Below the pieces are notes generated by a model, which searched no databases, was not told the DNA's origin, and saw nothing but the letters and a program-made list of their open reading frames with translations. The translations under genes were made by a program, and so were the position numbers. Positions 1 through 64,000 of a stretch of DNA of 64,000 nucleotides are shown here, piece after piece (positions within the stretch are counted from its first letter, which is position 1; every line of letters starts with the position of its first letter). The DNA is from a virus, in IMG/VR virus record IMGVR_UViG_3300037804_000222, positions 1 to 64,000 of that record, one strand, 5' to 3'.

Positions 1-3000
1 CCAACAAATATAATGGCATCAAACAATGGGGCCGCAACTCCTGTAGTTGTTGACCTTGGGCCTGTAGATATTGCAAATGCTACATTTATTATTAATATGA
101 ATGAGGTAGAGTATGCAAAAATAATAGGCTATACTAATATTAAAGATACATTAATTCTATTTACTATTATAAAAGCCGCTATAAATCCTGATGAGTTTGG
201 AGGTATCTTTAAAGTAGATTTAACTGAGCCTGAGTTAACTCCTATTACTATATATTTAGATTCCCCTTTCACTCCAAATCAGACTTTAAATTTCAATGAA
301 GATCATCCTATACAAGCTATAGGTAGGTATGAAAACGAAAATATACAAAGAATTTATTGGACAGATAACTTTAATCCAGTTAGAACTGCAAATATTCTAG
401 ATCCGAATCTACAAACACTTTCTACAGATGATTTAGAGTTATCACCTCAAGTTACTTTCTCTACTCCTATACTTGATAAAGTTATGCAAGGAGGAGAGTT
501 AAATTCTGGAATGTACCAATATTGTTACAGATTAAGAAATCAAGAAGGAGCTGAAACTAGATTTTCTCCTCCCACTAATTTTATACATGTTTCTAATGGA
601 TCTGCATATTGGGACTACCAAGAAGACCCTGAAAATCAAAATGAATATAACGGAACTACTCCAGGAGAAGATAGCGAAAAAAAAGTTCTTTTAGATTTTG
701 AAGGATTGGATACAGACTATGATTTTATAGAAATTGTAGCTATATATAAATCTACTGGTGAAGGAGTTACTTCTGCGGCTATAATTGGAACTGCTAGTAT
801 GAATTCTAATGGAATCTGTACCTTTATACATACTACTAATGCTAAAGATATACCTATATCTTTTGAAGAAGTAACAGCATTTACACAAGCTTTCAATAAA
901 GCTGCTACGTTAGAGGCAAAAGATAATAGATTATTTTTAGGGAATTTAGAATTAACTACAGATGATTTAGAGTTTGACGCAACTGCTAAACGATATAAAA
1001 TTACATCAGAGGTTACAAGGTATCCATATAAAGTTTCCCCTACAACTGTTTATACTAATGATATAAATCCCCTTAACAATTATGATGATATAGAAGAAGT
1101 GCCTAACTCTGATTTATATAGATACCAATCAGATGGTAGAACTTTAGGAGGAGAGGGAACTCATATAGAATACAGATTTACAAAAAAAGTTTTAGCAGGT
1201 AATACAACACTAGCCTCTTCTAATCCTGGAAAGGTTACAGGATCTTTAAAAACATCTTTATCTCCAGGAGATTATAAAGATCCTTTTAATGTTGAAAATT
1301 TTGTTGGCTATAGAAGAGATGAAATCTATAGATTTGGTATTGTATTGTACGATTTAAAAGGTAATCCAGGATTTGTAAACTGGATTGGAGATATTAGGTT
1401 TCCTGCTATATCAGATGTGGATTGGGAGGGTAAAAGTAATTTATATACTTGGGCGCTCACTGCTACGATAGCAAATTCAGATGTAGATTACTATAATCCT
1501 TCAATACATAGTTCTGGGGCTGCTCTTGTTTTTAATTATGAAGAGGATGATCATAATGATATGACAGATTTTAGTGGGGTACTAAACCCGACTACTTCAA
1601 TCAATAATGGCGGCGCTCTTATGTCGCAGGATCTGGACAATGGGTGGGACAGAGTATCTTATGGGCTACATTACTTTGGGCATGAGAATGTATTTAATAA
1701 TACAGATAATAGTCCTAAAGGCTCTCCTTATAATACTTTATTTGCATTAGGTATAGAGTTCAGATTAAAAAGTTTACCTGAAGAATTAGAGGGCAAAGTA
1801 AGTGGATACTCAATAGTCAGAGTAAAAAGAGAGGATAATGATAAAAGTATAGAAGGATCAGGTATAATATCTAGCTGGGCGCATCGGTTTACGAGCCCTC
1901 CTGTAATCGGAACGGTTGACGTTGGCGCTTCTGACATAGAGGAGTTTGTATTTGGAAGAGAAAGAAGTATGGTACACACTAGTTGGGGTGATATGAGCGG
2001 GAATAGTAGTAAAAAGGTGGCTCTTTTCGGAGATCCTCATCATGATAAAGTTTTTATACACTCTCCTGATTTTGCATTTTCAAATAATTACCCTTCAAGT
2101 ACAGATAATTTTCTTAAAGTAGAAACTGGACTCATAGGTTCTTTTCAATTTGAATACACTACAGATAATGTTTACGTAGAAAAAACTTTTGTTAGTACAA
2201 AAACTCATTTGACTCAAATATACGGGCAGCCCGTAAATTCTCAATATACAACTCAAACTAGTGCAGCTACATTATTCCCTGAAAGAATTTTTAATATTGC
2301 CTATTCAAATAAAATAAGTGCTGGAGGACATTTATCTAATGTTGCATTAGGTTCTGGGTTCGATGATGAAGACCCTCCTTATGTAGGTGTATTTAACTTA
2401 TTATACAGAGGAGATTGGACAGATTCTACAGCAGTACAGGTTGCGGGTGTTGGAGAAGAATGTTTATTTGCAAGACTAGAGATAGGTATGCATTATGGCA
2501 GCTTTGTTCCTAATCGGTTAGAGTTCATTCAAGATGGAACTCTAACTGAGGTGAGTATGCGGGGGAATAGATCGGATAAGCTGTATGTATCTGTAAAAAA
2601 ACGGGGAGTTTCAGAATATAGATATGGAGGATCCGATGAAACGGCAAGAGCTCAAAATGTTTATATTAGTACTGGACATTTTGCACCCCTTGAATCAGAT
2701 AATGGTTGGCAATCAGTGTGGGGAGGAGATACTTATGTGGCCATGTATGATGAGGAATCTTCTAGAAGACCTAATGGTAATGAGGGACTTCATGAAACTT
2801 CCGTAGGAAGACAGCGAAGTATGTCTTACATATTTCCAGTAGAAACTGACTTTAATATCACACTAAGATCTGGGTGGCATTATGCAAATAAAACAGATTT
2901 TACAGCAGATACTGATACACCATTAAATCAATTTATTCTTCCAGACTGTTATTCTACTGAAAATGATTTAGTTACTTTTGTTCCAAAGCCTATAGGATTT

Positions 3001-4065
3001 ACGTCTAGTACTATTTTCCCTAGTAGAGTTGCGTTTTCTCATGCAAAGTCTAACGGGGCATTAATAGATGGATGGAGAAAGTTTTCTTTATATGATTATG
3101 TAGACATTGATGGAAACAACGGAGGGATTAATTCTTTAAACCTCCTTAATGATTTCATGTTCTATATACAAGATACTGCTGTAGGGATATTAAGTATTAA
3201 TCCAGTATCAACCGTACTAGATGAATCAGGTGCTTCGATTGTATTGGGATCAGGTAAAAATGTTATTCAAGACTTTAAAGATTTAAATGCTTTTGCGGGA
3301 GTTCATAAGTTTATTTCAACAGTTGTTGGAAAAACAGGTTTATTTTGGATAGACAGGAATTCTAAAATATTATATAAAGTTAGCCCTAAAGGCGTGGTGC
3401 CAATTTCAGAAGTTAAAGGACTTAAGTCTTGGTTTAGTACAAACATTAAAAAAGATTCATATATAACAGCAGGATATGATTCATTAAATAATGAAGTATT
3501 ATTTAGTGTAAATGATTCTCATACTATTGTATATAATGAAATGTTGGATGCTTTTACATCTATTTATACATTTAATACCCCATTATTTATAAATCTTAAA
3601 AATAGACTTTTCTCTGTCACTCCTGATTCTTCTGAAATGTATGAACATGGTATAGGAGATTATGCTACTTGGTATGAAAGTAATGATAATGTTAAACTTG
3701 AATTTATTGTAAATAAAAATCCTCTCTATCCTAAAGCATTTGATTCCGTTACGTGGTCTGTGAATAATTCAGATGGTATGTATTTGGATATAAATAATGA
3801 TTTTAATATCGCTCGATTTAGAGTTAATTCTCCAAATACATTGATAACGGAAGTTATATCTGATTACTCTATAGACGGAGTATTAACTCCAGTTTCAGAA
3901 GAGTACTCTATGAGGGAAGGTATGTCTGTATTACATGTACCTAGAAACAACGATGAGAGAATGAGAGGGACTTATATGAAGGTACAATTAGAAAGTACTT
4001 CTAGGCCAGAAGATAAAATAGCATTGAATTATGTAAAAACCTTATTCAGAATTTCTAAAAGATAA
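1..4065 (+). CDS. Tail stabilisation / muzzle protein (crAss-like); probably 5'-truncated
   Basis: 1350+ aa and the frame is open from base 1. Motifs IYWTDNFNPVR, YQYCYRL, KDNRLFLGN, YRRDEIYRFGIV..WIGDIRFP and GGDTY, plus C-terminal RMRGTYMKV. Lies directly upstream of the cargo/RNAP block, as in crAss-like phages. Confidence 0.8.
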   Translation, partial: PTNIMASNNGAATPVVVDLGPVDIANATFIINMNEVEYAKIIGYTNIKDTLILFTIIKAAINPDEFGGIFKVDLTEPELTPITIYLDSPFTPNQTLNFNEDHPIQAIGRYENENIQRIYWTDNFNPVRTANILDPNLQTLSTDDLELSPQVTFSTPILDKVMQGGELNSGMYQYCYRLRNQEGAETRFSPPTNFIHVSNGSAYWDYQEDPENQNEYNGTTPGEDSEKKVLLDFEGLDTDYDFIEIVAIYKSTGEGVTSAAIIGTASMNSNGICTFIHTTNAKDIPISFEEVTAFTQAFNKAATLEAKDNRLFLGNLELTTDDLEFDATAKRYKITSEVTRYPYKVSPTTVYTNDINPLNNYDDIEEVPNSDLYRYQSDGRTLGGEGTHIEYRFTKKVLAGNTTLASSNPGKVTGSLKTSLSPGDYKDPFNVENFVGYRRDEIYRFGIVLYDLKGNPGFVNWIGDIRFPAISDVDWEGKSNLYTWALTATIANSDVDYYNPSIHSSGAALVFNYEEDDHNDMTDFSGVLNPTTSINNGGALMSQDLDNGWDRVSYGLHYFGHENVFNNTDNSPKGSPYNTLFALGIEFRLKSLPEELEGKVSGYSIVRVKREDNDKSIEGSGIISSWAHRFTSPPVIGTVDVGASDIEEFVFGRERSMVHTSWGDMSGNSSKKVALFGDPHHDKVFIHSPDFAFSNNYPSSTDNFLKVETGLIGSFQFEYTTDNVYVEKTFVSTKTHLTQIYGQPVNSQYTTQTSAATLFPERIFNIAYSNKISAGGHLSNVALGSGFDDEDPPYVGVFNLLYRGDWTDSTAVQVAGVGEECLFARLEIGMHYGSFVPNRLEFIQDGTLTEVSMRGNRSDKLYVSVKKRGVSEYRYGGSDETARAQNVYISTGHFAPLESDNGWQSVWGGDTYVAMYDEESSRRPNGNEGLHETSVGRQRSMSYIFPVETDFNITLRSGWHYANKTDFTADTDTPLNQFILPDCYSTENDLVTFVPKPIGFTSSTIFPSRVAFSHAKSNGALIDGWRKFSLYDYVDIDGNNGGINSLNLLNDFMFYIQDTAVGILSINPVSTVLDESGASIVLGSGKNVIQDFKDLNAFAGVHKFISTVVGKTGLFWIDRNSKILYKVSPKGVVPISEVKGLKSWFSTNIKKDSYITAGYDSLNNEVLFSVNDSHTIVYNEMLDAFTSIYTFNTPLFINLKNRLFSVTPDSSEMYEHGIGDYATWYESNDNVKLEFIVNKNPLYPKAFDSVTWSVNNSDGMYLDINNDFNIARFRVNSPNTLITEVISDYSIDGVLTPVSEEYSMREGMSVLHVPRNNDERMRGTYMKVQLESTSRPEDKIALNYVKTLFRISKR

Positions 4066-4089
4066 TAAAAAATAGTATATTGCGAAATT

Positions 4090-7000
4090 ATGGCGAATAA
4101 AAATAAAAATAACGATCCTTTATTAGAAAAAGTTAAGAAAGGGTTAAAGTATGTAGAAAGTTCTGGGGGAATACAAATGATGAATCCTCATAGCAGCGCT
4201 ACAGGTTTTTATGGCCAACTATATAATGCAGAAGAGTTAGAAAATATTCCCTACTTACAAGGCGTAGATAGACAATCTTTTGCTTCTGATACAACATTAC
4301 AAAATAGATTATTTGAAGATAGGTACTATGACAGGATACCAGGTGTACCTGGATTAGGTAAAAATGCTGACGACTTAAGAGTAGAGTACAAAAAAGTTTT
4401 AGAAGATAAGGGAATTCCATTTAATTATACAGATGATGAGATTTCTGCGTTATCTAATTTATTAGGTAGACAAGGTGCAAGAGAGTACTTTGGATACGTA
4501 TTAAGAGATGGCAGATCTTTAGAGAATGTGTTTCCAAAAATATATGGACCAGATGCAGAGGCACCAAATAAAACACCTGAAAAATATCTAAAAACTTATA
4601 GAGAAGGTAGAGATTTAAAATACGGGGGACAAGTATCTAAGTTTGAGAGCGGGGGAGAAACTGGTCCACGTAAAGTTCCCTACTCTACCCCAGCAGAGAG
4701 AACTAAGGATAAGCTGATGCAGTATAATCCTGATGGAAATCTGTATCATACTATACATCCTTCAGGTACTGGGCCTACATTTCAATCTATGTATCCTGAA
4801 CTAGCAGAACAATTTGGGATTCAGGGGGGTGGACAATATTTACAAATACCTTATAGTAATAAATCTCCTTTAGAGACTAAGAGAATTTCTAGTATACCTA
4901 ACCCTCAAGATATGGCTCTTAGGGGAGGAAGGATTCAGCCTCCTGAACCTACTAAGCCTGAGATGGCGTATACAAAATCTAGTAAACCCCTCACACCTAC
5001 AAGTTCTAATCCTTATATAATAGCAGAACCTAACGCAAATAATACTCGGTTCAGCGCCACTCCAGGAGGAAATGATTATACAAGTGTTAGTTTTTATTCG
5101 TATGATCCTAATACAGATACTAGAACAAAGATATACAATTGGGAAGATGACTTGAAAACTGCTTATGGACAACCTAATGTTAATTTTACAGATCCTAATA
5201 CAGGAAGACAGATTACGGGAGGAATAGATAGTTTAATGAATGAATACTATGCTGGTCATGTTTCTCCAGCCTCTCGCTACCAACAAGCAAGCCCCAATGC
5301 AGGGCAGACACCTATAAGATATAATAATAATAAATCCCCACATACTGGAGGAGCACCTATACAAAAATACGGAGGACAAATGAAAAAATATAATAATTAT
5401 AATCAAGGAGGAGAACCGCCTAAAAAACATAAAGATTACTTACAGTATATACAAGACTACCCTTTTACAGGGTGGGCAGACTCTCCTCACGATTTAGGAG
5501 CTCTTCAAAATGCTATTACTAGAGACAGTACTTTATTACAGGGTTCATGGTTTCCAGATAACGATCTGATGAGAAACTTACAAATAAATAGAGAGTACAG
5601 AGATAAAGTAAAACCTTATACAGAAGATGAGTTACATGATCTTAGGTATGAAGGAAATCAAAATCTAGCTTATGGCGGTAGAGCTATTCCTCAAGCAGGT
5701 TGGGGCGATCTTTGGAAAAAGTTTGGAAAAAATATAGGGACTGGTTTAGCAGGAGTTGCAGATTCTTTAACTATGGGAATATTACCTATGGAAAAGATAG
5801 TAGGAAAAAACGCAATGGAGGAGTATGGAGACTCTTTTAAAATGGGAAAAAGATTTGGAACTGCAGTCGGCATATTAGGCGGTGCAGGAGCTTTTAGTGC
5901 TGCAGGTGCTGCAGGCGCAGCTGGTGGAGCAGGAGCAGGAGCTACTGGAGCTACTGGGGCTGCAGGAACTGCTTCTTCTGCAGGGGGCTCAGGATTTTTA
6001 GGTAATATGGGTAATATTCTTGGTGGAGGTTCTGGCGGAGGAAGTACCTTACAAAATGTAGGAGGAGATTTATTTAATATGTTCCAACAAGAATCTTCAG
6101 GCATGATGTCTGATAATCCTACTTCTAATCCTTATTCTTATCTAAATTATGGACAAGGAAATTATGCCCAAGGAGGTAAAGCTACAAGCATGAAACAAGA
6201 CATAGGGCAAGACGCTAATGTAGAGAGCGGAGAAATAATGTTTTCCGCTAAAGGAGGACAGTTTCAAAGTTTAAATCCTAATGCTCCTATTAACGAAATA
6301 GTTCCTGGAGTATCTGAAGTATCAGGTAATGTAAAAGACGATGGAGTACCTGTTAACTTACCTGGAGACGACACAACATTTATTCTTTCTAAAAGATTAG
6401 GTTATGCAGATAAAGCTAAAAAACTTATTCAGCAATATAAAGATCTATTTAACCAGAAAGATACTGGGGATGTTATAGCGGATGAAGGAAAGAAAATGAC
6501 TTTATCTCAAATTAAAAGAAAGATTGTAGGCTACTATAGAGAACAAGAAAAAGAAAAGCAAGAGAAAGGATTAGCAAATAAGCCTTTACAAGCAGGGCTT
6601 GGAGAGTGGTTTCAAAAGGGAAAAGATTGGTTAGGAACTGAGTCTGGGCAAAACGCTACAAATTTCTTAGGTCAAAATATAGGTACTCTTACAAATCTTG
6701 GAAGAGCTGCTTTTAGTAAAGATGCTGTCCCATATAATGCTGGAGACTATACAACACAATATATTCCTCAAGAATTTAATGTAGACACAGCAGCTATAAT
6801 GAATCCTATCAATCAATCTGAAGCGGCTACTAGATATGCTATAAATAGAGGCGGAGGATCTGCTGCAGATATAATCCAAGGTAATTTAGCAACAACTGCT
6901 AAAATTGCTCCAATGAAAGCAAATACTTTAGGCAAACTTGGGCTTATGGAAAATCAATTTATGGCAGATCAATACTTAAAAGGATATGAAGCTGATGTTG

Positions 7001-7299
7001 CTAATAAAGAACTAGAGCTTCAGATGAGAGGCTTTAATGAAAAAAGAGGATTAGCTAGACAAGGGCACTTAAATGAAGGCTTAACAGGATTGCAAGAGTA
7101 TTTTACAGGCAGACGTAAGGAAAAATTTATGGAAAGTCAAGCGCCATTTGGAAACTATGGTTCAAGCGGTAACTATATAGGTGGAAATTCTGGAGGATAT
7201 ACTCCGTGGCAAGCAGGTAGTAACCAAGCACCAACTCTAAATTTTGGTTCTACGGAAGAGTGGTTCCAAAATAATCCTTTGGGAACTTTTAACCCATAA
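4090..7299 (+). CDS. Virion cargo/ejection protein with N-terminal lysozyme-like (transglycosylase) domain and Gly/Ala-rich membrane segment
   Basis: N-terminal VESSGG...NPHSSATGFYGQ resembles the SLT catalytic E-S and S-A-x-G-x-x-Q motifs. Hydrophobic G/A-rich stretch near aa 590-650; repeated [YF]x(x)GG motifs; no Cys. Confidence 0.65.
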   Translation: MANKNKNNDPLLEKVKKGLKYVESSGGIQMMNPHSSATGFYGQLYNAEELENIPYLQGVDRQSFASDTTLQNRLFEDRYYDRIPGVPGLGKNADDLRVEYKKVLEDKGIPFNYTDDEISALSNLLGRQGAREYFGYVLRDGRSLENVFPKIYGPDAEAPNKTPEKYLKTYREGRDLKYGGQVSKFESGGETGPRKVPYSTPAERTKDKLMQYNPDGNLYHTIHPSGTGPTFQSMYPELAEQFGIQGGGQYLQIPYSNKSPLETKRISSIPNPQDMALRGGRIQPPEPTKPEMAYTKSSKPLTPTSSNPYIIAEPNANNTRFSATPGGNDYTSVSFYSYDPNTDTRTKIYNWEDDLKTAYGQPNVNFTDPNTGRQITGGIDSLMNEYYAGHVSPASRYQQASPNAGQTPIRYNNNKSPHTGGAPIQKYGGQMKKYNNYNQGGEPPKKHKDYLQYIQDYPFTGWADSPHDLGALQNAITRDSTLLQGSWFPDNDLMRNLQINREYRDKVKPYTEDELHDLRYEGNQNLAYGGRAIPQAGWGDLWKKFGKNIGTGLAGVADSLTMGILPMEKIVGKNAMEEYGDSFKMGKRFGTAVGILGGAGAFSAAGAAGAAGGAGAGATGATGAAGTASSAGGSGFLGNMGNILGGGSGGGSTLQNVGGDLFNMFQQESSGMMSDNPTSNPYSYLNYGQGNYAQGGKATSMKQDIGQDANVESGEIMFSAKGGQFQSLNPNAPINEIVPGVSEVSGNVKDDGVPVNLPGDDTTFILSKRLGYADKAKKLIQQYKDLFNQKDTGDVIADEGKKMTLSQIKRKIVGYYREQEKEKQEKGLANKPLQAGLGEWFQKGKDWLGTESGQNATNFLGQNIGTLTNLGRAAFSKDAVPYNAGDYTTQYIPQEFNVDTAAIMNPINQSEAATRYAINRGGGSAADIIQGNLATTAKIAPMKANTLGKLGLMENQFMADQYLKGYEADVANKELELQMRGFNEKRGLARQGHLNEGLTGLQEYFTGRRKEKFMESQAPFGNYGSSGNYIGGNSGGYTPWQAGSNQAPTLNFGSTEEWFQNNPLGTFNP

Positions 7300-7330
7300 A
7301 AGAAGTTAGCTTAAAAAAAATAAACAAGAT

Positions 7331-9832
7331 ATGGCAAGAAATAAAATACAAGGAGCAGGATTATTAGCTGGGCCTATTCAGAGTCAGGCATATGTACCAC
7401 TTCCATATGATAAAGTATTTGAAATGAATCGTTATCGTCAAGCTGAGTATGATAAGAATCAAAAAAATATTTTAGAATTTCAAAAGTCTTTATATAATAC
7501 TGCAGCCAATGTTCCTCCAGGGATGCAGGACGAAGCTTTAGAACAAGTACAACCCTTTTTAAATAGTATTGGGCAGCAAATAGATGCTGCGGGAGGAGAT
7601 TTAGCTAAAGTAAATACTGGAAATATTATGGGGCAGTTCTATAAAAGTCTTGCCAGCGGAGAGTTAGGGCATTTATCTAGAGCAGGAGCTCAATATCAGG
7701 CAGCTCAAAAAGATATAAGTGATAATACTGAACTATTTATGAAGGGTAAAGGAGGGTATGAACCTGGGGTTGGTACTGCGGCTTTATCTCAAGCTAGTAA
7801 AAATTATCAAGAGCAGTATGATGCCTATTTACAAGATCCTTTAAATAACCCGCTTCCTAAATTTACTACTCCTGATATATATCCTTTTGTAGATGTAGCT
7901 AAAAAATCTAGAGAAATAGTTAAGGAAATGGATCCTACAAAAATTGCTGCACTAACAAATCAAATTTTTGCAGGATACAATAATAAAGGAGAGGCTGTAT
8001 ATCAGACATTAAATAATAAAGGAAAAGTTATTCAAGAAAGTACTACATTAAGTCCAGAACAAATTAGAAAGGTATCTAATGTAGCACTGCAGACAGACGA
8101 GCAAGTACAAGCTTATTATAATAATAGATATATGCTATCTGGTACAAAAGCTCCTGAAAACTTTGATCCTGCTACATATGAATATACTGCAGATGCAAAA
8201 ACAAATGAAGGATTACAAAATCAATACTCTGAGCAATATCAAAACTATGTAAATGCTTATGCTCCTTTAGGTACAACAGATCCCCAACAATTAGCTCAAG
8301 CTAATCAAGCTGCTACAGAGGCTACATATAGAGATGTGTGGAAAGACCAAAGAATGAATAATATAGGAGTAGCAAGTGGTAATATATTTAGACAATCTGA
8401 AACTGCATATACAGGAGTGCCTGATAGTGCGGAATTGACTGGAACTCCTCTTAGTGCGGAAGACCAGATTCCATATTTAGTAGGAGATAGTCCTTTCTTA
8501 CCTATTGATAAAAGTACTTCTGAAACAGTAGGAAGTGAAATTTTAAATTTAGATGCTCAAATTTCAGAGCAAGAAGCTTTATTAGATGCTACAGATTCAG
8601 GTACTGTTGAATATAGTACTCATGAATTAGGATTAAATGATCTTAAAACTAGAAGAAATGATTTACTAGTAGCTGCTGGAGAAAAGAGTAAAGCAATGAT
8701 TGAAGATAAAGCTGCTAAATCTATCTGGTGGAGCGATGATACGTTTTCTAAGTCTATGCAAAGCTATTATAAAAATATAAAAAAGGTAAAAAGTAATAAA
8801 GGAGCTCTAAAGGGTGTAAATCAAGAGCAATTTAATAAAAAGGCTCAGATATTATCTGCCATTCCTGGATTAACTTCAATTGATTTATTACCTACTACTG
8901 CAGATCAAATAGAACAACTTAAAAAATTAACTCCTGAAAATTATGGTATTTTAAGCGAAGCTTTTAAAGAAGGAGAATCTATAATGCCTTATTTACAAGC
9001 TGCTCAATGGATACAAAGAAAAGCTAGACGTGCTGATGTTTTAGAAACTTATGAAACATCCTTACGCCCAGTTAAAGGTTACGGAAAAAATTCATACACA
9101 ACAAGATTAACTGATAACTTAACAGAAATGATGCATAGTGGAGATGTAGCTTATACAGATTTTTATGCAAACGAAGATGTGAAGGCCGAACCTTTAAAGG
9201 ATAAGCGACCTATAGAAACGATGCGTCTTACTCCTACATTAACAATGCTTCATGGTGCTCCTGCATATAAATTTGATTTATATGAGTATAATAAAATATC
9301 AGGAACTGCAGATATTGAGGTTGGGGGAATAGAAGAAACTAAATTTGTAAAAGGTACTAACTCAAAAGATGAAATGATTAGATACCAGGATTTAGGAATT
9401 CAATTATTAACATTAGCAAAAGAAAGTGAAGGAACAGCTGCTTCAGGTGCTTATTATAAAGACGGATCGCAAGTATTAGCAAATTCTTTTGTTCTTAGTC
9501 CTGCCCAGTTAACTGGAATTGAAACTGCAGATATGACTACAAATACGGCAGACAGTAAAGGTAATCCTTATATCGAAAGAGATATGTCAGGATTTAATAT
9601 AATTATACGACGTACTGATAAACCTGGAAATTTATCTATATTTGAATTTAGAGTAAAAAGTGGTGAACATGAAGGAAAATTGGTGGGATATGATGATCAA
9701 TATGGTAGACAAGCTATTAGAGGAGCTAGTTTAGAAGATTTAGCATATAAATATTTTATGCAAAGTGGAGAAAAATTAGATACAAGTGGTAACACAGGAG
9801 CAGATATTGTAAATTCTTACTATAATAAATAA
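7331..9832 (+). CDS. Virion cargo/ejection protein
   Basis: 833 aa, N-terminal YVPLPY motif, Cys-free; lies between the cargo and giant virion genes. Confidence 0.55.
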   Translation: MARNKIQGAGLLAGPIQSQAYVPLPYDKVFEMNRYRQAEYDKNQKNILEFQKSLYNTAANVPPGMQDEALEQVQPFLNSIGQQIDAAGGDLAKVNTGNIMGQFYKSLASGELGHLSRAGAQYQAAQKDISDNTELFMKGKGGYEPGVGTAALSQASKNYQEQYDAYLQDPLNNPLPKFTTPDIYPFVDVAKKSREIVKEMDPTKIAALTNQIFAGYNNKGEAVYQTLNNKGKVIQESTTLSPEQIRKVSNVALQTDEQVQAYYNNRYMLSGTKAPENFDPATYEYTADAKTNEGLQNQYSEQYQNYVNAYAPLGTTDPQQLAQANQAATEATYRDVWKDQRMNNIGVASGNIFRQSETAYTGVPDSAELTGTPLSAEDQIPYLVGDSPFLPIDKSTSETVGSEILNLDAQISEQEALLDATDSGTVEYSTHELGLNDLKTRRNDLLVAAGEKSKAMIEDKAAKSIWWSDDTFSKSMQSYYKNIKKVKSNKGALKGVNQEQFNKKAQILSAIPGLTSIDLLPTTADQIEQLKKLTPENYGILSEAFKEGESIMPYLQAAQWIQRKARRADVLETYETSLRPVKGYGKNSYTTRLTDNLTEMMHSGDVAYTDFYANEDVKAEPLKDKRPIETMRLTPTLTMLHGAPAYKFDLYEYNKISGTADIEVGGIEETKFVKGTNSKDEMIRYQDLGIQLLTLAKESEGTAASGAYYKDGSQVLANSFVLSPAQLTGIETADMTTNTADSKGNPYIERDMSGFNIIIRRTDKPGNLSIFEFRVKSGEHEGKLVGYDDQYGRQAIRGASLEDLAYKYFMQSGEKLDTSGNTGADIVNSYYNK

Positions 9833-12800
9833 TGGCAAACGGAAATGATGAAATAGTACCCGCAGGAGTAGCTGGTCTAGAGGTATCTCAAATGCGTTTA
9901 GGAAAAGACCTACTTCCTGAAGCTGTAAAAACTCCCGAATTTACGCTTGCCCCTTCAGGAGAAGCTAGTGTAGTAGATTTAGGATTTACTCCTACAACCT
10001 TAACTCCTGATATACCTGGGTTTACTTCTGAGGAATCTAGACAGCGTGATATATATAGAGATTATGGTGTAGATGTTCGTCCAGGAGTTAACTTAGAAAG
10101 TACTGCAGCACAATTACAAAGCAAAGCAAGTAAATGGGGGAATGGAGTGGTTAAAATGTTAGGTACTGCTACAACTACATTTTTAGAACCTTTTGTAGAT
10201 GTATTTGCAGGAATTCCTTACGCCGTTGCTACAGGAAGAACTGCAGGTGTATTTGATAATCCTATAACACAATCTTTTGATAGTTTTCATGAATACCTTA
10301 GAAAAGAACTCCCCCATTTTTATTCACAAGCAGAAAAAGATTATGGCTTTTGGAAAAGTCTAGGTACTGCAAACTTTTGGTCTGATCAAGGACTACAAGG
10401 AGTTGGATTTTTAGCAGGCGCTATCGGAAGTGGTTATGCGGCAGGGGCTTCTGGAGTTATAGGAAAAAGCTCTAGAGCTATTGGTATGGGCCGAGTAAAA
10501 GCTTGGAGAAATATTGTAAATAAATGGAGAGGTTCTAACCTATCTTACACGGCTTCTGAAATAAGTAAGTTAAGAGATGCTATAGGACATGTAAATACTA
10601 CAGCACAATCTGCAAATTTATTTGGAGCAGGTTTATTTTCAGCAATTGGGGAAGCTGGTATAGAAGCTAGAGAGTCTAAACGTAGAGCCATTGAAATAAT
10701 GGGCCAACTTAGATCTGAAGGAGATCCTAGATACGTAGGGATGACTGATCAGGAGATGGATATATTATCAGATACTGCAGCAAATACAGCTTTTGGATTG
10801 AATACTTTAATTGTAGGTGGAAGTAATATATTACAATTCGGTAAAATGTTTTCTAGAGGATGGTCTCCTACCTCTACTAAATATATGAAAGGACTAATAG
10901 ACCAAAAAGCTCCTTTAAAGTATGCACTTAAAGATTTACCTAAAGGATGGCAAAGAGCTGCTCAAACAGCGGCATGGTTCAAACGCCCGTCTGTAGAAGC
11001 ATTTGAAGAATGGTCTCAAGCTGCTATTAATGTAGGGGTAGAAGATTATTTTACAGATGTGTACTCCTCCGATCCTTGGTCAGAAATGTCTGATTATATT
11101 GAAGGAGGTATGGGAATAATGGGAAGCCTTTTAGAAGGATATGTAGAAGCCCCTCAAACAAAAGAGGGACAGCAAGCTATATTCTTAGGGGCCTTACTAG
11201 GTAAGCTTGGGGAAGTAGGCTCTTCTTTAAGAGAAGAAGGAGTTACATCCAGACAAGAATGGGTTAAAACATATGAAAGAACTAAAGATCTTGTTACTAA
11301 ACTAAATGGATTAGATCCTAATGGAACTCTTGCTAAATTATTAAAAGCACACGCCCAAATACAAAAGTCTCAAGGAAGAATGGACAAGCACCTAGAAGCA
11401 GGCGATGTATTTTCTTATAAAAATGAAGAGTCAAGAGCATTATTTTCCCTTATAGATACATATATAGAAGCGGGTCGTGTAGAAGATCTTAAAGCTTTTG
11501 TAGGTTCTTTAGAGACCCTTACAAATGAGGAGTTTAAAGAGGCTATGGGAATACCTGAAGACATAAAGATTAAAGATGTTTCTGAACAGGTAAGACAAAT
11601 AAAAGATAAAATAGAATTCATAGAAAAAGAAAAACCTAAAGTAGATAAATTTATTTTAGGAGCTAAGAATTTAGATGATTTCCAAAAGGCAATAGTAGGA
11701 GAAGCTATTAGATACTATAGTTATATGGCAGATACCCTGGACACAAGAAGAGCGAGTCTTAGCCAGGAAATATCTGAATTAAGTAATGGTAATATTAATT
11801 TCGATTCATTATTAGGATTAGATATAAGTAGTGTAGAACTTAAATCAGCTCTTGCTGACATGTTAACTAATACTAATAAAGATAATAAAGTAACAGAGAT
11901 TAATAAAAATGAGTTTGCTCCTTTATTGGAGGATATAGGTATGGTGGAAGCTTTACGCCAAGAGTATATAAAACTTGTAAATGAAGTAGTTAATAAAGAA
12001 TTAAAACCTTCTGATTTAAAAGGAGTTGATAAACAAGAGGCTAAAACTAAAACTGAATCGGAGACTGAGGCTGAAGAAGTAAGAGATGAAATATTACAAG
12101 AAGAAGATGATGCTTTAGCAGAATCTAAAGAGCAAGATATAGCAGAAGAAACTAAATTGCGACGAGAGCAGCAAGGAACTAAACGAGAAAGAAAACTTGC
12201 AGCTCAAGCTAAAGAAGAAGAGTTACCTTTAGTAGAGCAATTAGAAAAAGCACTTACTATAACTCCTGAAGAAAAAGAGCAGGCCTTAAAAGATATAGCA
12301 AAAAGTACGAAATCTAAATTTAAAGCGCTTGCTAAAGAATTAGGTATTCCTATGTCTGAAGATGTTGAAAATCTTTTAAGTGCTCAAGACGCAGAAATTG
12401 AAAGATTAATTTCTTTAGAAGAGCGCGGCGTAGATATAGAAGCTACAGAAGAAACTCCTATAGGTGTACTATTATCTCATCCTAATGCGTCCGTACAAGT
12501 ACGGTTTATGGGCCAAGAAGGATTATTATTTAGAGACACTGAGACTGGAGAAATTATTTTCGAAACTCAAGCTGGAGAAGAATATGTACTGGGACAAAAT
12601 ATAAATGAGAATACATTATCTGAGTTTGGTGTAGAGGCTTTAGAAAGTCAGCATGAGGCTGCAGGAATTCGTATTATAGCCGATGGTAGAACGTTTGAAA
12701 TAAATGGAGAGTACTATAACAATCTATTTATAAATCCTCTATCTGCTATTGATCCGTTTATCTTTAGACAGGACCAACCTGGATATGTTCCTAAACGAGT

Positions 12801-15417
12801 AACGTTGTTTGATTCTAACGGTAAAAAAGTTACATTTGTTAATCCTTTTATTGTACAAGAAATATCTAGACTAATAACTCTAATAGAAGTTATTAAGAAA
12901 GAAGCTCAATTAGAATTACTAGATACAAAAGGAGATCAAGTATTTGAATTCGAAGGTAAGAAGTATTATATAGAAGATACTGTAGAGCAACGATATTCTA
13001 CAGCATTTGAAAGAAAGCAAGGATTCCCTGAAGTTATTGAAACTCCAGTATCTATAGTTTATAATGAAAAATTAAATAAACTAAGAAGTCCTGCTAAAAT
13101 AGCTCAAGTATTAAAAGCAAGAGATGCACATATTGAGAATTATGTGCAGAACAAAATTAATAAATATAAAGAAGAGTATTATGAAGACGTTTTCGGAAAA
13201 AGATCTGATGCCAATACTGCCGCTAGAACTGAAGAGGAAGTTAAACAAGACGCCTCGGAATCAACAAGCGAGCCTCTTAGCGCAGAGAGTATTGGAGCTG
13301 AACAAACTGCTCCAGACAAAACAGACGCCCAAGCCAACGCCAAACCAAAAGTAGAGGAAATAGAACGTGGGGCTGAAACTACTGTTGAGTCAGAGGAACG
13401 AGAGGATGAAAGTCCTTTCCATGACAATACTGTAAGTAATGAAGTACCAACTGATGAGAGTCCTCAAGTTACTGCTGAAGAAACAGAAGTAGCTGACTTA
13501 GGGGAGACTAGAGAGGCTGTAGTACATTCTAGCGAGCTTAATATAGATGTTCCTAATAATAATGATGTAGATATATCTAATGAAGCAGCAAACGCTAAAG
13601 ATTCTTCTATTACAGAAGAAATACAACCACTTAAAACAATACTTTCACTTGCTTGGAAATCTTTAAATCATCCTTGGGAGTCTGGAGAAATAAGCTCCTT
13701 CAACGAAAGATTAGTTAGTTTATTAGAAGGAAATGATACCACTGAATTCGGTAAGCTTAAAAAAGACGGGACCGTTAAAGGATTTGATGTAGTATTTAAG
13801 ATAGATCTAAATGATCCTAACCTAACAAAGGTTGCGGGAATGGAAGCTATTTTAAATAAAGTAAAAAATAAGAAATCTTTAACGCAAGCAGAATTAGATA
13901 AGCTCCCTATAAAAGCTCTTATACAAGTGCCTAATGCAAAATCTAGTACAGGTATAAGTCAATTTCAAACTTATGTGCACCTACCTTCTTATATAGAGCA
14001 ACATATTAAAGAGAAAGAGCATGAAGAAGCTAGACGATTATTAGCTGACTTAAGAAAAACAGTGTATACAAATTATGTAAAAGGTATAGAGTCCAGAAGT
14101 GTTATTACAGATATGACAGGAGGACATTTAAATAACGTAAACAAAACGGCTAAAAATAATATCAATACAGTATTAAATTTACGTAGACCAGGTAATCCAA
14201 TTGTTCCGCAATTTATATTTGCTCGTAATGGGAACTATATAAATGAACACGGAGAAGTAGATACAGATTTACAATTTCTATCTGTTAAACCTAAATTAGA
14301 TGAGGAAGGTAATGCTATTTCTAATAACGACGGAGCTGTATATGTAAAAGTACCTATGAATAATGGTGAGATATTTCCATTAAGAGTATTTACAAGCGAC
14401 TTAAATAAAGATTTAGCAGCATTAGTATACCAACTATATGCACAGGTGTTAAAAGGGGATAGTTTGAATTCTGAAATATCTAGATATGAATTACTTCAAA
14501 ATTCTGAACAAGAAATCTATAAAGATCTTGCAAAAATATTAGATGAAATAAAAGAAGCAGAGGCTCCTACATATAATCAAATATTAGATATACTTGTATA
14601 TAAAGGTAAGAAAACAATAAATAGTAAAGCTCCTACACTTCATTATTCTAACGGTACTTTATATTTAGGAGATAAAACATATACTGCTAAAGAATGGGGA
14701 ACTCAAAAAGATGAGATTATAGAATACTTAATGGGTAACATGCGTTCTCATGTTAATGTAGGGTATATGAATAGTAAAACTCAAAATGCATATAATATGT
14801 TTTTAACTAAACATAAATTAGTATATACTAATGCTTATGCTAATAAAGATACTGGTTCTATATTCGTACAACCTACTGTTAGATTTTCTCCTATAAATGC
14901 TCCAAGAGGAACTGCAGCACCTTTGCCAGGGCCTTCTCCAGTGGTAAAACCCGAAGCACCCGTAGCTGAAAAAGAATCTAAGAAGCCAATTCAGCCTAAA
15001 ACTGAAGGAGTGGAAACTATGGATCTTTCTGATTTACCTGCAGATATGCAAGCAGATGCTATGGCGGCATTAGAAGCAATGCAAGCAGAGATGGCTGGTC
15101 TTACTGGTGCAACAGAAACAGATCTACAAAAAGATCAAGAGCTAATTGATGCGGGGCTAGGAAATATAGTCCCTACTTATAGTAAACTAGCCTTAAAGCT
15201 TAAAGAGGGTACTGTAATTACAGGAAAGGAATTGAAAGAATTACAAGCCGAATCTGGTTTAGAACAAAAACTTCCTGTAAATTTGCAAAATGAAGAAGGA
15301 AATATGTCTTCAGAGGAAACGATAGAATGGGGAGACCCTAGTATGTTTGGAGATCCTATGAGTACATTTAAAAGTGAGGATATAGATAATAGTATCAATA
15401 ATTTAGAATGCGACTAG
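9832..15417 (+). CDS. Giant virion (ejected) protein with N-terminal glycine-rich membrane segments
   Basis: 1861 aa; hydrophobic GxxxG segments in the first 470 aa; acidic linkers; TAATG-coupled to the upstream gene; precedes the RNAP. Confidence 0.65.
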   Translation: MANGNDEIVPAGVAGLEVSQMRLGKDLLPEAVKTPEFTLAPSGEASVVDLGFTPTTLTPDIPGFTSEESRQRDIYRDYGVDVRPGVNLESTAAQLQSKASKWGNGVVKMLGTATTTFLEPFVDVFAGIPYAVATGRTAGVFDNPITQSFDSFHEYLRKELPHFYSQAEKDYGFWKSLGTANFWSDQGLQGVGFLAGAIGSGYAAGASGVIGKSSRAIGMGRVKAWRNIVNKWRGSNLSYTASEISKLRDAIGHVNTTAQSANLFGAGLFSAIGEAGIEARESKRRAIEIMGQLRSEGDPRYVGMTDQEMDILSDTAANTAFGLNTLIVGGSNILQFGKMFSRGWSPTSTKYMKGLIDQKAPLKYALKDLPKGWQRAAQTAAWFKRPSVEAFEEWSQAAINVGVEDYFTDVYSSDPWSEMSDYIEGGMGIMGSLLEGYVEAPQTKEGQQAIFLGALLGKLGEVGSSLREEGVTSRQEWVKTYERTKDLVTKLNGLDPNGTLAKLLKAHAQIQKSQGRMDKHLEAGDVFSYKNEESRALFSLIDTYIEAGRVEDLKAFVGSLETLTNEEFKEAMGIPEDIKIKDVSEQVRQIKDKIEFIEKEKPKVDKFILGAKNLDDFQKAIVGEAIRYYSYMADTLDTRRASLSQEISELSNGNINFDSLLGLDISSVELKSALADMLTNTNKDNKVTEINKNEFAPLLEDIGMVEALRQEYIKLVNEVVNKELKPSDLKGVDKQEAKTKTESETEAEEVRDEILQEEDDALAESKEQDIAEETKLRREQQGTKRERKLAAQAKEEELPLVEQLEKALTITPEEKEQALKDIAKSTKSKFKALAKELGIPMSEDVENLLSAQDAEIERLISLEERGVDIEATEETPIGVLLSHPNASVQVRFMGQEGLLFRDTETGEIIFETQAGEEYVLGQNINENTLSEFGVEALESQHEAAGIRIIADGRTFEINGEYYNNLFINPLSAIDPFIFRQDQPGYVPKRVTLFDSNGKKVTFVNPFIVQEISRLITLIEVIKKEAQLELLDTKGDQVFEFEGKKYYIEDTVEQRYSTAFERKQGFPEVIETPVSIVYNEKLNKLRSPAKIAQVLKARDAHIENYVQNKINKYKEEYYEDVFGKRSDANTAARTEEEVKQDASESTSEPLSAESIGAEQTAPDKTDAQANAKPKVEEIERGAETTVESEEREDESPFHDNTVSNEVPTDESPQVTAEETEVADLGETREAVVHSSELNIDVPNNNDVDISNEAANAKDSSITEEIQPLKTILSLAWKSLNHPWESGEISSFNERLVSLLEGNDTTEFGKLKKDGTVKGFDVVFKIDLNDPNLTKVAGMEAILNKVKNKKSLTQAELDKLPIKALIQVPNAKSSTGISQFQTYVHLPSYIEQHIKEKEHEEARRLLADLRKTVYTNYVKGIESRSVITDMTGGHLNNVNKTAKNNINTVLNLRRPGNPIVPQFIFARNGNYINEHGEVDTDLQFLSVKPKLDEEGNAISNNDGAVYVKVPMNNGEIFPLRVFTSDLNKDLAALVYQLYAQVLKGDSLNSEISRYELLQNSEQEIYKDLAKILDEIKEAEAPTYNQILDILVYKGKKTINSKAPTLHYSNGTLYLGDKTYTAKEWGTQKDEIIEYLMGNMRSHVNVGYMNSKTQNAYNMFLTKHKLVYTNAYANKDTGSIFVQPTVRFSPINAPRGTAAPLPGPSPVVKPEAPVAEKESKKPIQPKTEGVETMDLSDLPADMQADAMAALEAMQAEMAGLTGATETDLQKDQELIDAGLGNIVPTYSKLALKLKEGTVITGKELKELQAESGLEQKLPVNLQNEEGNMSSEETIEWGDPSMFGDPMSTFKSEDIDNSINNLECD

Positions 15418-15418
15418 A

Positions 15419-18400
15419 ATGGCTTGTAATATAAACAGAAATGATAAAGGTATTGTTACTGGTGTAACTACAGACTCTGGAGAAGAGTCTGTATTGTTTA
15501 CACAGTTATCTAATTTAGTAGACAATAAACCTGAAACTGCAGTAACATTATATGCAGCTACAGATACTGAAGATTTTAAAACCTTCTTTCAAGATTCTAG
15601 ATTTGTTAATAGTTTAGGCGAACCCGCTTTAGTTGGAGAGTTCTATATGAATAACGAAGGGAGAACTTGGTGGGCTAAAGCTAGGAATTCACAAGAAGCT
15701 TTAGATAAATTTGCTTTTGGGTTAGATCGAATTTCTGGGTTAACAATTGGACAGGTAGACGATATTGTAAACTTCTTTCACGGCATGCTTATTAATAATA
15801 TCAATGATATAGAAAATATATCAGATATAGATGTTAGAAAATTACGTCCTATATTATTACAATTAGAAAATATAGTACGTAAAGATCCTCACAGAAATAA
15901 TATTGTGAAAATTCTTAAAGAGGATTTACTTAATTATGATCTTTTGAATGATAAAGGTTACCCAGGTATAAGCCAAAGTTCTAAACTCGTGGCTGCTATT
16001 AAGAATAGATTAGCTGCTGAAGGTATTATAGAGCAGCAAGAAGAAATGAAAGAAGAGGAGAAAACTTCTGGATTAAATTTAAAATCTAAAGAACTCTTTT
16101 CTCCTAAAGATAATGCACAAGCTAGTACAAAACTTTTATTCCGAGGTCTTCATGATACTTTCTATACAGGAGAGGTGATAGATGGAGTTAAAAAGAGATC
16201 TATCAGAAAAGATAAGACATTGGGAATGCCTAAATTTGTAAACTTTTCAGAAGTTTATAATTTACTTGCCCAAGAACTTACAGGTATTGTATCTGATAAG
16301 AACACTGAAGATGTTTACGAGGCATATTTAAGTAAAATTAGATCTTTAACAAAATATTATCCTTTTCTTGTAGAGCTTGAGTATAAGCTAGAAAATGCAA
16401 AAGGGAATTCTCCTACTTCCGAACAAAGAAGAACTAGATTTACAACTGCTTTTGCTTTAGAGCAACAGCCTTATTCTCAAACTCTTTATTCTGGAGAGGC
16501 TGGGAGTAGAACCTTCAAAGTAGGTAAAGCAGATGTGCAGGCTAAAGAAGAGGTGGTTAGAGAGAAATGGCAAGAAGGCTTTAAGAATATTTTAACTAAA
16601 TATAGTAGAACAGGTAAACACTTGTTTAAAGATGAGGTTGCTGTAGCAGCCGCCAGATCTTTTCAAAAGCTTTTAAAAGAATATAGACAAGCAGCTAAAG
16701 CAGATAAAACTGCATACCCAGCTCAATACATACAACAGCTATCTCAAATCTTAGACTCTGTTGGTATAGATATGTCTACAGAAGCTTTAAAATATCATAT
16801 AGATGAAGTCGCTAAAGGTAAAACAATGGCGAGTAAAGTTCTAGATACTTTTAGTAATTTAGAATTTGTATTTGGAAAGCAGGGATTATTAAAACTAGCA
16901 GATCGATATGGTAAGTATAAAGATGCTAAACGAGCGCAGCGTCCTATAGAAGATAAAAACGGTAAAGTTATTAATCTATATAAAGACGAGAAAGGTGTAT
17001 TAGCATTAGCTAAGTCTCAAGCAAAGTTTGAACTAGGATTTCATGAAAATAGTGTTTTAGGGCCCAAAGGAGATATTTATTGGCCGTTTTCAGATATAAG
17101 TTATTTATCTCAAATCATTGCACAGTTTAAGCAAGGAGATTTAAGTTATTTAGAAGCTTTAAAAGGACAAGTATATAATAAGAATTCTAAATGGTTAAAT
17201 TATTTATTGGCCGACGAAAAGAATAGAGAGCTCTTTAATAAAGAAGTATTTATGCAAATGAAAGAAGAGGATACCTATGAAGGTATTAAGTATTTCAATC
17301 TTTCAGAGCCTGATCAATTAGCTGATAGAATAAATAGAGTATTGAAAGGACATCAATTTTTAATGACTCCTGGTAACGCCCGTACTCTTTATAATATTGT
17401 AGGTACTCCGCAATACTCTTCTGGAGTTAATATAAGTTTAAAAAACGAAGAATTCACATTTGAGTATACATCAGATGAAGTGCTCAATACTTTTAAAAAC
17501 TATATCATAGATGAGCTGTCTGCAATGGAGGTTGCCTATAATCAGGTTTTTGACAACGAGAATAAGCTAAGTAAAAATAAGCAAATATTATTTTATCACT
17601 ATGATAAAAATGGTAATGAAAGAGTGGATGGGATTCCTGCAGGGAATGCATTTAAACACTATTTATTTCCTGAGCTTAATTTTGGCTCTCCTATTGCTGC
17701 TGCTTTAAAGTTATATGATCAAAACGGTAAGCCCCAACCAATTAATTCTGAAACGTTAAATAGTCCTATTATAGAAAATTTAATTAAAGCGCAATTTGAA
17801 CTTCGAGCAAAAGAACAACTAATTGAAGCTATAGATTATAATTTGGTAGGAGTAGTTACTTCAAAAAAAGACAAAGAATCTGTATTTACAAATAAACAAA
17901 TAGATATTAATGTCTTAGAAAGTGGGGAATTATATAAAAATGTTCCTGATAACTTAAAGGTGGGACGAGCAATTTCTGATTATGTATATAACAGTTTAAT
18001 AGCTAATATAGAATCTACTAAATTATTTGTAGGTAATATTGCCTTTTATAAAAGTGTAGAAGACTTTCCTAAAAGATCTAATTTATATAGTACAGGAGTA
18101 ACGCCTTTACGTATCTATAAGGATAAACAAACTAATTTATATGAAGTAAATCCTTTTTACTTACAATCTACAGTATTTGATGTGCTCAAACCTTCTGACT
18201 ATATAAGCGATGTAGAATCTTACGATGAAATCGATTTAGCAGATGCTACTACCTGGATAACCCCTACATTACGTAAACAAAGAATGAAAGGATTAGGCCA
18301 ATGGAGTGCTAAAACAGAGGCCTCATTTAACAGACTGATGGCAGGAGAATTAAACACTGAAGACGTTTTAATGCTAATGCCTCAAAAGAGTACAGCCAGA

Positions 18401-21400
18401 GGAACAGAAATAAAGAATAGTCTAAATGTGCCTTATAGAGAAAAAACTGCAGAAGTAACGCTCTGGCCAGGACTGGTAAATACTATTCAGTTACAAGATC
18501 TATATGATAAAATGACTGAAGCTGAAACTACTTGGGCGGAAGAACATAATGGACAAGAAATAGGAATGTCTGTATCTGTAGAATCTGCCGTTAAAGTTGG
18601 AGCAGGAGAAAGAACTAAAATAGACGATGATGCAGGAGCAGTACTAAATCCTGAAGAGTTTGAATTAGAATATGTAGAAAAATCCCACCAATTATATGGT
18701 AAACAACAAGATGTTAATGCCAAAGGTGTAAAAGACGGGACATTTGGTTCTCAGACTAAAATGTTAATGCTTGGAGATATTAGCGATACTGCTAAAATAG
18801 GAAGTAAATCTGGGCCTCAGTGGCTACAAGAAGTGCAAGACTTAGAAAGTGCTATATCTGAACTAGGTAAAAAAGAATTCTTTGATAGATTTGGTATCTC
18901 AGAAGATCTAGAAATAAACGAAGATAAATTCAGAAAGGAATTAATAGGAATTTTTGAAAAGGATAAGTTTAAAGATGAGGCAGTACTTCAAGGATTACAA
19001 GCAGGACTAGAATTTGATGCGATATTCCAATCTAGAAGAAAAATAATGAATAAGCTTGCAAATACTTTAAGCAAGTCAACAGTTACTTATTCTGCAAACG
19101 GTACACAGGCAGTACAAATATCTTCATTTGGATTTTTACAGAATCCACAATCTATAGCAGAGTTAGATGGAGAAGCTAAATCTAAAATTAGATGGATAAA
19201 AGATGACAACACTCCTTTAGCTCCGCCAAGAATTGTTAATGGTAAATTAGAATTAGCTCAGATATTATTACCTTATAGAGTTGTAGAAAATATTCCTGGG
19301 TGGGAAACTATGACTAATGCTGAATTAAAAGCAGCTATAGGTAAAGATGTATTATCTGTTATAGGGTATCGTATTCCTACACAGTCTCTTGCCTCTATCG
19401 ATGCTTTAGATATAGTGGGTATTTTACCTGCCGAACTTGGAGATACAGCTGTAGTATATGAAGACATTACTAGAAAAACAGGTAGTGACTTTGATATTGA
19501 TAAATTATTCATGCTTATACCACATGTGTTCTATAGTAAGAAAACTGGTAAATTAGAATTAGTAGATCCGTCTGGAAGTTCTAGAAAGTCTTTAGAAAAT
19601 AAAAGAATTCTTTTATATAAAGAGTTATTCCAATCAGTTAGTGAATACCCTAGAATTATTAAATCTATAGATACTAAGGATTTAAAAGAAGATGCTACTT
19701 ATATAGAACAATTAGCAGGAGAACAAGATAGGTTTGACGGATTAAAACTATTTAGTGGGCAATTCCAACAGGAATTAAAAAGAAGGTTTGCATTAGGAGC
19801 TATAGGCGTAGGATCTATTGCGAATTCTATTATAGATAATGTTTCCTCTCAAATAGGAAAATTAAATGTTTCTAATATTGGTATTGGGGCCACTGAAACT
19901 TTAGCCGATGGTTCCATAGTTACAAGTTTACACGAAACAAGCAGAACAGACGGTCTTTTAGTATCTGAAATCCAATCAGGGTACATGAACGCATTTGTGG
20001 ATATTGAAAAAGATCCTTATATAGCGATGTTAAATGTGAATGCTGAAACATTAAATATAACTACACTTCTAGTTAGAGCTCAAGTACCCACTAAATGGAT
20101 AAATAGATTTTTAAAGCAACCTGTTATTGTAGATTATGTACGACAAATATCTATAGACAAAAGTCCTTTATTAGATCGTAAAGTAAATCGAGGGAAGTTA
20201 ATAGAATCTTTAATATCTGAGTACTCTACAGAAAATTCTTCTGAACTAGAAGCGGGACTGTCTTTAGAAAATCCTTTAGATAATGTTAAAAATATTCTTA
20301 CAGTATCTAATTTAGAACAAGGTATATCTAAAGAAAATTTAGACTATCAAGCCGCTGTAATAGCTTACTTTGATTCTATACGTAAGACAGCTGATAAGAT
20401 ATTTGACCAAAACCTGGCCTCTAAGGTTCACACAAAAGGTGTTGGACAAGGTATGATAGAGGCGCGAATGGCCTTACAAACTAAAGAAGAAATAGAAACT
20501 AGCGATGACTATATAGAAATAGGTAACTTTAATGAGAAGTTCGCTGAGGGTACAATACTAGGAAAATACTTTGAAAATGGTCCTAAACTTTTTATAGAGC
20601 TATTTGCAGATAAATTTTTATCAGGAAGACTAGAAAGCACTGAACTAGCTATGCTTGACGCCACTAATAATAAAAACTCTAAAGATTATAGATTACGTAG
20701 AGCCATGGAGGATAGAATGTATTCTTATATGTACAGTAATCACTTTGTAGGTACGCCTGAATTAGGATCTCCAGAACAATTATTATTTGATTCTGCAACT
20801 AACAAATCTTTAGTACAAGAATTAAGAAAAATGGCTATTAAATATCCTGATAATATTTTAATTGGAAAGGATAGAGGTATTTTGAAAACTACTTTAAATA
20901 GAAATGAAGAGGGAGTTAATATGGTGCCTAGTGAAATATCGATGAGTAACGCTAAGTTCTTACCAGCTGATATTAAGAAGCTTGCTAGACAAGCATGGGA
21001 GGACGGATTAAACTCTTCTATAGAAGAAGAGCAAATATTTTACAATAAATTAGTTAAATATGCGTATCTTACGTCAGGATTTAGAAATGGATTAAAAACA
21101 TTTTATGATATAGTCCCAATTTTATGGAACGTAGAAAATAAATTTAATAACTCTGTCCAGGCTTTAGGATTAGAACAAGGAAGCATGCTTCAGGCAGGAA
21201 TAGATCAGGTTATACGACATGAATATAAAAATCCTAAGTATGCCCCTAGAATACGAAAAAGTAAAGCTGTCGTACCTATAGATAAAGCAACTGGATTATT
21301 CGGTGGTATTAAGTTATTAGGAAATGAAGCTAAAAGACACCTGCTAACTAAATTTATTACATGGTCCTATAAAGGAGAGGCAAAGCTATTTAAAAATGGT

Positions 21401-21655
21401 GGATATGAAATTGTAGAAAAAGGAGGAGAACAATATTTAAATCCTTTGTTTTATCCTGTATCTCCTTTAGGTTACCAAAGCGAAGGAGGTTTTAGAGTAG
21501 TTGAGTATAGATTTGATAAAGCTGAACCTGAGAGCATGTTTGAACAAAATAAAGTAGAAGTAAGTAAAGCAGTACAGGCTAGAATAAATAAGGCCTATGA
21601 AATGGAGTCTGCTAGAGAGCGTGTACAAGAATTTACTAAACCTGAATGTATATAA
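15419..21655 (+). CDS. Virion-packaged DNA-dependent RNA polymerase (phi14:2 gp66-like, two-barrel)
   Basis: 2078 aa with GYRIPTQ followed by the catalytic TGSDFDIDKL motif, plus ESAVKVG and NAFVDIEKDP. These match the crAss-like virion RNAP. Confidence 0.93.
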   Translation: MACNINRNDKGIVTGVTTDSGEESVLFTQLSNLVDNKPETAVTLYAATDTEDFKTFFQDSRFVNSLGEPALVGEFYMNNEGRTWWAKARNSQEALDKFAFGLDRISGLTIGQVDDIVNFFHGMLINNINDIENISDIDVRKLRPILLQLENIVRKDPHRNNIVKILKEDLLNYDLLNDKGYPGISQSSKLVAAIKNRLAAEGIIEQQEEMKEEEKTSGLNLKSKELFSPKDNAQASTKLLFRGLHDTFYTGEVIDGVKKRSIRKDKTLGMPKFVNFSEVYNLLAQELTGIVSDKNTEDVYEAYLSKIRSLTKYYPFLVELEYKLENAKGNSPTSEQRRTRFTTAFALEQQPYSQTLYSGEAGSRTFKVGKADVQAKEEVVREKWQEGFKNILTKYSRTGKHLFKDEVAVAAARSFQKLLKEYRQAAKADKTAYPAQYIQQLSQILDSVGIDMSTEALKYHIDEVAKGKTMASKVLDTFSNLEFVFGKQGLLKLADRYGKYKDAKRAQRPIEDKNGKVINLYKDEKGVLALAKSQAKFELGFHENSVLGPKGDIYWPFSDISYLSQIIAQFKQGDLSYLEALKGQVYNKNSKWLNYLLADEKNRELFNKEVFMQMKEEDTYEGIKYFNLSEPDQLADRINRVLKGHQFLMTPGNARTLYNIVGTPQYSSGVNISLKNEEFTFEYTSDEVLNTFKNYIIDELSAMEVAYNQVFDNENKLSKNKQILFYHYDKNGNERVDGIPAGNAFKHYLFPELNFGSPIAAALKLYDQNGKPQPINSETLNSPIIENLIKAQFELRAKEQLIEAIDYNLVGVVTSKKDKESVFTNKQIDINVLESGELYKNVPDNLKVGRAISDYVYNSLIANIESTKLFVGNIAFYKSVEDFPKRSNLYSTGVTPLRIYKDKQTNLYEVNPFYLQSTVFDVLKPSDYISDVESYDEIDLADATTWITPTLRKQRMKGLGQWSAKTEASFNRLMAGELNTEDVLMLMPQKSTARGTEIKNSLNVPYREKTAEVTLWPGLVNTIQLQDLYDKMTEAETTWAEEHNGQEIGMSVSVESAVKVGAGERTKIDDDAGAVLNPEEFELEYVEKSHQLYGKQQDVNAKGVKDGTFGSQTKMLMLGDISDTAKIGSKSGPQWLQEVQDLESAISELGKKEFFDRFGISEDLEINEDKFRKELIGIFEKDKFKDEAVLQGLQAGLEFDAIFQSRRKIMNKLANTLSKSTVTYSANGTQAVQISSFGFLQNPQSIAELDGEAKSKIRWIKDDNTPLAPPRIVNGKLELAQILLPYRVVENIPGWETMTNAELKAAIGKDVLSVIGYRIPTQSLASIDALDIVGILPAELGDTAVVYEDITRKTGSDFDIDKLFMLIPHVFYSKKTGKLELVDPSGSSRKSLENKRILLYKELFQSVSEYPRIIKSIDTKDLKEDATYIEQLAGEQDRFDGLKLFSGQFQQELKRRFALGAIGVGSIANSIIDNVSSQIGKLNVSNIGIGATETLADGSIVTSLHETSRTDGLLVSEIQSGYMNAFVDIEKDPYIAMLNVNAETLNITTLLVRAQVPTKWINRFLKQPVIVDYVRQISIDKSPLLDRKVNRGKLIESLISEYSTENSSELEAGLSLENPLDNVKNILTVSNLEQGISKENLDYQAAVIAYFDSIRKTADKIFDQNLASKVHTKGVGQGMIEARMALQTKEEIETSDDYIEIGNFNEKFAEGTILGKYFENGPKLFIELFADKFLSGRLESTELAMLDATNNKNSKDYRLRRAMEDRMYSYMYSNHFVGTPELGSPEQLLFDSATNKSLVQELRKMAIKYPDNILIGKDRGILKTTLNRNEEGVNMVPSEISMSNAKFLPADIKKLARQAWEDGLNSSIEEEQIFYNKLVKYAYLTSGFRNGLKTFYDIVPILWNVENKFNNSVQALGLEQGSMLQAGIDQVIRHEYKNPKYAPRIRKSKAVVPIDKATGLFGGIKLLGNEAKRHLLTKFITWSYKGEAKLFKNGGYEIVEKGGEQYLNPLFYPVSPLGYQSEGGFRVVEYRFDKAEPESMFEQNKVEVSKAVQARINKAYEMESARERVQEFTKPECI

Positions 21656-21656
21656 T

Positions 21657-24600
21657 ATGTCGTGCGAATTAAAAAATAGTTTAATTAAAGAATTCACTGA
21701 AAAGTTTGATGCTTCTGAAGGGCAAAGAATTGGGGAAAGTCTTTATAATCATATATTCACTCCTTCTTTTAAAAGATGGTTTGGAGATTTTGAAGCAGGT
21801 AAAGCTACTAAAGGTAGAGCTGATATGAAAAACGGTTTGCCTACTAAAGAAGTTATATTAGAGTATTTAGATAAACAAGGATTAAAAGCTGAAAAAGATA
21901 TACCTTCTAGTTATATCAATTTAATATCTAAATATACACCAGTCAATCCTACAAGTGTAAGAGAAGATTTAATACAACAAACTGAAGCCTTATTAAAAAA
22001 GGTGGCTAAAGAGGTGGGAGATTATGCCCAGACTAAAACTCAAAAAGGCTCTCCAATGCAGCGTCAAAGAAAGCAGAAAGCAGCTTTTAGAACTAAAATA
22101 GAATCTCTGCTTACTAAACTAAGAACTTATAAAACTGAAGCAGGCCTTATTGAATATGTGTCTCAAGTTAAGCAGGACATTGCAGGTATTAAAAAAGCAT
22201 TAAAACTAGCTTCTGGTAAAGATGTTAACACTCATTATGAGTATTTAAAAAGACTTAGGTATTTTGCAGCTATTGAAGATGTAGTCTATGTTATTGATAA
22301 AAATCCTAAACTTAAAAAGGAATTTGCTAAAAATAAAATTGACTATTCGCATATAGCTGCTGATATACAAAATCTTAAAAAAGAGTTATCTGAAAAGTTT
22401 ATAGATGTATTAGGAGAAAAATGGGGAGAAATCCCAGGAAAAATGACTAGGCTTGCTAGAGAAAAATATAGAAGAGGATACTCCTATAATGAAGCTTGGA
22501 GAAAAAGCAATCCTGGTAAATCAAAAGCAGATTTTAAAAAGATGCAGGAAGCTCATATAGATAAAATGATAGAGCAAAATGAAGTTGATTTACAGCAAGC
22601 TGAAAAAGATCATATTAAAAAAGCTATGCTATCTGTATCTGATGATATTAGTTGGATGGATGCCTACTTTGGTAACCCTAGAGATATTACAGATGATCTT
22701 ATACAAATAGCAGTGGAGCTATTAGATAAGGCAGATTATCTTGTAATGCGTGAGACTATAAATAAAACAAAAGAGGCTCATGATTTATTTGAAAGATTTA
22801 AAGTAGGAAGAAATACAAAGAATATGGTTAAACTGTATGAGGATCTTCTTGCTTTTGATGAAAAAGGTAAACCCACAAATTATTTAGTTGGCCCTATTAA
22901 AGGAGAGTACTTTAAAAAACTATCAGATCTGTATCAAGAAAAACGCCTTGCAATTGAAGAGCACGGAGAAACCAGCGAGCAAGCTATAAACGCTAAAAGA
23001 AAAGAAAAAGTATGGATCAATGCTAATTCTATAAATGGGAAGCGTGGAAAACCTAGAGCATCTTGGCAGGACCCTAAATATAAGTACTTTGAAGATAAGA
23101 GTAATAAAGGGCAAGCCACTTATGATATGTATTGGTTTTTACGAGAGCTGGCAGAGAAGAGAGATAAAAATTATCTAGGCCATGGAGCGGGATTAAGATT
23201 ACCCGCTATAGAGAAAAGTATATTAGAACGTACATTTGAAAATAATATAGTAGATACTGCATCTAGAACTTTTGGAGATACTTTTAGAGTGAGAGCCACT
23301 GATGTAGAATTACATAATGAAAATCCTGACGAAGTAGAAGCTGAAGGATGGCGAGCTATGAAAGAAAAGATTAAACGTACTATTTATGTTAATCTTGATG
23401 AACAGCAAAAAATAAGTAGAAGTATTCCTACATATTTTAGAGATCGAAGTAAAGTAAAACCAGGGGACCAGTCTTATGATTTGGTTAGTATGTATTTACT
23501 TGATTACTGGGGATCTATAAATTATAAAGAAAAATACAGTATACTTCCTGAATTAGAAATATTCAAGGAATCTATAGCGACAAGAAAAACAGTTCAAAAG
23601 ACTTTTACTAAACAAACTCAAGTTGCTAAAAAATTAGGGATGGAAGAAAATGTTCCTGCTGTAATTAAAGGGGAGGAGTCTAACGCTTATAAAGCAATAC
23701 AAACTATACTTGAAGATAGAGTTTATGGTATTAAATCTATAGGTAATGCTACAACTAATAAGATAGCCCAATCTTTGATGTCCTTTACAGGGGATTTATT
23801 TTTAATAGGAAATTACTTTTCTGCGGGGGCTTCTTTGTTTCAAGGTAAAACTATGAACTTCATAAAAGCAGTTGGGGGAATAGATTTTAATTTAAAAGAT
23901 GTTACAAGAGGGGAGCTTAAATATGATGCAGATGTAATTAATATGATAGGAGATATAGGGGCACTTGTTCCAACTTCTAGAACAAATTTACTTGGAGAAA
24001 TATTTGAGTCTACACAAGATTGGAGTGCAGTAGCTAAAAAGTTTGCAGGAACCACAAAAGCTAGTCAATTAGCTAATAAAAATACTTTACACTTTTTAAC
24101 AGGATTAGCTGAAAACTATATCCAGAATACTTTAATGTACTCATTTTTAAATGGGATTAAAGTAAAAAATGAAAAAGGAGAGTATATAAATACTGCAGGA
24201 GAAGTAGTTAAAGATAAAAAAGACGCGATGTCTTTAGATGAAGCGTATGAAAAAGATAAATCAGGTAAAAGACTAGTGATGAGAAAAGATGCAGACAGTA
24301 TAGAATTAAATACTGGGCAAACTTATTCTTTAAAAGCAAAAGATTTAGAAAGTACGGAGTTTACGGTGAAGAGATATTTGAATCACCTTAATAGAAGACT
24401 TAACGGTAACTATGCTTTGAATAACCAAGCAATGGCTCAAAGAGCTGCTATGGGTAAATTAGCATTTATGTTAAGAAAGTGGCTAGAGCCTGGAATAAGA
24501 AGAAGGTATAGAGGTATAGGTACTGCAATGCCTGGTATAAATATGATTCCAAAAGAGCATTTAACAGAGGAAGATATATATTATAATAGAGAAATTCAAG

Positions 24601-25154
24601 ATCTTGATGAGGGTACATATACCACTGTATTAAGATTTTTAGGAGGACTAAAGCAAGATACTAGAAAATTTAGTATGGAACTTACCACTGAAAGATGGCA
24701 TGATCTCTCCTTAAGAGAGCAAGCTAATATTAAAGAAATGGTAACAGAATTCACTGCTTTAATTCTTTCTTCTATGGGAGCTGCTCTTTTATACGGTGCC
24801 GCTCAAGACGAACCAGATGAAAAACAAAAATGGGCTTTATATATGGGGGCCTTTTATACAAGAAGATTATACTCTGAATTATTTTTCTATACAAACCCTA
24901 GAGAGGCCTTAAGAATTTTAAAAAGTCCTGCAGCTTCTTTAAGTTTAATTCAAAATGGTATGGAAATATTTGATCAATTTACAACTGATGCATGGTCTGT
25001 AGCTACTGGAGGACAAATGGAAAGATACCAATCAGGTAAAAGAAAAGGAGAACTTAAGTTTAAAAAAGAAATTAACGATATAATTCCAATTTCGTATCAG
25101 CTCAAAAGAGATGTAGAAGATACAATAGGATGGTTATATAAACCTGTAGATTAA
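21657..25154 (+). CDS. Large virion (ejected) protein; probable start ATG 21657 (MSCELK)
   Basis: ATG lies 1 nt after the RNAP stop, the same spacing as the 15417/15419 junction. FKRWFGD motif near the N-terminus; C-terminal helical region with a hydrophobic segment. Confidence 0.65.
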   Translation: MSCELKNSLIKEFTEKFDASEGQRIGESLYNHIFTPSFKRWFGDFEAGKATKGRADMKNGLPTKEVILEYLDKQGLKAEKDIPSSYINLISKYTPVNPTSVREDLIQQTEALLKKVAKEVGDYAQTKTQKGSPMQRQRKQKAAFRTKIESLLTKLRTYKTEAGLIEYVSQVKQDIAGIKKALKLASGKDVNTHYEYLKRLRYFAAIEDVVYVIDKNPKLKKEFAKNKIDYSHIAADIQNLKKELSEKFIDVLGEKWGEIPGKMTRLAREKYRRGYSYNEAWRKSNPGKSKADFKKMQEAHIDKMIEQNEVDLQQAEKDHIKKAMLSVSDDISWMDAYFGNPRDITDDLIQIAVELLDKADYLVMRETINKTKEAHDLFERFKVGRNTKNMVKLYEDLLAFDEKGKPTNYLVGPIKGEYFKKLSDLYQEKRLAIEEHGETSEQAINAKRKEKVWINANSINGKRGKPRASWQDPKYKYFEDKSNKGQATYDMYWFLRELAEKRDKNYLGHGAGLRLPAIEKSILERTFENNIVDTASRTFGDTFRVRATDVELHNENPDEVEAEGWRAMKEKIKRTIYVNLDEQQKISRSIPTYFRDRSKVKPGDQSYDLVSMYLLDYWGSINYKEKYSILPELEIFKESIATRKTVQKTFTKQTQVAKKLGMEENVPAVIKGEESNAYKAIQTILEDRVYGIKSIGNATTNKIAQSLMSFTGDLFLIGNYFSAGASLFQGKTMNFIKAVGGIDFNLKDVTRGELKYDADVINMIGDIGALVPTSRTNLLGEIFESTQDWSAVAKKFAGTTKASQLANKNTLHFLTGLAENYIQNTLMYSFLNGIKVKNEKGEYINTAGEVVKDKKDAMSLDEAYEKDKSGKRLVMRKDADSIELNTGQTYSLKAKDLESTEFTVKRYLNHLNRRLNGNYALNNQAMAQRAAMGKLAFMLRKWLEPGIRRRYRGIGTAMPGINMIPKEHLTEEDIYYNREIQDLDEGTYTTVLRFLGGLKQDTRKFSMELTTERWHDLSLREQANIKEMVTEFTALILSSMGAALLYGAAQDEPDEKQKWALYMGAFYTRRLYSELFFYTNPREALRILKSPAASLSLIQNGMEIFDQFTTDAWSVATGGQMERYQSGKRKGELKFKKEINDIIPISYQLKRDVEDTIGWLYKPVD

Positions 25155-25318
25155 TGAAATTCGGATTTGGTATAAACTGGTCAAAAGGATTATTGTTTGG
25201 AATTAGACACTTCCAACCAGAAGAATATGCACCGTACTATGAAGTACAATTTTTTTTAGGATTAATACAAATTTTTATAATTATAGACAATGGCAACACT
25301 GACGATAACATTAACTGA
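25154..25318 (+). CDS. Small hypothetical protein (54 aa, MKFGFGINWSKG...)
   Basis: TAATG-coupled to the upstream gene; fills the gap before 25290; below the ORF-track cutoff. Confidence 0.55.
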   Translation: MKFGFGINWSKGLLFGIRHFQPEEYAPYYEVQFFLGLIQIFIIIDNGNTDDNIN

Positions 25319-25745
25319 GGCCGTTTCAATGGGAGACGGTAGTACTGATAGAGGTACAACAAATACACATACTGAAACTGTAAATGAAGTGTCTCATAGA
25401 ATTATGGATGTAGGAACATCTTATGTAGATGTGGTTAGATTTGGTGCGGCGGCATCAGCAGGAACATTTAAAGACGCTTCTGTGCAATATTTACGTATTA
25501 CAAATTTAGATCCTTCTGCAGATATTACATTAAGAATATCACAAGCAGATGCAGAATATTTTGTAAAATTAGAATCAGAAGATCATTATATTTTAGGAAA
25601 TAGTCTAATGGATGCTATAGAAGATGGAGATGGGTCTAGTACAATAGGTACTACCGACAATGCTCCAAGCGCTATAGATAAAATAGGGGCTAAATCTAGT
25701 AGCGGTACAATACAAATAGAAGTATTTGTAGCTTGTCAAGATTAA
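25290..25745 (+). CDS. Small beta-rich putative structural protein, paralogue of 53294 and 53722
   Basis: MATLTITLT start, YLRITNLD and IQIEVFV motifs align with the two genes upstream of the portal. Confidence 0.5.
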   Translation: MATLTITLTEAVSMGDGSTDRGTTNTHTETVNEVSHRIMDVGTSYVDVVRFGAAASAGTFKDASVQYLRITNLDPSADITLRISQADAEYFVKLESEDHYILGNSLMDAIEDGDGSSTIGTTDNAPSAIDKIGAKSSSGTIQIEVFVACQD

Positions 25746-25780
25746 TAGAAGAAGGGGACTATTTGTCCCCCTCTACTATT
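25744..25780. terminator. Hairpin terminator at the convergence of the + and - blocks
   Basis: GGGGAC-TATTT-GTCCCC stem, extendable by AATAG/CTATT, between converging genes. Confidence 0.7.
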
Positions 25781-25837
25781 TCCTCACAAGCTCAACAAAC
25801 ACAAGTTAACCAACACACATACTTGTGAGGTTTACTA

Positions 25838-26845
25838 TTATGCTAGTATATCTTCAGCAATAGCTTTCCGCTCTGCTAATTCATTTTCAATTTCCTGAAT
25901 AATATCCTTTTTAGATTCTTCATACTCAACAATGTCTTGAGCCATAGCTAAATGGTCATGTGCAGCGTAATCAGATTCTAAATAAATATTATCATTCTCA
26001 CCATTTGTAATGGCAATAGGATAGTACTCACAAGTCCGCATCTTTGTATTGTTATAGTCAGATGGAACTGCTACAACATTACGAGGACTAACTAATACTT
26101 CAAGTATAACTCCTTCACTATACCCAAAATCATGAACATAATCCATAGAGCCTACATGTAAACCTGCAGAACAAGTTACATCAGGATCAGAATCACATTC
26201 TTCTCTTGGCATTGTAATAGGAGTGCCTACTTTAACTGTCATACCATGAGCCCCAGAGTGATAAGGTTTGAAGGACATAGCTTGTGTAAGCTTTTCTTCA
26301 ATTCTATCTCCCGTATCTTCATCGTATCTAATACTCACAACTTCTTCACCCGTCTCGGCATCATACTTACGGGCAACTTTCACTGCTTTATAAGCTAAGA
26401 AATAACCTTTGTCAGTGATTGGGTGCCCATTATGCTCTAGAAAGCCAAATAACTGCTGTCTAACGCCTTTATCAGGATTAAGTAGTGTGTTCTTCCAGAA
26501 GTTAACCAAAGCCTCTACATTGAGCCCTTTGTCAATGTACTCAAGCAATTTCTTTGCGAGAAACTCTGGTATAGGATCGCTTGTACCTTTAAGGTACATT
26601 GCAGAACCCCCATCAAATTCAAATCTTCCATCAGAATTAAATTCGATTTTCTTTGCAGGATTGCAAAGTTCTTCTATCTTTGTGATGATATCTTGTCTCT
26701 CTTCAAGAATATTACAAGAATTGTATTGCTTTACGAGGGCAATAACAAGTTCAGCATCAGGAGAATCCTTTCGGATTCTCTTGTGCTTTCCATCAATAAT
26801 TACTGTAACATCCGAGGGTGTTACTTTCGCTACTAAGTAGTTCAT
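25838..26845 (-). CDS. rIIB: rIIB-like protein
   Basis: NFW..NP..QLFGFL..PITDKGYFLAYKAV, CSAGLHVGS and V.P.NVVAVP.DYNNTKMRTCEY motifs; adjacent to rIIA. Confidence 0.85.
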   Translation of the reverse strand: MNYLVAKVTPSDVTVIIDGKHKRIRKDSPDAELVIALVKQYNSCNILEERQDIITKIEELCNPAKKIEFNSDGRFEFDGGSAMYLKGTSDPIPEFLAKKLLEYIDKGLNVEALVNFWKNTLLNPDKGVRQQLFGFLEHNGHPITDKGYFLAYKAVKVARKYDAETGEEVVSIRYDEDTGDRIEEKLTQAMSFKPYHSGAHGMTVKVGTPITMPREECDSDPDVTCSAGLHVGSMDYVHDFGYSEGVILEVLVSPRNVVAVPSDYNNTKMRTCEYYPIAITNGENDNIYLESDYAAHDHLAMAQDIVEYEESKKDIIQEIENELAERKAIAEDILA

Positions 26846-26856
26846 TGAAATTAATT

Positions 26857-29235
26857 TTAAGCGGTTAGTGTTAATTTAACTGGTTGATTATTAGGCATTT
26901 TATCTTTTAAAGATAAGAAATCTTTGATAGAATTCCTAGATTCTGAATGGAAAGTTACATGGTTTAGAAGTTCTAATCCTTGCGCATATTCCACCACTTC
27001 CTCTAGCTTATCTATCATATTCATACTATACCTAACATTGTCTGGTATATCAAGTTTCATAATCTCATCTACTATCGGTTTGATGTCCTCTTCACAACGC
27101 CAACACCCGTGGGTATTGTCTCTGTGATACTCATAAAGAGATCTGTATAAACCAAATAATGGCTTATCATACTCATTATAGTAATTTAGGAAGTTAAAGT
27201 GCTTGATATACTTTGCAATCTTTTGTGTAGTGGCAAATCTTTGTAGGTGTTTTGGACTTTTCATAAATTCGTGTGCTGTTAGGAATCCGTCTAACTTTGC
27301 AAATTGCTTTGCAACGTCTTTGGATACTTTTACTACTCTATATTCTGATTCAAACCTATAACTGTAATTATAGTTACTAGTATAATAATCTTTACTACTA
27401 CCAAGGACTGTGACAACTTTTACAAGTTCGTCAATATCCTTAGTCTCAGCATAAACTACAGCTTTTAAAGTAGGCTCACCCTCTGCAGGATGTAGCATGT
27501 CTTGAAGATCTGAAACTTTATACTCTTGATTAGTGTACTTAATCTCAGTTTTCCAACCATCAGACTTGAATTCAGCATTACGAGCAAACACCATCTTATC
27601 TAGTTTACGACGTGTCTTATTGTCTACTATGTCACCGAACATTTCACTCTCGAGTTCTGCTTCTTCAACATCTGCATATTTTAATACAGAAGAAGATTTA
27701 CCAAGAGTTCTAGATACAGTATTAAAGGTGGCAACTCTTTCTACAGATTTTCTACTATCAATTAAATTAGTTTTATCGCTTATACGACCACCTAACTTAA
27801 GTTTATCTGCTTTAAAAGAAATAAAATTACCCACATCATTTATAAGAGTATAACTTTTAGGTTTACTAAAGTTACCTTCTACATAATAAAATTGAGTGTG
27901 GTTCTTTATAGCAGCAAAGAATTCTGTCCAGTTGCTTAACTCTTTATTGTAAATAGTCTCACCTCCAATAGCACCTTTGTTAGAAACAATTTTACTTTCA
28001 TAAAAATGTATCCCATCAAATATGTGATGAAAGTCTCTACTAGTCAAATGAAGTCCAGGACTAATTCCTGGGTTATGGTGAAATGGAATGTCAAATGCAG
28101 TTATACTACAAACAGAAGATTTGATTGCTTTAGGATCGTCACTTTGTAAAGAACTCCATGAACGGCCTCCAGTACCATAAAGTTGTGATACTGCTATTAA
28201 ATACTCAACATAATCAGTGATTTGTTGGTATTCTGCAGCAATACTAGCTTTGAAGGCAGCTTTAATAGACTTTATCTTATTAAGAATAAGCTCAATAGTT
28301 TTTGGTGTATATCGCAGCTCTTCACGAGAGGGCACAAGATCTAGTATACCAATATCAAATTTAACTCCGATACTAGCTCTAAAACTAGATATATCTATAC
28401 CAATTAAATCCCAATTAATAGGATAAACTACTCTACCCACAAGTAAAAATGGATCTCTACCATCATTAGTCATAAGGTAATCTTGTGTTTCTTCTATGGC
28501 CTTTTTACTTTCAAGCCCAGAAGTATAGTAATTATTAACCTTACCTAAAGCTTCTTCTACATTCTTAAATACTATGTTTTGAAAGAAAGGAAGCTGCTCT
28601 TCAATAGACTCTCTAAACTTACGTCTATCATAAGAGCCCTCGATAGGAACAATTACCGTGGTACCATTTTGCTGATCTGTAGAAGTTTGGTAAACCTGGT
28701 CCATATGTGGTACATTATCATTGTTACGATAAAGCATGTAATATGTTTCAGTACCATTATGTCTACTAGATACATAAAATGTTTCTGTGTAGGCTAAAGG
28801 AGATTTAGCTCCTAGCCCAAAGCCACCAATTTCATAATTGTTATCTCTCTTAGTAGAGGCCCCAAATGTAGTAAATACATTTCGAACTCTTTCTTCAGAA
28901 AGACCACAACCATAGTCATGGAACATCATACACTCATCTATTCCTAGAATTGTGTTCTTGTCAATGTATTCAATACAAACCGTTTGCTTTTTAGACCAAA
29001 AACTAGTGTCATCTGTACCCTCCATAGGAATTTTGCCGTCTAGTTTAAGATCTCGCTCGCGGTTTGCATCGATACAATTCGAAGTTATCTCACGGACAAT
29101 CGAACCAATAGGATCCGAGTATAAATTAATCAGGCTATCCATAATGATAGCCTGAGAGTCGTCTGTGATTTTAAATTTGTGTTGTTGTTGTACGCCAATT
29201 ACTTCATTGACGTTTGTGTGTTGGATGATTTTCAT
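26857..29235 (-). CDS. rIIA: rIIA-like protein (N-terminal GHKL/HATPase domain)
   Basis: LYSDPIGSIVREITSNCIDA, DYGCGLS, STKRDNN..IGGFGLGAKSPLAY and NGTTV. Confidence 0.88.
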   Translation of the reverse strand: MKIIQHTNVNEVIGVQQQHKFKITDDSQAIIMDSLINLYSDPIGSIVREITSNCIDANRERDLKLDGKIPMEGTDDTSFWSKKQTVCIEYIDKNTILGIDECMMFHDYGCGLSEERVRNVFTTFGASTKRDNNYEIGGFGLGAKSPLAYTETFYVSSRHNGTETYYMLYRNNDNVPHMDQVYQTSTDQQNGTTVIVPIEGSYDRRKFRESIEEQLPFFQNIVFKNVEEALGKVNNYYTSGLESKKAIEETQDYLMTNDGRDPFLLVGRVVYPINWDLIGIDISSFRASIGVKFDIGILDLVPSREELRYTPKTIELILNKIKSIKAAFKASIAAEYQQITDYVEYLIAVSQLYGTGGRSWSSLQSDDPKAIKSSVCSITAFDIPFHHNPGISPGLHLTSRDFHHIFDGIHFYESKIVSNKGAIGGETIYNKELSNWTEFFAAIKNHTQFYYVEGNFSKPKSYTLINDVGNFISFKADKLKLGGRISDKTNLIDSRKSVERVATFNTVSRTLGKSSSVLKYADVEEAELESEMFGDIVDNKTRRKLDKMVFARNAEFKSDGWKTEIKYTNQEYKVSDLQDMLHPAEGEPTLKAVVYAETKDIDELVKVVTVLGSSKDYYTSNYNYSYRFESEYRVVKVSKDVAKQFAKLDGFLTAHEFMKSPKHLQRFATTQKIAKYIKHFNFLNYYNEYDKPLFGLYRSLYEYHRDNTHGCWRCEEDIKPIVDEIMKLDIPDNVRYSMNMIDKLEEVVEYAQGLELLNHVTFHSESRNSIKDFLSLKDKMPNNQPVKLTLTA

Positions 29236-29804
29236 TACTCAAATGGTTTTTTATCAGGTTTTAAAGGTTCTTCGTACTTAAATTTCTCAGTGTAAATTTC
29301 TAAACTCATATCAGGTACAGAAGAAACTTCTGCATCATCAGGTATAGGCATCTCAAGTGCTTCTTCCCATTCTTCTCTAAGATCAGGATGTTTGAATAAA
29401 ACTTGAGCAACCCTATGACTAGGATCTTTTATACCATGAAATTTAAATATATGTACTTTATAGTCTTGAGGAAATTCAGAATACTTACCATCAAGAAACT
29501 TATCATATATCTCTTTATGACTATCTGGGATCTTAAAGGCAAACATCACATGATGCTTATCAGGATCATAAGAAAGCTCAAAAAGCTCTTCTTTTTCAAG
29601 ATAATCTTCATATTCTAGAAAGACTTTAGCTCCAGAAAATTTATAAAGTAAAAATAAATGATTAGTTAATTCAGGCTTATCCGCACTTTTTATAAATGTG
29701 TTTAATAAGTTTTCTGTTTTGACATCAAAATATAATGCCAACATTGGTAATACGTATGTAAAAGATTTATTTCGCATCAATCTACCTTCATAATCTCTCT
29801 GCAT
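29235..29804 (-). CDS. Conserved hypothetical protein of the replication block
   Basis: 189 aa coupled to rIIA; F..GKYSEF motif. Confidence 0.5.
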   Translation of the reverse strand: MQRDYEGRLMRNKSFTYVLPMLALYFDVKTENLLNTFIKSADKPELTNHLFLLYKFSGAKVFLEYEDYLEKEELFELSYDPDKHHVMFAFKIPDSHKEIYDKFLDGKYSEFPQDYKVHIFKFHGIKDPSHRVAQVLFKHPDLREEWEEALEMPIPDDAEVSSVPDMSLEIYTEKFKYEEPLKPDKKPFE

Positions 29805-29820
29805 AGCGAAAATTTAAAAA

Positions 29821-30807
29821 TTAATACATTACGATTTCCTCGAATCCTTGCTTAACAGTCCAACTGTTAGTATCCTTATAATGTTTATACTCAGCTAATA
29901 AAGATTCAATTTCTTTATTACCCTCATCTAACCATTCTTTAGGAAGCTGGTAAACTGCTACATCATAAGATCCTTTAGTATCAACTGCTACTATAAAAGA
30001 CTCAACCTTGTAATCAGGGTATTCAGCTTTAATAGCGTTAATATAAAAGGCAAGTTGTCTATAATATGAATATTGTAAACATGAGTACATAAATCCTGTA
30101 ACATGCCAATCTCTCATAAGTATACCAGTTTTAGTTTTAAGTGGTTTACACTCTCCATAAACTTGATTACTTGTAGTCTTAAGATCAACAAAAGTTATAG
30201 TTTTAGTTTTCTCATCAATTGTAATTCTATCTAATTTAGATTTACAATCTACTTCATGCATATTAAAGTAAATCTCTTTTTCAGCAAAAGAACTGTCTTC
30301 ATTTTGAAATAATAGTTTATTTGCAACGACGTGTCCTTTTAAAGATGTTAAACATCCTTCTACAATTTGACGGTCTTTTACTGTAAGAGCAATTTTACCA
30401 TCTGCACTTTTTAAGAATTCATAAAAGGTAGCATTCTCTGGTTTATTCTTAAAACTTTTAAGAACTGTTTCAGGTTTAGAATGAGATGGTTTATAACCAG
30501 ACATTTGGTACGCCATATTAGATATTTGATCTTCTGGGGTACCAACTTTCTCTAATTCAAAATAAGCTTTGATATATTCACCCATTTTACCACCAACAGG
30601 TTCTACGTCGGCTACTATAAATGAGTCAGGCTCAAGTGTAAATTTATGAATAAGAGTACCAAGTTCCATTGCGGCGCTCTTGGTTCGCATTTCTTGCTGT
30701 TTACGCATAACAAATCTACGAGGAGATAATTTAAGCTCTCCTATATCACTGTTTGATATAGATTCCTTAGCGTAGTAATTCGATTCTTCTGACATCGGTT
30801 TTATCAA
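29821..30807 (-). CDS. PD-(D/E)XK exonuclease (RecE/ExoVIII-like)
   Basis: ISNS, GTLIH, E..CKSKLDR, DLKTT and YYRQLAFY motifs; true start may be the Met of MSEESN. Confidence 0.8.
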   Translation of the reverse strand: MIKPMSEESNYYAKESISNSDIGELKLSPRRFVMRKQQEMRTKSAAMELGTLIHKFTLEPDSFIVADVEPVGGKMGEYIKAYFELEKVGTPEDQISNMAYQMSGYKPSHSKPETVLKSFKNKPENATFYEFLKSADGKIALTVKDRQIVEGCLTSLKGHVVANKLLFQNEDSSFAEKEIYFNMHEVDCKSKLDRITIDEKTKTITFVDLKTTSNQVYGECKPLKTKTGILMRDWHVTGFMYSCLQYSYYRQLAFYINAIKAEYPDYKVESFIVAVDTKGSYDVAVYQLPKEWLDEGNKEIESLLAEYKHYKDTNSWTVKQGFEEIVMY

Positions 30808-31078
30808 GTGTTAAAGTTAGTAATTCCATGTACTCATTATACAACTCTTGTCGTACATTATGTGCATGTATTTTAGCGTTAGCAATTCTTCTTGAGCCAT
30901 CATCTGGAAGTTCTTCACTAATATATAGTTCAGAGTCTTCTAATGCTTGCTCGAGATAATATCTCACAATATTATCGTGCCCATTATCCAGTGCGGATGT
31001 AAGCAATCGGATGTCCATAAAAAATCTGAGATTATTAAAACATTTATCTCTGAATTCTTCTGGGTATTTAATTTTCAT
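30767..31078 (-). CDS. Hypothetical protein
   Basis: 103 aa ORF inside a co-directional operon. Confidence 0.55.
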   Translation of the reverse strand: MKIKYPEEFRDKCFNNLRFFMDIRLLTSALDNGHDNIVRYYLEQALEDSELYISEELPDDGSRRIANAKIHAHNVRQELYNEYMELLTLTLDKTDVRRIELLR

Positions 31079-31080
31079 AC

Positions 31081-31467
31081 TTAAGATTTTAAAACGTTAA
31101 TATATACTCCTGGATTATCTTTATCGTATTCAAACTCTAAGAAAATAGGAAGCATTTCATCTGCATTATCATCAGAGATCCACCCATACTTTACCATTTG
31201 ATCTTGTATTGTTTGTGCGGGATTTATGTAGTCAAACTTATGCCTACTTTTCCTTACAAACTTAAACGAGATTCTATATGGTTTTTTGTTTTGTGAATCC
31301 TTGCCTTTTAATAGCTTTTGAAACTCTTTCTTATTTTCTATCCAATACTGTTTACTGTTCTTGTAATAGCGTTGGGTTTGTTTAGATACTATAAAGTATC
31401 TCCCTGTCCATCTTCTACCGTTTTTACTTGACGGCACGTTTCCTGGTATGAATATTCCTCTTGGCAT
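31081..31467 (-). CDS. RusA-like Holliday junction resolvase
   Basis: IPGNVPSSKN, FDYIN..Q..QD and WISDDN pattern of acidic catalytic residues. Confidence 0.7.
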   Translation of the reverse strand: MPRGIFIPGNVPSSKNGRRWTGRYFIVSKQTQRYYKNSKQYWIENKKEFQKLLKGKDSQNKKPYRISFKFVRKSRHKFDYINPAQTIQDQMVKYGWISDDNADEMLPIFLEFEYDKDNPGVYINVLKS

Positions 31468-32465
31468 ACATGTTCTATTAGTTCAGCCGTTCTTCTAACT
31501 CCGTGAAGAGCAATGAAGTCCGAAAAATCTTTTACTTTATGATCAAAGGTACTAAATTTTCCGTTAGTAAAAAATAACGGCGTAAACCCGTATAACTTTC
31601 TATGCTTATTTGCAAAAGTTACACCAGTACGATCAAAATCATATAATATGTATATTTTGCCAAATCTGTCATATAAATTATCTACAACATCTGCAGGAAT
31701 GACACAACTTTCCGAAGAAGGTGCAATAGAGGGGATTTCAAATATATCCAAACACATAGCATCTTTTAATGCTTTAGTAATAACTAGCGTGTCTCCGCTT
31801 TTAGGCAGTTGGCTCAAACCTTGAAGGTCAGACGCGCTAGTATTACTAAGCCATTTATATACTAAGCTATATGGTTGGTATATTTTCATCTTACCATCAC
31901 CAAAGTCGAAGGCATAAATAGGATTATATTTGTTACTACTAACAATGAGATTACCGTTAATCCATACATGTAGTACAGGTTTAACGTTAAACTTATTTAA
32001 TATAGCACAATCAATTCCAAATTTAGACCAAAACTCTTTATCTTCTTTAGAATTCCAAGGACGCGATTTAATTTGTATAGTAGTAGAAGAGAGTTCAATA
32101 TTTGCAAGCTCTTTTATGTGTACTCCTACATATTGTTTAGTAGGAGTTGTAAAAGATGTATTAGAAATACCCAGCTGAAAATCGTTATCTATGAGACGAT
32201 ATGTGGCAAATCTAGTAAGGCCAAACATTTTAGTTAAAAATGTAAAACAATCACCAGTCTCACCAGTACTAAAGTCTTTAAAGAAGAATTTTCCACTATT
32301 ATGTCTAAAAACAGTGAACGAAGGAGATTTATCTTTACGAAGAGGAGAGCACATAGCTCTCGTCGCTCTAAAATCTTTTCCTATATAATAAGCAAAGATG
32401 TCTAAGCAGGTTACCCTGCTTAGAATCTCATCTTCACTTAATTCTACTACTTTACTACCGTACAT
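31389..32465 (-). CDS. dnaG: DNA primase (DnaG-like, TOPRIM)
   Basis: SPLRKDKSPSF, FKDFSTGETGD, KIYQP, ITKALKDAM, YDFDRTG and KDFSD; degenerate N-terminal Zn-finger region. Confidence 0.85.
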   Translation of the reverse strand: MYGSKVVELSEDEILSRVTCLDIFAYYIGKDFRATRAMCSPLRKDKSPSFTVFRHNSGKFFFKDFSTGETGDCFTFLTKMFGLTRFATYRLIDNDFQLGISNTSFTTPTKQYVGVHIKELANIELSSTTIQIKSRPWNSKEDKEFWSKFGIDCAILNKFNVKPVLHVWINGNLIVSSNKYNPIYAFDFGDGKMKIYQPYSLVYKWLSNTSASDLQGLSQLPKSGDTLVITKALKDAMCLDIFEIPSIAPSSESCVIPADVVDNLYDRFGKIYILYDFDRTGVTFANKHRKLYGFTPLFFTNGKFSTFDHKVKDFSDFIALHGVRRTAELIEHVCQEEYSYQETCRQVKTVEDGQGDTL

Positions 32466-33019
32466 TAGAACGGCATTTCAGCTCCACCAGTAGCTAATAC
32501 TGTTTCTGGAGCTGTAGCAGCAGCATCTGGTTCAGGTTTAACTAATTTCTTTTTATTCCAGTCTGAAATATAGATATTAGTTTTCTCTGTAGGGATGTCC
32601 ATGCTTTCAATAAAATTAGGAAATTTAGGAAGTGATACATATTTACCCTTGTAAATAAATAACATTCTAAATTTTCTACCTATATATTTCTGCCCTAAAA
32701 GGCTTGTAACTTTGTTACCGTACTCTGCAAATGTTGTTACATTGTCGATAACAAATTCTGGTTCAGGCATACACTTAGTAGCAATATGCTTAACACGACG
32801 AGATACATCTGTAGCTTGCTTCTCTACATCTCCAAAATCTGGATTAGCAGGGAATTCTGCATGCTTAACTGTTGCACCATTTGGTTGCTTAAACTCAAAG
32901 TCTAAACGCCCACCTTTATCCATATTTAAGGATACACTTACTAATTCGCAGTTTTCTACGATACCTACTGCTGGCATTACTCCACCAGTACTGTTGCTTT
33001 CTACGTTACTTCCGTACAT
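32465..33019 (-). CDS. Putative single-stranded DNA-binding protein
   Basis: Beta-rich N-terminus and a flexible tail ending ...AEMPF (SSB-like PF tail); adjacent to the AAA ATPase and primase. Confidence 0.5.
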   Translation of the reverse strand: MYGSNVESNSTGGVMPAVGIVENCELVSVSLNMDKGGRLDFEFKQPNGATVKHAEFPANPDFGDVEKQATDVSRRVKHIATKCMPEPEFVIDNVTTFAEYGNKVTSLLGQKYIGRKFRMLFIYKGKYVSLPKFPNFIESMDIPTEKTNIYISDWNKKKLVKPEPDAAATAPETVLATGGAEMPF

Positions 33020-33048
33020 TTTTCTCTCTTTTAAGAATTAATTACTAA

Positions 33049-33726
33049 TTATTGATACTCTTCGATAGCTTGTGCTACCAATGATAAATCGTTTGGAATT
33101 TTAACAGATCCAAACATGTCTTTAGGGGCTTTCCCTGTATTAGCACCATCATTTTCTGTAATGAATGAATACTCCATACCGTTCTCACCCTTCGTTACGT
33201 CTGTGTACAATACAATTGTAAACATACCCTCAAGAGTAACTACATTGTCCATCATTTTACCGATAGTTTTAGCTTTGGTAACTTTATTACCGTGGGCATC
33301 AAATGTAACTTCTGAGTGCATCATAAACACAACTAATAAATCATCGCGCATAGCTTTAACTGCATTGATAACTGACCAAGCATTCTGAGCAATCTCAGTA
33401 AACTTTTTGAAACCAGTTTCGTTAGCTCTACGCATGTATTCATTAGCCATAGTGTATTGATAATCATCAACAATAATCGTCTTGATTTCAGGACGCTTCT
33501 CGTTAATGTAATTCAAACATCCAAGAATTTCATGTGGCACATCTGTAGAACAGAAATTACCTTTAGGATTCTCTTTGTCGAATGTGGGATACTTAGTCTT
33601 CCATCCTTTAAACGGTAATGCTTTACGAGCTACGTTTACAATAAAGGTTGACTCAGGGTTTAAGTTCTCAATTGAGGTGGATTTCCCTGTTCCACTAGCG
33701 CCAACTATTAATACTTCTTGTGCCAT
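33049..33726 (-). CDS. AAA-family ATPase (Sak4-like recombinase)
   Basis: Walker A GASGTGKS, Walker B IIVDD, then KTIGKM.D...LEG.F..VL. Confidence 0.8.
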   Translation of the reverse strand: MAQEVLIVGASGTGKSTSIENLNPESTFIVNVARKALPFKGWKTKYPTFDKENPKGNFCSTDVPHEILGCLNYINEKRPEIKTIIVDDYQYTMANEYMRRANETGFKKFTEIAQNAWSVINAVKAMRDDLLVVFMMHSEVTFDAHGNKVTKAKTIGKMMDNVVTLEGMFTIVLYTDVTKGENGMEYSFITENDGANTGKAPKDMFGSVKIPNDLSLVAQAIEEYQ

Positions 33727-34023
33727 TTAAAATAGATTAATTTCGGTTTTTACTTTGCTTTCTTCTGCGTGTCTAGCATCCCATTTGGTTCCTCTAAGCT
33801 CTGTGTGTTTTTCTTGAAGTTTACGACGACACCGACTCACTCCTTCAAATGAAGGGTAGCTTTTATCATGTAAACCTTTTAGAAAATCTTTAGTGCTTAG
33901 TGTATGTATATTGACATTGTGTGACAATAATACAAAACCATATAGAACATAGTCGCAATCTCTAGCCTTTGACTTATGAAGAAGGATTGATGATACCTTC
34001 TTCTCGTACTTCTTGATCTTCAT
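33727..34023 (-). CDS. Hypothetical protein
   Basis: 98 aa; RD.D..L and R.RRKLQE..P/T.LRG pattern seen in phage proteins. Confidence 0.55.
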   Translation of the reverse strand: MKIKKYEKKVSSILLHKSKARDCDYVLYGFVLLSHNVNIHTLSTKDFLKGLHDKSYPSFEGVSRCRRKLQEKHTELRGTKWDARHAEESKVKTEINLF

Positions 34024-34969
34024 TGCTCGAATAGGTTGGTGGTTTAGCGTCTAATATTTGATTATGAGCCAAATCATTTTCCATAAGCGCAATGCAAGGC
34101 TCGCCCTCCCTAACCTTCAAGTAATGCCAAAATATAGCATTATCTGTAGGCCATCTCTTTGGGCCATATGCCCTAATACCAAGCATCTCTGGTCTGTGTG
34201 TTACAATGACAATGTCAGAATACATATAACATGCATCTGCACCAAAAATATCTTGTTTCTTAGGGTAATGTAAATCAGGATTTTGGATACGTTCTGAATT
34301 CTCTATGTTACGATTCATTTGAGATATTAGAATAAATGCTACTCTAATAACCTTTTTTAAACCGTTAAACATAGCCATCAAATCATAGAGTAAATCTCTA
34401 TCTTGTGCTCCGCCTACCTTCTTTACAAGTAAAGTATGATCTAACATGATTATAACAGGTTTGTCTTTCTCTTTAGAGAATGCTAATATAGTTGCCTCTA
34501 AAGCTTTAACACTACCTGGTATATCTACATAATTTATATCATACTTATTTAACTTGCGAGCCTCTTGTACAGCGTTCATATAGTAATTATCGTTAAGCGT
34601 AAAGCTTTCCGACGCACTATAGAGTTGCTGTGTAGTAAGTTTCATCTTGTTACTAAGCTTACGGCCAATCAGCCGTGAAGAGAGCATCTCAAAGTTAAAT
34701 GATAGTATTGCAAAATCGTCATTTTGATTAAGATCTTTCAATCCTGTTTCAAGTTGACCGAGTACTGCAGTTTTACCGCTACCAGACATACCAGCAATAG
34801 TTGTGATAGTCTGCCATTCTATTCCTCCCATAGAAATATTATTAAACTTTTTCCATGGGGTGATTAGAGATTTAATAATTCCTTTTCTTCTGCCATCTAT
34901 GTAGCGTAATGCTGCACTAGAGGCTTTAGATATGTGGCGCCAAGGTAATGCTTTCTGTTCCTCGCTCAT
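33974..34969 (-). CDS. dnaB: DnaB-like replicative helicase (C-terminal ATPase domain only)
   Basis: AGMSGSGKT, FNFEM, LDHTLL, ISQMNR, D.FGAD and KVREG motifs. Confidence 0.88.
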   Translation of the reverse strand: MSEEQKALPWRHISKASSAALRYIDGRRKGIIKSLITPWKKFNNISMGGIEWQTITTIAGMSGSGKTAVLGQLETGLKDLNQNDDFAILSFNFEMLSSRLIGRKLSNKMKLTTQQLYSASESFTLNDNYYMNAVQEARKLNKYDINYVDIPGSVKALEATILAFSKEKDKPVIIMLDHTLLVKKVGGAQDRDLLYDLMAMFNGLKKVIRVAFILISQMNRNIENSERIQNPDLHYPKKQDIFGADACYMYSDIVIVTHRPEMLGIRAYGPKRWPTDNAIFWHYLKVREGEPCIALMENDLAHNQILDAKPPTYSSNEDQEVREEGIINPSS

Positions 34970-35511
34970 ACTAAATCTTCTCCATAAGTTTGTTCGTCTT
35001 CTATTGGCTCGTTATGTTCTGTGTTTTCATACATAGTCCAAGCTTCTTGGTTTATATATGAACTCATCATCTTCCAACGAGGACGAAATTCATTAATCCA
35101 ACTTGCACGTTTTCTATCTTCTTTCTCATTTTCTAGAGCTTGTAAAATAGTTTCATGTAAATCTGGATTTTTTTCTACTAATGATAAATATTTAAGTTTA
35201 TTACGCTTTTTATCATTATGTAAAGGGCGACTTTGATCCTTCATAGGATAAGCTACCACAAATTGATTCCAACAATCCTCACATCCTCGTACTTTAAATA
35301 AATCCAACGCTTTTTGACGGAGCATAAATGACTGATCGGGCATTATTTTAATAAAGCCACGGGTCTGTAATTTTTCACTGTCTATAGGTAGAATTTCTAA
35401 ATATTTTTGAACTTGTTTATCTCCTTCGCTTTTAAGAAGCATATAAACAAACTCACTAGGAGTAAGCTTGTTGCCCTTCAACTTGGTTAAGTTTAAAGAC
35501 ACTTTCATCAC
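34966..35511 (-). CDS. Putative replication initiator / helicase loader
   Basis: W..F...YP.K and ..YINQEAW motifs; ATGA-coupled to dnaB. Confidence 0.45.
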   Translation of the reverse strand: MMKVSLNLTKLKGNKLTPSEFVYMLLKSEGDKQVQKYLEILPIDSEKLQTRGFIKIMPDQSFMLRQKALDLFKVRGCEDCWNQFVVAYPMKDQSRPLHNDKKRNKLKYLSLVEKNPDLHETILQALENEKEDRKRASWINEFRPRWKMMSSYINQEAWTMYENTEHNEPIEDEQTYGEDLV

Positions 35512-35600
35512 AGTTTAGATATTTATCGAGTTCCTCTTCAGTTAAGCTTACCAGAGAATCGTCTGGTAAACATCTTAATTCTTCTTCACATTCAATACAA

Positions 35601-35840
35601 TTAATCATGATACTTTATATTACCTTCAGAATCCCTATTTTGCTCTGATGCCTGCACCGTAAAGAGATATAAATATACGTCTTTTTTAGATACTATGCAA
35701 CCAAATTCCATTTGCATTATCTCTGCTATTGCAGCTGGAGCTAAAGTCTCTAAATCTTGATAATAGAATTTCAACACTTGAAAAATGTGAAATATCTCAT
35801 CAAAATTTAGAGCTTTGCCTTTATAGGGGCTTTCTTTCAT
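35601..35840 (-). CDS. Hypothetical protein
   Basis: 79 aa ORF in the operon. Confidence 0.5.
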   Translation of the reverse strand: MKESPYKGKALNFDEIFHIFQVLKFYYQDLETLAPAAIAEIMQMEFGCIVSKKDVYLYLFTVQASEQNRDSEGNIKYHD

Positions 35841-35852
35841 ATTTACATTATT

Positions 35853-36632
35853 TTAATGCCAATGAAGATTATTTTGAGTTTCCTCTAGCAATGCAATTTC
35901 ATCTGCAACATGCTTTTTATAATCTTTTAAGACATAATCTTCTGTAAATGTATGCAATTTTGTGTACTTTTCCAAAGCGTTTGACGGGTGTGCTGCCTTT
36001 AGTGCCTCAGTACATGCGTTATACGCTGACCATAATGTCCGCTCTTTAAACACGGGGGATTCAAACCATTCATTAGCTGCTTTATTCATTTGAGAACCAT
36101 TTAAAATGTGCTCATTTACAAATAATTGGCCAAGATAATCTCCCACCTGTTTATCGCTAAATTGTATTTCTTTCATAAACCCTGCATCTTCATGTGCTTG
36201 TTTATATCTACGATCTACATCTTCAAATAATTTTTGAATCAATACATCAAGATCGTCTTGCACATTTTGTGTGTGTTTACGCATATTGATAATATCACCT
36301 ACAAACATTAAGTTAGAGCACACCATTACTGATGCTCCTCCACACAATCCTATAGGTAATGTTTTATCATAAGAGTTACGGAAGCCAATAGTTCTATTCA
36401 TACCGCTTCCGTTTGACATACTAGCTCCATCGTGAAACGTTAAGCTGCCAAACATTTGTTGGCCTCTGTGGTTTACCTCTAGTTTTTCTTTGTGCGGGGA
36501 CACTCCATAATGTTTTGTGCCCGCCTCTTTAATTCTTGTTACTAATTCTTGGTGACTTACTGGTACATAAGTCTCTGTTTGAGCTGGCACTGTTATCATG
36601 CCTAGCTCACCGAAATCTACTACTTTTGCCAT
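35853..36632 (-). CDS. DUF932-like protein
   Basis: Y.PVSHQE, G.RNSYDKT, VCSNLMF, RKHT and TLWSAYNA.TE motifs. Confidence 0.7.
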   Translation of the reverse strand: MAKVVDFGELGMITVPAQTETYVPVSHQELVTRIKEAGTKHYGVSPHKEKLEVNHRGQQMFGSLTFHDGASMSNGSGMNRTIGFRNSYDKTLPIGLCGGASVMVCSNLMFVGDIINMRKHTQNVQDDLDVLIQKLFEDVDRRYKQAHEDAGFMKEIQFSDKQVGDYLGQLFVNEHILNGSQMNKAANEWFESPVFKERTLWSAYNACTEALKAAHPSNALEKYTKLHTFTEDYVLKDYKKHVADEIALLEETQNNLHWH

Positions 36633-36846
36633 TGCTTCCGTTTGTTTTAGGGTCCTTATATGTCTTCAAGTACTTAAATGCACGAGAAGGATTAACTTTG
36701 GGTGCTTCGTCCCAACCAAATTGTAACTTAAATGAATGATCAGTTACAAATTTTGTGGCGGGAGGATGCTTAACTTTAATAAGCTCTTTGTCGACTTTTA
36801 CCTTTTTAATCAAAGGTTTGTAGTCTAAATAAGTTTTACTAGGCAT
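36607..36846 (-). CDS. Hypothetical protein
   Basis: 79 aa basic ORF. Confidence 0.5.
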   Translation of the reverse strand: MPSKTYLDYKPLIKKVKVDKELIKVKHPPATKFVTDHSFKLQFGWDEAPKVNPSRAFKYLKTYKDPKTNGSNGKSSRFR

Positions 36847-36848
36847 AT

Positions 36849-37025
36849 CTATACTTTTGTTTTTAGTTCTTCAATCTCTGTTTCAAGTATATCTGTAGCT
36901 TCTGTTAATAATTTAACTTGTTTTTGCAGCGAATTTAATTGCTGCTGTTGTAATAATACTAACTCTGCTAATTTAGATGTTCCTGTTGAAAGATTTTGTT
37001 CTGAAGGTTTAGTTTCTACGTCCAT
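36849..37025 (-). CDS. Small coiled-coil protein (58 aa, MDVETKPSEQ...)
   Basis: ATG to TAG frame tightly packed between neighbours. Confidence 0.5.
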   Translation of the reverse strand: MDVETKPSEQNLSTGTSKLAELVLLQQQQLNSLQKQVKLLTEATDILETEIEELKTKV

Positions 37026-37195
37026 TTGTGGTTTTTCTTTTTTCTTTTAGTTTTACCTCTAGGTACATCCACATAATTAATTGGTGCACTCGTTCTTTTT
37101 CTTTCTTTTTTAGCTGCAGTATTAAACTGCGCTATTGACCAGCATACATATAATCCTATTACACATATTACTGCTAACATAATTTCTAATGCCAT
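37016..37195 (-). CDS. Small membrane-anchored basic protein (59 aa, MALEIMLAVICVIG...)
   Basis: N-terminal hydrophobic helix and Lys/Arg-rich tail. Confidence 0.5.
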   Translation of the reverse strand: MALEIMLAVICVIGLYVCWSIAQFNTAAKKERKRTSAPINYVDVPRGKTKRKKKNHKWT

Positions 37196-37196
37196 A

Positions 37197-37343
37197 TTAC
37201 TCTTGTTTTAGTTCTTTAAGTTTTTTTTCAAGTTCTTCAATTGTTCTGACATGAAATTGGGAAGGTCTATTTCGATTGTATTGTTCAATACGCCATTCCT
37301 CCTCTCTTTTGAGTCTAATCCACTCTTCTTTCATTTTCCCCAT
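37197..37343 (-). CDS. Small hypothetical protein (48 aa, MGKMKEEW...)
   Basis: Tightly packed ORF; MGKMKE-type start. Confidence 0.5.
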   Translation of the reverse strand: MGKMKEEWIRLKREEEWRIEQYNRNRPSQFHVRTIEELEKKLKELKQE

Positions 37344-37470
37344 CTTGGTTTAAATTTTTTAAAGGTTTCTTAACCTTTAGTTAATACTTCTATTGCCAAT
37401 TAATAGTATATTCACTTCATGAAAAGATCCACAAAATTTATATATGCACTTTTAATGGCAATAGTTTATA

Positions 37471-37794
37471 CTATAGCTCTCTTAAGCTAGTCACTAAATT
37501 ACTTAATGATTCTATACTAGTTATTTTAGTGTTATCTTCCAGATACACATAAAAGTCTGGCTCATCTATAGATGTTGATAGAAAATGAATTCCAGCTATA
37601 TCTAAAGAATAATATATATATCCTGCAGCAATATAATTTTTACCTATCTCAGGTTTTTGATATACTTCTTCAAATCCTAAAGTTAATAATGCTAGTGGTG
37701 TTACATCTGATTTTTCAAAATCTTTAATAGATTTTTCTAATCGTTCTTTGTTTGCTGTAGAGGATGTAAGATACTCTGTTTCATCTTGTTCCAT
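37471..37794 (-). CDS. Protein with N-terminal YefM-antitoxin-like peptide
   Basis: DETEYLTSSTANKERLEKSI resembles the E. coli YefM C-terminus [20 protein letters not shown]; fused to a TPLALLTLGFEE phage domain. Confidence 0.6.
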   Translation of the reverse strand: MEQDETEYLTSSTANKERLEKSIKDFEKSDVTPLALLTLGFEEVYQKPEIGKNYIAAGYIYYSLDIAGIHFLSTSIDEPDFYVYLEDNTKITSIESLSNLVTSLREL

Positions 37795-37797
37795 AAA

Positions 37798-38046
37798 TTA
37801 AGGTTTTAGTTTGGTTAAATCTAATACAGGCTCTTGTGTTCCATAAATTAAGTTTTTTTGCTCTTCAAGATAATTATTTACAAAAGCAATGATCGCTTTT
37901 TCAATATCTTTAGTTATTCTTTTTTTCATAGCCTTTTTCTTTTTACGGGGAAGTTTGTAATACCTCCTTGTATAAGGCAATAACTCTTTTAGAGTTTCAT
38001 GGCTAAAGTTTATTCTTTTCTTCCCCATAAAATAATTGTTTTTCAC
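37798..38046 (-). CDS. Hypothetical basic protein
   Basis: KLPRKKKK motif; start uncertain. Confidence 0.5.
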   Translation of the reverse strand: MKNNYFMGKKRINFSHETLKELLPYTRRYYKLPRKKKKAMKKRITKDIEKAIIAFVNNYLEEQKNLIYGTQEPVLDLTKLKP

Positions 38047-38099
38047 TGTTAATAATCGTTTTTCACCTATATTTCGCCAAACCCACCTACTATAGAAAG

Positions 38100-38760
38100 T
38101 TATGGCAGGTTATAACCTGATAAAATGTTCGTGAACGTACGGCTATAGCCTGATGAGATTGTTCAGTGGACTGAACAATTGTCCAGTTTTTTGATTAATA
38201 AACTGGACATTTGTCGCTTTTTTTGCGACAGTTGGCTGTAGGAGAAGGATTCGAACCTCCACGTAGTAGTTAGCTAAAGGACAGATTTTAACCAGGGCGC
38301 TGCGCAGCTTGGTGGTCAATCCCATTATCCTTAGTTTATCCTATAATCTACACCCCCGAGACAGGAGGGTATGTCTGCCAATTTCATCACCCTACATTAA
38401 ATTTGTACGTATTCCGTACATATATAGGTTTTCCTTTTTGTTAACGTCAACAAAATGGTTTACTCCGTCAGTTGCTCCGTCAACAAAAGGGTTTACTTAT
38501 AGTTACAAATGTAAACAACTTAGTATAACTTTTAACTATACTTAAAACTTATTGCTCTATTCCCCAAATAAACGGTTTTTCTGCGATTGTAATCACCAAA
38601 TAACCGAAAATGAAGCTCAAGCTAACCTTAATTGTGTCTCATATTTGATACAAAATGAGCTTTATTGGTGCAAATATGCACCACATCTGCACCACATTAG
38701 GTTTGTTTTGTTACAGTTTGACAATCATTTTACCCTTGTTTTGATACACAAACAAGTTTG
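38100..38760. repeat. Array of diverse short inverted repeats, part 1 (interrupted by a tRNA-like gene)
   Basis: CAGGTTATAACCTG 38106, GGCTATAGCC 38141, ATTGTTCAGT-GG-ACTGAACAAT 38158, TGTCCAGTTT..AAACTGGACA 38180, TGTCGC-T7-GCGACA 38212, TGTACG..CGTACA 38404, TTTTGTT..AACAAAA 38436, AGTATA..TATACT 38522, GGTGCA..TGCACC 38667, CTTGTTT..AAACAAG 38735. Confidence 0.85.
38233..38396 (-). tRNA. Atypical tRNA-like RNA: GUC anticodon, class II-type D-arm, about 90-nt variable arm, encoded CCA
   Basis: Acceptor TGTAGGG/TCCTACA-G-CCA; D-arm ATG-AAATTGGCAGA-CAT; anticodon arm CCCTC-CTGTCTC-GGGGG; T-arm GGAGG-TTCGAAT-CCTTC. Confidence 0.8.
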
Positions 38761-38761
38761 A

Positions 38762-39019
38762 TTAGAATCTTTTTACATTATCAGACAATGACTCTATGAA
38801 ATTATTTACGCTATCGTACAGCTTTTTCTTTTTCTGCTCTACTTCTGCACATCTTTTTTGGTAATAGGTTATAGCTTCAACGTAAGCATCTTGCTCTGTT
38901 TCTGCTCCCATAGATAAGTTCATTCCTCTTGTTTCATCATACAACCAATAGCCATCCTTACACTCTGATATAGTTAGGCTATCTGTTAGTTTTATGTTAC
39001 TTATTGCTTTACTTGCCAT
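38762..39019 (-). CDS. Hypothetical protein embedded in the palindrome array
   Basis: 85 aa with a good AT-rich leader; DGYWLYD motif. Confidence 0.65.
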   Translation of the reverse strand: MASKAISNIKLTDSLTISECKDGYWLYDETRGMNLSMGAETEQDAYVEAITYYQKRCAEVEQKKKKLYDSVNNFIESLSDNVKRF

Positions 39020-39029
39020 TTTATTTAGC

Positions 39030-39332
39030 TTTTAGTATGTACCAATTTGGTACATAATTAAGTGGTATGTCGGGATTTCCGACTAGTTCAATCTTAGTAA
39101 AATGTCCCAATTATTACCTATTTTCGGTACTTCTGGCGAATTTTTACTAAGATTCTTGATTCGCGAATTGCAAATTAATCTACAAGAATCACAATATAAT
39201 ATGAATTGTGCATGATTTGTCATGCGTTAACCCCATAAACGGTACTTAATGTATGAGAACTCATACAATAATGTGATTTTCGTAGTATTTATATGTAGAA
39301 ACATACAACTGGTGATGATTTGTCACTGGTTG
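39030..39332. repeat. Array of diverse short inverted repeats, part 2
   Basis: TATGTACCAA-T-TTGGTACATA 39036, GTCGG..CCGAC 39069, AATCTTAGTAAAA 39090 / TTTTACTAAGATT 39142, ATTCGCGAAT 39159, CACAAT..ATTGTG 39190, GCATGA..TCATGC 39210, TGTATGAG-AA-CTCATACA 39250, TATGT..ACATA 39292, CAACTGGTGA..TCACTGGTTG 39306. Confidence 0.85.
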
Positions 39333-39827
39333 CTACATACTAGTTTCTATCCAAAGTCCTAAAGCGGTTCCTAATAAAAAGACAAGAAAGAAAACAAATA
39401 CAATAAAAATAACTCTAGATTCGTTTATTCCCTCATTTGTTCCCTCATTTAATCCCTCACTTATTCCCTCATTTGGTTTTTTATACGCTTCTTTTGGAGT
39501 TAAAGGTTTTTTAAAAATATCCTCATTTGTTCCCTTACGTAGTATCCCAGCTGTTTCACATAGCTTCAGGAACTTATTATACTCGCCATCTTTATTGATA
39601 GTGTTAGGTGTTTGGGAATCGCCTGTATCTATTTCGCCAAATACTGATGTATTTATAACGACAACCTCCCCCATATTACGTTGGTAATGTTCTTCTAAGT
39701 CTACAAAGGATTCTCCACATTTGCAATAATCCATTGACCATCTTTTAGCGCTATCGGATTGCTGAATACTATCACAGTACCCACATCTCCATTCCAGTAG
39801 TGTTCTCATGTTTTCTTTTTTAAGCAA
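39333..39827 (-). CDS. Zn-ribbon protein with EG[ILT][NS] repeats and C-terminal transmembrane helix
   Basis: CGYC...CKCG; NEGISEGLNEGTNEGINE; hydrophobic C-terminus. Confidence 0.6.
   Translation of the reverse strand: MLKKENMRTLLEWRCGYCDSIQQSDSAKRWSMDYCKCGESFVDLEEHYQRNMGEVVVINTSVFGEIDTGDSQTPNTINKDGEYNKFLKLCETAGILRKGTNEDIFKKPLTPKEAYKKPNEGISEGLNEGTNEGINESRVIFIVFVFFLVFLLGTALGLWIETSM
39424..39471. repeat. Four 12-bp tandem repeats (consensus TTTATTCCCTCA)
   Basis: TTTATTCCCTCA TTTGTTCCCTCA TTTAATCCCTCA CTTATTCCCTCA; a partial copy lies near 39520. Confidence 0.85.
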
Positions 39828-40251
39828 ATAAGATTAATCAGTTGATCTTATTTATCATAATTATAAGTCATCAAAATCATCATAATCTTTGATAGCTCGT
39901 AAGTATATAATGTTTGCTACAATAACTGATACTATAAAAACACCTATGCAAATTCCTACCATAATACTTGTTTTTTAATCTTGTCTCTTCAAAATGCAGC
40001 ACTCAAGTAGCTTACTCTCTTTGGGATAAAGGTATTAAATATTTTTAACTTTACTATCTTATTTTTAAATAGTTAAGTTGTAAGTAATCCTTACAAGTTG
40101 ATCAAAAGCGAAGCCTGAATAAGACATCTCCTACCCAGAACTTTACTTTTGATGCTGATTTTACCTAAGCTCCCCAGCTTAGGATTTCTTACCTATTGAT
40201 TCTCATTAATAGGATTTTCACTGTTTGCCCAACTCACGCTTGGTACTCTCG

Positions 40252-40392
40252 TTGTCAAAGAGGCAGGAGTCGAACCTGCATGAAGGACATCACAGCCTTT
40301 ATGTGGACTTTTACCACTTCCGAATTACCAAGACTCAGTTAATTACTCCGCTTCTTTAGAAATTCTGCGTTTACCGTTTCGCCACTCCTTGA
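40252..40392 (-). ncRNA. tRNA-like RNA with extended anticodon arm and branched variable region
   Basis: Acceptor (T)CAAGGAG/CTCTTTG(A); D-arm GCG-AAACGGTAAA-CGC; GAATT..34 nt..AATTC; T-arm GCAGG-TTCGACT-CCTGC; 3' end A-CAA. Confidence 0.75.
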
Positions 40393-40573
40393 TGCGCAGC
40401 ACTCACGCAGCTTGCTCTCGTATTAGACCAAACGATAATTTTAGTTGTAGTATCACGTACTACGAGTGGTCTTTGTAAGAAAATAGGCTCTCAGGTTTTG
40501 TTTCGAAGTCTTACGGTGCAGTATCTGAGATTATTAGAGTTTAACTGCGTTCACTCATGCCTAACCTGTACCC

Positions 40574-41749
40574 CTACAGGATGATTTCATCTATACTCTC
40601 CACCCATTTCACAATCTGTCCTTCTTGTCGTTTATTAAGCCACGAGACTTCTTGTGTATTAGGTGCATAAAGATTAATAATAACTGCTGTCTTACCTGGT
40701 ACATATCTAATGACACGTCCAGTACGCTGTATATTATCAAGTTTACGTGAATTACCTGCAGCTACAATACCTAAAGAACAATCTGGTACATCCAATCCTG
40801 CATTCAAAGCTTTAACTGAGCTTATCACACGTTGTTTTGTTCTACCATCTTTAAATTTTCTAAGTACTTCAGCTTGCTGTTTTTTACTACGTTTACTATG
40901 AAAGCTTAGACATATATCGCCTAACTCTTCCTGTACTTCGTCTGCAAATTTAACGCTTCCATTGAATAATAAAGCTTTTCTATCACTAAATTTCTCTAGT
41001 AATTCTTTAATCACTGGTATCTTTGCTTGAGAGTTTTTACATATCTCTCCTCTTTTACGCATAGCATTGTAATAAATAGCTGCAATACCACGCATATTTG
41101 GATCAGCATTCTGATCATTAAGATATTTCCTTGCCATATTAAATGACTGGGAACCTCCAAAGCCTAATCTACCTGCAGCAAATCTAAATTGCTTGTTAGC
41201 TTTATCATAATCCTCAACTTCATCGTCATACATAGGTACTTTTAAATTATATACAAGATAATCACTCACCCATCCTTTCTCATGACATTCTTCAATAGTC
41301 ACTTCTTCAAATATAGGTGCATTCTCAAGTAATAAATCATGTCTACCATCTGCACGTTCTATAGTAGCAGTTAATCCCAAAAGATATGTATATTCTATTT
41401 TATGAAATACTCTTTGAAATTGATCTGCTCCATAACAATGTAACTCGTCAAGAATTAACATGTCACACTCGTAATTGTTTTTATATGCTGTATTAATTAC
41501 AACAGTCTCACAATTCTTATGTATGTTGTGTTTCTTTAACTCTGCATTCCATTGATTCTTCAAGTTAATGGTAGGCACTACTATAATAACGCTGTTGCCA
41601 GGGTATCGATTAAACATACGTTTAAGTATAAGAATACTTGTGTAAGTTTTACCGAACCCTGTTGCAGCGACTAAAGTTCCCACTCCTTTAACTTTACTAA
41701 ATTTATCTGCTATCTCTAATTGTCTAGAGGTTCTGCTTAAATCTGTCAT
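40574..41749 (-). CDS. Superfamily 2 DNA helicase (UvsW/Rad25-like)
   Basis: ATGFGKT, VVPT, LDELH, LGLTAT, GLDVP and QRTGRVIR motifs. Confidence 0.9.
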   Translation of the reverse strand: MTDLSRTSRQLEIADKFSKVKGVGTLVAATGFGKTYTSILILKRMFNRYPGNSVIIVVPTINLKNQWNAELKKHNIHKNCETVVINTAYKNNYECDMLILDELHCYGADQFQRVFHKIEYTYLLGLTATIERADGRHDLLLENAPIFEEVTIEECHEKGWVSDYLVYNLKVPMYDDEVEDYDKANKQFRFAAGRLGFGGSQSFNMARKYLNDQNADPNMRGIAAIYYNAMRKRGEICKNSQAKIPVIKELLEKFSDRKALLFNGSVKFADEVQEELGDICLSFHSKRSKKQQAEVLRKFKDGRTKQRVISSVKALNAGLDVPDCSLGIVAAGNSRKLDNIQRTGRVIRYVPGKTAVIINLYAPNTQEVSWLNKRQEGQIVKWVESIDEIIL

Positions 41750-42011
41750 ACTGTTCTTCTGTTATTTTAAGAACTTTTAACATTCTGTTAGGATACTTAT
41801 CGTTAGATGCTGTATTAGGATGGCCAGGTAAATAAGGTTGTAATCTACCTGGTGCCTGAGCTCCTGTATAGCTAATATATGTATAGTCACATAGCATACA
41901 AGACTCTGTAAAACTTCTAACTTTTGCCACCTCTAATCCTTTCCACCCTTGAATTGTCACATGGTCTCCTGGACGAAGCTCTTCTCCTGTCACGTCTTCT
42001 ACTTTTTCCAT
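41724..42011 (-). CDS. Hypothetical protein (SH3/KOW-like)
   Basis: D.TGEELRPGD.V start pattern. Confidence 0.5.
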   Translation of the reverse strand: MEKVEDVTGEELRPGDHVTIQGWKGLEVAKVRSFTESCMLCDYTYISYTGAQAPGRLQPYLPGHPNTASNDKYPNRMLKVLKITEEQYDRFKQNL

Positions 42012-43903
42012 ACTGTCGATATTTCTGTTTCTGCTTTTAATAGCCCTGATGGTATAATATCAAGTGTTGATGTCTCCATAATCTCTTGTAATCTATGCTT
42101 CCACACAATTGCGTAGCTTTCATGTACGATTGTATCAATTTGATCATGAACTGTCATCACTATTTTAACAGGTAAATCGTTTTCATAGATATGATCACGA
42201 ACCATAACAAGTGCAGACTTACACATATCAGCTCCACTACCTTGAATTGGTGTGTTTTTGCTGGCACGTTCTATCTTACCCATTATTGCGTTATCTGTGT
42301 TAATACCTTTCCACTCTTCAAACCATCTGATACGACGATATGGTGCATATGTTTTAATATGACCATTCTGTTTACCATAATTACCAAGAGACACTAAGAA
42401 ATTCTTAATTGCAGGAAATGCTGTGAAGTATTTCTGAATCAATTTCTCTGCCTCTCTGTTACTTATAAGTAATGTATCAGCTAATTTGTGTGGGCCCATA
42501 CCATAGGCTAAACCGAAGTTAATACTCTTTACGTTTGTACGCAGTTTTTTATGTTTAGGGCAATCACATTTAAGTTGAGCACGTTCTGTACCACCACCTA
42601 AATTAGAATAAGCATAGTAAGCACAGCCTACATCAGCTGCATCTTTCCATTCTTTACCATAAACTAAATCTGCACACACGCTATGAAGGTCTTTACCTTC
42701 TTCTAGCGCCTTAATCCACACTGGATCTTTACTCCCTGTGGCTATAATACATAGTTCTTGTGAGCTGTAGTCGCCTGAAACAAATACCCAATCATCATAA
42801 CCACTTATAAAGCAATTACGGTAATCATTATCTGCAGGTATCTGTTGCATATTTGGTTTCCCTGATGCTACTCTACCTGTATTTAATATTTGTCTAAAGC
42901 TTGTTCTGACTCTACCGTCAGTATCTACATTATCTAAGAACTTTTCACCATAACTTGTAGCAAGCTTGGCCTGCTCTTTGTACTTAATATATGTTTTAAC
43001 AAATGGATCTTTACTGTGGACATGTAAATTCTTAGCATTTACATCTTCAACGTTTAATCCATATGTTCTAAATACATTTAGCACTTGTTTTGGTGAACTC
43101 CATTTAACATTTACCTTTCTAAGCTCTTCTACTGGCATAAATAAATCGCCTTGCACATAAGAATCTACAAAATTATGAAGTATGTCATTAGATTCTATGA
43201 TTTCATCTAAAGCATTCTCCATATTTTGCACTTCAAATTTAGCTTTCTTTGCAAGAATATTCCAGTTCTCTACATCCAATCCGATACCATTAAATTCAAT
43301 ATCAGCAAATGTTAAAGCTGCATTGTTTTCAAGTTCGGCTGTATGTACAAGATCAAGTCTGCGACAGCTAACTGTCTGATTATGATATAACTGTACAAGA
43401 TATTCTACATCCTTTGCACCATATGTTATCTCTGACTCAGTGAATTCTTCACTACTTTTATTGATGAAATTAAATCTCACGCTCTTATCCATCTCTATTT
43501 TAAGTTCTCTTGAAAGAACGTTATTTAAAGAGTGGGACATGTCTTTACCGCAATGTATAACTTGAGATGTTAGCATAGTATCCCACACATTATTAAGTCT
43601 GATGTTATGTTTCATAAGAAACTTGTAATCAAACTTAACATTGTGTAAGATTTTAACTATGCTATCATCTTCAAGCACTCTTCTCAGAGGGGCAATACTT
43701 ACGTAGCGCGTATCTATTACAAACTGAACATTTTCATCTCCAATTTGTAACATAATCATATCATCATCAATGTGGCTTAGTCCAGTAGTTTCAGTGTCAA
43801 TTGCTAACACTGTTTTATCCTTGCAATAGTTTATTACAGGCTCAAGATCTGTGCATGTAGCACAACAATCAAGAAGCTTTGGATTTCCTACGAACTGTAT
43901 CAT
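41999..43903 (-). CDS. polA: DNA polymerase family A (3'-5' exonuclease + polymerase)
   Basis: ExoI DTETTG, ExoII HNVKFD, ExoIII YGAKD; TGRVAS..PNMQQIP; motif A DYSSQEL; motif B RTNVKSINFGLAYG; motif C VHDQ. Confidence 0.95.
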   Translation of the reverse strand: MIQFVGNPKLLDCCATCTDLEPVINYCKDKTVLAIDTETTGLSHIDDDMIMLQIGDENVQFVIDTRYVSIAPLRRVLEDDSIVKILHNVKFDYKFLMKHNIRLNNVWDTMLTSQVIHCGKDMSHSLNNVLSRELKIEMDKSVRFNFINKSSEEFTESEITYGAKDVEYLVQLYHNQTVSCRRLDLVHTAELENNAALTFADIEFNGIGLDVENWNILAKKAKFEVQNMENALDEIIESNDILHNFVDSYVQGDLFMPVEELRKVNVKWSSPKQVLNVFRTYGLNVEDVNAKNLHVHSKDPFVKTYIKYKEQAKLATSYGEKFLDNVDTDGRVRTSFRQILNTGRVASGKPNMQQIPADNDYRNCFISGYDDWVFVSGDYSSQELCIIATGSKDPVWIKALEEGKDLHSVCADLVYGKEWKDAADVGCAYYAYSNLGGGTERAQLKCDCPKHKKLRTNVKSINFGLAYGMGPHKLADTLLISNREAEKLIQKYFTAFPAIKNFLVSLGNYGKQNGHIKTYAPYRRIRWFEEWKGINTDNAIMGKIERASKNTPIQGSGADMCKSALVMVRDHIYENDLPVKIVMTVHDQIDTIVHESYAIVWKHRLQEIMETSTLDIIPSGLLKAETEISTVWKK

Positions 43904-43908
43904 TTAAT

Positions 43909-44250
43909 TTAGTGTTTAAGATTTTGAGGATTGTGTTTATTTCTCTGCTCGCCCAATATTTTTTCCAGCGACTCTTTGTTAACCTCTGGAATCGTGAAAG
44001 TATATTGACTTGCTTCTCCGACACTTCTAATTCTTCTCGTCGCTTCATCTCTATATCTTTTAGGTATGTGAGTACTAACTTCTAAATTATAAATAGCTTT
44101 AGCAACTATATTAGAAGCAATATCTATATCTCTACACTTTAATTGAAAAGAGAAGAAGTTAAGAAGAGTGTTATAATCACTCCTCTTATCTTCTGGTAAC
44201 TCTTGCATAAAGGTATACATACGAGCGATAAACTCTTTACAACTCTCCAA
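43909..44250 (-). CDS. Hypothetical protein
   Basis: 113 aa ORF upstream of polA. Confidence 0.55.
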   Translation of the reverse strand: MESCKEFIARMYTFMQELPEDKRSDYNTLLNFFSFQLKCRDIDIASNIVAKAIYNLEVSTHIPKRYRDEATRRIRSVGEASQYTFTIPEVNKESLEKILGEQRNKHNPQNLKH

Positions 44251-44488
44251 GTGTATGAATTACTTTAGGTTGTACATTCTTTCTTGGTCTACCTCTTTTA
44301 GCTTTAGGTTTATTAACTTTATTACTTAATGTGTCTAACTCTAATTGAGTTATTCTACCTCTTGAGGCACAATCTAAAAGATCTGATTCTAATTGGTGTA
44401 CATTACGTCTTAATGAGCTTGTAGCTAAAAAAGCTATAAAAGCCATTGAAAGTGATACAAACATTGCTAATCCTACTACTGTTTCCAT
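44237..44488 (-). CDS. Small membrane-anchored coiled-coil protein with AT-hook-like KRGRPRK
   Basis: N-terminal TM helix; KRGRPRK. Confidence 0.55.
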   Translation of the reverse strand: METVVGLAMFVSLSMAFIAFLATSSLRRNVHQLESDLLDCASRGRITQLELDTLSNKVNKPKAKRGRPRKNVQPKVIHTLGEL

Positions 44489-44512
44489 ATTTTCTACTTA
44501 TTTAAGTGTTTT

Positions 44513-44545
44513 AAAAAATAGGAACTGCCTTTTCAGACAGTTCCT
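44513..44545 (-). terminator. Intrinsic terminator
   Basis: AGGAACTG/CAGTTCCT stem followed by a T-run on the minus strand. Confidence 0.75.
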
Positions 44546-44573
44546 TTCTAACTAAATTGTTTGCTACAACAAC

Positions 44574-45176
44574 TTAATCCATTAATACTTGAGATAATTC
44601 TTCTACTACACTCTCTGCTGTTTTAGGAGCAGTACCATCACTAGAGATTGTTACATCATTAGCTAATGGGTTTGAAACCATAACACCATCATCATCGATA
44701 GTATATAATGGTAGTGCGTAAGTTTCACGATAGATTGGTCTACCTTGATTACATACAACAGCTTTTGTAGTAGGATTCATTTTAGGAGCTCTACTCATGG
44801 TTTGCCCTGTCTTTTTATCTTCCCAAGTATGAGCAGTAAAAGATTCTTTCACAAATAACCCTATTTCAGGCATTGCATCTGGAAGAGTCTTAGTATCTTC
44901 ATTATCAACTACTTTTTCAGTGTGTTCATTCCACAACTCATCACCTGGAACATCTAATGTAACAGGATCAAATGTGTAACCAAATGCTTCTAACCATGCA
45001 GGTGTTACTGGATGCCATACTACTCGTGGTCTCGCTTGAGCCCCTAAAGTCATTGAAATTAAGTTGTTACCACCTGTGGTTCCAACTTCACATCTTAGAA
45101 CAGCTTGATAAACTCCTTCATTAGAAGTTGGTGTTAATTCTGATAATCTCGGCGTTTTACTAGTAATTTCACTCAT
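44574..45176 (-). CDS. Conserved crAss-like protein, possibly ssDNA-binding
   Basis: PK.NP.T......GRPIYRET motif; has its own terminator. Confidence 0.4.
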   Translation of the reverse strand: MSEITSKTPRLSELTPTSNEGVYQAVLRCEVGTTGGNNLISMTLGAQARPRVVWHPVTPAWLEAFGYTFDPVTLDVPGDELWNEHTEKVVDNEDTKTLPDAMPEIGLFVKESFTAHTWEDKKTGQTMSRAPKMNPTTKAVVCNQGRPIYRETYALPLYTIDDDGVMVSNPLANDVTISSDGTAPKTAESVVEELSQVLMD

Positions 45177-45233
45177 TTTCTTGTGTTTTTAAGTGATTAA
45201 TAAATAATTGTGTGTGTTGATTATGCTTACGCA

Positions 45234-45280
45234 TAGTAAAGCATGCAGGAATCGAACCTGCATTTATACCATATGCTTTA
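45234..45280 (-). ncRNA. Mini-tRNA (acceptor stem + T-arm only)
   Basis: TAAAGCAT-ATGGTATAAAT-GCAGG-TTCGATT-CCTGC-ATGCTTTA-CTA. Confidence 0.65.
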
Positions 45281-45676
45281 TTTAAAGAGCTGTGCATAGC
45301 TCTTAGTGTTAGTTGCCAACCTAACTCTTGGCTTTTTTTGGAGCACATCCGATGCACCGAATGTTTCTGGATTTGATAACTAATATTGCTATTATAGCAT
45401 CTCACCATTACAGCTTCTTTGTTTGAGGTGAAGTATCTGCAGCCTTCTCATTACACAATATGTGTAAAGTATTGTCAAGCAACCTCTGTTTTTATTGATG
45501 TTAATTCAAATGGCTCTTTATATCCTCTAGCTCTTAACTCTTCTATTAAGAATCTTTCTTCAAATTGTAGTTGAAAGTGAGGTTCTTTTTCTTTTTTCTT
45601 AGTCTTTATTCTTTTTCTTACGGTTAAAAGAGAGTTTAATAATATGTCATCCATGACTTAATAGATTTATGTTAAT

Positions 45677-45700
45677 GAAAAGAAGGGCTAAAATAGCCCT
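45677..45700 (-). terminator. Intrinsic terminator
   Basis: AGGGCTA-TTT-TAGCCCT followed by TCTTTT on the minus strand. Confidence 0.55.
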
Positions 45701-45882
45701 CCATAATTATCTTTCTTTGCGTTACAACAAATGTCGCAACTACATCCTCCAGATGCTGTTCTTGGTTGAGGATTAAATCTCATAAGAGTATCTGTAGGGT
45801 TCTCAATCATATCTAGTACTTCTAATACTTTATGATTTCTTTTTCTTTTGTAAAGTCTGCGTAAAGCTTTTAGCTTCTTCAT
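45688..45882 (-). CDS. Small Cys-rich hypothetical protein
   Basis: 64 aa; CSCDICC. Confidence 0.45.
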   Translation of the reverse strand: MKKLKALRRLYKRKRNHKVLEVLDMIENPTDTLMRFNPQPRTASGGCSCDICCNAKKDNYGGLF

Positions 45883-46062
45883 TATTTCTTTGGCTTAGTT
45901 TATACTCTTTGATTGCTTTTTTTACTCTGATATAATTCTCGTATCTCATAGGTATGAAGATTAATTAAGACTTAAAAAGTATCGGCTTTGGGTTCAGGTA
46001 CCGAATATGGAGACTGATTCCACATCTAAATGTCAATATAGCTCACCAGCCTTATCAAGTTA

Positions 46063-46369
46063 TTATCCCGCCATTGTGTCGCCTATGCTCTCTTGCAAAC
46101 GTTGGTTGTATTGAGCTCCTCAGCTTTACTACAACTGATTATTACGTTACACAATAACTTACAACTATCGGGATAACCAGAGTATGGACAAGGAAATACC
46201 AACTCTGTGCGCATTCTTTATTTAGTAATTGTTATAATAGCCATACCACGAAGGTCATTTACTTTAGATTACTCTATTAAGAAAGTTCGTTATGATCTAA
46301 TCTATTCGACTTTCATAGTTTATTGGTAGGAGAGTTTCGCTCCAGTATCTAATGCTATTACAACAATTA
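46063..46369 (-). ncRNA. Structured non-coding RNA(s), including a pseudoknot
   Basis: 16-bp closing stem 46226-46241/46354-46369 (G-U pair only on the minus strand). Second multi-stem domain closed by TTATCCCG/CGGGATAA. Confidence 0.6.
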
Positions 46370-46372
46370 TCT

Positions 46373-46609
46373 TTATTTATACATTATCTGTCCAAACTCG
46401 TCTTCACAAAGTTCTTCTGAATTATCATCAACTTGTGCTTCAAGCTCTTTGATACGATAATCTTTTTTATTTATAGTATTTCTAAGCTTGTTGATGCGTT
46501 TTTTAAACCTATCTGAATCTTCTATTGCATCTTCTTCAAGATCTTTGATACGTGCATGTGCTAATTTAAGCGCATTTCTTAATTCTATGTTTTCTATCTC
46601 GTAATCCAT
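46373..46609 (-). CDS. Coiled-coil hypothetical early protein
   Basis: 78 aa with heptad pattern. Confidence 0.55.
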   Translation of the reverse strand: MDYEIENIELRNALKLAHARIKDLEEDAIEDSDRFKKRINKLRNTINKKDYRIKELEAQVDDNSEELCEDEFGQIMYK

Positions 46610-46791
46610 AATTAGCTATATTTATAATGTTAGGTTAAAAGGTTAAGTGGTGAAAGGTGGTAATATGTGGGTGTTGTATCTGGAACACCAACTAACACGC
46701 ATGAAACGTAGCGTAACTGTACCTCTACAGTACCTCTACAGTACACGACGTATCATGACACTACACAACACGTGTGATTACACACGTAAAT

Positions 46792-46817
46792 AAAAAAAGA
46801 GAGAGCAAAGCTCTCTC
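46792..46817 (-). terminator. Intrinsic terminator
   Basis: GAGAGAGC-TTT-GCTCTCTC followed by T7 on the minus strand. Confidence 0.85.
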
Positions 46818-46827
46818 GATTCATGGG

Positions 46828-47049
46828 CTATGCCCATATGATTCCGCCATCTGCGATGGTGCTAATCTCAGGCACTTCAGTGCCTTTAGCAAATTCGTCG
46901 CTACAGTCGCCTTCTAGGCGGATGAAGCAAGTATTTGCATTGGTAGAGACCACTCGGTCTTTACCAAGAATTTTGCGAGTTTCGAACCCGCTTAAACCTA
47001 CGACAGTTTGACCGTCTTTAACTTGAACCCAAAAACATTTAGTTTTCAT
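46828..47049 (-). CDS. Hypothetical protein, probably among the first early genes
   Basis: 73 aa followed by a strong terminator. Confidence 0.6.
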   Translation of the reverse strand: MKTKCFWVQVKDGQTVVGLSGFETRKILGKDRVVSTNANTCFIRLEGDCSDEFAKGTEVPEISTIADGGIIWA

Positions 47050-47147
47050 AATGTAGCAAAATTTAGTTAGGGGGCATTAGTGCCCAAAACTTAGAGGGGG
47101 TGGGGTTATATAAGTGGTCTACTCTCTCATTTCCGTAAACAAAATTT

Positions 47148-47579
47148 TTATAGAAATAAAATTAGTAGGATGTAGGAGAGGTATTCGAACAAAGGGAGAG
47201 GCAACACACCTATCCAGGTAAGTAGGATTAGAAAAAGTAATACGGCTACTTTAGTGAGGGCATAAGAATCCTTAGATTTCTTATATTCTAAGAAGAAGAT
47301 AAGGGGTTGAATTATGAAAAACATAAAGGCAAAGAAGTTATGGATACTTGAAAAGTAGTACATATCGTATATAGAAAGTAGGGATAATGCGCTTAACCCC
47401 ATAAATACTATAAAGGGTTTTACATTTCTTCTTTTATATAAAGCGCCCAAGATTACAACTTGGAGTGTCATAAAGTATGCGAAATATTTTTTAGTGATTG
47501 GGTGAACCCCTAGTAGTGAGATGGGAGTTACAAAAAATTCCCACCCTTCAATTGCTATTATCATACTGGTTAGCAACAA
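47148..47579 (-). CDS. Multi-pass membrane protein
   Basis: Four to five hydrophobic helices; D.....IHN.FA motif; start uncertain. Confidence 0.55.
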   Translation of the reverse strand: MLLTSMIIAIEGWEFFVTPISLLGVHPITKKYFAYFMTLQVVILGALYKRRNVKPFIVFMGLSALSLLSIYDMYYFSSIHNFFAFMFFIIQPLIFFLEYKKSKDSYALTKVAVLLFLILLTWIGVLPLPLFEYLSYILLILFL

Positions 47580-47683
47580 ACCAGTTATAAGGAGTATCCC
47601 CCCTTTTATTACCCTTACCCCATGTGATTATTGTGTTATAATTAGACCTCTAACCTAAAGATAAAAAAAATATTCCATAAAAA

Positions 47684-47714
47684 TTTGTTTTATTGAAAAT
47701 AAATTTTATCTTTG
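47684..47714 (+). promoter_or_regulatory. Bacteroidota sigma-A type promoter
   Basis: TTTG-N19-TATCTTTG. Confidence 0.75.
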
Positions 47715-47717
47715 CCA

Positions 47718-47797
47718 TACTGTGTGTTTCTCGATTCATAGTTTTTTGGTTTTTATGATGTGAATATCTCCCTCGGTCTGAGGGGGATATTTTTTTT
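47718..47797 (+). ncRNA. Candidate small RNA (about 80 nt)
   Basis: Consensus promoter directly followed by a U/G-rich tract and the terminator AATATCTCCCTC-GGTCT-GAGGGGGATATT-Tn; no ORF. Confidence 0.6.
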
Positions 47798-47818
47798 CAA
47801 AAGTTTTTTAAAAAAGTC

Positions 47819-47849
47819 ATGGCCAAATAAAAAATTTTATATAGCTTTG
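47819..47849 (+). promoter_or_regulatory. Bacteroidota sigma-A type promoter
   Basis: ATGG-N19-TAGCTTTG, upstream of the + strand block. Confidence 0.55.
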
Positions 47850-48053
47850 CAATCTGAGTTACCGAACTAACACTTCAGTCACCCACCTTTAAGGATAAAC
47901 AAATAGAGGACGGCTGTTGGAACAGGTAAGTTCTTTCGTGTAATGATGTTTGAGAGTTGAACCACCAATGACTCTCCCAATTGAAAAATTAGTGGCGTTT
48001 CAATTTGGTTTTCTTTTGGCCACTTTTCTTTTAACATTTAAATGCGTATATTT

Positions 48054-48212
48054 ATGGCGACACAAGACACCGATTACATTAAAGACTCTATTAATAGAGC
48101 AGAAGAATCGAAACAGAATACCTTTGATTCATGGATAATAGATCTAGAAGATCAAGATCAACCAGAAGCATGCAGTATTGATGATCCAGATTGCGAGAAC
48201 TGTGGATCATGA
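48054..48212 (+). CDS. 52-aa acidic protein ending in an NrdA-like C-terminal Cys tail
   Basis: MATQDTDYIK...QPEACSIDDPDCENCGS; ATGA-coupled to the next gene. Confidence 0.7.
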   Translation: MATQDTDYIKDSINRAEESKQNTFDSWIIDLEDQDQPEACSIDDPDCENCGS

Positions 48213-48406
48213 GTAAGATTGAAGATAAAGTCTGTAAGAAGATTGAAGAAAGAGCAAAAATCGGTGCAAATAAGTATAATGTCACTATGGAAAGAAAAGA
48301 TCTTTCAACCCAGCAATGGTTAGTGCATTTACAAGAAGAACTAATGGATGCAAGTGTGTATATAGAGAAACTACTAGATGATATTCAAAGAGCTAAACAA
48401 ATTTAA
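48209..48406 (+). CDS. Small MazG-like/helical phage protein
   Basis: R..IGANKY....R.DL..QQWL.HLQEELMDA..Y; probable start ATG 48209. Confidence 0.5.
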   Translation: MSKIEDKVCKKIEERAKIGANKYNVTMERKDLSTQQWLVHLQEELMDASVYIEKLLDDIQRAKQI

Positions 48407-49118
48407 TAACGTAGTCTTCACGGAAGACGGACATACGTACACTGTAGATGGTAAGCCTGCAACGTCAGTAACTACATTTATAGGAAAATTCAAAAAACCA
48501 TTCGAAAGAGATTTTTGGGCAACCAGATCTGCGAAGAAAGAGAACAAGACACTACAAGAGATTTTAGATAAGTGGGATTCAATTAGTTTGCGAGCATGCA
48601 ATAAAGGAAGTAAGTTTCACGCATTTGCTGAAAATTACATTAATAATAAGATTCTCCCTAATATAATATATGACTTTGATTTAGATAAAGAAGCGTATGA
48701 CAAAATTGAATCCCATTTTTTAAAATTCTATGAAAACTCTAAAGAAAATCTTATACCTATTCGCTCTGAGCTTTGCGTTGGTTCTAGCCAGCTTGGAATT
48801 TGCGGTATGGTTGATCAGTTATATTATTCAGAGCCTCTTGGAGGGCTGGTTATATTTGATTGGAAAACCAATAAAAGATTAGAGTACGAAAGTAAATTTA
48901 ACAATTGGATGTTAGATCCAATATCCCACCTCCCTGAATGTGAGTTCACAACCTACTCACTACAACTATCCCTTTATAAGTATATTATAGAGCTTGAAAC
49001 AAAGCTTGAGATAAAAGACTGTTATATTGTATGGTTTAACGAGAAGAATGATTCTTATCGATTAATACAATGTGCGGATTATAAAAAAGAAATTATTAAT
49101 ATGTTGAATTATAATTAA
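48378..49118 (+). CDS. PD-(D/E)XK exonuclease
   Basis: H.Y, SVTT, G..FH..E, G.VD, DWKTN and YSLQLSLY motifs. Confidence 0.8.
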   Translation: MIFKELNKFNNVVFTEDGHTYTVDGKPATSVTTFIGKFKKPFERDFWATRSAKKENKTLQEILDKWDSISLRACNKGSKFHAFAENYINNKILPNIIYDFDLDKEAYDKIESHFLKFYENSKENLIPIRSELCVGSSQLGICGMVDQLYYSEPLGGLVIFDWKTNKRLEYESKFNNWMLDPISHLPECEFTTYSLQLSLYKYIIELETKLEIKDCYIVWFNEKNDSYRLIQCADYKKEIINMLNYN

Positions 49119-49134
49119 TTTTATTATATATTTG
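49103..49134 (+). promoter_or_regulatory. Bacteroidota sigma-A type promoter (probable leaderless mRNA)
   Basis: GTTG-N20-TATATTTG, 4 nt upstream of ATG 49139. Confidence 0.55.
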
Positions 49135-49138
49135 TGAC

Positions 49139-49432
49139 ATGAATGATTTTGAAAAAACTATAAGAGAATATTTTAGCCTCCCTATGGAGGGTAAATTATG
49201 TGAGGAATGCATGAAGAAGTATATGGCGAAATACAGAATCGACGATTTACTTCGACTGAATGCCCAGGCACAAATGCAACTAGGTACTGATGCCACTGCT
49301 GAAGATAAGCAGAAGGCTTTAGATACAGCTAGATATGTAAAAGCTTCTATTATGAAGTACGACAAAACTAGGGCAGAAAACATGTTTCCAGAAATAAATT
49401 TATCTGAAGATGGTAATACCTTTAAAAGCTAA
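49139..49432 (+). CDS. Hypothetical protein
   Basis: 97 aa. Confidence 0.6.
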   Translation: MNDFEKTIREYFSLPMEGKLCEECMKKYMAKYRIDDLLRLNAQAQMQLGTDATAEDKQKALDTARYVKASIMKYDKTRAENMFPEINLSEDGNTFKS

Positions 49433-49757
49433 CATAGCACAATCTTTTAAGGCGTATCTTCAAATTCTTAATCCTGTATTAAAACTTAAGGATAAAGAAA
49501 TTGAGGTGCTATCTAGTTTTTTATCTATATGGTATATCAATAGAGATAAGAAAAATTTAGATAAACTTTTATTTTCCACCCCTGTTAGAAAGATGATTAG
49601 GAAATCTATAAAGATGTCCGAGGCTTCATTTAATAATCATATTACAATGCTTAGAAAAAAGAAAATGATTATTGATAAGAAGTTAAACTCTAATATTCTA
49701 AACGGGATAAAAGACCAAGGAATCGAAGTAACATACAAAATAGAGTGGACAAACTAA
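49410..49757 (+). CDS. Winged-HTH DNA-binding protein
   Basis: L..KEIEVL, R..IRK.I.MSEASFNN.I..LRKK. Confidence 0.5.
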   Translation: MVIPLKANIAQSFKAYLQILNPVLKLKDKEIEVLSSFLSIWYINRDKKNLDKLLFSTPVRKMIRKSIKMSEASFNNHITMLRKKKMIIDKKLNSNILNGIKDQGIEVTYKIEWTN

Positions 49758-49954
49758 TAAAGCAGTTAGCTAAAAAATATAAACTTAGCGAGTTTAAAAC
49801 GGAGCTTATAGTAAAATCCCAATTCGGACTTCTTAAAGAAGTTATAGAGGATGGGGATTTTGAATCTACTCGATTAAAACATTTAGGAATGTTTACAGTG
49901 AAAAAGAATAGATTTAAATATTATAAAAATGGCAGAAGAGAAAAAGAAAATTGA
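49745..49954 (+). CDS. HU/IHF-like DNA-binding protein
   Basis: LIKQLAKK...GD.ES.RLKHLGMF.VK. Confidence 0.7.
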   Translation: MDKLIKQLAKKYKLSEFKTELIVKSQFGLLKEVIEDGDFESTRLKHLGMFTVKKNRFKYYKNGRREKEN

Positions 49955-50189
49955 AACTCCTTCCCCACAAGTAGATAAAAGATCTGCTGTAGATAAAGTG
50001 GGAGAGATTTTTAATGGGTGGAAGAATGTAGTATTCCCAAACGAACATGTAGAGAAAATCGCAAAAGCTAGAGCATCTATATGCGGAGGTTGCGAGTTTA
50101 ACGTAAAAAGTAGATGTACAAAATGCGGATGCCCGCTGGTTGCTAAAACAAGATCAATGCAATCGCACTGTCCGATTAAAAAATGGTAA
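49929..50189 (+). CDS. Cys-rich Zn-binding hypothetical protein
   Basis: R..IC..C, C.KCGC, K.R....CP..KW. Confidence 0.6.
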   Translation: MAEEKKKIETPSPQVDKRSAVDKVGEIFNGWKNVVFPNEHVEKIAKARASICGGCEFNVKSRCTKCGCPLVAKTRSMQSHCPIKKW

Positions 50190-50551
50190 TGATGAAAAAC
50201 ACAATTAGTTACGAACCTTTAGGAAACCACATTGTAGTGGAAATGCCTAACGTGGAGAAAGAAACAGCATCAGGGATTATTAAATCTGATTTGATGTTAA
50301 AAGAAGAGGCTGATAAAAGAGATGGACATGCTAAAGTGGTGGCCGTTAGTCAGGATGTTAAAACTGTTAAAGTTGGAGACACTGTTATACCAAAAGGCCA
50401 AGGATTTATGGTTATGGTAGAAGATACAGAGTATTTTCAAATGAATATGTTTGATGTGCTAGGTATTATAAGAACTCCGAATTTAGAATTCAGATCTAAT
50501 ATAACACTAGGGTCTGATATAGATCTAAACGATAACAACGCGCATGCCTAA
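50183..50551 (+). CDS. groES: GroES-like co-chaperonin
   Basis: PLGNHIVV, TASGII, VVAV...V..VKVGD.V. Confidence 0.85.
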   Translation: MVMMKNTISYEPLGNHIVVEMPNVEKETASGIIKSDLMLKEEADKRDGHAKVVAVSQDVKTVKVGDTVIPKGQGFMVMVEDTEYFQMNMFDVLGIIRTPNLEFRSNITLGSDIDLNDNNAHA

Positions 50552-51072
50552 TGATATTAGAAAGCTTTGATACAGATGTAAATTTTTGGAAATTACATCC
50601 CCAGTTAAAGGTTCCTGATTCTTTTGCTTTAATTTATAAAGAAGATAAAAGTAAAGGAAAAAGTAAAAGCTCACAGATAATGTGGGCTATTGCGCTTTTA
50701 GTAGACCCTGATTCTAAATTCTCTAATATCTCGTACAATACGAGAAGAGATATGATTAGTGGAGACTTTCTTAAAGATAAGGAGTTTGATTGGAGTAAGT
50801 ATAAAGAAGCAATAATATTTTATGAGCGCACTCTAGTCACTCCTGCTAAACGCCAACTTATGGTGTGGAATAAAAAGATGGATGAAAAAACACTTTATCT
50901 TGATATTCTTACATACGAGGATAATGCAGATACTATTGAAGGCCTACTTAAAACAAATGTTAAACTATTTGAAGATTACGAACGCCTTCTTAAATTAGTA
51001 GATAAAGAAACTAACGAAGGGGCTACAAAAGGTGGTGCTGAAGAATCTGCTTCAGAAAAAGGATTAATATGA
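50551..51072 (+). CDS. Conserved hypothetical protein upstream of TerL (possible small terminase)
   Basis: Position and ATGA coupling to terL; C-terminal GG..ES. Confidence 0.4.
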   Translation: MILESFDTDVNFWKLHPQLKVPDSFALIYKEDKSKGKSKSSQIMWAIALLVDPDSKFSNISYNTRRDMISGDFLKDKEFDWSKYKEAIIFYERTLVTPAKRQLMVWNKKMDEKTLYLDILTYEDNADTIEGLLKTNVKLFEDYERLLKLVDKETNEGATKGGAEESASEKGLI

Positions 51073-53186
51073 TTATTAATAAGAGTGCGTTTTTACTTAA
51101 TGAGATACCTCAGTTTCATCCTGCCAGTGAAGAATACTTATTATTCTGGCGAGAGGAAAAGAAACGATGTATTGAAGGGTATTGGGTAGGCGGAGTATGG
51201 ATGCCAGGCAATCTCTATTTTTATGTAAATTATTGGACCATTCTTTTAAATAAAACCGCACATTCTAAAACTAAAACCCCAGGTAAACCTTTTCTTAGAG
51301 ATCTTGAGTGGGAGTTCTTTTATAACTGGTGTGAAGCCAGAGGATTCTCAGGGTTCTCAGATGATAAAGAATTTACTTGTAATAGAGAGTTTATAGGAAA
51401 AGATAATTATGTACCCGCTGCAGAATATATGCGTAGGACACACAAAAAGAATTTAGGATGCCCTTTATGGAATAATGAAGCTAAAAACTTTATGATGATG
51501 GGGAGTCGTGGATTTGGTAAATCTTATTCTGTTGCGGGCGGAGTAATTGGACATGAGTTTGTATTTGACGGAATGAAATCATACGATCCAGAGTATATAG
51601 GTAATCCACCATCCACTGAAATTGTGGCGGGAGCAGGAGATGCTAAGTATTCAGGGGATATATTAAAAAAGACACAATTTGGATTGGATAATTTACCTGG
51701 AGGAATTGAGATTGGGAATAAATTTTTTCCTTCACCTTTCTCTAAACAATACGGAGGAAGTTGGTATTCTGGTAAAGAGGTTATTGCAGAATATAAAAAG
51801 AAACTTGGTGGTACCTGGAAAGTTATGGGTAGTAAATCCAAGATTAAACATCGTACTTTTAAGGATAACCCATTTGCTGCCAATGGTACTCGTCCTGCTG
51901 TAATGGTAATGGAGGAGATTGGTATGTTTAACAATCTTCGAGCTTCTCATGAAGCATCTGTAGAATGTATGAAAAACGGGGCCTATAAATTCGGAAGTTG
52001 TATGTATTTGGGTACAGGGGGTGATATGGAAGGTGGAGGTACTGTAGATGCTAGAGATATGTTCTACAACCCTGACGTTTATGATATGATTTCTTTTGAG
52101 GATGTGTGGGAAGATAAAGGAAAGATTTCTTACTTTGTTCCTGCATACTCTGGGCTAAACCAGTTTAAAGATGAAAATGGAAACACATTAGAAGAGCCTG
52201 CTAAGAAATATCTAGATGAATTTAGAGAGAAATTAAAGAAAAGTAAAAACTCTAGAAGCGCTTTAGATGCTGAATTGCAGAATAGACCGCTTGTACCTTC
52301 TGAAGTATTCCTTACTCGTACAGGTAACTTATTTCCTGTAGCAGATTTACTTACAAGATTAGCAGAGCTAGAAGTATCGAATAAAGAGAGGAATCACGAT
52401 TATGTAGGAGATCTTTACGTAGATTCCACTAGTAATAAAATTAAGTGGAAACCAAATGCTAAACTAACTCCGATTACAGATTTTCCTTTAAGAGGAAGTG
52501 ATGATTTATCAGGGTGTGTAGTTATATATGAAATGCCTTATGAAGATTCTGATGGAAATACTCCGTATGGCATGTATCTTGCAGGTACCGATCCTTATGA
52601 CCATGACGATTCTACTACCTCTTCATTAGGATCAACTATTATTTTAAATAAACTTACAAATAGAGTTGTAGCAGAATATACTGGAAGACCAGATACTGCC
52701 AATCAATACTATGAAAAAGTAAGACGATTATTACATTTTTATAATGCTAAGTGTTTATACGAGAACGAACGTAAAGGAATGTATCAATATTTAGAGTATA
52801 AAAATCAAACTCATCTTTTACTTGATCAGCCAGAGATCATAAAAGATGTTGTTCAAAATAGTAGAGTGAATAGAGGGAAGGGGATGCATATGTCTAAACC
52901 TCTAAAGGACTATGGAGAAGAACTTATCAAAATGTGGTTATTAGAACCTTATGAAACCGAAGGCTTACTTAATTTACATAAAATACGAAGTATCCCTTTA
53001 CTCAAAGAACTTATAGCTTATAATGATATAGGAAACTTTGATAGAGTGATGGCATTTATGATGGTTGTATACCATCTTCAAGAAGTAAGAAAAATAAAAG
53101 TGGATAAAGAAAAGAAAGTAACAACAATATATGATCAAGGATTTTGGAATAAGTCACTTTTTTCCAGAAAGAAAAAAATGTTTTAG
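51069..53186 (+). CDS. terL: Terminase large subunit
   Basis: G.LYFYVN, SRGFGKS (Walker A), MEEIG (Walker B), GTGG, GTDPYD, YENE and NFDRVMA; no intron or intein visible. Confidence 0.92.
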   Translation: MIINKSAFLLNEIPQFHPASEEYLLFWREEKKRCIEGYWVGGVWMPGNLYFYVNYWTILLNKTAHSKTKTPGKPFLRDLEWEFFYNWCEARGFSGFSDDKEFTCNREFIGKDNYVPAAEYMRRTHKKNLGCPLWNNEAKNFMMMGSRGFGKSYSVAGGVIGHEFVFDGMKSYDPEYIGNPPSTEIVAGAGDAKYSGDILKKTQFGLDNLPGGIEIGNKFFPSPFSKQYGGSWYSGKEVIAEYKKKLGGTWKVMGSKSKIKHRTFKDNPFAANGTRPAVMVMEEIGMFNNLRASHEASVECMKNGAYKFGSCMYLGTGGDMEGGGTVDARDMFYNPDVYDMISFEDVWEDKGKISYFVPAYSGLNQFKDENGNTLEEPAKKYLDEFREKLKKSKNSRSALDAELQNRPLVPSEVFLTRTGNLFPVADLLTRLAELEVSNKERNHDYVGDLYVDSTSNKIKWKPNAKLTPITDFPLRGSDDLSGCVVIYEMPYEDSDGNTPYGMYLAGTDPYDHDDSTTSSLGSTIILNKLTNRVVAEYTGRPDTANQYYEKVRRLLHFYNAKCLYENERKGMYQYLEYKNQTHLLLDQPEIIKDVVQNSRVNRGKGMHMSKPLKDYGEELIKMWLLEPYETEGLLNLHKIRSIPLLKELIAYNDIGNFDRVMAFMMVVYHLQEVRKIKVDKEKKVTTIYDQGFWNKSLFSRKKKMF

Positions 53187-53259
53187 CTATAAAAGTTAAA
53201 ACTTAAAATATAATTTAGTACATTATTACTTGGACATACAAATTAAATTACTATTTTTG
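53181..53259 (+). promoter_or_regulatory. Late promoter: upstream TTTTAGCTATAAAA box plus CTTG-N19-TATTTTTG
   Basis: Same architecture is repeated at 56700-56779. Confidence 0.65.
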
Positions 53260-53293
53260 TTCTTTAATTCGCGAATTTTAAAAAAACAATAAT

Positions 53294-53701
53294 ATGGCAA
53301 CAGTAAATGTAACACTGTCTCTTTCTAGTACAGACTTATTTGCAAAGCAAAATGTAAGTTTTACAGAAACAGACGCACTTTCTCCTGCAGGAGATCAAAT
53401 GCTTGTAGGCCGACTGGTAACTACAGGCTCAGGAACAGAAGATAATATAGCACTAAAAGCTCTAGATGGAACAAATGATCGGGCTTATGTATTCTTACAT
53501 AATTTAAGTAGTACTTCTGGTGAATATGTTAAGATTGGATTATGCGCAGCTCATGGTACAGACTCAGCATCAGGTGACTGGTTTGCAGTTTTAGGGCCTG
53601 GCGAATTCCTGTTTTTACCTACAGGAGATATGCAGGATATAGATATTGAGGCAGCGGCAGGAAACCCTGTAGTAGAATATATCTTGATGGAAAAAGCATA
53701 A
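53294..53701 (+). CDS. Small beta-rich structural protein (paralogue 1)
   Basis: AYV..HN, FAVLGPGEFLFLP. Confidence 0.55.
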   Translation: MATVNVTLSLSSTDLFAKQNVSFTETDALSPAGDQMLVGRLVTTGSGTEDNIALKALDGTNDRAYVFLHNLSSTSGEYVKIGLCAAHGTDSASGDWFAVLGPGEFLFLPTGDMQDIDIEAAAGNPVVEYILMEKA

Positions 53702-53721
53702 TTTATAAAATAATATAAGAC

Positions 53722-54111
53722 ATGGCAAACGCAACTTTAAACGTAACTTTTAGCATTTCCAGTACGGATTTATTTGATACTCTCAATATATCAAAGACTG
53801 TGACAGATGCTCTAACAATAGACGGTGATAACCGACAAGGTTTAACAACTTTATTAACCAGTACTTCGTATGATGATATTAATGTTAACGCATTAGGAGG
53901 ATCAACAGGTGGTGGTAAAAAAGCATATGTATATGCTAAAAATATTGATTCCACTGATGATTTAATCTTTGCAGATGATGGTTCACAGGTATTTGCAAGA
54001 TTATCTCCAGGAGAATTTCTTTTTTACCCAACGGCAGATAATACACAGATTCAAGTTAAATCTTCAGCAAATACTCCTACAGTAGAATTTTTACTACTAG
54101 AAGTAGACTAA
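53722..54111 (+). CDS. Small beta-rich structural protein (paralogue 2)
   Basis: AYV..KN, FARLSPGEFLFYP. Confidence 0.55.
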   Translation: MANATLNVTFSISSTDLFDTLNISKTVTDALTIDGDNRQGLTTLLTSTSYDDINVNALGGSTGGGKKAYVYAKNIDSTDDLIFADDGSQVFARLSPGEFLFYPTADNTQIQVKSSANTPTVEFLLLEVD

Positions 54112-54120
54112 AAATAATTT

Positions 54121-56526
54121 ATGGCTTACATAGATTTCCCTAGACAAAAACTGAGTCGTAGGAAAAAGACTCAGAAATGGGGAGAAGAGTGCATAGAATC
54201 TGCATTAGGCTTAATTGGAATATACGATAATACAAGACGTAGTCCGCGACATAAAAAGAAGCGGAACTACGATTTGTATAATGGTAAATTCGATAAAAAG
54301 GATCTAGAATATGTTACAGATCCTTTAGGCTTAGGTGGAACTGCAGAACTTCCCGCTACTTTACAGTATTATGATGTAGCATCTCCTATCTTTAATCTCT
54401 TATTAGGAGAAGAAACTAAACGTGCTTTCAGTTATGTAGTACGTTCAGTTAATGAGGAGGCTATATCCAGTAAAGAAGAGGAGAAGAAATCTCAAGTATT
54501 AAGTTATTTTCAAAACTTAATGCAACAATCTGTGCAGCAATTTATGCAAACTCAGGAACAACCTCAAAGTCCTGAAGAGCAACAACAGTTAATGCAACAG
54601 GCGCAAGAGAATATTCCTGAAGAGCTTAAAAGAATTCAAAAATATTTTGATTATGATTTTCAAGATATGAATGAATCTGTAGCTCATAAACTACTTACAT
54701 ACTTTGAAAGGCAGCAAAAATTAAAAACTAAATTTAATAAAGGGTGGGAAGACGCTTTATTAGCTGGAGAAGAAATTTACTGTATAGAAGAAATTTCAAA
54801 TGAACCAGTGGTAAGGAATGTAAACCCTTTAGAGTTTTACTGCCTTCTTCCACACAATTCAGATTTAGTAGATCATGCCGATGTAATAGTTGAAGACACT
54901 TGGATGTCTGTAAATACTATTATAGATAATTTCTATGAGGATCTAACTCCTAAACAAATAGACAAATTAGAAAAAGAGCAGGGAAATAGAGCTTCTATGG
55001 AAAGCGAGAGTCTATTGAACTACCCATCCCAAGAAAAACTGTTTATTCAAAATAGAGAGGAAGAGGATGGGAATCTTTTTAATTACTACGATCAAGATGG
55101 AAATATCCGAGTTACTAAAGTAGTTTGGAAGTCTATGCGTAAGATAGGGAAGCTTTCTTACATAGATGAATTAGGAACTCCTCAAGAAACTATTGTTCCT
55201 GAAGGGTATAAAATAGACGAAGAAGTAAATGAGTCTATTGAATGGATCTGGGTAAATGAGTATTGGGAAGGTACTAAAATAGGAGATAATATTTATATAA
55301 ATATACGCCCTAGAAAAAATCAGTTTAGACATTTAGATAATTTATCTATATGTAGTTCTGGTTATGTGGGTACAATATACAATGCTAATAATTCACAATC
55401 TGTTTCTTTAATGGATAGATTAGTTCCGTGGATTTATTTGTATATAACAATGTGGTATAGACTTGAATTATCTATTGCAGCTAATCAAGGTAAAATCGCA
55501 CTTATTGATTTATCACTAGTTCCCGATGGATGGGAAGTAGAAAAGTGGATGTACTATGCACAATCAATGAAATTTGGTTTTGTAGACTCATTTAATGAAG
55601 GTAAGAAAGGACAATCCACTGGTAAATTAGCAGGTAATATATCTACGCAAAATAAAGTGCTAGATATGGAAACTGGTAATTATATCCAACAACATGTACA
55701 ATTATTAGATTTTGTAGAACAAAAGATTCATAGTTTATCTGGAGTTACTCCTCAGAGAATGGGAGCAATCTCTACTTCTGAATTAGTGGGTAATACTCAA
55801 AGAGCAGTGGTACAGTCTTCACATATTACTGAGAAACTATTTGAAGTTCATAATGAAACTAAAATTAGAGTTATGGAGTCCTTATTAAATGTCTCTAAAG
55901 AGCTTTATAAAGGAAAAACAAAAAGATTCCAATATATAACAGATGAATTAGCAAGTGTTGTATTTGCTGTTCAAGGCGATCAAATTGCTGCTTCTGAATA
56001 TGGATTATTTGTATCCAACTCTGCACAAGATACTCAAGCATTAGATGCTTTAAAACAACTTACACATGCAGCTTTACAAAACGATCAAATCTCGCTTTCA
56101 GATGTTATCGGTATTTACAACTCAAATTCTCTCGCAGATACAAGAGTTAAACTTAAACAATCCGAAAAAGAAGTTAAAGAAAGAGAATCTCAAATGCAAG
56201 AACAGCAAATGCAAATGCAACAACAACAGTTGCAAGCAGCACAGCAAGACAAAGAAATGCAAATGCAGTTCGAGCTAGAAAAAGAAAATAGAGAAGATGC
56301 TAGAAATACTCAAGACAATCAAACAAAACTAGAGATAGCTCGTATGAATGCTCAAGAGAAAGGTATGGATAGAGATTTAAATAATAATCAAATCCGTGAT
56401 GATATAGATTTAGCTAAATTACAGCTAGAGCGAGAAAAACTACAAGTTAATTCTAATATAAAACAACAAGAGTTAGAAATTAAACGAAAAGATTCAGATG
56501 CCAAAGCCAAGCGAGATAGTAAATAA
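54121..56526 (+). CDS. Portal protein
   Basis: FPRQKL, NYDLYNG, LLGEE.KR, W.NE.WEG.KIG and SGVTPQRMG motifs; Gln-rich C-terminal coil; lies between terL and the capsid gene. Confidence 0.88.
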   Translation: MAYIDFPRQKLSRRKKTQKWGEECIESALGLIGIYDNTRRSPRHKKKRNYDLYNGKFDKKDLEYVTDPLGLGGTAELPATLQYYDVASPIFNLLLGEETKRAFSYVVRSVNEEAISSKEEEKKSQVLSYFQNLMQQSVQQFMQTQEQPQSPEEQQQLMQQAQENIPEELKRIQKYFDYDFQDMNESVAHKLLTYFERQQKLKTKFNKGWEDALLAGEEIYCIEEISNEPVVRNVNPLEFYCLLPHNSDLVDHADVIVEDTWMSVNTIIDNFYEDLTPKQIDKLEKEQGNRASMESESLLNYPSQEKLFIQNREEEDGNLFNYYDQDGNIRVTKVVWKSMRKIGKLSYIDELGTPQETIVPEGYKIDEEVNESIEWIWVNEYWEGTKIGDNIYINIRPRKNQFRHLDNLSICSSGYVGTIYNANNSQSVSLMDRLVPWIYLYITMWYRLELSIAANQGKIALIDLSLVPDGWEVEKWMYYAQSMKFGFVDSFNEGKKGQSTGKLAGNISTQNKVLDMETGNYIQQHVQLLDFVEQKIHSLSGVTPQRMGAISTSELVGNTQRAVVQSSHITEKLFEVHNETKIRVMESLLNVSKELYKGKTKRFQYITDELASVVFAVQGDQIAASEYGLFVSNSAQDTQALDALKQLTHAALQNDQISLSDVIGIYNSNSLADTRVKLKQSEKEVKERESQMQEQQMQMQQQQLQAAQQDKEMQMQFELEKENREDARNTQDNQTKLEIARMNAQEKGMDRDLNNNQIRDDIDLAKLQLEREKLQVNSNIKQQELEIKRKDSDAKAKRDSK

Positions 56527-56527
56527 T

Positions 56528-56677
56528 ATGTTAGGAGAACAATTCAATAAAGCTTTAGAGTTTATTGTTACTCCTCCTGCAGAAAAAATGCCTACTATGT
56601 ATGAAGAGGTAAAACTGAATACACAGAGGGTACAGGAAGAAACCCTAAAAAAGCAACAAGAAAGATTTTTAGGTTAA
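56528..56677 (+). CDS. Small hypothetical protein (49 aa, MLGEQFNK...)
   Basis: ATG 1 nt after the portal stop. Confidence 0.4.
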   Translation: MLGEQFNKALEFIVTPPAEKMPTMYEEVKLNTQRVQEETLKKQQERFLG

Positions 56678-56699
56678 AAATATAATTTAAGAAATTATA

Positions 56700-56779
56700 T
56701 TTTAGCTATAAAATACGAATAATTTTAACAATACCACAGTGACAAGGTATTGCATATTAACTTAAATTAATTATTTTTG
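56700..56779 (+). promoter_or_regulatory. Late promoter: upstream TTTTAGCTATAAAA box plus ATTG-N19-TATTTTTG
   Basis: Matches 53181-53259; sits upstream of the scaffold/capsid operon. Confidence 0.65.
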
Positions 56780-56800
56780 TCACTTAATAAATTAAATTCT

Positions 56801-57955
56801 ATGGCAATAGGAGAAGATAACATTTTAGATGGATTGGATTTAAGTGTGTTAGATAATCTAACCACTACTCCAAAGGAAGAAGAAAAGCAGGAGACTACTC
56901 CTGTAGGTGAGGTAGAAAATGAAGAGCCTGGTATTTTTAATCCTGAATTAAAAATACAAGAGGTTGAAGAATTACCCGAAGCCCAAGAAAAAGAAAAAGT
57001 AGATGTAGAAGAATCTAATGAACCCGAAGCAACAAATACTGAAGAAGATTCAGAGGAGCAAGTTTCAGAAACACCTGAAGCAAGCGAAGCTGAACAAACA
57101 GAAGAAGATGCTTCAGTTCTCCAAGTATTCGCAGAAATACAAAGAGAAAATGGTTTAATAGATTTTAAAGACGATGAATTTGAAAACTCAGAAGAATGGT
57201 TATTATCAAAAGTGCAAGACACTATTAATACCAAGATTGGAGAATATAAAGATTCTATGCCAGAAGAGATAAAATATCTTTTGGAAAATCACGAAGAAGG
57301 CGTTAATATATATGACTTACTTCAGTCAGATGCTCAACAAAGAAGTTATGATTCTATAGATAAAGAAAAATTATCAGATAGTGATTCATTACAAAAGCGG
57401 TTAGTTAAAGATCTATTATTATTAAATGGATTTTCAGAGGCGCAAGTTGAGAAGAAAGTTTCTAGATACGAAGATGCGGGGGTTCTTTTAGAGGAAGCCG
57501 AGGAAGCTTTAAGTACATTACAAGATGCACAAAAGCAACAAAAACAGCATTTAGTTCAGAAACAGAAAGAAGAGCAGAAACAAAGAGTTGAAGCTCATAA
57601 AGTTTGGTTAAATGATTTAAAAACTCATATAACTAAAAAAGAAGAAATTTTACCAGGATTTAATTTAACACCAAAAGATAAAGATTCTTTATATAATGGT
57701 ATTACTAAATTAGATAGACACGGTAAAAATGAAATAATGAGAATGCGGGAAAAAGATCCCGAGTTTGATTTAAAAATTGCATATTTAGCGACAGTCCTAA
57801 AGTGGGATTTTTCAGCGTTTGAGCGTCAGTCAACTACGAAATCAACTCGTAAATTGGCAGATGTAATAAAGAGTACGAAAAAAACTGGTTCCAGACCAAG
57901 TAGAGGTACTTCGAATAATGTTGATTTTGACACTATGCGAAAATCTCTACGATAG
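56801..57955 (+). CDS. Acidic putative capsid scaffolding protein
   Basis: Very acidic N-half and coiled coils; directly upstream of the MCP; ATG 56801 preferred over TTG 56777. Confidence 0.6.
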   Translation: MAIGEDNILDGLDLSVLDNLTTTPKEEEKQETTPVGEVENEEPGIFNPELKIQEVEELPEAQEKEKVDVEESNEPEATNTEEDSEEQVSETPEASEAEQTEEDASVLQVFAEIQRENGLIDFKDDEFENSEEWLLSKVQDTINTKIGEYKDSMPEEIKYLLENHEEGVNIYDLLQSDAQQRSYDSIDKEKLSDSDSLQKRLVKDLLLLNGFSEAQVEKKVSRYEDAGVLLEEAEEALSTLQDAQKQQKQHLVQKQKEEQKQRVEAHKVWLNDLKTHITKKEEILPGFNLTPKDKDSLYNGITKLDRHGKNEIMRMREKDPEFDLKIAYLATVLKWDFSAFERQSTTKSTRKLADVIKSTKKTGSRPSRGTSNNVDFDTMRKSLR

Positions 57956-58002
57956 GGAGCTATTTATTTATAAACAACAAGTAATAATTTAATTAATTAA
58001 AA

Positions 58003-59442
58003 ATGGCAAACACAATTAGTTCATTACAAATGTATGCTCCTAAAAGTTGGTCTGGCTTAACAACAGAGAACCATCTAGGAAGCGTATTCGCACAAGAACC
58101 AACTTTGGTGTCTAACATCATTAGTAGAGTTTTTGGACTAAACCAATACGCAGGTTTAGATTATTTTCTATCAATTGGCGGAGGGGAGCAAGAGCTTCCA
58201 GATGACAATGATTACGAGTGGTACCTAAAAGGTGACGACGAACGTGCGATCACTATTACAAACACTTTATCAGGAACTCCTGGACAGTACGGCGCTGAAA
58301 TTCTTATTGAATTTGCAGAAAAGTACTTCGCTGTTACTGATAAACTAGTTTTAGATGATGGTGAAACAGCTGTACGTGTAATGCGTGAGCCTTACATGTC
58401 TGGTACTTCTTGGGTTTACCCTTGTGTACTTATGGCAGCAGATGCTGATGCTTTTGTAGCTAATTCTTTGTTAGCTGCGGGATCTAAGGCGAGTAAAGAA
58501 TACTCTCCACAAGAAAGAACATTGAACAAGACTTATGGTGAAACAAGCTATACTTCTCCGTTCAAAATGCGTAATGCAATGTCTTTCTTATCTAAGACTT
58601 ATACTATTCCTGGAAACATGCACCAACGTCCGTTAGTGATTGAGATGTTAGATCCTAAGTCAAACAAGACTTCTAAGATCTGGACTCAATATGCTGAATG
58701 GGAGTTTATGTGTCAGTGGATGAAAGAAAAAGAGCGTATGCTTTGGTTCTCTAAATCTAACAAGCAGGCTAATGGTACTTATAATATGTACGGAGCAAAC
58801 GGAACTCCAATTATCGAAGGTGCAGGTTTACGTGAGCAAATCTCTCCATCGTACAAGTTCCACTATACTGACTTTACAATTGACTATTTAGAAGATGTAT
58901 TATTGAATCTTTCAATTAACATTCTTCCAGAAGACCAACGTCACTTCGTAGCGTTTACAGGTGAGCGTGGTATGGTTCAATTCCACAGAGCGCTTGAAAA
59001 TCACGCAGCTCGTTTCCAACCATTAGATTCTAAAAGAATTTCTGGTGATGGACAAAACTTAGGATTCAAAGGTCAGTACAGAGAATTCATGGGCCCACAA
59101 GGGATCAAGTTTACTTTGGTACACTTACCAATGTATGATAATGAAGTTCGTAACCGTGTTGCTCACCCAAAAGGCGGATACACTGAGTCTTACCGTTATA
59201 CTATCCTTAACATGGGTACGTCAGGTGGAGAAAAGAACATCAAACGAGTATATCCTAAAGGACGTAAAGAATTAATGTGGCACGTTGCTGGTTCAACTTC
59301 ACCGTTGGGTCCAAATACAAACTTCAGTAAAGGTTCTGCGTCTGCAGTAGATGGTTATCAATTATTCGCTCAAGCTCAACAAGGTGTGCTTATTGCAAAC
59401 CCAATGTCTTGTGCAGAATTGATTTATTCATCAACTGTCTGA
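58003..59442 (+). CDS. Major capsid protein (crAss-like HK97 fold)
   Basis: WSGLTTENHL, GAGLREQI, TGERGM.QFH; codon usage typical of a highly expressed gene; position. Confidence 0.88.
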   Translation: MANTISSLQMYAPKSWSGLTTENHLGSVFAQEPTLVSNIISRVFGLNQYAGLDYFLSIGGGEQELPDDNDYEWYLKGDDERAITITNTLSGTPGQYGAEILIEFAEKYFAVTDKLVLDDGETAVRVMREPYMSGTSWVYPCVLMAADADAFVANSLLAAGSKASKEYSPQERTLNKTYGETSYTSPFKMRNAMSFLSKTYTIPGNMHQRPLVIEMLDPKSNKTSKIWTQYAEWEFMCQWMKEKERMLWFSKSNKQANGTYNMYGANGTPIIEGAGLREQISPSYKFHYTDFTIDYLEDVLLNLSINILPEDQRHFVAFTGERGMVQFHRALENHAARFQPLDSKRISGDGQNLGFKGQYREFMGPQGIKFTLVHLPMYDNEVRNRVAHPKGGYTESYRYTILNMGTSGGEKNIKRVYPKGRKELMWHVAGSTSPLGPNTNFSKGSASAVDGYQLFAQAQQGVLIANPMSCAELIYSSTV

Positions 59443-59478
59443 TAAATAGTAATTAAATTAATATAAACACGAAAGAAG

Positions 59479-60354
59479 ATGGCAAAGAAGACAGCTAAAG
59501 CAACAGAGATTACTACTGAAGCAAAACCTGTATCAGTGAAGAAGGAAAGTGTTGTTAATAATACACCAGATAAGGTTACTTTAAAACCTATTAAGAAGAA
59601 TGGATGGCTCCCTGAAGATCACGACGGGGCCATCCGCTATTCTAAATGCTTTGAACGTTTAACTGTTCAGGCTACTAGAGGTACAGGAGTACTTAATACT
59701 GGATTAACTGAGGAAGACGAGCGTCGTCTTGAAAAGAAGATGAATATGTCTACTGGAACATTATCCCGATATAATAAAGATTATTGGACAATGTTTAGAG
59801 TAGATGTTCCTAAAGAGGGACAAATTCTTGATCTTGCCTTCCCAGAAGATGAATTAAAATATTTAGTTTTAAAAGCTCATCAGAGAGTTGCAAACTCAGA
59901 AATGGAAAGATTTGATTCTCCATTTGCAGAGTATGTAATGACTTCAGAAGAGCAAGAAGCTAAAGTAGTGAATAAGAAATCTAAACTTAAGCGTAAAGCT
60001 TACAAAGTATTTAGTAGTATGAGTACTACAGAAATGAAAGATGTTCTTAAAGTTATGGGTAAACGAGCTGGAGATGATTCGTCTGTAGATTTCGTTGAAT
60101 CACAACTGGATAAAATCGTAACAGATGATCCGCAGAACTTTCTTAATACTGTAGAAGACCCAACATTTGCTATGAGAGCATTTATTGACGATTGTATATC
60201 ATCAAGAGTTCTTGTAAAGAATGGTACTAAATATCAACTTCCTGGTGGAGATGTTGTAGGATATACACTTGAGCAAACGATTGAATATTTACAAAATCCT
60301 GATAATCAGGAAGTGTATTTAGATTTAAAAGGTAAAATGTCTATAGGCAAATAG
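59479..60354 (+). CDS. Conserved crAss-like protein downstream of the MCP
   Basis: TGLT.EDE..LE, LDL..P.D.L.Y and YL.NP.NQ motifs. Confidence 0.65.
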   Translation: MAKKTAKATEITTEAKPVSVKKESVVNNTPDKVTLKPIKKNGWLPEDHDGAIRYSKCFERLTVQATRGTGVLNTGLTEEDERRLEKKMNMSTGTLSRYNKDYWTMFRVDVPKEGQILDLAFPEDELKYLVLKAHQRVANSEMERFDSPFAEYVMTSEEQEAKVVNKKSKLKRKAYKVFSSMSTTEMKDVLKVMGKRAGDDSSVDFVESQLDKIVTDDPQNFLNTVEDPTFAMRAFIDDCISSRVLVKNGTKYQLPGGDVVGYTLEQTIEYLQNPDNQEVYLDLKGKMSIGK

Positions 60355-60355
60355 T

Positions 60356-61060
60356 ATGGATAGAACTGAAATGCATAAAGAATTTAAACTTCTCATGGAT
60401 AAAGCAGGTGGGGGCGGAGCCCCTTCCTTCATATCCTCAGAGATAGATAGATTTTTAAATATAGCGCAAGATAAATTTGTGTCTAAACGTGCATTTGGTA
60501 ATAATCCTAGACGTACTGGTTTTGAAGAAGATCAAAAGCGTAGAGATGATTTAGTAGGAATAATTCGACAAAGTAATTTATCTTCCTTTAATACTTATGG
60601 TGCAAATAAGCCAAACGCTGTTTTAGCTCCTATTCCTGCACATTACAGGCATGCTATAAACGAAGAGGCTATTATTTATACTCCTGGAAAGGAAGATTCT
60701 TCTAGAAGAGTTGGAGTTAAACCTATAACTCATGATCGCTATAATAAAATTATAGACGATCCTTTTAATAAACCTGATAAAGATACAGTTTATAGGTTAG
60801 ATTTCGCTGCTATTAATGGTAGTGGAGAGGACGCGGAAGGTGCTCCTGGCTTTGAATTAATATGCGGGGAAGGACAAGAAATATCTATGTATTATATAAG
60901 GTATATTCGAAATCCTATACAAATAGCACCCGATCAAAACTGTATGTTATCAGAACATACACACAGAGAGATTATAAGGATGGCTATCGTAGATGCTTTA
61001 GAAACAATAGAGCAACCACGATACCAATCAAGTAAAATAGAACTTAACGAAATAGAATAA
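60356..61060 (+). CDS. Head-tail ring/adaptor protein
   Basis: EID.FLN.AQ, GFEE.QKR.DDL, Y.RYIR.P, L.EHTHREI. Confidence 0.65.
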   Translation: MDRTEMHKEFKLLMDKAGGGGAPSFISSEIDRFLNIAQDKFVSKRAFGNNPRRTGFEEDQKRRDDLVGIIRQSNLSSFNTYGANKPNAVLAPIPAHYRHAINEEAIIYTPGKEDSSRRVGVKPITHDRYNKIIDDPFNKPDKDTVYRLDFAAINGSGEDAEGAPGFELICGEGQEISMYYIRYIRNPIQIAPDQNCMLSEHTHREIIRMAIVDALETIEQPRYQSSKIELNEIE

Positions 61061-61061
61061 A

Positions 61062-61628
61062 ATGGCAAGAACAGCAAAAATAACAAAAGCCAATGTAGGC
61101 CCTCGACAGAACGTCGGAGGTGCTGTTGGTAATACTCCCGTTCGAGCACAGGATTTTAACGATCTTGCGGGAGATCATGTCAGTCAATCTGATACAAATG
61201 CTCAGACAATTGCTAGTAACCTTACGATTAGAGGAGATATATTCACTAATCCTGGTACTCCTGCTGCAGCTCTTGGAACTGGAAATATAACTTTAACTAT
61301 TGCGCAAATTTTAACGCAAGTTTTAGAGGAAGATCCTGAAGGAGCTGCTAATTGGACTACTCCTACTGCTGCTTTATCGGTAGCTGGAATAACTGATGTA
61401 GCTGCTGGAGACTGTCTTGATTTTTATGTAATAAATTCTGCTACTACAGGAGCCAACGAAATAGTTACTATGGTAGCGGGTACTGGATGTACACTTGTTG
61501 GGAATGCACTAGTTGCAGCACCTAATGTTACAGAAGATCAAGAGAATGCAGGTAGTGCACACTTTAGAATGAGATTTACAAACGTAACTTCTGGTTCTGA
61601 GGCGTATACTCTTTATAGACTAGCTTAA
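61062..61628 (+). CDS. Structural protein (capsid decoration/fibre-like)
   Basis: Thr/Ala/Gly-rich; T.PTAA; C-terminal YTLYRL. Confidence 0.5.
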   Translation: MARTAKITKANVGPRQNVGGAVGNTPVRAQDFNDLAGDHVSQSDTNAQTIASNLTIRGDIFTNPGTPAAALGTGNITLTIAQILTQVLEEDPEGAANWTTPTAALSVAGITDVAAGDCLDFYVINSATTGANEIVTMVAGTGCTLVGNALVAAPNVTEDQENAGSAHFRMRFTNVTSGSEAYTLYRLA

Positions 61629-61658
61629 CAATTAATTAATTTTTAAAATAGATAACAA

Positions 61659-62936
61659 ATGTTTAAAACAGATAATTCCCTACATGTATTTGTAGGACCT
61701 CAAGAAACATCTTCTATTGCAGCAGCGTCTGCGGGGGATGTATTTATAGTGGATGAGACTAATGCTATTATCTCTGATGGAGCTATTACAGCTGCGGCTC
61801 ACCCATACTTAAAGATCGGACAAAAAGATGCTGACGGTAACGTTCGCTTCACTCCTTTATTTAAATTTGCAAATATTACTAGTAAAGTAGCTAGAGAGCA
61901 CGATGAAGACAGATCTCAACAATCTTCTGTATTTGGTTCAGGCGGATCAACTGGTTCGATTGAAGCACTTAATTCTAACCGTTACACAATACGTGTAAAC
62001 TTTACAAATAATGTAGATATGTATTCTGAGCAGTCAGATCAACATTTCTTTGAATATGTTTCTGATTCTTCTGCAACTCAAATTGAAATTGCAGATTATT
62101 TTGCACAGACTATGTCTAAAAGTGCTAAGTTTTCAGGAAAAAGAACTGGTAAAAACCGTGCTTCTGTAAAAGTAGAACGATTTACTTCTGCAGCTGATTC
62201 AGCTATTTCAACTGATATTACAACTGCTACAGTTACTAATGGTAGTAAATACATTACTGGATTTACTTTTGGTTCTGGTACTGATGTATCTGGAATGGTA
62301 GCAGGTAACTATCTACGTATTGTAGAAGAAGGAACTGTTACAGATACTCCAGTTGCAACAACTGATGCAATTTATAAAATCGTTTCTGTAGATAATACTA
62401 ATGATATTATTGAGTTAGATCAGCCTTTCCAAGGTACAGGAGCTGCTTTACAAGATGTAGCAATTAACCAAATTACAGCTGCTGTTATGGCAACTGCAGA
62501 TGTTGGTATCCGTATTATGGGATTAGAACAAGAATGGAAATTAGGTTTACTTCCTGATGCAGGAAATCTAATTACTTTTGAAGTTACTTTAGATGGTTGG
62601 GGCGCTACTACTGCTGTTGCAAATACTGCTGCAGTTTTAGGAGATGGTACTGCTAGAGCAGTTGCTGACTTAGAGTGGTTTGCTCAAGGTGCTGCAGGTG
62701 CTTATTATCATAAAGGTGCAATTCCTAGTAATGCAGACAATATTACCTTGTATGCTGATGGAACATTAACTACATCTTATAATACACTTGAGTTACAAGT
62801 AGACTTAGAAGATCCTGGACATGCAGTTGCTACAGGTGGTAAAGGTAAAATGACTATTGTTATGGCTGCTCTTGAAGGAGCTTCTCAAGCATTAGTTACT
62901 ACTGCTCTTGCTACTACAGGAGACGCTTGGGATTAA
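61659..62936 (+). CDS. Auxiliary capsid / major structural protein
   Basis: 425 aa, Ala/Thr-rich, high-expression codons, G....VADLEWFAQG motif; followed by a terminator. Confidence 0.55.
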   Translation: MFKTDNSLHVFVGPQETSSIAAASAGDVFIVDETNAIISDGAITAAAHPYLKIGQKDADGNVRFTPLFKFANITSKVAREHDEDRSQQSSVFGSGGSTGSIEALNSNRYTIRVNFTNNVDMYSEQSDQHFFEYVSDSSATQIEIADYFAQTMSKSAKFSGKRTGKNRASVKVERFTSAADSAISTDITTATVTNGSKYITGFTFGSGTDVSGMVAGNYLRIVEEGTVTDTPVATTDAIYKIVSVDNTNDIIELDQPFQGTGAALQDVAINQITAAVMATADVGIRIMGLEQEWKLGLLPDAGNLITFEVTLDGWGATTAVANTAAVLGDGTARAVADLEWFAQGAAGAYYHKGAIPSNADNITLYADGTLTTSYNTLELQVDLEDPGHAVATGGKGKMTIVMAALEGASQALVTTALATTGDAWD

Positions 62937-62961
62937 TATTCCGAATAATTTTTATATAATC

Positions 62962-62995
62962 AAAGGGCAGGCAGCTTATCTGTCTGCCCTTTTTT
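62962..62995 (+). terminator. Intrinsic terminator
   Basis: AAAGGGCAGGCAG-CTTAT-CTGTCTGCCCTTT-TTT. Confidence 0.85.
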
Positions 62996-63006
62996 AATAC
63001 CTACCT

Positions 63007-63594
63007 ATGCCATTAGATATAAAACTTAATGTACGAACAACTGATGATTGTAAGAATTTAGTTATAGAAGATATAACTGGATATTATGACATTTTAAATA
63101 ACCCTGGAGGGTGGGGACAAATCAATCAGAGTCCTAGTATACCAAATGAAAGTATTAATGTTTTTATAACAGTATATCACCATATAGCTGGAGTACAGTA
63201 TACTACAACTATTCAGGTGCCAGAAAGTTTATATTATACAGCATTTCCTTTTGAAAGTAGTATAGAAGGATTTAAAATGTCTATTCCTTCTGATATAATA
63301 TCTACATATATTGCAAATCAGATAACTTTAGAGCCTGGTGTTGAATTACCTGAAGAATATAATATAACTCAAGAAACTGTAGAAGATAATATATATCAAG
63401 TAGTAGTTAGACTTTCCCATGAAAATATGGAGATTATATCTACCCCTTCTATATACTCCTCTACATGTAACATGAGAAAAGATGTTGACGCTTTGTTATC
63501 ATCTATAGATTTATCTTGTAAGGATTGTGATCAAACTGATTTTGATAAAGCCTTATTAGCAAAAAGTATACTTGAAGGATTAGAAAATGCTTAA
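63007..63594 (+). CDS. Putative tail/ring structural protein
   Basis: D.TG.Y....NPGGWG motif; C-terminal CKDC. Confidence 0.5.
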   Translation: MPLDIKLNVRTTDDCKNLVIEDITGYYDILNNPGGWGQINQSPSIPNESINVFITVYHHIAGVQYTTTIQVPESLYYTAFPFESSIEGFKMSIPSDIISTYIANQITLEPGVELPEEYNITQETVEDNIYQVVVRLSHENMEIISTPSIYSSTCNMRKDVDALLSSIDLSCKDCDQTDFDKALLAKSILEGLENA

Positions 63595-63603
63595 TTTAAA
63601 ATA

Positions 63604-64000
63604 ATGGCTACACCAAAAAAGGCAAAAAAGGCATATAATACTACACATTTAATAGGTGCATCAGGTCAGAGTTGTGGATTTGAATGGAGTTTAAAAAAAC
63701 ACGTTCAAGATTCTGATATTAATTTCGGAGGATATACTACCGCTATAAAGCAAATTCTTCAAAGCTCTAAATTTGAAAGAACTAATAAAGTGTTCCCTAT
63801 TGTATTTCACGTAATTCGTGATGATGCAAATCTTCTACATCCTTCGGGAGGTGTTAATAGGGATTTTAATGTAGAATATTTATTAGCCTGGGTAAATTTT
63901 TGGTTTGGGGGTACTTCTATATCATTTAAAGGCGCAGAAAAAGATCCTCAAGGAAATATTATGACTACTCCAGGATTAAATATAATAGAGGGAAGTGATG
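63604..64000 (+). CDS. 3'-truncated ORF resembling the N-terminus of an M43 (pappalysin/ulilysin-like) zinc metalloprotease
   Basis: MATPKK...SCG...VFPIVFHVI...ISFKGAEKDPQG..TPGL; the HExxH motif lies outside the window. Confidence 0.5.
   Translation, partial: MATPKKAKKAYNTTHLIGASGQSCGFEWSLKKHVQDSDINFGGYTTAIKQILQSSKFERTNKVFPIVFHVIRDDANLLHPSGGVNRDFNVEYLLAWVNFWFGGTSISFKGAEKDPQGNIMTTPGLNIIEGSD

Follow-up and report, generated by a model that had tools for sequence, protein, structure and literature searches.

No other phages are as abundant in the human gut as the Crassvirales, which are also widespread in the sea. Structural papers leave open the question of how they deliver several hundred kilodaltons of protein, the polymerase that starts infection included, through a narrow tail. 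In a 64,000-nucleotide stretch of viral DNA (IMG/VR record IMGVR_UViG_3300037804_000222, positions 1 to 64,000; hereafter the window), three adjacent genes encode giant proteins that we call A, B and C. The original prediction for this locus was that the three are joined end to end through cysteines at their termini.

Cysteines at the ends of three giant cargo proteins

The relevant features of the window are the following.

4090..7299, + strand: upstream cargo-like protein in the crassvirus cargo position, 1069 aa, 0 Cys
7331..9832, + strand: second cargo-like protein, 833 aa, 0 Cys
9832..15417, + strand: protein A, first link of the proposed chain, orthologue of phi14:2 gp67, 1861 aa, single Cys
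15409..15411, + strand: codon TGC of A Cys1860, the penultimate residue (...NNLECD), facing B
15419..21655, + strand: protein B, the virion RNA polymerase and proposed middle link, 2078 aa, matching PDB 6vr4
15425..15427, + strand: codon TGT of B Cys3, facing A
15476..15643, + strand: module at the N-terminus of B (residues 20-75), with homology to the C module by hhalign
19487..19501, + strand: catalytic DFDID polymerase motif of B, residues 1357-1361
21647..21649, + strand: codon TGT of B Cys2077, the penultimate residue, facing C
21657..25154, + strand: protein C, proposed last link, orthologue of phi14:2 gp65, 1165 aa, single Cys at residue 3 (MSC)
21663..21665, + strand: codon TGC of C Cys3, facing B
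21666..21860, + strand: module at the N-terminus of C (residues 4-68), with homology by hhalign to residues 20-75 of B

B matches the structure of gp66, the two-barrel RNA polymerase of Cellulophaga phage phi14:2 (PDB 6vr4), with an E value of 1.5e-84, and its DFDID motif, of the catalytic DFDxD type, is invariant in the alignment of window B, its relative in locus L001 and phi14:2 gp66. By BLASTP, C matches phi14:2 gp65 (E 4e-82) and A matches gp67 (E 3e-11); the orthologous giant genes of phi14:2, gp67-gp66-gp65, stand in the same order. Overall, the window is about 25% identical to the cargo block of phi14:2 and crAss001. Pfam searches with A, B and C returned no match, and in PHROG A alone was matched (phrog_32390, E 7e-23, of unknown function). 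The first upstream protein is placed, by synteny, like crAss001 gp45/gp46 ahead of gp47 and has no family match in Pfam or PHROG, while the stop codon of the second overlaps the start of A (TAATG). Since the orthologous cargo-block proteins of phi14:2 and crAss001 have been detected in virions by proteomics (annotated records; Bayfield 2023, PMC10172136), A, B and C are most likely packed in the virion and injected by this crAss-like phage.

Together, A, B and C comprise 5,104 aa, in whose translations just four cysteines occur: at position -2 of A, at positions 3 and -2 of B, which has exactly these two (MAC...KPECI), and at position 3 of C. This exact count agrees with the four cysteines in about 5,100 aa originally noted at the end of A, both ends of B and the start of C, and the two upstream cargo-like proteins are indeed cysteine-free. 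The remaining open reading frames of the window contain about 0.9% Cys, a rate that predicts about 46 for a length of 5,104 aa. By simple arithmetic on random placement, the chance that all four cysteines come to lie no more than 3 residues from the four ends that face a junction is about 3e-12. Both gene junctions read stop-N-ATG, as had been described (TAG A ATG between A and B, TAA T ATG between B and C). The start of C is at 21657 and the alternative at 21597 is rejected, because two relatives (L001 and L002, 67% identity), in which the cysteine pattern is as in the window, lack an upstream ATG and begin MSC. In an AlphaFold2 model of C (pLDDT 79, pTM 0.78), which is mainly helical, Cys3 opens a helix spanning residues 3-16.

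Cysteine pairs at split and fused junctions

The same arrangement is found in cultured and catalogued crassviruses. In phi14:2, gp67 ends ..NTIC, gp66 reads MAC..QECK and gp65 starts MSC. In crAss001, gp47 ends ..RCNS, gp50 starts MSKRC and carries a cysteine at 2404 of 2412, and gp49 starts MAKKC. Where genes are fused, the cysteines change with the junctions: Carjivirus gp45 ends ..SFSCM and is followed by gp44, a B-C fusion that starts MSC and has no C-end cysteine, and the A-B fusion of Fpv1 (4,401 aa) has a single cysteine at 4400, with the next protein starting MAC.

Among 75 non-redundant loci, both cysteines are present at 39 of the 40 A|B junctions where the genes are split and at 54 of the 56 such B|C junctions, which bears out the expectation that the terminal cysteines are conserved and paired across the Crassvirales. 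Likewise, gene fusion was expected to remove the pair, and all 18 A-B fused loci have neither cysteine; the neighbour upstream of the fusion also lacks a C-terminal cysteine in 18/18. The outer ends of the block are nearly devoid of cysteine (0/37 at the N-end of A, 3/55 at the C-end of C), and control open reading frames from the same loci contain 0.79% Cys. On a tree of the polymerase core, the state of fusion to A switches on at least 14 occasions, and in 11 independent contrasts the N-end cysteine moved opposite to fusion in 7-8 and never in the same direction (p ~0.008). Length thresholds for calling C fused misclassify some long polymerases that have a separate C after them (L011, L037, L076, L085).

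Two loci provide natural experiments. In L064 the polymerase is split into two genes, and this extra junction has its own pair (..ILECL and MAYC). In L090 a LAGLIDADG intron interrupts the gene within the catalytic motif, and the break has no cysteine pair. A third locus, L033, was considered as a relocated split site and rejected: its polymerase has an extra N-proximal domain, one that also occurs in some C proteins, and its A is truncated where the contig stops. We also rejected a signal at the nucleotide level, such as translational coupling, because crAss001 gp47 is on the opposite strand and the intergenic gaps range from -13 to +60 nt.

These counts bear on whether the terminal cysteines pair with each other at all. 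Each could instead bond to another copy of its own protein or to a different virion protein; loss of the ends by fusion would itself remove both cysteines. Such independent pairing requires neither a cysteine on both sides of the junction, as found in 93/96 split junctions, nor the near absence of cysteine from the outer ends, and the bond solved in cyanophage A4 (see below) is heterotypic and tail-to-head. We therefore regard this possibility as very unlikely, and pairing between neighbouring ends as the preferred reading.

Conservation against a background of depletion

In 150 independent gene calls, taken as cluster representatives at ≤50% identity, standalone B proteins have the N-end cysteine in 80/82 and the C-end cysteine in 77/82, with 30 internal cysteines in 191,319 aa (about 0.016%). 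A-B fusions in the same set retain the C-end cysteine (39/39) and have the N-end cysteine in only 1/39. No cysteine occurs in four triple fusions (P0006, P0015, P0034, P0050), each about 4,700 aa long, while three further apparent triple fusions (P0038, P0094, P0101) have a C-end cysteine. The rule has a few exceptions: five of the 82 standalone polymerases lack their C-end cysteine, and in L057 the only cysteine of A is at -32. Some of these rule-breaking relatives may be gene-call or assembly errors. In the terminal alignments, B Cys3 and the B C-end cysteine are each the sole invariant column, and the C Cys3 column is invariant in two alignments of C; the terminal cysteines are conserved at 95-100% against a mean column identity of 11-17%.

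Depletion of cysteine from giant ejected proteins has precedents. The ejected proteins of N4-like phages are cysteine-depleted (PMC11445570), T7 gp15 and gp16 have no cysteine, and the ejection proteins of the Schitoviridae (N4 gp50, DEV gp71-73) and T7 resemble A, B and C in being giant and strongly depleted, one of them being a virion RNA polymerase. One might thus suppose that cysteines are simply purged from ejected proteins and are tolerated, or serve an unrelated role, at flexible ends that form no link. Tolerance cannot yield such conservation in otherwise variable termini, and it leaves both the absence of cysteine from the outer ends and its loss on fusion unexplained, which makes this explanation barely plausible. 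The Schitoviridae and T7 proteins are cysteine-free and have nothing to pair, whereas depletion in the window stops at the junction-facing ends. The complete absence of cysteine seen in N4 is found only in the triple-fusion relatives, which resemble the single-chain solution of N4.

A solved link in cyanophage A4

The closest precedent for a link between neighbours is found in an unrelated podophage, cyanophage A4 (Anabaena phage A-4L). A-4L gp27 (1,717 aa) has a single cysteine at 1715 and gp26 (1,114 aa) a single cysteine at 5, and the disulfide between gp27 Cys1715 and gp26 Cys5 is visible by cryo-EM, with the C-terminal helix of gp27 sitting in a cleft of gp26 (PMC12002296). As in the window, the cysteines lie within a few residues of the ends that face each other and there are no others; in A4 the upstream giant has its cysteine 3 residues from the C-end and the next protein at residue 5. 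Unlike the window, A4 has one link rather than two and no RNA polymerase. The A4 paper neither frames the bond as a general rule nor ties it to gene fusion. Searches for homology to A-4L gp26-gp29 with phmmer and an HMM of the N-terminal module gave nothing below E 0.1, so the precedent is one of analogy. With the whole 1,165-residue model of C as query, comparison with the gp26 fold (PDB 9k3a) gave a best Foldseek E of 0.025 and VIA-align Z scores ≤10, reflecting generic helical bundles. A Foldseek search of the C model against solved structures yielded no match at E ≤0.001, a wide VIA-align search returned generic helical bundles only, and nothing was found with a C profile against PDB sequences.

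The A4 disulfide occurs within an ordered pentameric pre-ejectosome ring (PMC12002296), and the crassvirus bonds might similarly clasp a static packaged assembly and so set its stoichiometry and its place in the capsid, with no ordered thread that is cut by reduction. The sequences are silent on the order of ejection. The strict collinearity of the cysteines with gene order and their interchangeability with the peptide bond of a fusion suit a linear chain better, and the crAss001 counterparts gp47, gp50 and gp49 show no ordered density (PMC10172136). A static clasp is, in our judgement, rather unlikely, and a linear chain remains our preferred arrangement.

The N-terminal module and the tails

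B and C were proposed to share an N-terminal module. When profiles built from the first 110 aa of each are compared, this is supported over about 60 aa (hhalign probability 97.4%, E 1.2e-11; reversed controls, E 0.7-0.9); the focused profiles supersede long gappy alignments, for which hhalign gave 36% probability. The resemblance does not reach significance by BLASTP (E 1.3-2). Inside A-B fusions the HMM of this module detected nothing, either among about 40 representatives or at about 20 loci, a result that cannot be read as loss because the HMM finds only 51/92 standalone cases.

Profiles of the A and B tails showed no similarity apart from the cysteine. When anchored on it, tails from the same genome are weakly more alike than tails from different genomes (p 0.017), and heads compared without gaps are not (p 0.59). 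A single complex prediction for the C-terminal 300 aa of B with the N-terminal 450 aa of C scored 0.10 against a mark of 0.32 and is evidence neither way.

The tails also bear on the nature of the bond. Many Suoliviridae-type tails read HC (..MIHCIKS, ..KKHCKKS, ..MKHCKGE), those of the window reading EC, and the two junction thiols might hold one metal ion of the zinc type with nearby His, Asp or Glu rather than form a disulfide; a metal bridge could form in the reducing gut. Each end has one cysteine only, the flanking residues are highly variable, and the sole solved case of this signature, A4, is a disulfide. A metal clasp is accordingly quite unlikely, and we retain the disulfide.

Proposed mechanism

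Based on the pattern of cysteines in these sequences, we propose that A, B and C are probably joined in the virion by head-to-tail disulfides as a linear covalent chain. The C-terminal cysteine of A would bond to the N-terminal cysteine of B, and the C-terminal cysteine of B to the N-terminal cysteine of C, in each case most likely as a disulfide. Both bonds together would give a single chain of about 5,100 aa, equivalent to the polyprotein of related phages. The N-terminal module of B and C may receive the tail of the preceding protein, bringing both thiols together, and the bond would form after the particle exits the reducing cell. The absence of further cysteines would avert wrong pairing and trapping in the oxidising periplasm, and host thiol reductases would free the three proteins after ejection. 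The link may keep the proteins in order as they thread the tail, fix their packaging at 1:1:1, or do both. Gut crassviruses inhabit low-redox surroundings, which makes spontaneous oxidation less certain.

More tentatively, and again from sequence, the pair may be a modular and reusable coupler, in which a cysteine-ended tail plugs into a cysteine-bearing N-terminal module of about 60 aa. The giants could then be split and fused freely as a redox-cleavable polyprotein; a strand of about 5,000 aa would thread the tail and be cut by host thiol reductases, switching on the polymerase, and the coupler would have arisen independently in A4-like cyanophages.

Disulfides of the crAss001 virion have been reported solely for tail and portal-vertex proteins, with gp47, gp49 and gp50 unmentioned (PMC10172136); the study has crAss001 data from both reduced and non-reduced samples. 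Neither that paper nor bioRxiv 10.1101/2020.03.07.982082 mentions the terminal cysteines or a link between the three proteins. We found no description of the terminal pair pattern, or of end-to-end disulfide links, for Crassvirales in the searchable literature.

Implications

The signature can serve as an aid to annotation: it pinpoints the real start codon of a gene (21657 in the case of C), distinguishes genuine gene splits from frameshifts and introns, and flags chains of ejected proteins in uncharacterised phages. If the proteins are indeed tethered by a conserved covalent bond, this would account for how the products of separate genes come to be packaged in set proportions and in order, why A, B and C otherwise avoid cysteine, and why genes of the crassvirus cargo block are so frequently fused and split.

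Cysteine content of the proposed chain proteins

Translation of the window confirmed the cysteine positions of the original prediction, together with the absence of cysteine from the two proteins upstream of A and the stop-N-ATG arrangement at both the A/B and B/C junctions. The three consecutive giant proteins, all presumed injected cargo, are:

9832-15417: protein A, 1861 aa, single cysteine at position 1860 (..LECD)
15419-21655: protein B, the virion RNA polymerase, 2078 aa, Cys3 and Cys2077 (MAC..PECI)
start 21657: protein C, 1165 aa, Cys3 (MSC)

At the cysteine content of the window's remaining ORFs (about 0.9%), roughly 46 would be expected in the 5,104 residues of A, B and C. A start of C at 21597 is not supported, as this ATG is absent in the two closest relatives (67% identity), both of which begin with MSC. 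The window belongs to a 90.8-kb virus record of a divergent crAss-like phage, whose polymerase is about 25% identical to those of catalogued Crassvirales and matches the solved phi14:2 gp66 (E 1.5e-84); A and C are the orthologues of gp67 and gp65.

A small 151-aa ORF just past the chain (25290-25745, + strand) has a single cysteine near its C-terminus (..VACQD) and no family match; it is kept in both closest relatives (L001 and L002), with the cysteine at another distance from the end. Elsewhere in the same genome, outside the window, lies a thioredoxin-family protein (G000:C1:82921-83148, + strand), whose PF00085 score of 34.5 bits exceeds the curated threshold, and no glutaredoxin was found in that genome.

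Cysteine pairs follow the breaks between polypeptides

We compared 90 loci, of which 80 came from IMG/VR and 9 from annotated phages, the last being the window itself; 75 remained after redundancy removal. In this non-redundant set, both facing cysteines are present at 39 of 40 split A/B junctions (L033 corrected) and at 54 of 56 split B/C junctions, the two exceptions being one gene with a frameshift and one whose start is doubtful, and neither is present in any of the 18 A-B fusions. The outer ends carry cysteine in 0/37 (N-end of A) and 3/55 (C-end of C) cases. Unrelated ORFs of the same loci contain 0.79% cysteine; 6% of them have one among their first 8 residues and 16% among their last 12. 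The count is exactly one in A (44/47), two in standalone B (38/48) and one in C (60/72), and cysteine forms the sole invariant column in alignments of 11-17% mean column identity.

A HMMER search with the polymerase core returned 1,936 relatives, from which the best 150 representatives of 50%-identity clusters were analysed with independent gene calls. Standalone B proteins (n = 82) have an N-end cysteine in 80 and a C-end cysteine in 77, with 30 internal cysteines in 191,319 aa; for A-B fusions (n = 39) the figures are 1 and 39, with 23 internal cysteines in 158,276 aa. Terminal cysteines lie at residues 3-7 and 1-9 residues from the C-terminus. Five of eight apparent triple fusions lack them, and four of these five contain no cysteine throughout about 4,700 aa.

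On a FastTree phylogeny of the polymerase core, whose branch support is to be read with caution, fusion to A changed state at least 14 times. Across 11 independent contrasts, the N-end cysteine moved opposite to this fusion in 7-8 and the same way in none (p about 0.008); over 7 contrasts for fusion to C, the corresponding counts were 4 and 0 (p 0.125). The A tail/B head and B tail/C head pairs are gained and lost together, following the break points. In L064 the polymerase is made from two genes; a cysteine pair is present at this extra junction too (..ILECL / MAYC..), which brings the chain to four proteins. The polymerase gene of L090 (IMGVR_UViG_3300042311_000757) is broken precisely within its catalytic motif (..KTGSD / FDVDK..) by a LAGLIDADG endonuclease ORF (11872-12516; PF03161, E 6.7e-25), and this break is without a cysteine pair; the arrangement looks like an intron, probably of group I, placed in the active-site codons.

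Cultured and catalogued crassviruses

In phi14:2, gp67 ends in ..NTIC, gp66 reads MAC..QECK and gp65 starts MSC, with no further cysteine in the three. In crAss001, gp47 ends in ..RCNS, gp50 starts MSKRC and carries a cysteine 9 residues from the C-terminus, and gp49 begins with MAKKC; since gp47 is encoded on the opposite strand and at a distance from gp50, the pattern is a property of the proteins and not of the junction DNA. Carjivirus communis gp45 ends in ..SFSCM and faces a B-C fusion (gp44) that starts MSC and lacks a C-end cysteine. Suoliviridae and Flavobacterium phage Fpv1 encode A and B as one fused protein without an N-end cysteine, the C-end cysteine being kept opposite a C protein starting MxC; the sole cysteine of the 4,401-aa Fpv1 fusion is residue 4400.

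Recoding of TAG is known in these gut crassviruses, and the numerous in-frame TAG codons in chain genes of L008 and L009 (cr4_1 and cr60_1; 18-55 per gene) fit with it; the cysteine rule holds there with TAG read as Q. The 857-aa, upstream cargo-like gp47 of Carjivirus communis (L007:3585-6158) has a single, penultimate cysteine (..KQSCR) without an obvious partner, the next protein containing none.

Several loci carry further features. Between polymerase and downstream chain protein, L090 has an inserted ferritin-like ORF (15581-16075; PF00210, E 1.7e-19; 4 Cys). In L047 an ORF of 238 aa (15999-16715), rich in cysteine and weakly matching T5orf172, comes directly after the polymerase at the expected place of C. 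A domain of about 700 aa without a Pfam match (L033:2193-4415; also in the C proteins of L089, L051 and L069 and in the L022 fusion) occupies, depending on the lineage, an N-proximal position in the polymerase, an N-proximal position in C or the region where A and B are fused. In L064, L074, L085 and L087, a nearly constant gap of 354-359 nt separates the Cys-ended gene from the next MxC gene.

A shared N-terminal module

The N-terminal module proposed to be common to B and C is not detected by BLASTP but is recovered by hhalign with profiles of the first 110 residues (42 B versus 59 C proteins; probability 97.4%, E 1.2e-11, 61 columns; reversed controls, E 0.7-0.9), matching residues 20-75 of B to 4-68 of C in the window. 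No homology of this kind was found between the tails. AlphaFold2 models C as a mostly helical protein (pLDDT 79, pTM 0.78), with Cys3 at the start of the first helix.

Discussion

The cysteine pairs are real and strongly conserved. Given this conservation, the absence of any link whatsoever is highly improbable, and homotypic pairing, set against facing cysteines that come and go together, is very unlikely. Most simply, each pair is explained as a covalent link that takes the place of the peptide bond in fused forms. Searchable papers yielded nothing linking Crassvirales with cysteines, and within that literature the feature is undescribed for the group: disulfides are reported in the crAss001 tail and none for gp47, gp49 and gp50 (Bayfield et al., PMC10172136), and a preprint on phi14:2 notes fusions that yield a polyprotein, with no mention of cysteines (bioRxiv 10.1101/2020.03.07.982082). 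Ejected proteins of N4-like phages are Cys-depleted, rationalized by passage through the oxidising periplasm (PMC11445570). T7 gp15 and gp16 are Cys-free; gp14 (gene 14, L094) has a single cysteine at residue 2 (MCW..), with no facing C-terminal cysteine in neighbouring genes.

One experimental precedent for the proposed linkage exists, outside Crassvirales. In the cryo-EM structure of cyanopodophage A4, a disulfide joins Cys1715, located in the gp27 C-terminal helix, to Cys5 of gp26 (PMC12002296), and the A-4L genome shows these to be the only cysteines of both proteins (1,717 and 1,114 aa). Because neither sequence similarity to the window proteins nor, with the model of C, a fold match was found, the likeness is one of mechanism and not of demonstrated ancestry. 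Since that structure shows a disulfide, this is the most likely link chemistry here, a metal bridge being unlikely. The N-terminal module would dock the tail of the preceding protein, and the chain may exit the capsid in order and be severed by reduction; a static clasp is a possible, if rather doubtful, alternative to such release.

Follow-up and report, generated by a model that had tools for sequence, protein, structure and literature searches.

A phage protein with a YefM-type tail as a candidate orphan antitoxin against host YoeB

Results

The N-terminal segment of P0001, a small protein encoded by a virus with crAss-like affinities, is very probably related in sequence to the toxin-neutralising tail of YefM antitoxins. 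Since the phage carries this tail with neither a toxin gene nor the remainder of the antitoxin, P0001 most likely serves the phage to disarm a toxin of the host, and the explanation that we prefer, giving it somewhat better than an even chance, is that it acts as a tail-only orphan antitoxin that would bind the YoeB of the host as a counter-defence. The gene lies in the window that was analysed, a stretch of 64,000 nucleotides (positions 1 to 64,000 of IMG/VR record IMGVR_UViG_3300037804_000222); the whole virus record comprises 90,771 bp, is rated 97% complete and holds the P0001 gene in a single copy. The features discussed are the following.

37471..37794, minus strand: whole P0001 gene, 107 aa plus stop; a YefM-type tail, then a phage-only domain
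37681..37788, minus strand: tail stretch, aa 3-38; hhalign match to Bacteroidia YefM positions 49-84 (C-terminal end)
37708..37785, minus strand: putative core toxin-binding motif, aa 4-29; defined by HMM match, contact residues and family conservation
37474..37704, minus strand: phage-specific alpha/beta domain, aa 31-107; present in every family member, tailed or tail-less
37798..38046, minus strand: 82-aa ORF, upstream and 3 bp from the P0001 gene; next to the homologs in related phages

The 28 N-terminal residues quoted in the initial annotation were exact, and 37711-37794 codes for aa 1-28 of P0001. The open frame starts one codon before the ATG, and a stop codon is found two codons upstream of the ATG, thus no N-terminal domain is hidden in the P0001 frame. 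The core motif comprises E5, T6, Y8, L9, S11, S12, N15, R18, L19, S22, I23 and F26, and in YefM, aa 4-29 have their counterpart in helix alpha4 and the end of helix alpha3. AlphaFold models the tail as a helix with moderate confidence (pLDDT 64-78) and predicts the domain after it well (pLDDT about 90), an arrangement that would fit a flexible binding segment. The model contains no clear counterpart of YefM strand beta4, because residues 31-38 of P0001 are already part of the folded domain there; structurally, this is the chief caveat.

As a single sequence, P0001 gave no match in Pfam, NCBIfam, PADLOC or the Protein Data Bank sequences, and a PHROGs scan returned two weak matches, to the C-terminal ends of families of 87 and 115 aa. 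The E. coli YefM segment cited in the initial annotation proved correct when translated from the K-12 genome (NC_000913.3). The motif was not picked up when P0001 was compared to E. coli YefM by BLASTP, and P0001 scored only about 10 bits with a narrow enterobacterial YefM HMM. The profile match that had been proposed as a check is therefore not obtained with P0001 alone, whereas the family and YefM profiles give significant matches in the same register. A Bacteroidia YefM HMM was built from 15 antitoxins of YoeB loci, in each of which yefM lies directly upstream of YoeB, and was run unfiltered against all 1094 six-frame phage ORFs of at least 30 aa. P0001 was the sole significant match (E 5.7e-5, 19.2 bits), with HMM positions 51-77 falling on aa 6-32, and the next-best phage ORF had an E of 0.36. 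Conversely, when a phage-family profile of 23 tail-bearing homologs was compared to 177,635 Protein Data Bank sequences, the top match was E. coli YefM (2a6q; E 0.002), and YefM/RelJ-type antitoxins of E. coli, M. tuberculosis and S. aureus made up eight of the ten matches, all in one register.

Alignment of the phage family with the Bacteroidia YefM profile by hhalign gave a probability of 97.0% (E 1.2e-10, score 58.2 over 36 columns), and the probability for E. coli-type YefM was 94.5%. The scores of 200 column-shuffled controls averaged 11.0 (sd 2.2, maximum 17.9) and the reversed alignment scored 8.0. PF02604 was the Pfam family matched by most members of the phage family (5/23), always weakly. 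Identity to single Bacteroidia YefM tails reached 12/27 for P0001 and 15/27 for other family members. A chance resemblance of an amphipathic helix to YefM might be suspected from the shortness of the stretch, from the blank curated libraries for the single sequence and from the silent BLASTP comparison to E. coli YefM; however, independent significant profile matches agree on one register and the shuffled controls never came close, and this extremely improbable reading is close to refuted by the profile statistics. As a separate observation, the tails of YoeB-linked YefM in Bacteroidia fall into two types, starting with E-T-x-H/Y-L-L (loci L148-L153 and L156) and with A-T-x-H-E-L (L142, L144, L145, L154 and L155), respectively, and the phage tails combine features of both.

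In S. aureus, the C-terminal region of YefM is disordered until YoeB is bound, whereupon it wraps around the toxin and blocks its catalytic face (PMC7544224). Glu50 of YefM forms a salt bridge with YoeB Arg69, hydrophobic contacts are made by Thr51, Tyr53, Leu54, Leu64, Ile68 and Leu71, and several Asn, Ser and His residues take part in hydrogen bonds, while strand beta4, which follows helix alpha4, pairs with strand beta1 of YoeB and blocks YoeB dimerisation (PMC7544224). Through the alignment of the phage-family profile with the YefM-type antitoxins of the Protein Data Bank, Glu50, Thr51, Tyr53, Leu54, Leu64, Ile68 and Leu71 map to E5, T6, Y8, L9, L19, I23 and F26 of P0001, respectively, and S12, N15, R18 and S22 also correspond to YoeB-contacting residues. 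T6, Y8 and N15 are invariant in all 24 distinct phage tails, E5 and L9 are kept in 21 of them, and a hydrophobic residue is present at L19 in 24/24, at F26 in 22/24 and at I23 in 19/24. By this alignment, the best-conserved residues of the phage family are those at the YoeB interface of the S. aureus complex. The pattern E-T-x-Y-L ... S ... N ... L ... I of the YoeB-pairing YefM subgroup is likewise present in P0001.

This conservation bears on two further readings. The tail could be derived from YefM and be used otherwise, either as a recognition or decoy segment for the proteases Lon/ClpXP or as a grip for some partner that is not YoeB. It is in their tails that antitoxins are sensitive to proteases, the part of the YefM tail that corresponds to beta4 is missing, and in about half of the homologs the shared domain manages with no tail at all, all of which would agree with another use. 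On the other hand, the positions that do not vary in the phage family are those in contact with YoeB, among them the Glu paired with YoeB Arg69, and a degron would not require the exact contact pattern; we therefore regard another use as unlikely. Were P0001 the decaying, no longer functional relic of a captured yefM gene, the lack of both a toxin partner and a DNA-binding domain would be accounted for. This is very unlikely: 24 distinct sequences retain the tail even where overall identity falls to about 40-50%, its contact residues are invariant, various N-terminal modules are attached to it, and its place in related phages is conserved.

Searched exhaustively with HMMER, 1.8 billion representative proteins yielded 52 homologs of P0001, whereas a word-indexed protein search found just two near-identical relatives. 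No close relative of the P0001 region was present in the phage collection searched, and no P0001 relative in the genome contigs searched. The domain of aa 31-107 is common to all homologs and the tail is found in about half (26/54 sequences), with a gap of variable length between the two. The modules ahead of the tail also differ, being a crAss001_48 domain or an Lcl_C/DUF1566 domain, among others. On a tree of the shared domain (50 sequences, 24 with the tail), presence of the tail requires about seven changes by parsimony, and well-supported branches force at least three gains or losses. Near-identical shared domains occur with and without the tail, as in P0015 and P0024, and together with the several gains and losses this indicates that the tail is a mobile module. 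Whether homologs lack the peptide had been raised as a check; about half of them do, and the peptide is hence a graft. Moreover, half of the family does without the tail, and the shared domain must therefore serve some function by itself.

The shared domain belongs to no Pfam family, and Foldseek against the Protein Data Bank gave no match with an E below 0.7. In the VIA-align wide search the best Z was 5.0, to unrelated proteins, and RelE/YoeB chains (BECR fold) were not among the fold-search matches, which still leaves room for a distant relation. The nearest clusters in the ESM Atlas are unnamed viral proteins, and 401 sampled Bacteroidia genomes yielded two weak partial matches. Two 130-aa Bacteroidia proteins with an N-terminal Cys-rich segment (L157:1426-1818, minus strand, and L158:1426-1818, plus strand) contain one stretch that weakly resembles the front half of the shared phage domain (E about 4e-4) and have no YefM tail.

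Searches for the remaining parts of a YefM-YoeB module covered the whole 90,771-bp virus record. The N-domain of PF02604 had no match in any of the six frames, and the N-terminal beta1-alpha1-alpha2-beta2-beta3 DNA-binding/dimerisation domain of the Phd/YefM family was absent by HMM in the same six frames. Neither YoeB (PF06769) nor ParE/RelE (PF05016) was matched in the record, and the YoeB HMM run against the phage genome returned nothing significant (best E 1.2). The claim that no YefM DNA-binding domain and no toxin gene are present thus holds across the 90.8-kb phage. Nineteen related viral loci, taken with flanks of up to 4 kb, contained no YoeB ORF, and the Bacteroidia YefM HMM matched with its positions 47-77 only, in 13 of the 19. 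P0001 is accordingly phage-encoded and antitoxin-like and has no cognate toxin in the phage, as is characteristic of an orphan antitoxin.

The same results speak to the possibility that P0001 is part of a single-gene or split toxin-antitoxin system of the phage itself, in which the tail restrains a toxic C-terminal domain or an undetected phage toxin. Fused antitoxin-toxin genes exist, and YefM-YoeB fusion genes are on record (PMC11980606), and no function has been assigned to the C-terminal domain of P0001. However, in the fold searches this domain matches neither the RelE/YoeB RNases nor another fold (best Z 5.0), the YoeB HMM is blank in the genome at the best E given above, and many homologs have the domain but no tail, which would not be tolerable for a toxin; a toxin-antitoxin system of the phage's own is quite unlikely. 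Taken together, the conservation pattern and the modular spread of the tail argue against an own toxin-antitoxin, a relic and chance.

Genes for a DnaB-like helicase, a DEAD-type helicase and DNA polymerase I share a minus-strand block with the P0001 gene. The 82-aa ORF at 37798-38046 has a 61-65% identical neighbour in related loci L005, L007 and L009, and related phages keep the P0001 homolog beside homologs of this ORF and of a 164-aa ORF at 39333-39827. We also considered the 82-aa ORF as a toxin or as a YefM N-domain, and this was ruled out by the lack of a match in the phage-wide profile searches. The 164-aa ORF (minus strand) contains a 24-residue Cys-rich segment (aa 32-55) that is 79% identical to the N-terminus of the homolog P0023, where the Cys-rich segment is fused directly to a P0001-type C-terminal domain. 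Modules are exchanged between adjacent genes in this group of phages.

The initial annotation had placed a "decoy array" about 300 bp from the P0001 gene and taken it as support for an anti-defence island. The distance to the non-coding region is correct, and the gap is filled by the 82-aa ORF. Between 38000 and 38800 ARAGORN called nothing and Rfam matched nothing at E up to 1, and with these two blank and a conserved ORF in between, the array adds no support. The proposal of an orphan antitoxin mimic consequently retains the tail match, the absence of N-domain and toxin, and the graft, and loses the array. Spurious ORFs over 38143-38545 share 54-79% identity with stretches of the related viral loci L003, L005 and L009, indicating that the non-coding DNA is conserved there; the region looks like conserved non-coding or RNA-gene DNA common to related phages, and its conservation would fit RNA genes as well as anything. 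Elsewhere in the window, Rfam matched a 137-nt tRNA over the full model at 40255-40391 (minus strand, 33.4 bits), which was not called by ARAGORN and, given its length, must contain a long insert, and ARAGORN called a 96-nt tRNA-SeC(tca) at 46968-47063 (minus strand) that was not in Rfam at the gathering score.

Discussion

The DNA polymerase of the phage is nearest to those of crAss-like phages (28% identity), and relatives carry a crAss001_48 domain. The tail of P0001 scored 19 bits against Bacteroidia YefM compared to about 10 bits against enterobacterial YefM, and this better score is compatible with an origin in Bacteroidota without proving it. From the kinship of the polymerase with crAss-like phages and from the tail scores we infer a flavobacterial host, and Bacteroidia are likely the host class of the phage. 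Of 301 sampled Bacteroidia genomes, 81 encode YoeB (PF06769), 79 of them above the threshold of Pfam; YoeB was absent from all five flavobacterial genomes examined.

We propose that aa 4-29 of P0001 may be descended from, or be a close copy of, the disordered C-terminal region of YefM-family antitoxins, a region that in the YefM type folds onto the ribosome-dependent RNase YoeB/Txe and would cover its active site here as well. The DNA-binding/dimerisation domain of YefM, its labile half, would have been replaced by the phage alpha/beta domain, which is placed after the tail and could serve as a stable scaffold or an oligomerisation module. Encoded within the replication/early gene block, P0001 would, once made, bind the free YoeB-type toxin of a Bacteroidota host, toxin that is presumably freed when the supply of labile host YefM ceases, and trapping of YoeB would prevent the mRNA cleavage that might otherwise abort the infection. 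Binding of YoeB, its neutralisation and a role in counter-defence are thus what we infer for P0001; a literature search of limited extent found no published evidence of YoeB-YefM protecting against phages. A broader and more tentative idea, possible but in our view on the doubtful side, is that marine crAss-like phages possess a family of modular 'toxin traps', in which a scaffold carries interchangeable front modules, including the bare YefM peptide.

The defence role of common type II RNase toxin-antitoxins such as YoeB-YefM against phages is still argued, and a phage family that keeps just the YoeB-contacting peptide, with the contacts conserved, is indirect evidence that phages meet YoeB. 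If the 'toxin trap' reading were true, Bacteroidota would possess a genuine anti-phage defence in their YoeB-YefM modules, and phages would defeat type II toxin-antitoxins by stealing a neutralising peptide of roughly 25 residues; since such peptides are so short, this class of genes would escape routine annotation and could be sought by systematic mining. More generally, antitoxin tails appear to be graftable as 25-residue modules onto unrelated phage proteins, grafts that domain-based annotation misses, and profiles of antitoxin tails could reveal further anti-defence genes. The P0001 peptide might also be of use in the laboratory as a compact inhibitor of YoeB.

Among the phage proteins that act on host toxins, Dmd of T4 acts against RnlA/LsoA. 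Phage orphan antitoxins are established, with NADAR/DarG-like enzymes countering DarTG (PMC11825919). Like these enzymes and Dmd, P0001 has no cognate toxin and is predicted to neutralise a host toxin. However, the former are whole enzymes or unrelated proteins and P0001 is a short type II peptide on a phage scaffold, with an activity that is predicted from its sequence. Compared to YefM of YefM-YoeB/Axe-Txe (PF02604; 2A6Q, 6L8E), aa 3-38 of P0001 align with the toxin-neutralising C-terminal region, the YoeB-contacting residues are conserved, and the tail, a low-confidence helix, is probably flexible in a similar way. In contrast to YefM, where the tail is C-terminal, that of P0001 is N-terminal, and the N-terminal beta-alpha DNA-binding/dimerisation domain, an equivalent of beta4 and an adjacent toxin are all lacking, while the tail is fused to an unrelated phage domain in a lytic-type crAss-like phage.

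Full-length YefM is also known from phages: ORF54 of cyanophage S-CREM1 has been proposed to counter host YoeB (PMC9964418), and we found a full-length YefM-type gene in Pseudomonas phage vB_PaeS-D14H as well. YefM matches at E <= 0.01 were obtained in 5 of 50,697 phage records; four of the five cover at least 80% of YefM, and one of the five records has a Txe/YoeB gene alongside. S-CREM1 and vB_PaeS-D14H keep a complete antitoxin, whereas P0001 keeps the tail only, and our limited literature search found no paper on the graft of only a type II toxin-binding peptide onto a phage protein. A comparable arrangement was found in Voja6_00070 (WYW02181.1; L002:886-1653) of Pseudomonas phage vB_PpuM-Voja-6, a hypothetical protein of 255 aa in which a YefM-type tail lies close to the C-terminus (E 2e-6 by BLASTP against E. 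coli YefM; PF02604 positions 42-73, E 5.4e-4). Like P0001, it is a phage protein with a YefM-type tail and without the N-domain; unlike P0001, it is an unrelated protein in which the tail is near the C-terminus and the C-terminal domain of P0001 is absent, and from these sequences its tail is probably an independent graft. YefM-tailed proteins of the Voja6_00070 type also occur in KoPa-5 and Amme-1; these are 200-kb phages of Pseudomonas putida.

Follow-up and report, generated by a model that had tools for sequence, protein, structure and literature searches.

The question raised by the locus studied here is what an RNA gene that joins the anticodon of tRNA-Asp to the body of a class II tRNA and to an outsized variable arm does in the genome of a crAss-like marine phage. 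The gene lies on the minus strand of the window, i.e. the whole stretch of 64,000 nucleotides that was analysed, and direct reading of the sequence from 38396 to 38233 gives a complete cloverleaf of 164 nt (Table 1). Acceptor, D, anticodon and T arms, G73, the Asp (GUC) anticodon and the class II, Leu/Ser-like body, all described in the earlier note, were confirmed for this strand. Its variable arm of about 90 nt was measured as 92 nt, and the helices AAGGAUA/UGUCCUU, GAUU/AAUC and GACCA/UGGUU as well as the GCUGCGCAGC cap are found in the phage copy. The general marks of a cloverleaf are present, namely four covarying helices together with U8, A14, G18-G19 and a GUUCRA T loop. In a comparison with a host genome, the D arm of the phage RNA turned out to be nearly identical to that of a Niabella tRNA-Leu.

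Table 1. Parts of the RNA gene and hairpins next to it, in positions of the window
Feature	Position	Strand	Remarks
Whole tRNA-like RNA gene	38233..38396	minus	U1 = 38396; G73 = 38236; encoded CCA = 38233-38235
Acceptor stem, 5' strand UGUAGGG	38390..38396	minus	partner 38237-38243
Acceptor stem, 3' strand UCCUACA	38237..38243	minus	followed by G73 (38236) and C74
D arm	38371..38387	minus	3-bp stem AUG/CAU and 11-nt loop AAAUUGGCAGA; class II
Anticodon arm	38353..38369	minus	stem CCCUC/GGGGG, 7-nt loop CUGUCUC
Anticodon GUC	38360-38362	minus	followed by U37 and C38
Variable arm, 92 nt	38261..38352	minus	RNA positions 45-136
V1 helix, variable arm	38348-38351 with 38263-38266	minus	followed by a 4-nt bulge
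V1b helix, variable arm	38341-38343 with 38267-38269	minus	before the invariant internal loop
V2 helix, variable arm	38326-38333 with 38276-38283	minus	below the apical domain
Invariant internal loop, 5' strand GAUAAAC	38334..38340	minus	C63-G123 pair closes the loop
Invariant internal loop, 3' strand GCUAAC	38269..38274	minus	invariant alignment columns
Conserved arm element GGGAUUGACCACC	38311..38323	minus	family consensus GGGUYGACCAC, nearly invariant
Apical hairpin GCUGCGCAGC	38299..38308	minus	perfect 10-nt palindrome
T arm GGAGG-UUCGAAU-CCUUC	38244..38260	minus	canonical GUUCGAAUC loop
Terminator-like hairpin	38404..38420	minus	immediately before the 5' end of the RNA
First hairpin past the 3' end of the RNA, UGUCGC-A7-GCGACA	38212..38230	minus	no U tract

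The location within an array of palindromes, which had been reported before, was found again; this placement in a palindrome-rich spacer looks incidental, since related phages have the gene at other module borders. The terminator-like hairpin upstream suggests either a processed 5' end or a separate transcription start for the RNA, and the first downstream hairpin belongs to the palindrome-rich spacer and was not called by a simple terminator scan. In this long-arm phage copy, GGGAUUGACCACC pairs partially with UGGUU...AAUC at 38284-38294. The consensus of this element also includes GAC, the codon to which the GUC anticodon is complementary.

Detection of the RNA and extent of its family

A tRNA call by ARAGORN, a check proposed in the earlier note, was not obtained at 38233-38396 at default stringency, the intron option included, and eight short members of the family were not called by this program either. 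The 173 calls obtained at relaxed stringency were dismissed as noise. The tRNA model of Rfam (RF00005) misaligned the phage copy and gave 15 bits, which is below the gathering threshold of 29 bits, and Rfam scans of the window, of the locus alone and of four cellular loci returned no family besides the weak tRNA match. The failure of the phage copy is due to its arm length, as a 108-nt member (L004) passes RF00005 with 42.0 bits over model positions 1-71, its arm being accommodated as an insert in the variable region. The folding energy of the single phage sequence was no better than that of shuffles (z = +0.69) and is uninformative. A possible likeness of the arm motif (AUAAAC ... GCUAA) to the fluoride riboswitch was dropped for want of an Rfam match.

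A covariance model termed R1, with 80 homologues as its input, aligned the phage copy along all 158 of its positions and gave 149.4 bits (E = 1.9e-39). The next-best matches of this model were ordinary class II tRNAs of 82-86 nt, tRNA-Leu-like host genes, with 40-63 bits. On comparative grounds, the phage RNA is far beyond chance. The same RNA was found in at least 120 genomes of Bacteroidota and on 40 contigs of viruses; in an even sample of 151 Bacteroidota genomes, 16 scored at least 93 bits with R1. What had been taken for an oddity of a phage is a chromosomal Bacteroidota family with its own AsnC-like regulator, and the RNA under study is the phage copy of a member of this tRNA-derived family. 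The family is large, uncatalogued and absent from Rfam, and in the literature no tRNA or tRNA-like RNA with such an arm was found described for Bacteroidota or crAss-like phages.

The homologue search with covariation, proposed earlier as a check, yielded compensatory changes throughout the fold. Across the 80 sequences, 96.9% of the cells of 36 pairs are paired, compared with about 50% in a control that shifts the partner by 1-3 columns, and changes on both sides were seen in 27 of the 36 pairs. Every helix is backed by covariation, and the four cloverleaf helices are 97-100% paired with both-side changes: the acceptor stem is paired in 100% of cells (both-side changes in 6 of 7 pairs), the T stem likewise in 100% (4 of 5 pairs) and the anticodon stem in 99.3%. 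From the viral copies alone, RNAalifold independently predicted V1, V1b and V2 and recovered the same fold.

U1-A72 is present in 78 of the 80 homologues and G2-C71 is invariant; G73 occurs in 159 and C74 in all of 160 copies. The encoded CCA reported for the phage copy is indeed present, but it is incidental, as only 17 of 160 family members encode it; the ordinary tRNA genes of a host genome likewise end with N73 and C74 and lack CCA. All pattern-selected copies have the anticodon loop YUGUCUC, and R1 additionally detected the variants CUGUCCC, CGGUCUC, UCGUCUC and CUUUCUC. All copies seen have a pyrimidine, U or C, at position 37. Two lineages carry G or C in place of U33 (the phage copy has U33 and U37), and one lineage, represented by the copies of genome G135, reads UUC; in these divergent copies the loop-closing C-G is swapped to G-C. 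The length of the arm varies in a modular way from 38 to about 140 nt. Its internal-loop strand GCUAAC is kept even in the minimal member of 108 nt, while GGGUYGACCAC is absent from short-arm members that keep all else. GAUU/AAUC and GACCA/UGGUU, listed in the earlier note among the helices of the arm, do occur in the phage but are confined to a long-arm subgroup, their 3' partner strand being missing in shorter relatives. A perfect palindrome of at least 8 nt is found in the arm of 25 of 27 viral copies, with sequences that differ by clade. The phage copy combines a Leu-type class II core, a YUGUCYC loop, U1-A72 and G73-C74 with the GNAUAAAC / GCUAAC internal loop.

Genomic setting in cells and phages

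In 107 of 120 cellular loci, a gene for an AsnC-like regulator lies divergently upstream of the RNA. The best NCBIfam match of this protein is AsnC with 157.7 bits (Lrp, 49 bits). Orthologues with at least 49% identity were present in all 15 sampled RNA-bearing genomes and in only one sampled genome without the RNA, a co-occurrence that may partly be due to shared ancestry of the carrier orders. Regulator and RNA are unlinked in four genomes; the neighbours of the regulator in these and in genome G017 included nothing consistent. In a single case (genome G071), a LysRS gene adjoins the RNA.

Niabella and a 636-kb phage, in which the RNA gene lies inside a tRNA array, each have in addition a canonical tRNA-Asp whose position 37 is a purine; in both, therefore, the RNA is an extra gene. 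Together with its pyrimidine 37, this agrees with the earlier view that it is not an ordinary tRNA-Asp. The study phage is devoid of any canonical tRNA according to ARAGORN. Phage neighbourhoods showed no conserved tRNA-related enzyme and no conserved partner gene, the neighbours being limited to replication and packaging functions (DnaB, a DnaA-like HTH protein, an exonuclease, Sak4, terminase and portal).

Synthetase identity and competing readings

Bacterial Asp identity comprises G73, G34, U35, C36, C38 and G10, and G1-C72 is strictly conserved in tRNA-Asp (PMC9976931). G73, G34, U35, C36 and C38 are invariant in the 80 aligned copies and are kept in most of the divergent copies detected by R1, the UUC copies of genome G135 being the exception. 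G10 and G1-C72 are lacking: U-A forms the first pair in 78 of 80 copies, and position 10 is A, G or U, with the 10-25 pair being AU in 58, GC in 6 and UA in 6 copies. Bacterial tRNA-Asp(GUC), a class I tRNA, has G73, G2-C71 and C38 in common with the family, and its loop, CUGUCAC in Niabella, differs from the CUGUCUC of the phage RNA only at position 37. In contrast to tRNA-Asp, the family has a class II body, U1-A72, a variable position 10 and the giant arm.

The most conventional explanation would be a true decoding isoacceptor of tRNA-Asp with an expanded arm that serves the translation of both host and phage, possibly under special amino-acid conditions or resisting tRNA-targeting enzymes. 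The full tRNA core with its universal tertiary nucleotides, the GUC kept in nearly all copies, the 42 bits of the short member L004 in Rfam, the tRNA array of the huge phage and a 3' end built as in ordinary tRNA genes are consistent with it. However, the family does not show the 7-nt loop with U33 and purine 37 of a decoding elongator, because a purine at 37 is absent from all copies and variants with G33 or C33 exist. A decoder would further be redundant beside the canonical tRNA-Asp of the host and the huge phage, a dedicated AsnC-like regulator is unusual for a tRNA gene, the invariant motif of the arm is unneeded for decoding, and U1-A72 departs from the strictly conserved bacterial G1-C72 (PMC9976931). 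We therefore regard a decoding role as unlikely, albeit one to be reckoned with.

Among bacterial class II tRNAs, tRNA-Leu in particular (RF00005) shares with the family the 7/5 architecture, the 3-bp D stem, a loop of the GAAUUGG-AGAC type and the universal tertiary nucleotides, and in both a long variable arm starts after position 44. The arm of class II tRNAs, however, measures about 13-21 nt and is thus far shorter than that of the family with its invariant internal loop, which moreover has GUC in place of a Leu, Ser or Tyr anticodon, G73, U1-A72, a pyrimidine at 37 and its own AsnC-like regulator. The allo-tRNAs (Mukai et al. 2017, PMC5389517) are likewise long-armed, non-canonical RNAs with G73 and often GUC; they were found in metagenomes and phages, were proposed to be missense tRNAs or regulators, and are defined by 8/4 or 9/3 acceptor/T branches and Ser identity (PMC5389517). 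The present family differs in its 7-bp acceptor and 5-bp T stem, both covarying, in the absence of three Ser elements, in its occurrence in Bacteroidota and in an arm that is far larger and conserved in sequence.

Mischarging with serine, by which SerRS would use the RNA to insert Ser at Asp codons as suggested before for the phage RNA, has to be judged by the seven bacterial Ser elements, i.e. G73, G2-C71, R4-Y69, a large variable region, C72, C11-G24 and G30-C40 (PMC9976931). The first four are present, the arm being at least 38 nt long in all members, and Ser-identity allo-tRNAs often carry GUC (PMC5389517), but the RNA has A72, U11-A24 in 75 of 80 and C30-G40 in 76 of 80 copies in place of the other three. 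The 7/5 architecture is also not the 8/4 or 9/3 of such allo-tRNAs. Furthermore, the whole anticodon loop is conserved, although SerRS ignores the anticodon. A related proposal was that the arm is an ordinary intron whose removal leaves a class I tRNA-Asp. The base of the arm is an ordinary covarying variable-arm helix, the invariant motif lies inside the arm of all members down to 108 nt, and Rfam returned no intron or ribozyme family at E values up to 10. Both the mischarging and the intron explanation thus fit poorly and have hardly any likelihood.

The U1-A72 pair and the AsnC-like regulator draw attention to asparagine. In the synthesis of asparagine by AspRS and GatCAB, tRNA-Asn shows the same U1-A72, G73 and G34-U35 (PMC1635274); U1-A72 promotes amidation by the bacterial amidotransferase, whereas G1-C72 and an extra D-loop base block it (PMC1635274). 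The RNA could accordingly be imagined as an off-ribosome platform that AspRS loads with Asp and GatCAB amidates to Asn. The licensing pair in 78 of 80 copies, the best match of the regulator to AsnC, the presence of gatB in all sampled carriers and the joint occurrence of AsnRS, GlnRS and GatB in four of five carriers tested are in line with this idea. The family nevertheless differs from tRNA-Asn in having C36 and not U36, a large D loop and no anticorrelation with asnB, and since its carriers have AsnRS, it is not needed for the formation of Asn-tRNA. Of 15 sampled carriers, 12 have an asparagine synthetase of the asnB type that scores above its cut-off. The asnA gene is rare and shows no linkage to the regulator, and with gatB in 127 of 151 sampled Bacteroidota compared with 16 for the RNA, the distribution of GatCAB does not follow that of the RNA. 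The class II D loop, which is large and has extra bases, is perhaps an antideterminant, because an extra D-loop base blocks amidation (PMC1635274). Such a platform is quite improbable; the same asnB, asnA and gatB data leave the replacement of asparagine synthesis by the RNA, which had also been considered, unsupported.

An uncharged decoy or sponge, a role akin to the decoy of the earlier note, would use the Asp-type loop to titrate a reader of GUN loops, such as an anticodon nuclease, AspRS or a modification enzyme, with the arm adding stability or a second site. Conservation of loop positions 35-38 is stricter than decoding demands, the study phage has the RNA yet no ordinary tRNA, and mRNAs with anticodon-loop mimics that bind their synthetase provide a precedent (PMC9976931). 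The acceptor end with G73 and C74 is, however, as conserved as the loop, which counts against a pure loop decoy, as this would not need one. Moreover, the family is chromosomal and is under a regulator of the amino-acid type, not under a defence island, and no nuclease or immunity gene is linked to it. We consider a decoy rather improbable.

The modular length of the arm and its strongly conserved, apparently single-stranded stretches could also indicate that, as proposed in the earlier note, the tRNA body is a scaffold that presents a cargo RNA. Some part of the arm, such as GGGUYGACCAC, would then act by base pairing or after excision, and the body would provide processing and stability. This is very doubtful, given that GGGUYGACCAC is missing in short members retaining all else and that anticodon loop and acceptor end are conserved as much as the arm. 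When the genome of the study phage was searched for possible base-pairing targets of the RNA, only AT-rich chance matches appeared, and no complement of at least 10 nt to the GGGAUUGACCACC element was found there.

Other tRNA-shaped RNAs with roles outside decoding, some of them aminoacylated, are the tRNA-like domain of tmRNA, the YrlA/Y RNAs and viral tRNA-like structures. These have no true anticodon arm or a permuted topology, whereas the family has four canonical arms and its RNA ends form the acceptor stem; Rfam showed no match of the family to tmRNA, YrlA/Y RNA or viral tRNA-like families.

A possible role outside translation

The fold of the family is real, every one of its helices covaries, and it occurs in bacteria and phages with a link to an AsnC-like regulator in the cells. 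The tRNA nature of the family is supported by the Rfam score of L004, the G73-C74 ends without CCA that resemble those of ordinary tRNA genes in a host genome, and the tRNA array of the 636-kb phage. The reading that we favour, with a probability of roughly two in five, is that the phage RNA is a functional member of this conserved Bacteroidota family that is likely charged by AspRS, docks a partner with its arm and acts off the ribosome. The RNA would mature along the route of a tRNA, through RNase P and subsequent completion of CCA after the encoded C74, and AspRS would probably charge it with aspartate. It is probably not a routine decoder, as suggested by the lack of purine 37, the G33/C33 lineages, the UUC lineage and the coexisting canonical tRNA-Asp. 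The invariant internal loop, with AUAAA facing CUAA, may form the docking surface for the partner together with the remaining parts of the arm, and the RNA might serve as an aminoacyl carrier, a sensor or a regulator tied to amino-acid status. The phage copy, which comes without the regulator, may supply or override this function during infection.

More specifically, we tentatively propose that a tRNA-shaped RNA found across the phylum and regulated by amino-acid status is charged by AspRS, is kept off the ribosome and uses its conserved giant arm to recruit a partner, either as an aminoacyl carrier or as a charge-sensing regulator, and that Bacteroidota phages ranging from crAss-like ones to those with 636-kb genomes repeatedly kept copies to control the pathway while infecting. 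Against a charging by AspRS off the ribosome speak the missing Asp elements G10 and G1-C72. Against the exclusion from decoding it has to be considered that a pyrimidine at 37 weakens decoding and does not bar it, that GUC is kept in nearly all copies and that the short members resemble plain long-armed tRNAs to Rfam.

If this reading is true, Bacteroidota and their phages, crAss-like phages included, have in common an abundant kind of tRNA-derived RNA missed by standard annotation, and a conserved, regulated gene is missing from genomes annotated with ARAGORN or Rfam. An RNA that has retained the determinants for a synthetase but not those for decoding, and that comes with an AsnC-like regulator of its own, would be a new case of tRNA machinery used outside translation, and the invariant motif of its arm is a candidate for a new module of RNA-protein or RNA-RNA recognition. 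It would also provide a handle on why phages without ordinary tRNAs retain a single tRNA-like gene.

Structure and conservation of the giant-armed RNA

The full cloverleaf can be read from the minus strand of the window, from 38396 to 38233, and all arms and variable-arm helices named in the earlier note were found there (see the table). ARAGORN with default settings made no call at 38233-38396, with or without its intron option, and Rfam at gathering thresholds gave no match at the locus; when the locus was searched alone, the Rfam tRNA model reached 15 bits and was misaligned. The single-sequence folding energy of the window copy was no better than that of shuffles. Given this energy and the negative ARAGORN and Rfam results, function is unproven from the sequence alone, and the proof is comparative.

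A distant BLAST search returned one homologue, located in the 636-kb uncultured phage LR756504; its acceptor, anticodon, T and arm-base helices contain compensatory changes. In IMG/VR, two pattern scans yielded 9 and then 40 viral loci, and the same pattern matched at least 120 bacterial genomes. Among the matches listed, all carriers are Bacteroidota, namely Chitinophagaceae, families of the Cytophagales, Pedobacter and other Sphingobacteriales, Saprospiraceae and one Flavobacteriales MAG. In an alignment of 80 cellular and viral sequences, the 36 proposed pairs were 96.9% paired, compared with 46-57% when the 3' partner was slid by 1-3 columns; 27 of them changed on both sides, and no shuffle matched any of these measures. 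From 31 viral copies alone, RNAalifold predicted an identical fold with cloverleaf and three arm helices; 23 of its 33 pairs were compensatory. The covariance model R1, built from the 80-sequence alignment, scored the window copy at 149.4 bits and ordinary class II tRNAs (82-86 nt) at 40-63 bits; in an even sample of 151 Bacteroidota genomes, it detected clear members (≥93 bits) in 16. No Rfam 15 family matched the cellular copies, and no description of the RNA was found in Rfam 15 or in the literature searched. The homologue search with covariation proposed in the earlier note thus revealed compensatory changes across the helices, and the window feature is nearly certainly a real, conserved RNA gene. 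It is indeed present in the phage, as described before, but, belonging to a family carried by Bacteroidota, it is no phage invention, so that the earlier interpretation is borne out in part.

Features of the window copy, its variable arm and neighbouring tRNA-like elements
Feature	Position	Strand	Description
Acceptor stem	RNA 1-7 with 154-160		UGUAGGG/UCCUACA; pair 1 = U1-A72, pair 7 = G7-U66
Linker	directly 3' of acceptor 5' strand		U8, G9
D arm			3-bp stem AUG/CAU around loop AAAUUGGCAGA
Anticodon arm			stem CCCUC/GGGGG; 7-nt loop CUGUCUC with anticodon GUC, U37, C38
Variable region	RNA 45-136		92 nt
V1	arm base		4-bp helix (covariation)
Bulge	beyond V1		4 nt; grown into a hairpin in one genome
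V1b			3-bp helix, form NGG/CYN; strong covariation
Internal loop	beyond V1b		invariant, asymmetric; 5'-N-AUAAA-3' facing 5'-CUAA-3'; closing pair C63-G123
V2	beyond internal loop		8-bp helix
Apical domain	outermost part of arm		size varies
T arm			GGAGG-UUCGAAU-CCUUC
3' end			G73, then encoded CCA
Terminator-like hairpin	window 38404-38420		directly upstream of the RNA
Second tRNA-like gene	window 40255-40391	minus	137 nt; acceptor, D and T arms intact
Minihelix	window 45237-45279	minus	43 nt, T-arm and acceptor parts only; Rfam tRNA 22 bits
'tRNA-SeC(TCA)'	window 46968-47063	minus	ARAGORN call, 96 nt, weak AT-rich cloverleaf

The arm ranges from 38 to about 140 nt within the family. Short members (108-123 nt) have a small hairpin in place of everything beyond the internal loop and keep the loop motif, while the apical domain of most members contains the element GGGUYGACCAC, which includes GAC, the codon complementary to GUC (GAU in one divergent copy). 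An added strand, UGGUU...AAUC, which pairs with part of GGGAUUGACCACC, is present in the window copy and in copies closely related to it but missing from shorter phage copies. At the arm tip (window 38299-38308 and the same place in the viral loci L005-L043), 25 of 27 viral copies carry a perfect palindrome of at least 8 nt, which includes the 4-nt loop (UGCA, GCGC, GUAC, UUAA) and differs in sequence by clade; the cellular copies among the matches listed mostly end in an ordinary loop, e.g. GAAA. The viral palindrome could point to dimerisation of the RNA, to a symmetric DNA site or to a template-switching origin. In some Chitinophagaceae copies (L056, L112, L139), a small GCGAAAGC-type hairpin sits in the D loop, so that expansion is not limited to the variable arm.

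Relation to tRNA-Asp and putative charging

G73 is present in 159 of 160 trimmed family copies and the next base is C in all of them, CCA being encoded in just 17. The ordinary tRNA genes of the carrier Niabella defluvii, whose genome is complete, likewise end with the discriminator followed by C, mostly without CCA. The Rfam tRNA model is passed by a 108-nt member, L004 (42 bits, with the arm as a variable-region insertion), and a hairpin with a U tract often lies 3' of the RNA gene in cellular copies. Judged from these sequence features, tRNA-like maturation is plausible.

Of the 41 distinct tRNAs that ARAGORN called in Niabella, one is a normal 75-nt tRNA-Asp(GUC) with the loop CUGUCAC. Likewise, the 38 ARAGORN tRNAs of the 636-kb phage include its own 74-nt tRNA-Asp (loop CUGUCGC), apart from which the giant-armed RNA lies within another tRNA cluster. 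The giant-armed RNA is not the tRNA-Asp of cell or phage. Copies found with R1, which are less biased by the search pattern than pattern-selected ones, have the anticodon loops CUGUCCC, CGGUCUC, UCGUCUC and CUUUCUC; position 37 is therefore a pyrimidine in every copy, and U33 is not universal. The loop CUUUCUC, with UUC of the Glu box, belongs to two tandem 110-nt members in genome G135 (L221:1070-1179 and 1292-1400), in which G-C replaces the closing pair of the arm internal loop; no other lineage seen lacks GUC. It is well established that decoding tRNAs have a near-universal U33 and a purine at position 37. The latter position has a stabilising role (PMC7609411). A specialised decoding tRNA-Asp, the main rival explanation, would agree with the prevailing GUC and is considered unlikely. 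The separate tRNA-Asp(GUC) genes and pyrimidine 37 bear out the earlier view that the RNA is no normal tRNA-Asp.

The identity elements were compared with the bacterial table in PMC9976931. The family has the Asp elements G73, G34, U35, C36 and C38 and lacks G10 and G1-C72, the latter being strictly conserved in Asp identity (PMC9976931). It shares G73, G2-C71, R4-Y69 and the large variable region with Ser, but C72, C11-G24 and G30-C40 are missing, so that the previously suggested Ser reading fits poorly, as does the intron reading. Leu identity in E. coli requires A73, in contrast to the G73 discriminator of the family. Judged from the conservation of these elements, AspRS is the most likely charging enzyme. 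Class II tRNAs and the allo-tRNAs (PMC5389517) come closest among published systems.

An Asp-to-Asn carrier is suggested by the Asp loop, U1-A72 and an AsnC-like neighbour; U1-A72 licenses bacterial GatCAB, which G1-C72 blocks (PMC1635274). We assign this role a low probability. While gatB is present in all sampled carriers, it is also found in 127 of the 151 sampled genomes overall; GatCAB is thus compatible with such a carrier, yet it does not track the RNA. An asnB-type synthetase passed its cut-off in 12 of the 15 carriers sampled, so that a replacement of asparagine synthetase by the RNA is not supported, and asnA occurred in just four of 151 genomes, never beside the regulator. AsnRS was present in 5/5 carriers tested and GlnRS in 4/5.

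Cellular and phage neighbourhoods

Of the 120 cellular loci listed, 107 have an upstream gene of about 156 aa, ~160 nt away and on the opposite strand. This gene encodes an Lrp/AsnC-family regulator, the best NCBIfam match of which is the AsnC equivalog model (157.7 bits, cut-off 227 bits; Lrp 49 bits). Each of the 15 RNA-bearing genomes among the 151 sampled has an orthologue (49-85% identity), as does a single RNA-less genome, G017; the next tier shows at most 42% identity. In four carriers, regulator and RNA are unlinked and no RNA adjoins the regulator. Farther neighbours vary by lineage (suf genes, trmB, an AMP-binding enzyme, transporters). Co-occurrence and divergent placement make the pair look like a functional unit, although the co-occurrence may be inflated because the carrier orders share ancestry. 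In genome G071 (L227:1355-2917), the RNA does not adjoin the AsnC-like gene; it follows lysS (lysine-tRNA ligase, 687 bits) in the same orientation, at a distance of ~210 nt. Locus L223 (carrier genome G059) holds a copy whose 5' third is scrambled (acceptor and D arm unrecognisable), next to a 3' fragment; both are probably decayed duplicates and lie where a contig ends.

The phage of the window comprises 90.8 kb and is ~97% complete. Its large terminase shares 37.5% identity with its counterpart in Cellulophaga phage phi14:2 and has further matches in crAss-like gut phages, which identifies the phage as a marine crAss-like one. The RNA shares its strand with the replication genes, and a family A DNA polymerase and a helicase are encoded nearby. 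In related viral contigs, the RNA is located where the replication and packaging modules meet, and no conserved tRNA-related protein was found near it. In core columns, viral copies have their highest identity (87-90%) with a Cyclobacteriaceae MAG (L072) and with L152. They keep all family hallmarks and show compensatory changes among themselves, which indicates selection.

The spacer around the RNA (window 38100-39332) is almost ORF-free and dense with short inverted repeats, and three hairpins directly follow the gene. In the second tRNA-like gene, ~68 nt stand where anticodon and variable region normally are; it exceeds the Rfam tRNA gathering threshold (33.4 bits), is read as Thr(GGU) by ARAGORN with the intron option, and has a 92% identical copy in the related viral contig L038, ~2.6 kb from the giant-armed RNA there. 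The phage thus carries several tRNA-like pieces and no canonical tRNA called by ARAGORN. The 636-kb phage (L228 = LR756504 132400-136600; L233) encodes 88-89-nt long-variable-arm tRNAs for Thr(UGU), Asn(GUU) and Lys(UUU), amino acids normally served by class I tRNAs.

Proposed role

We hypothesize that the RNA is processed as a tRNA and probably aspartylated, as a non-routine tRNA-like RNA whose conserved arm would serve as a docking module. An off-ribosome mechanism is our tentative main reading, with a probability of roughly 40%. The AsnC-like protein would regulate the RNA in cells, and phages would have copied it.
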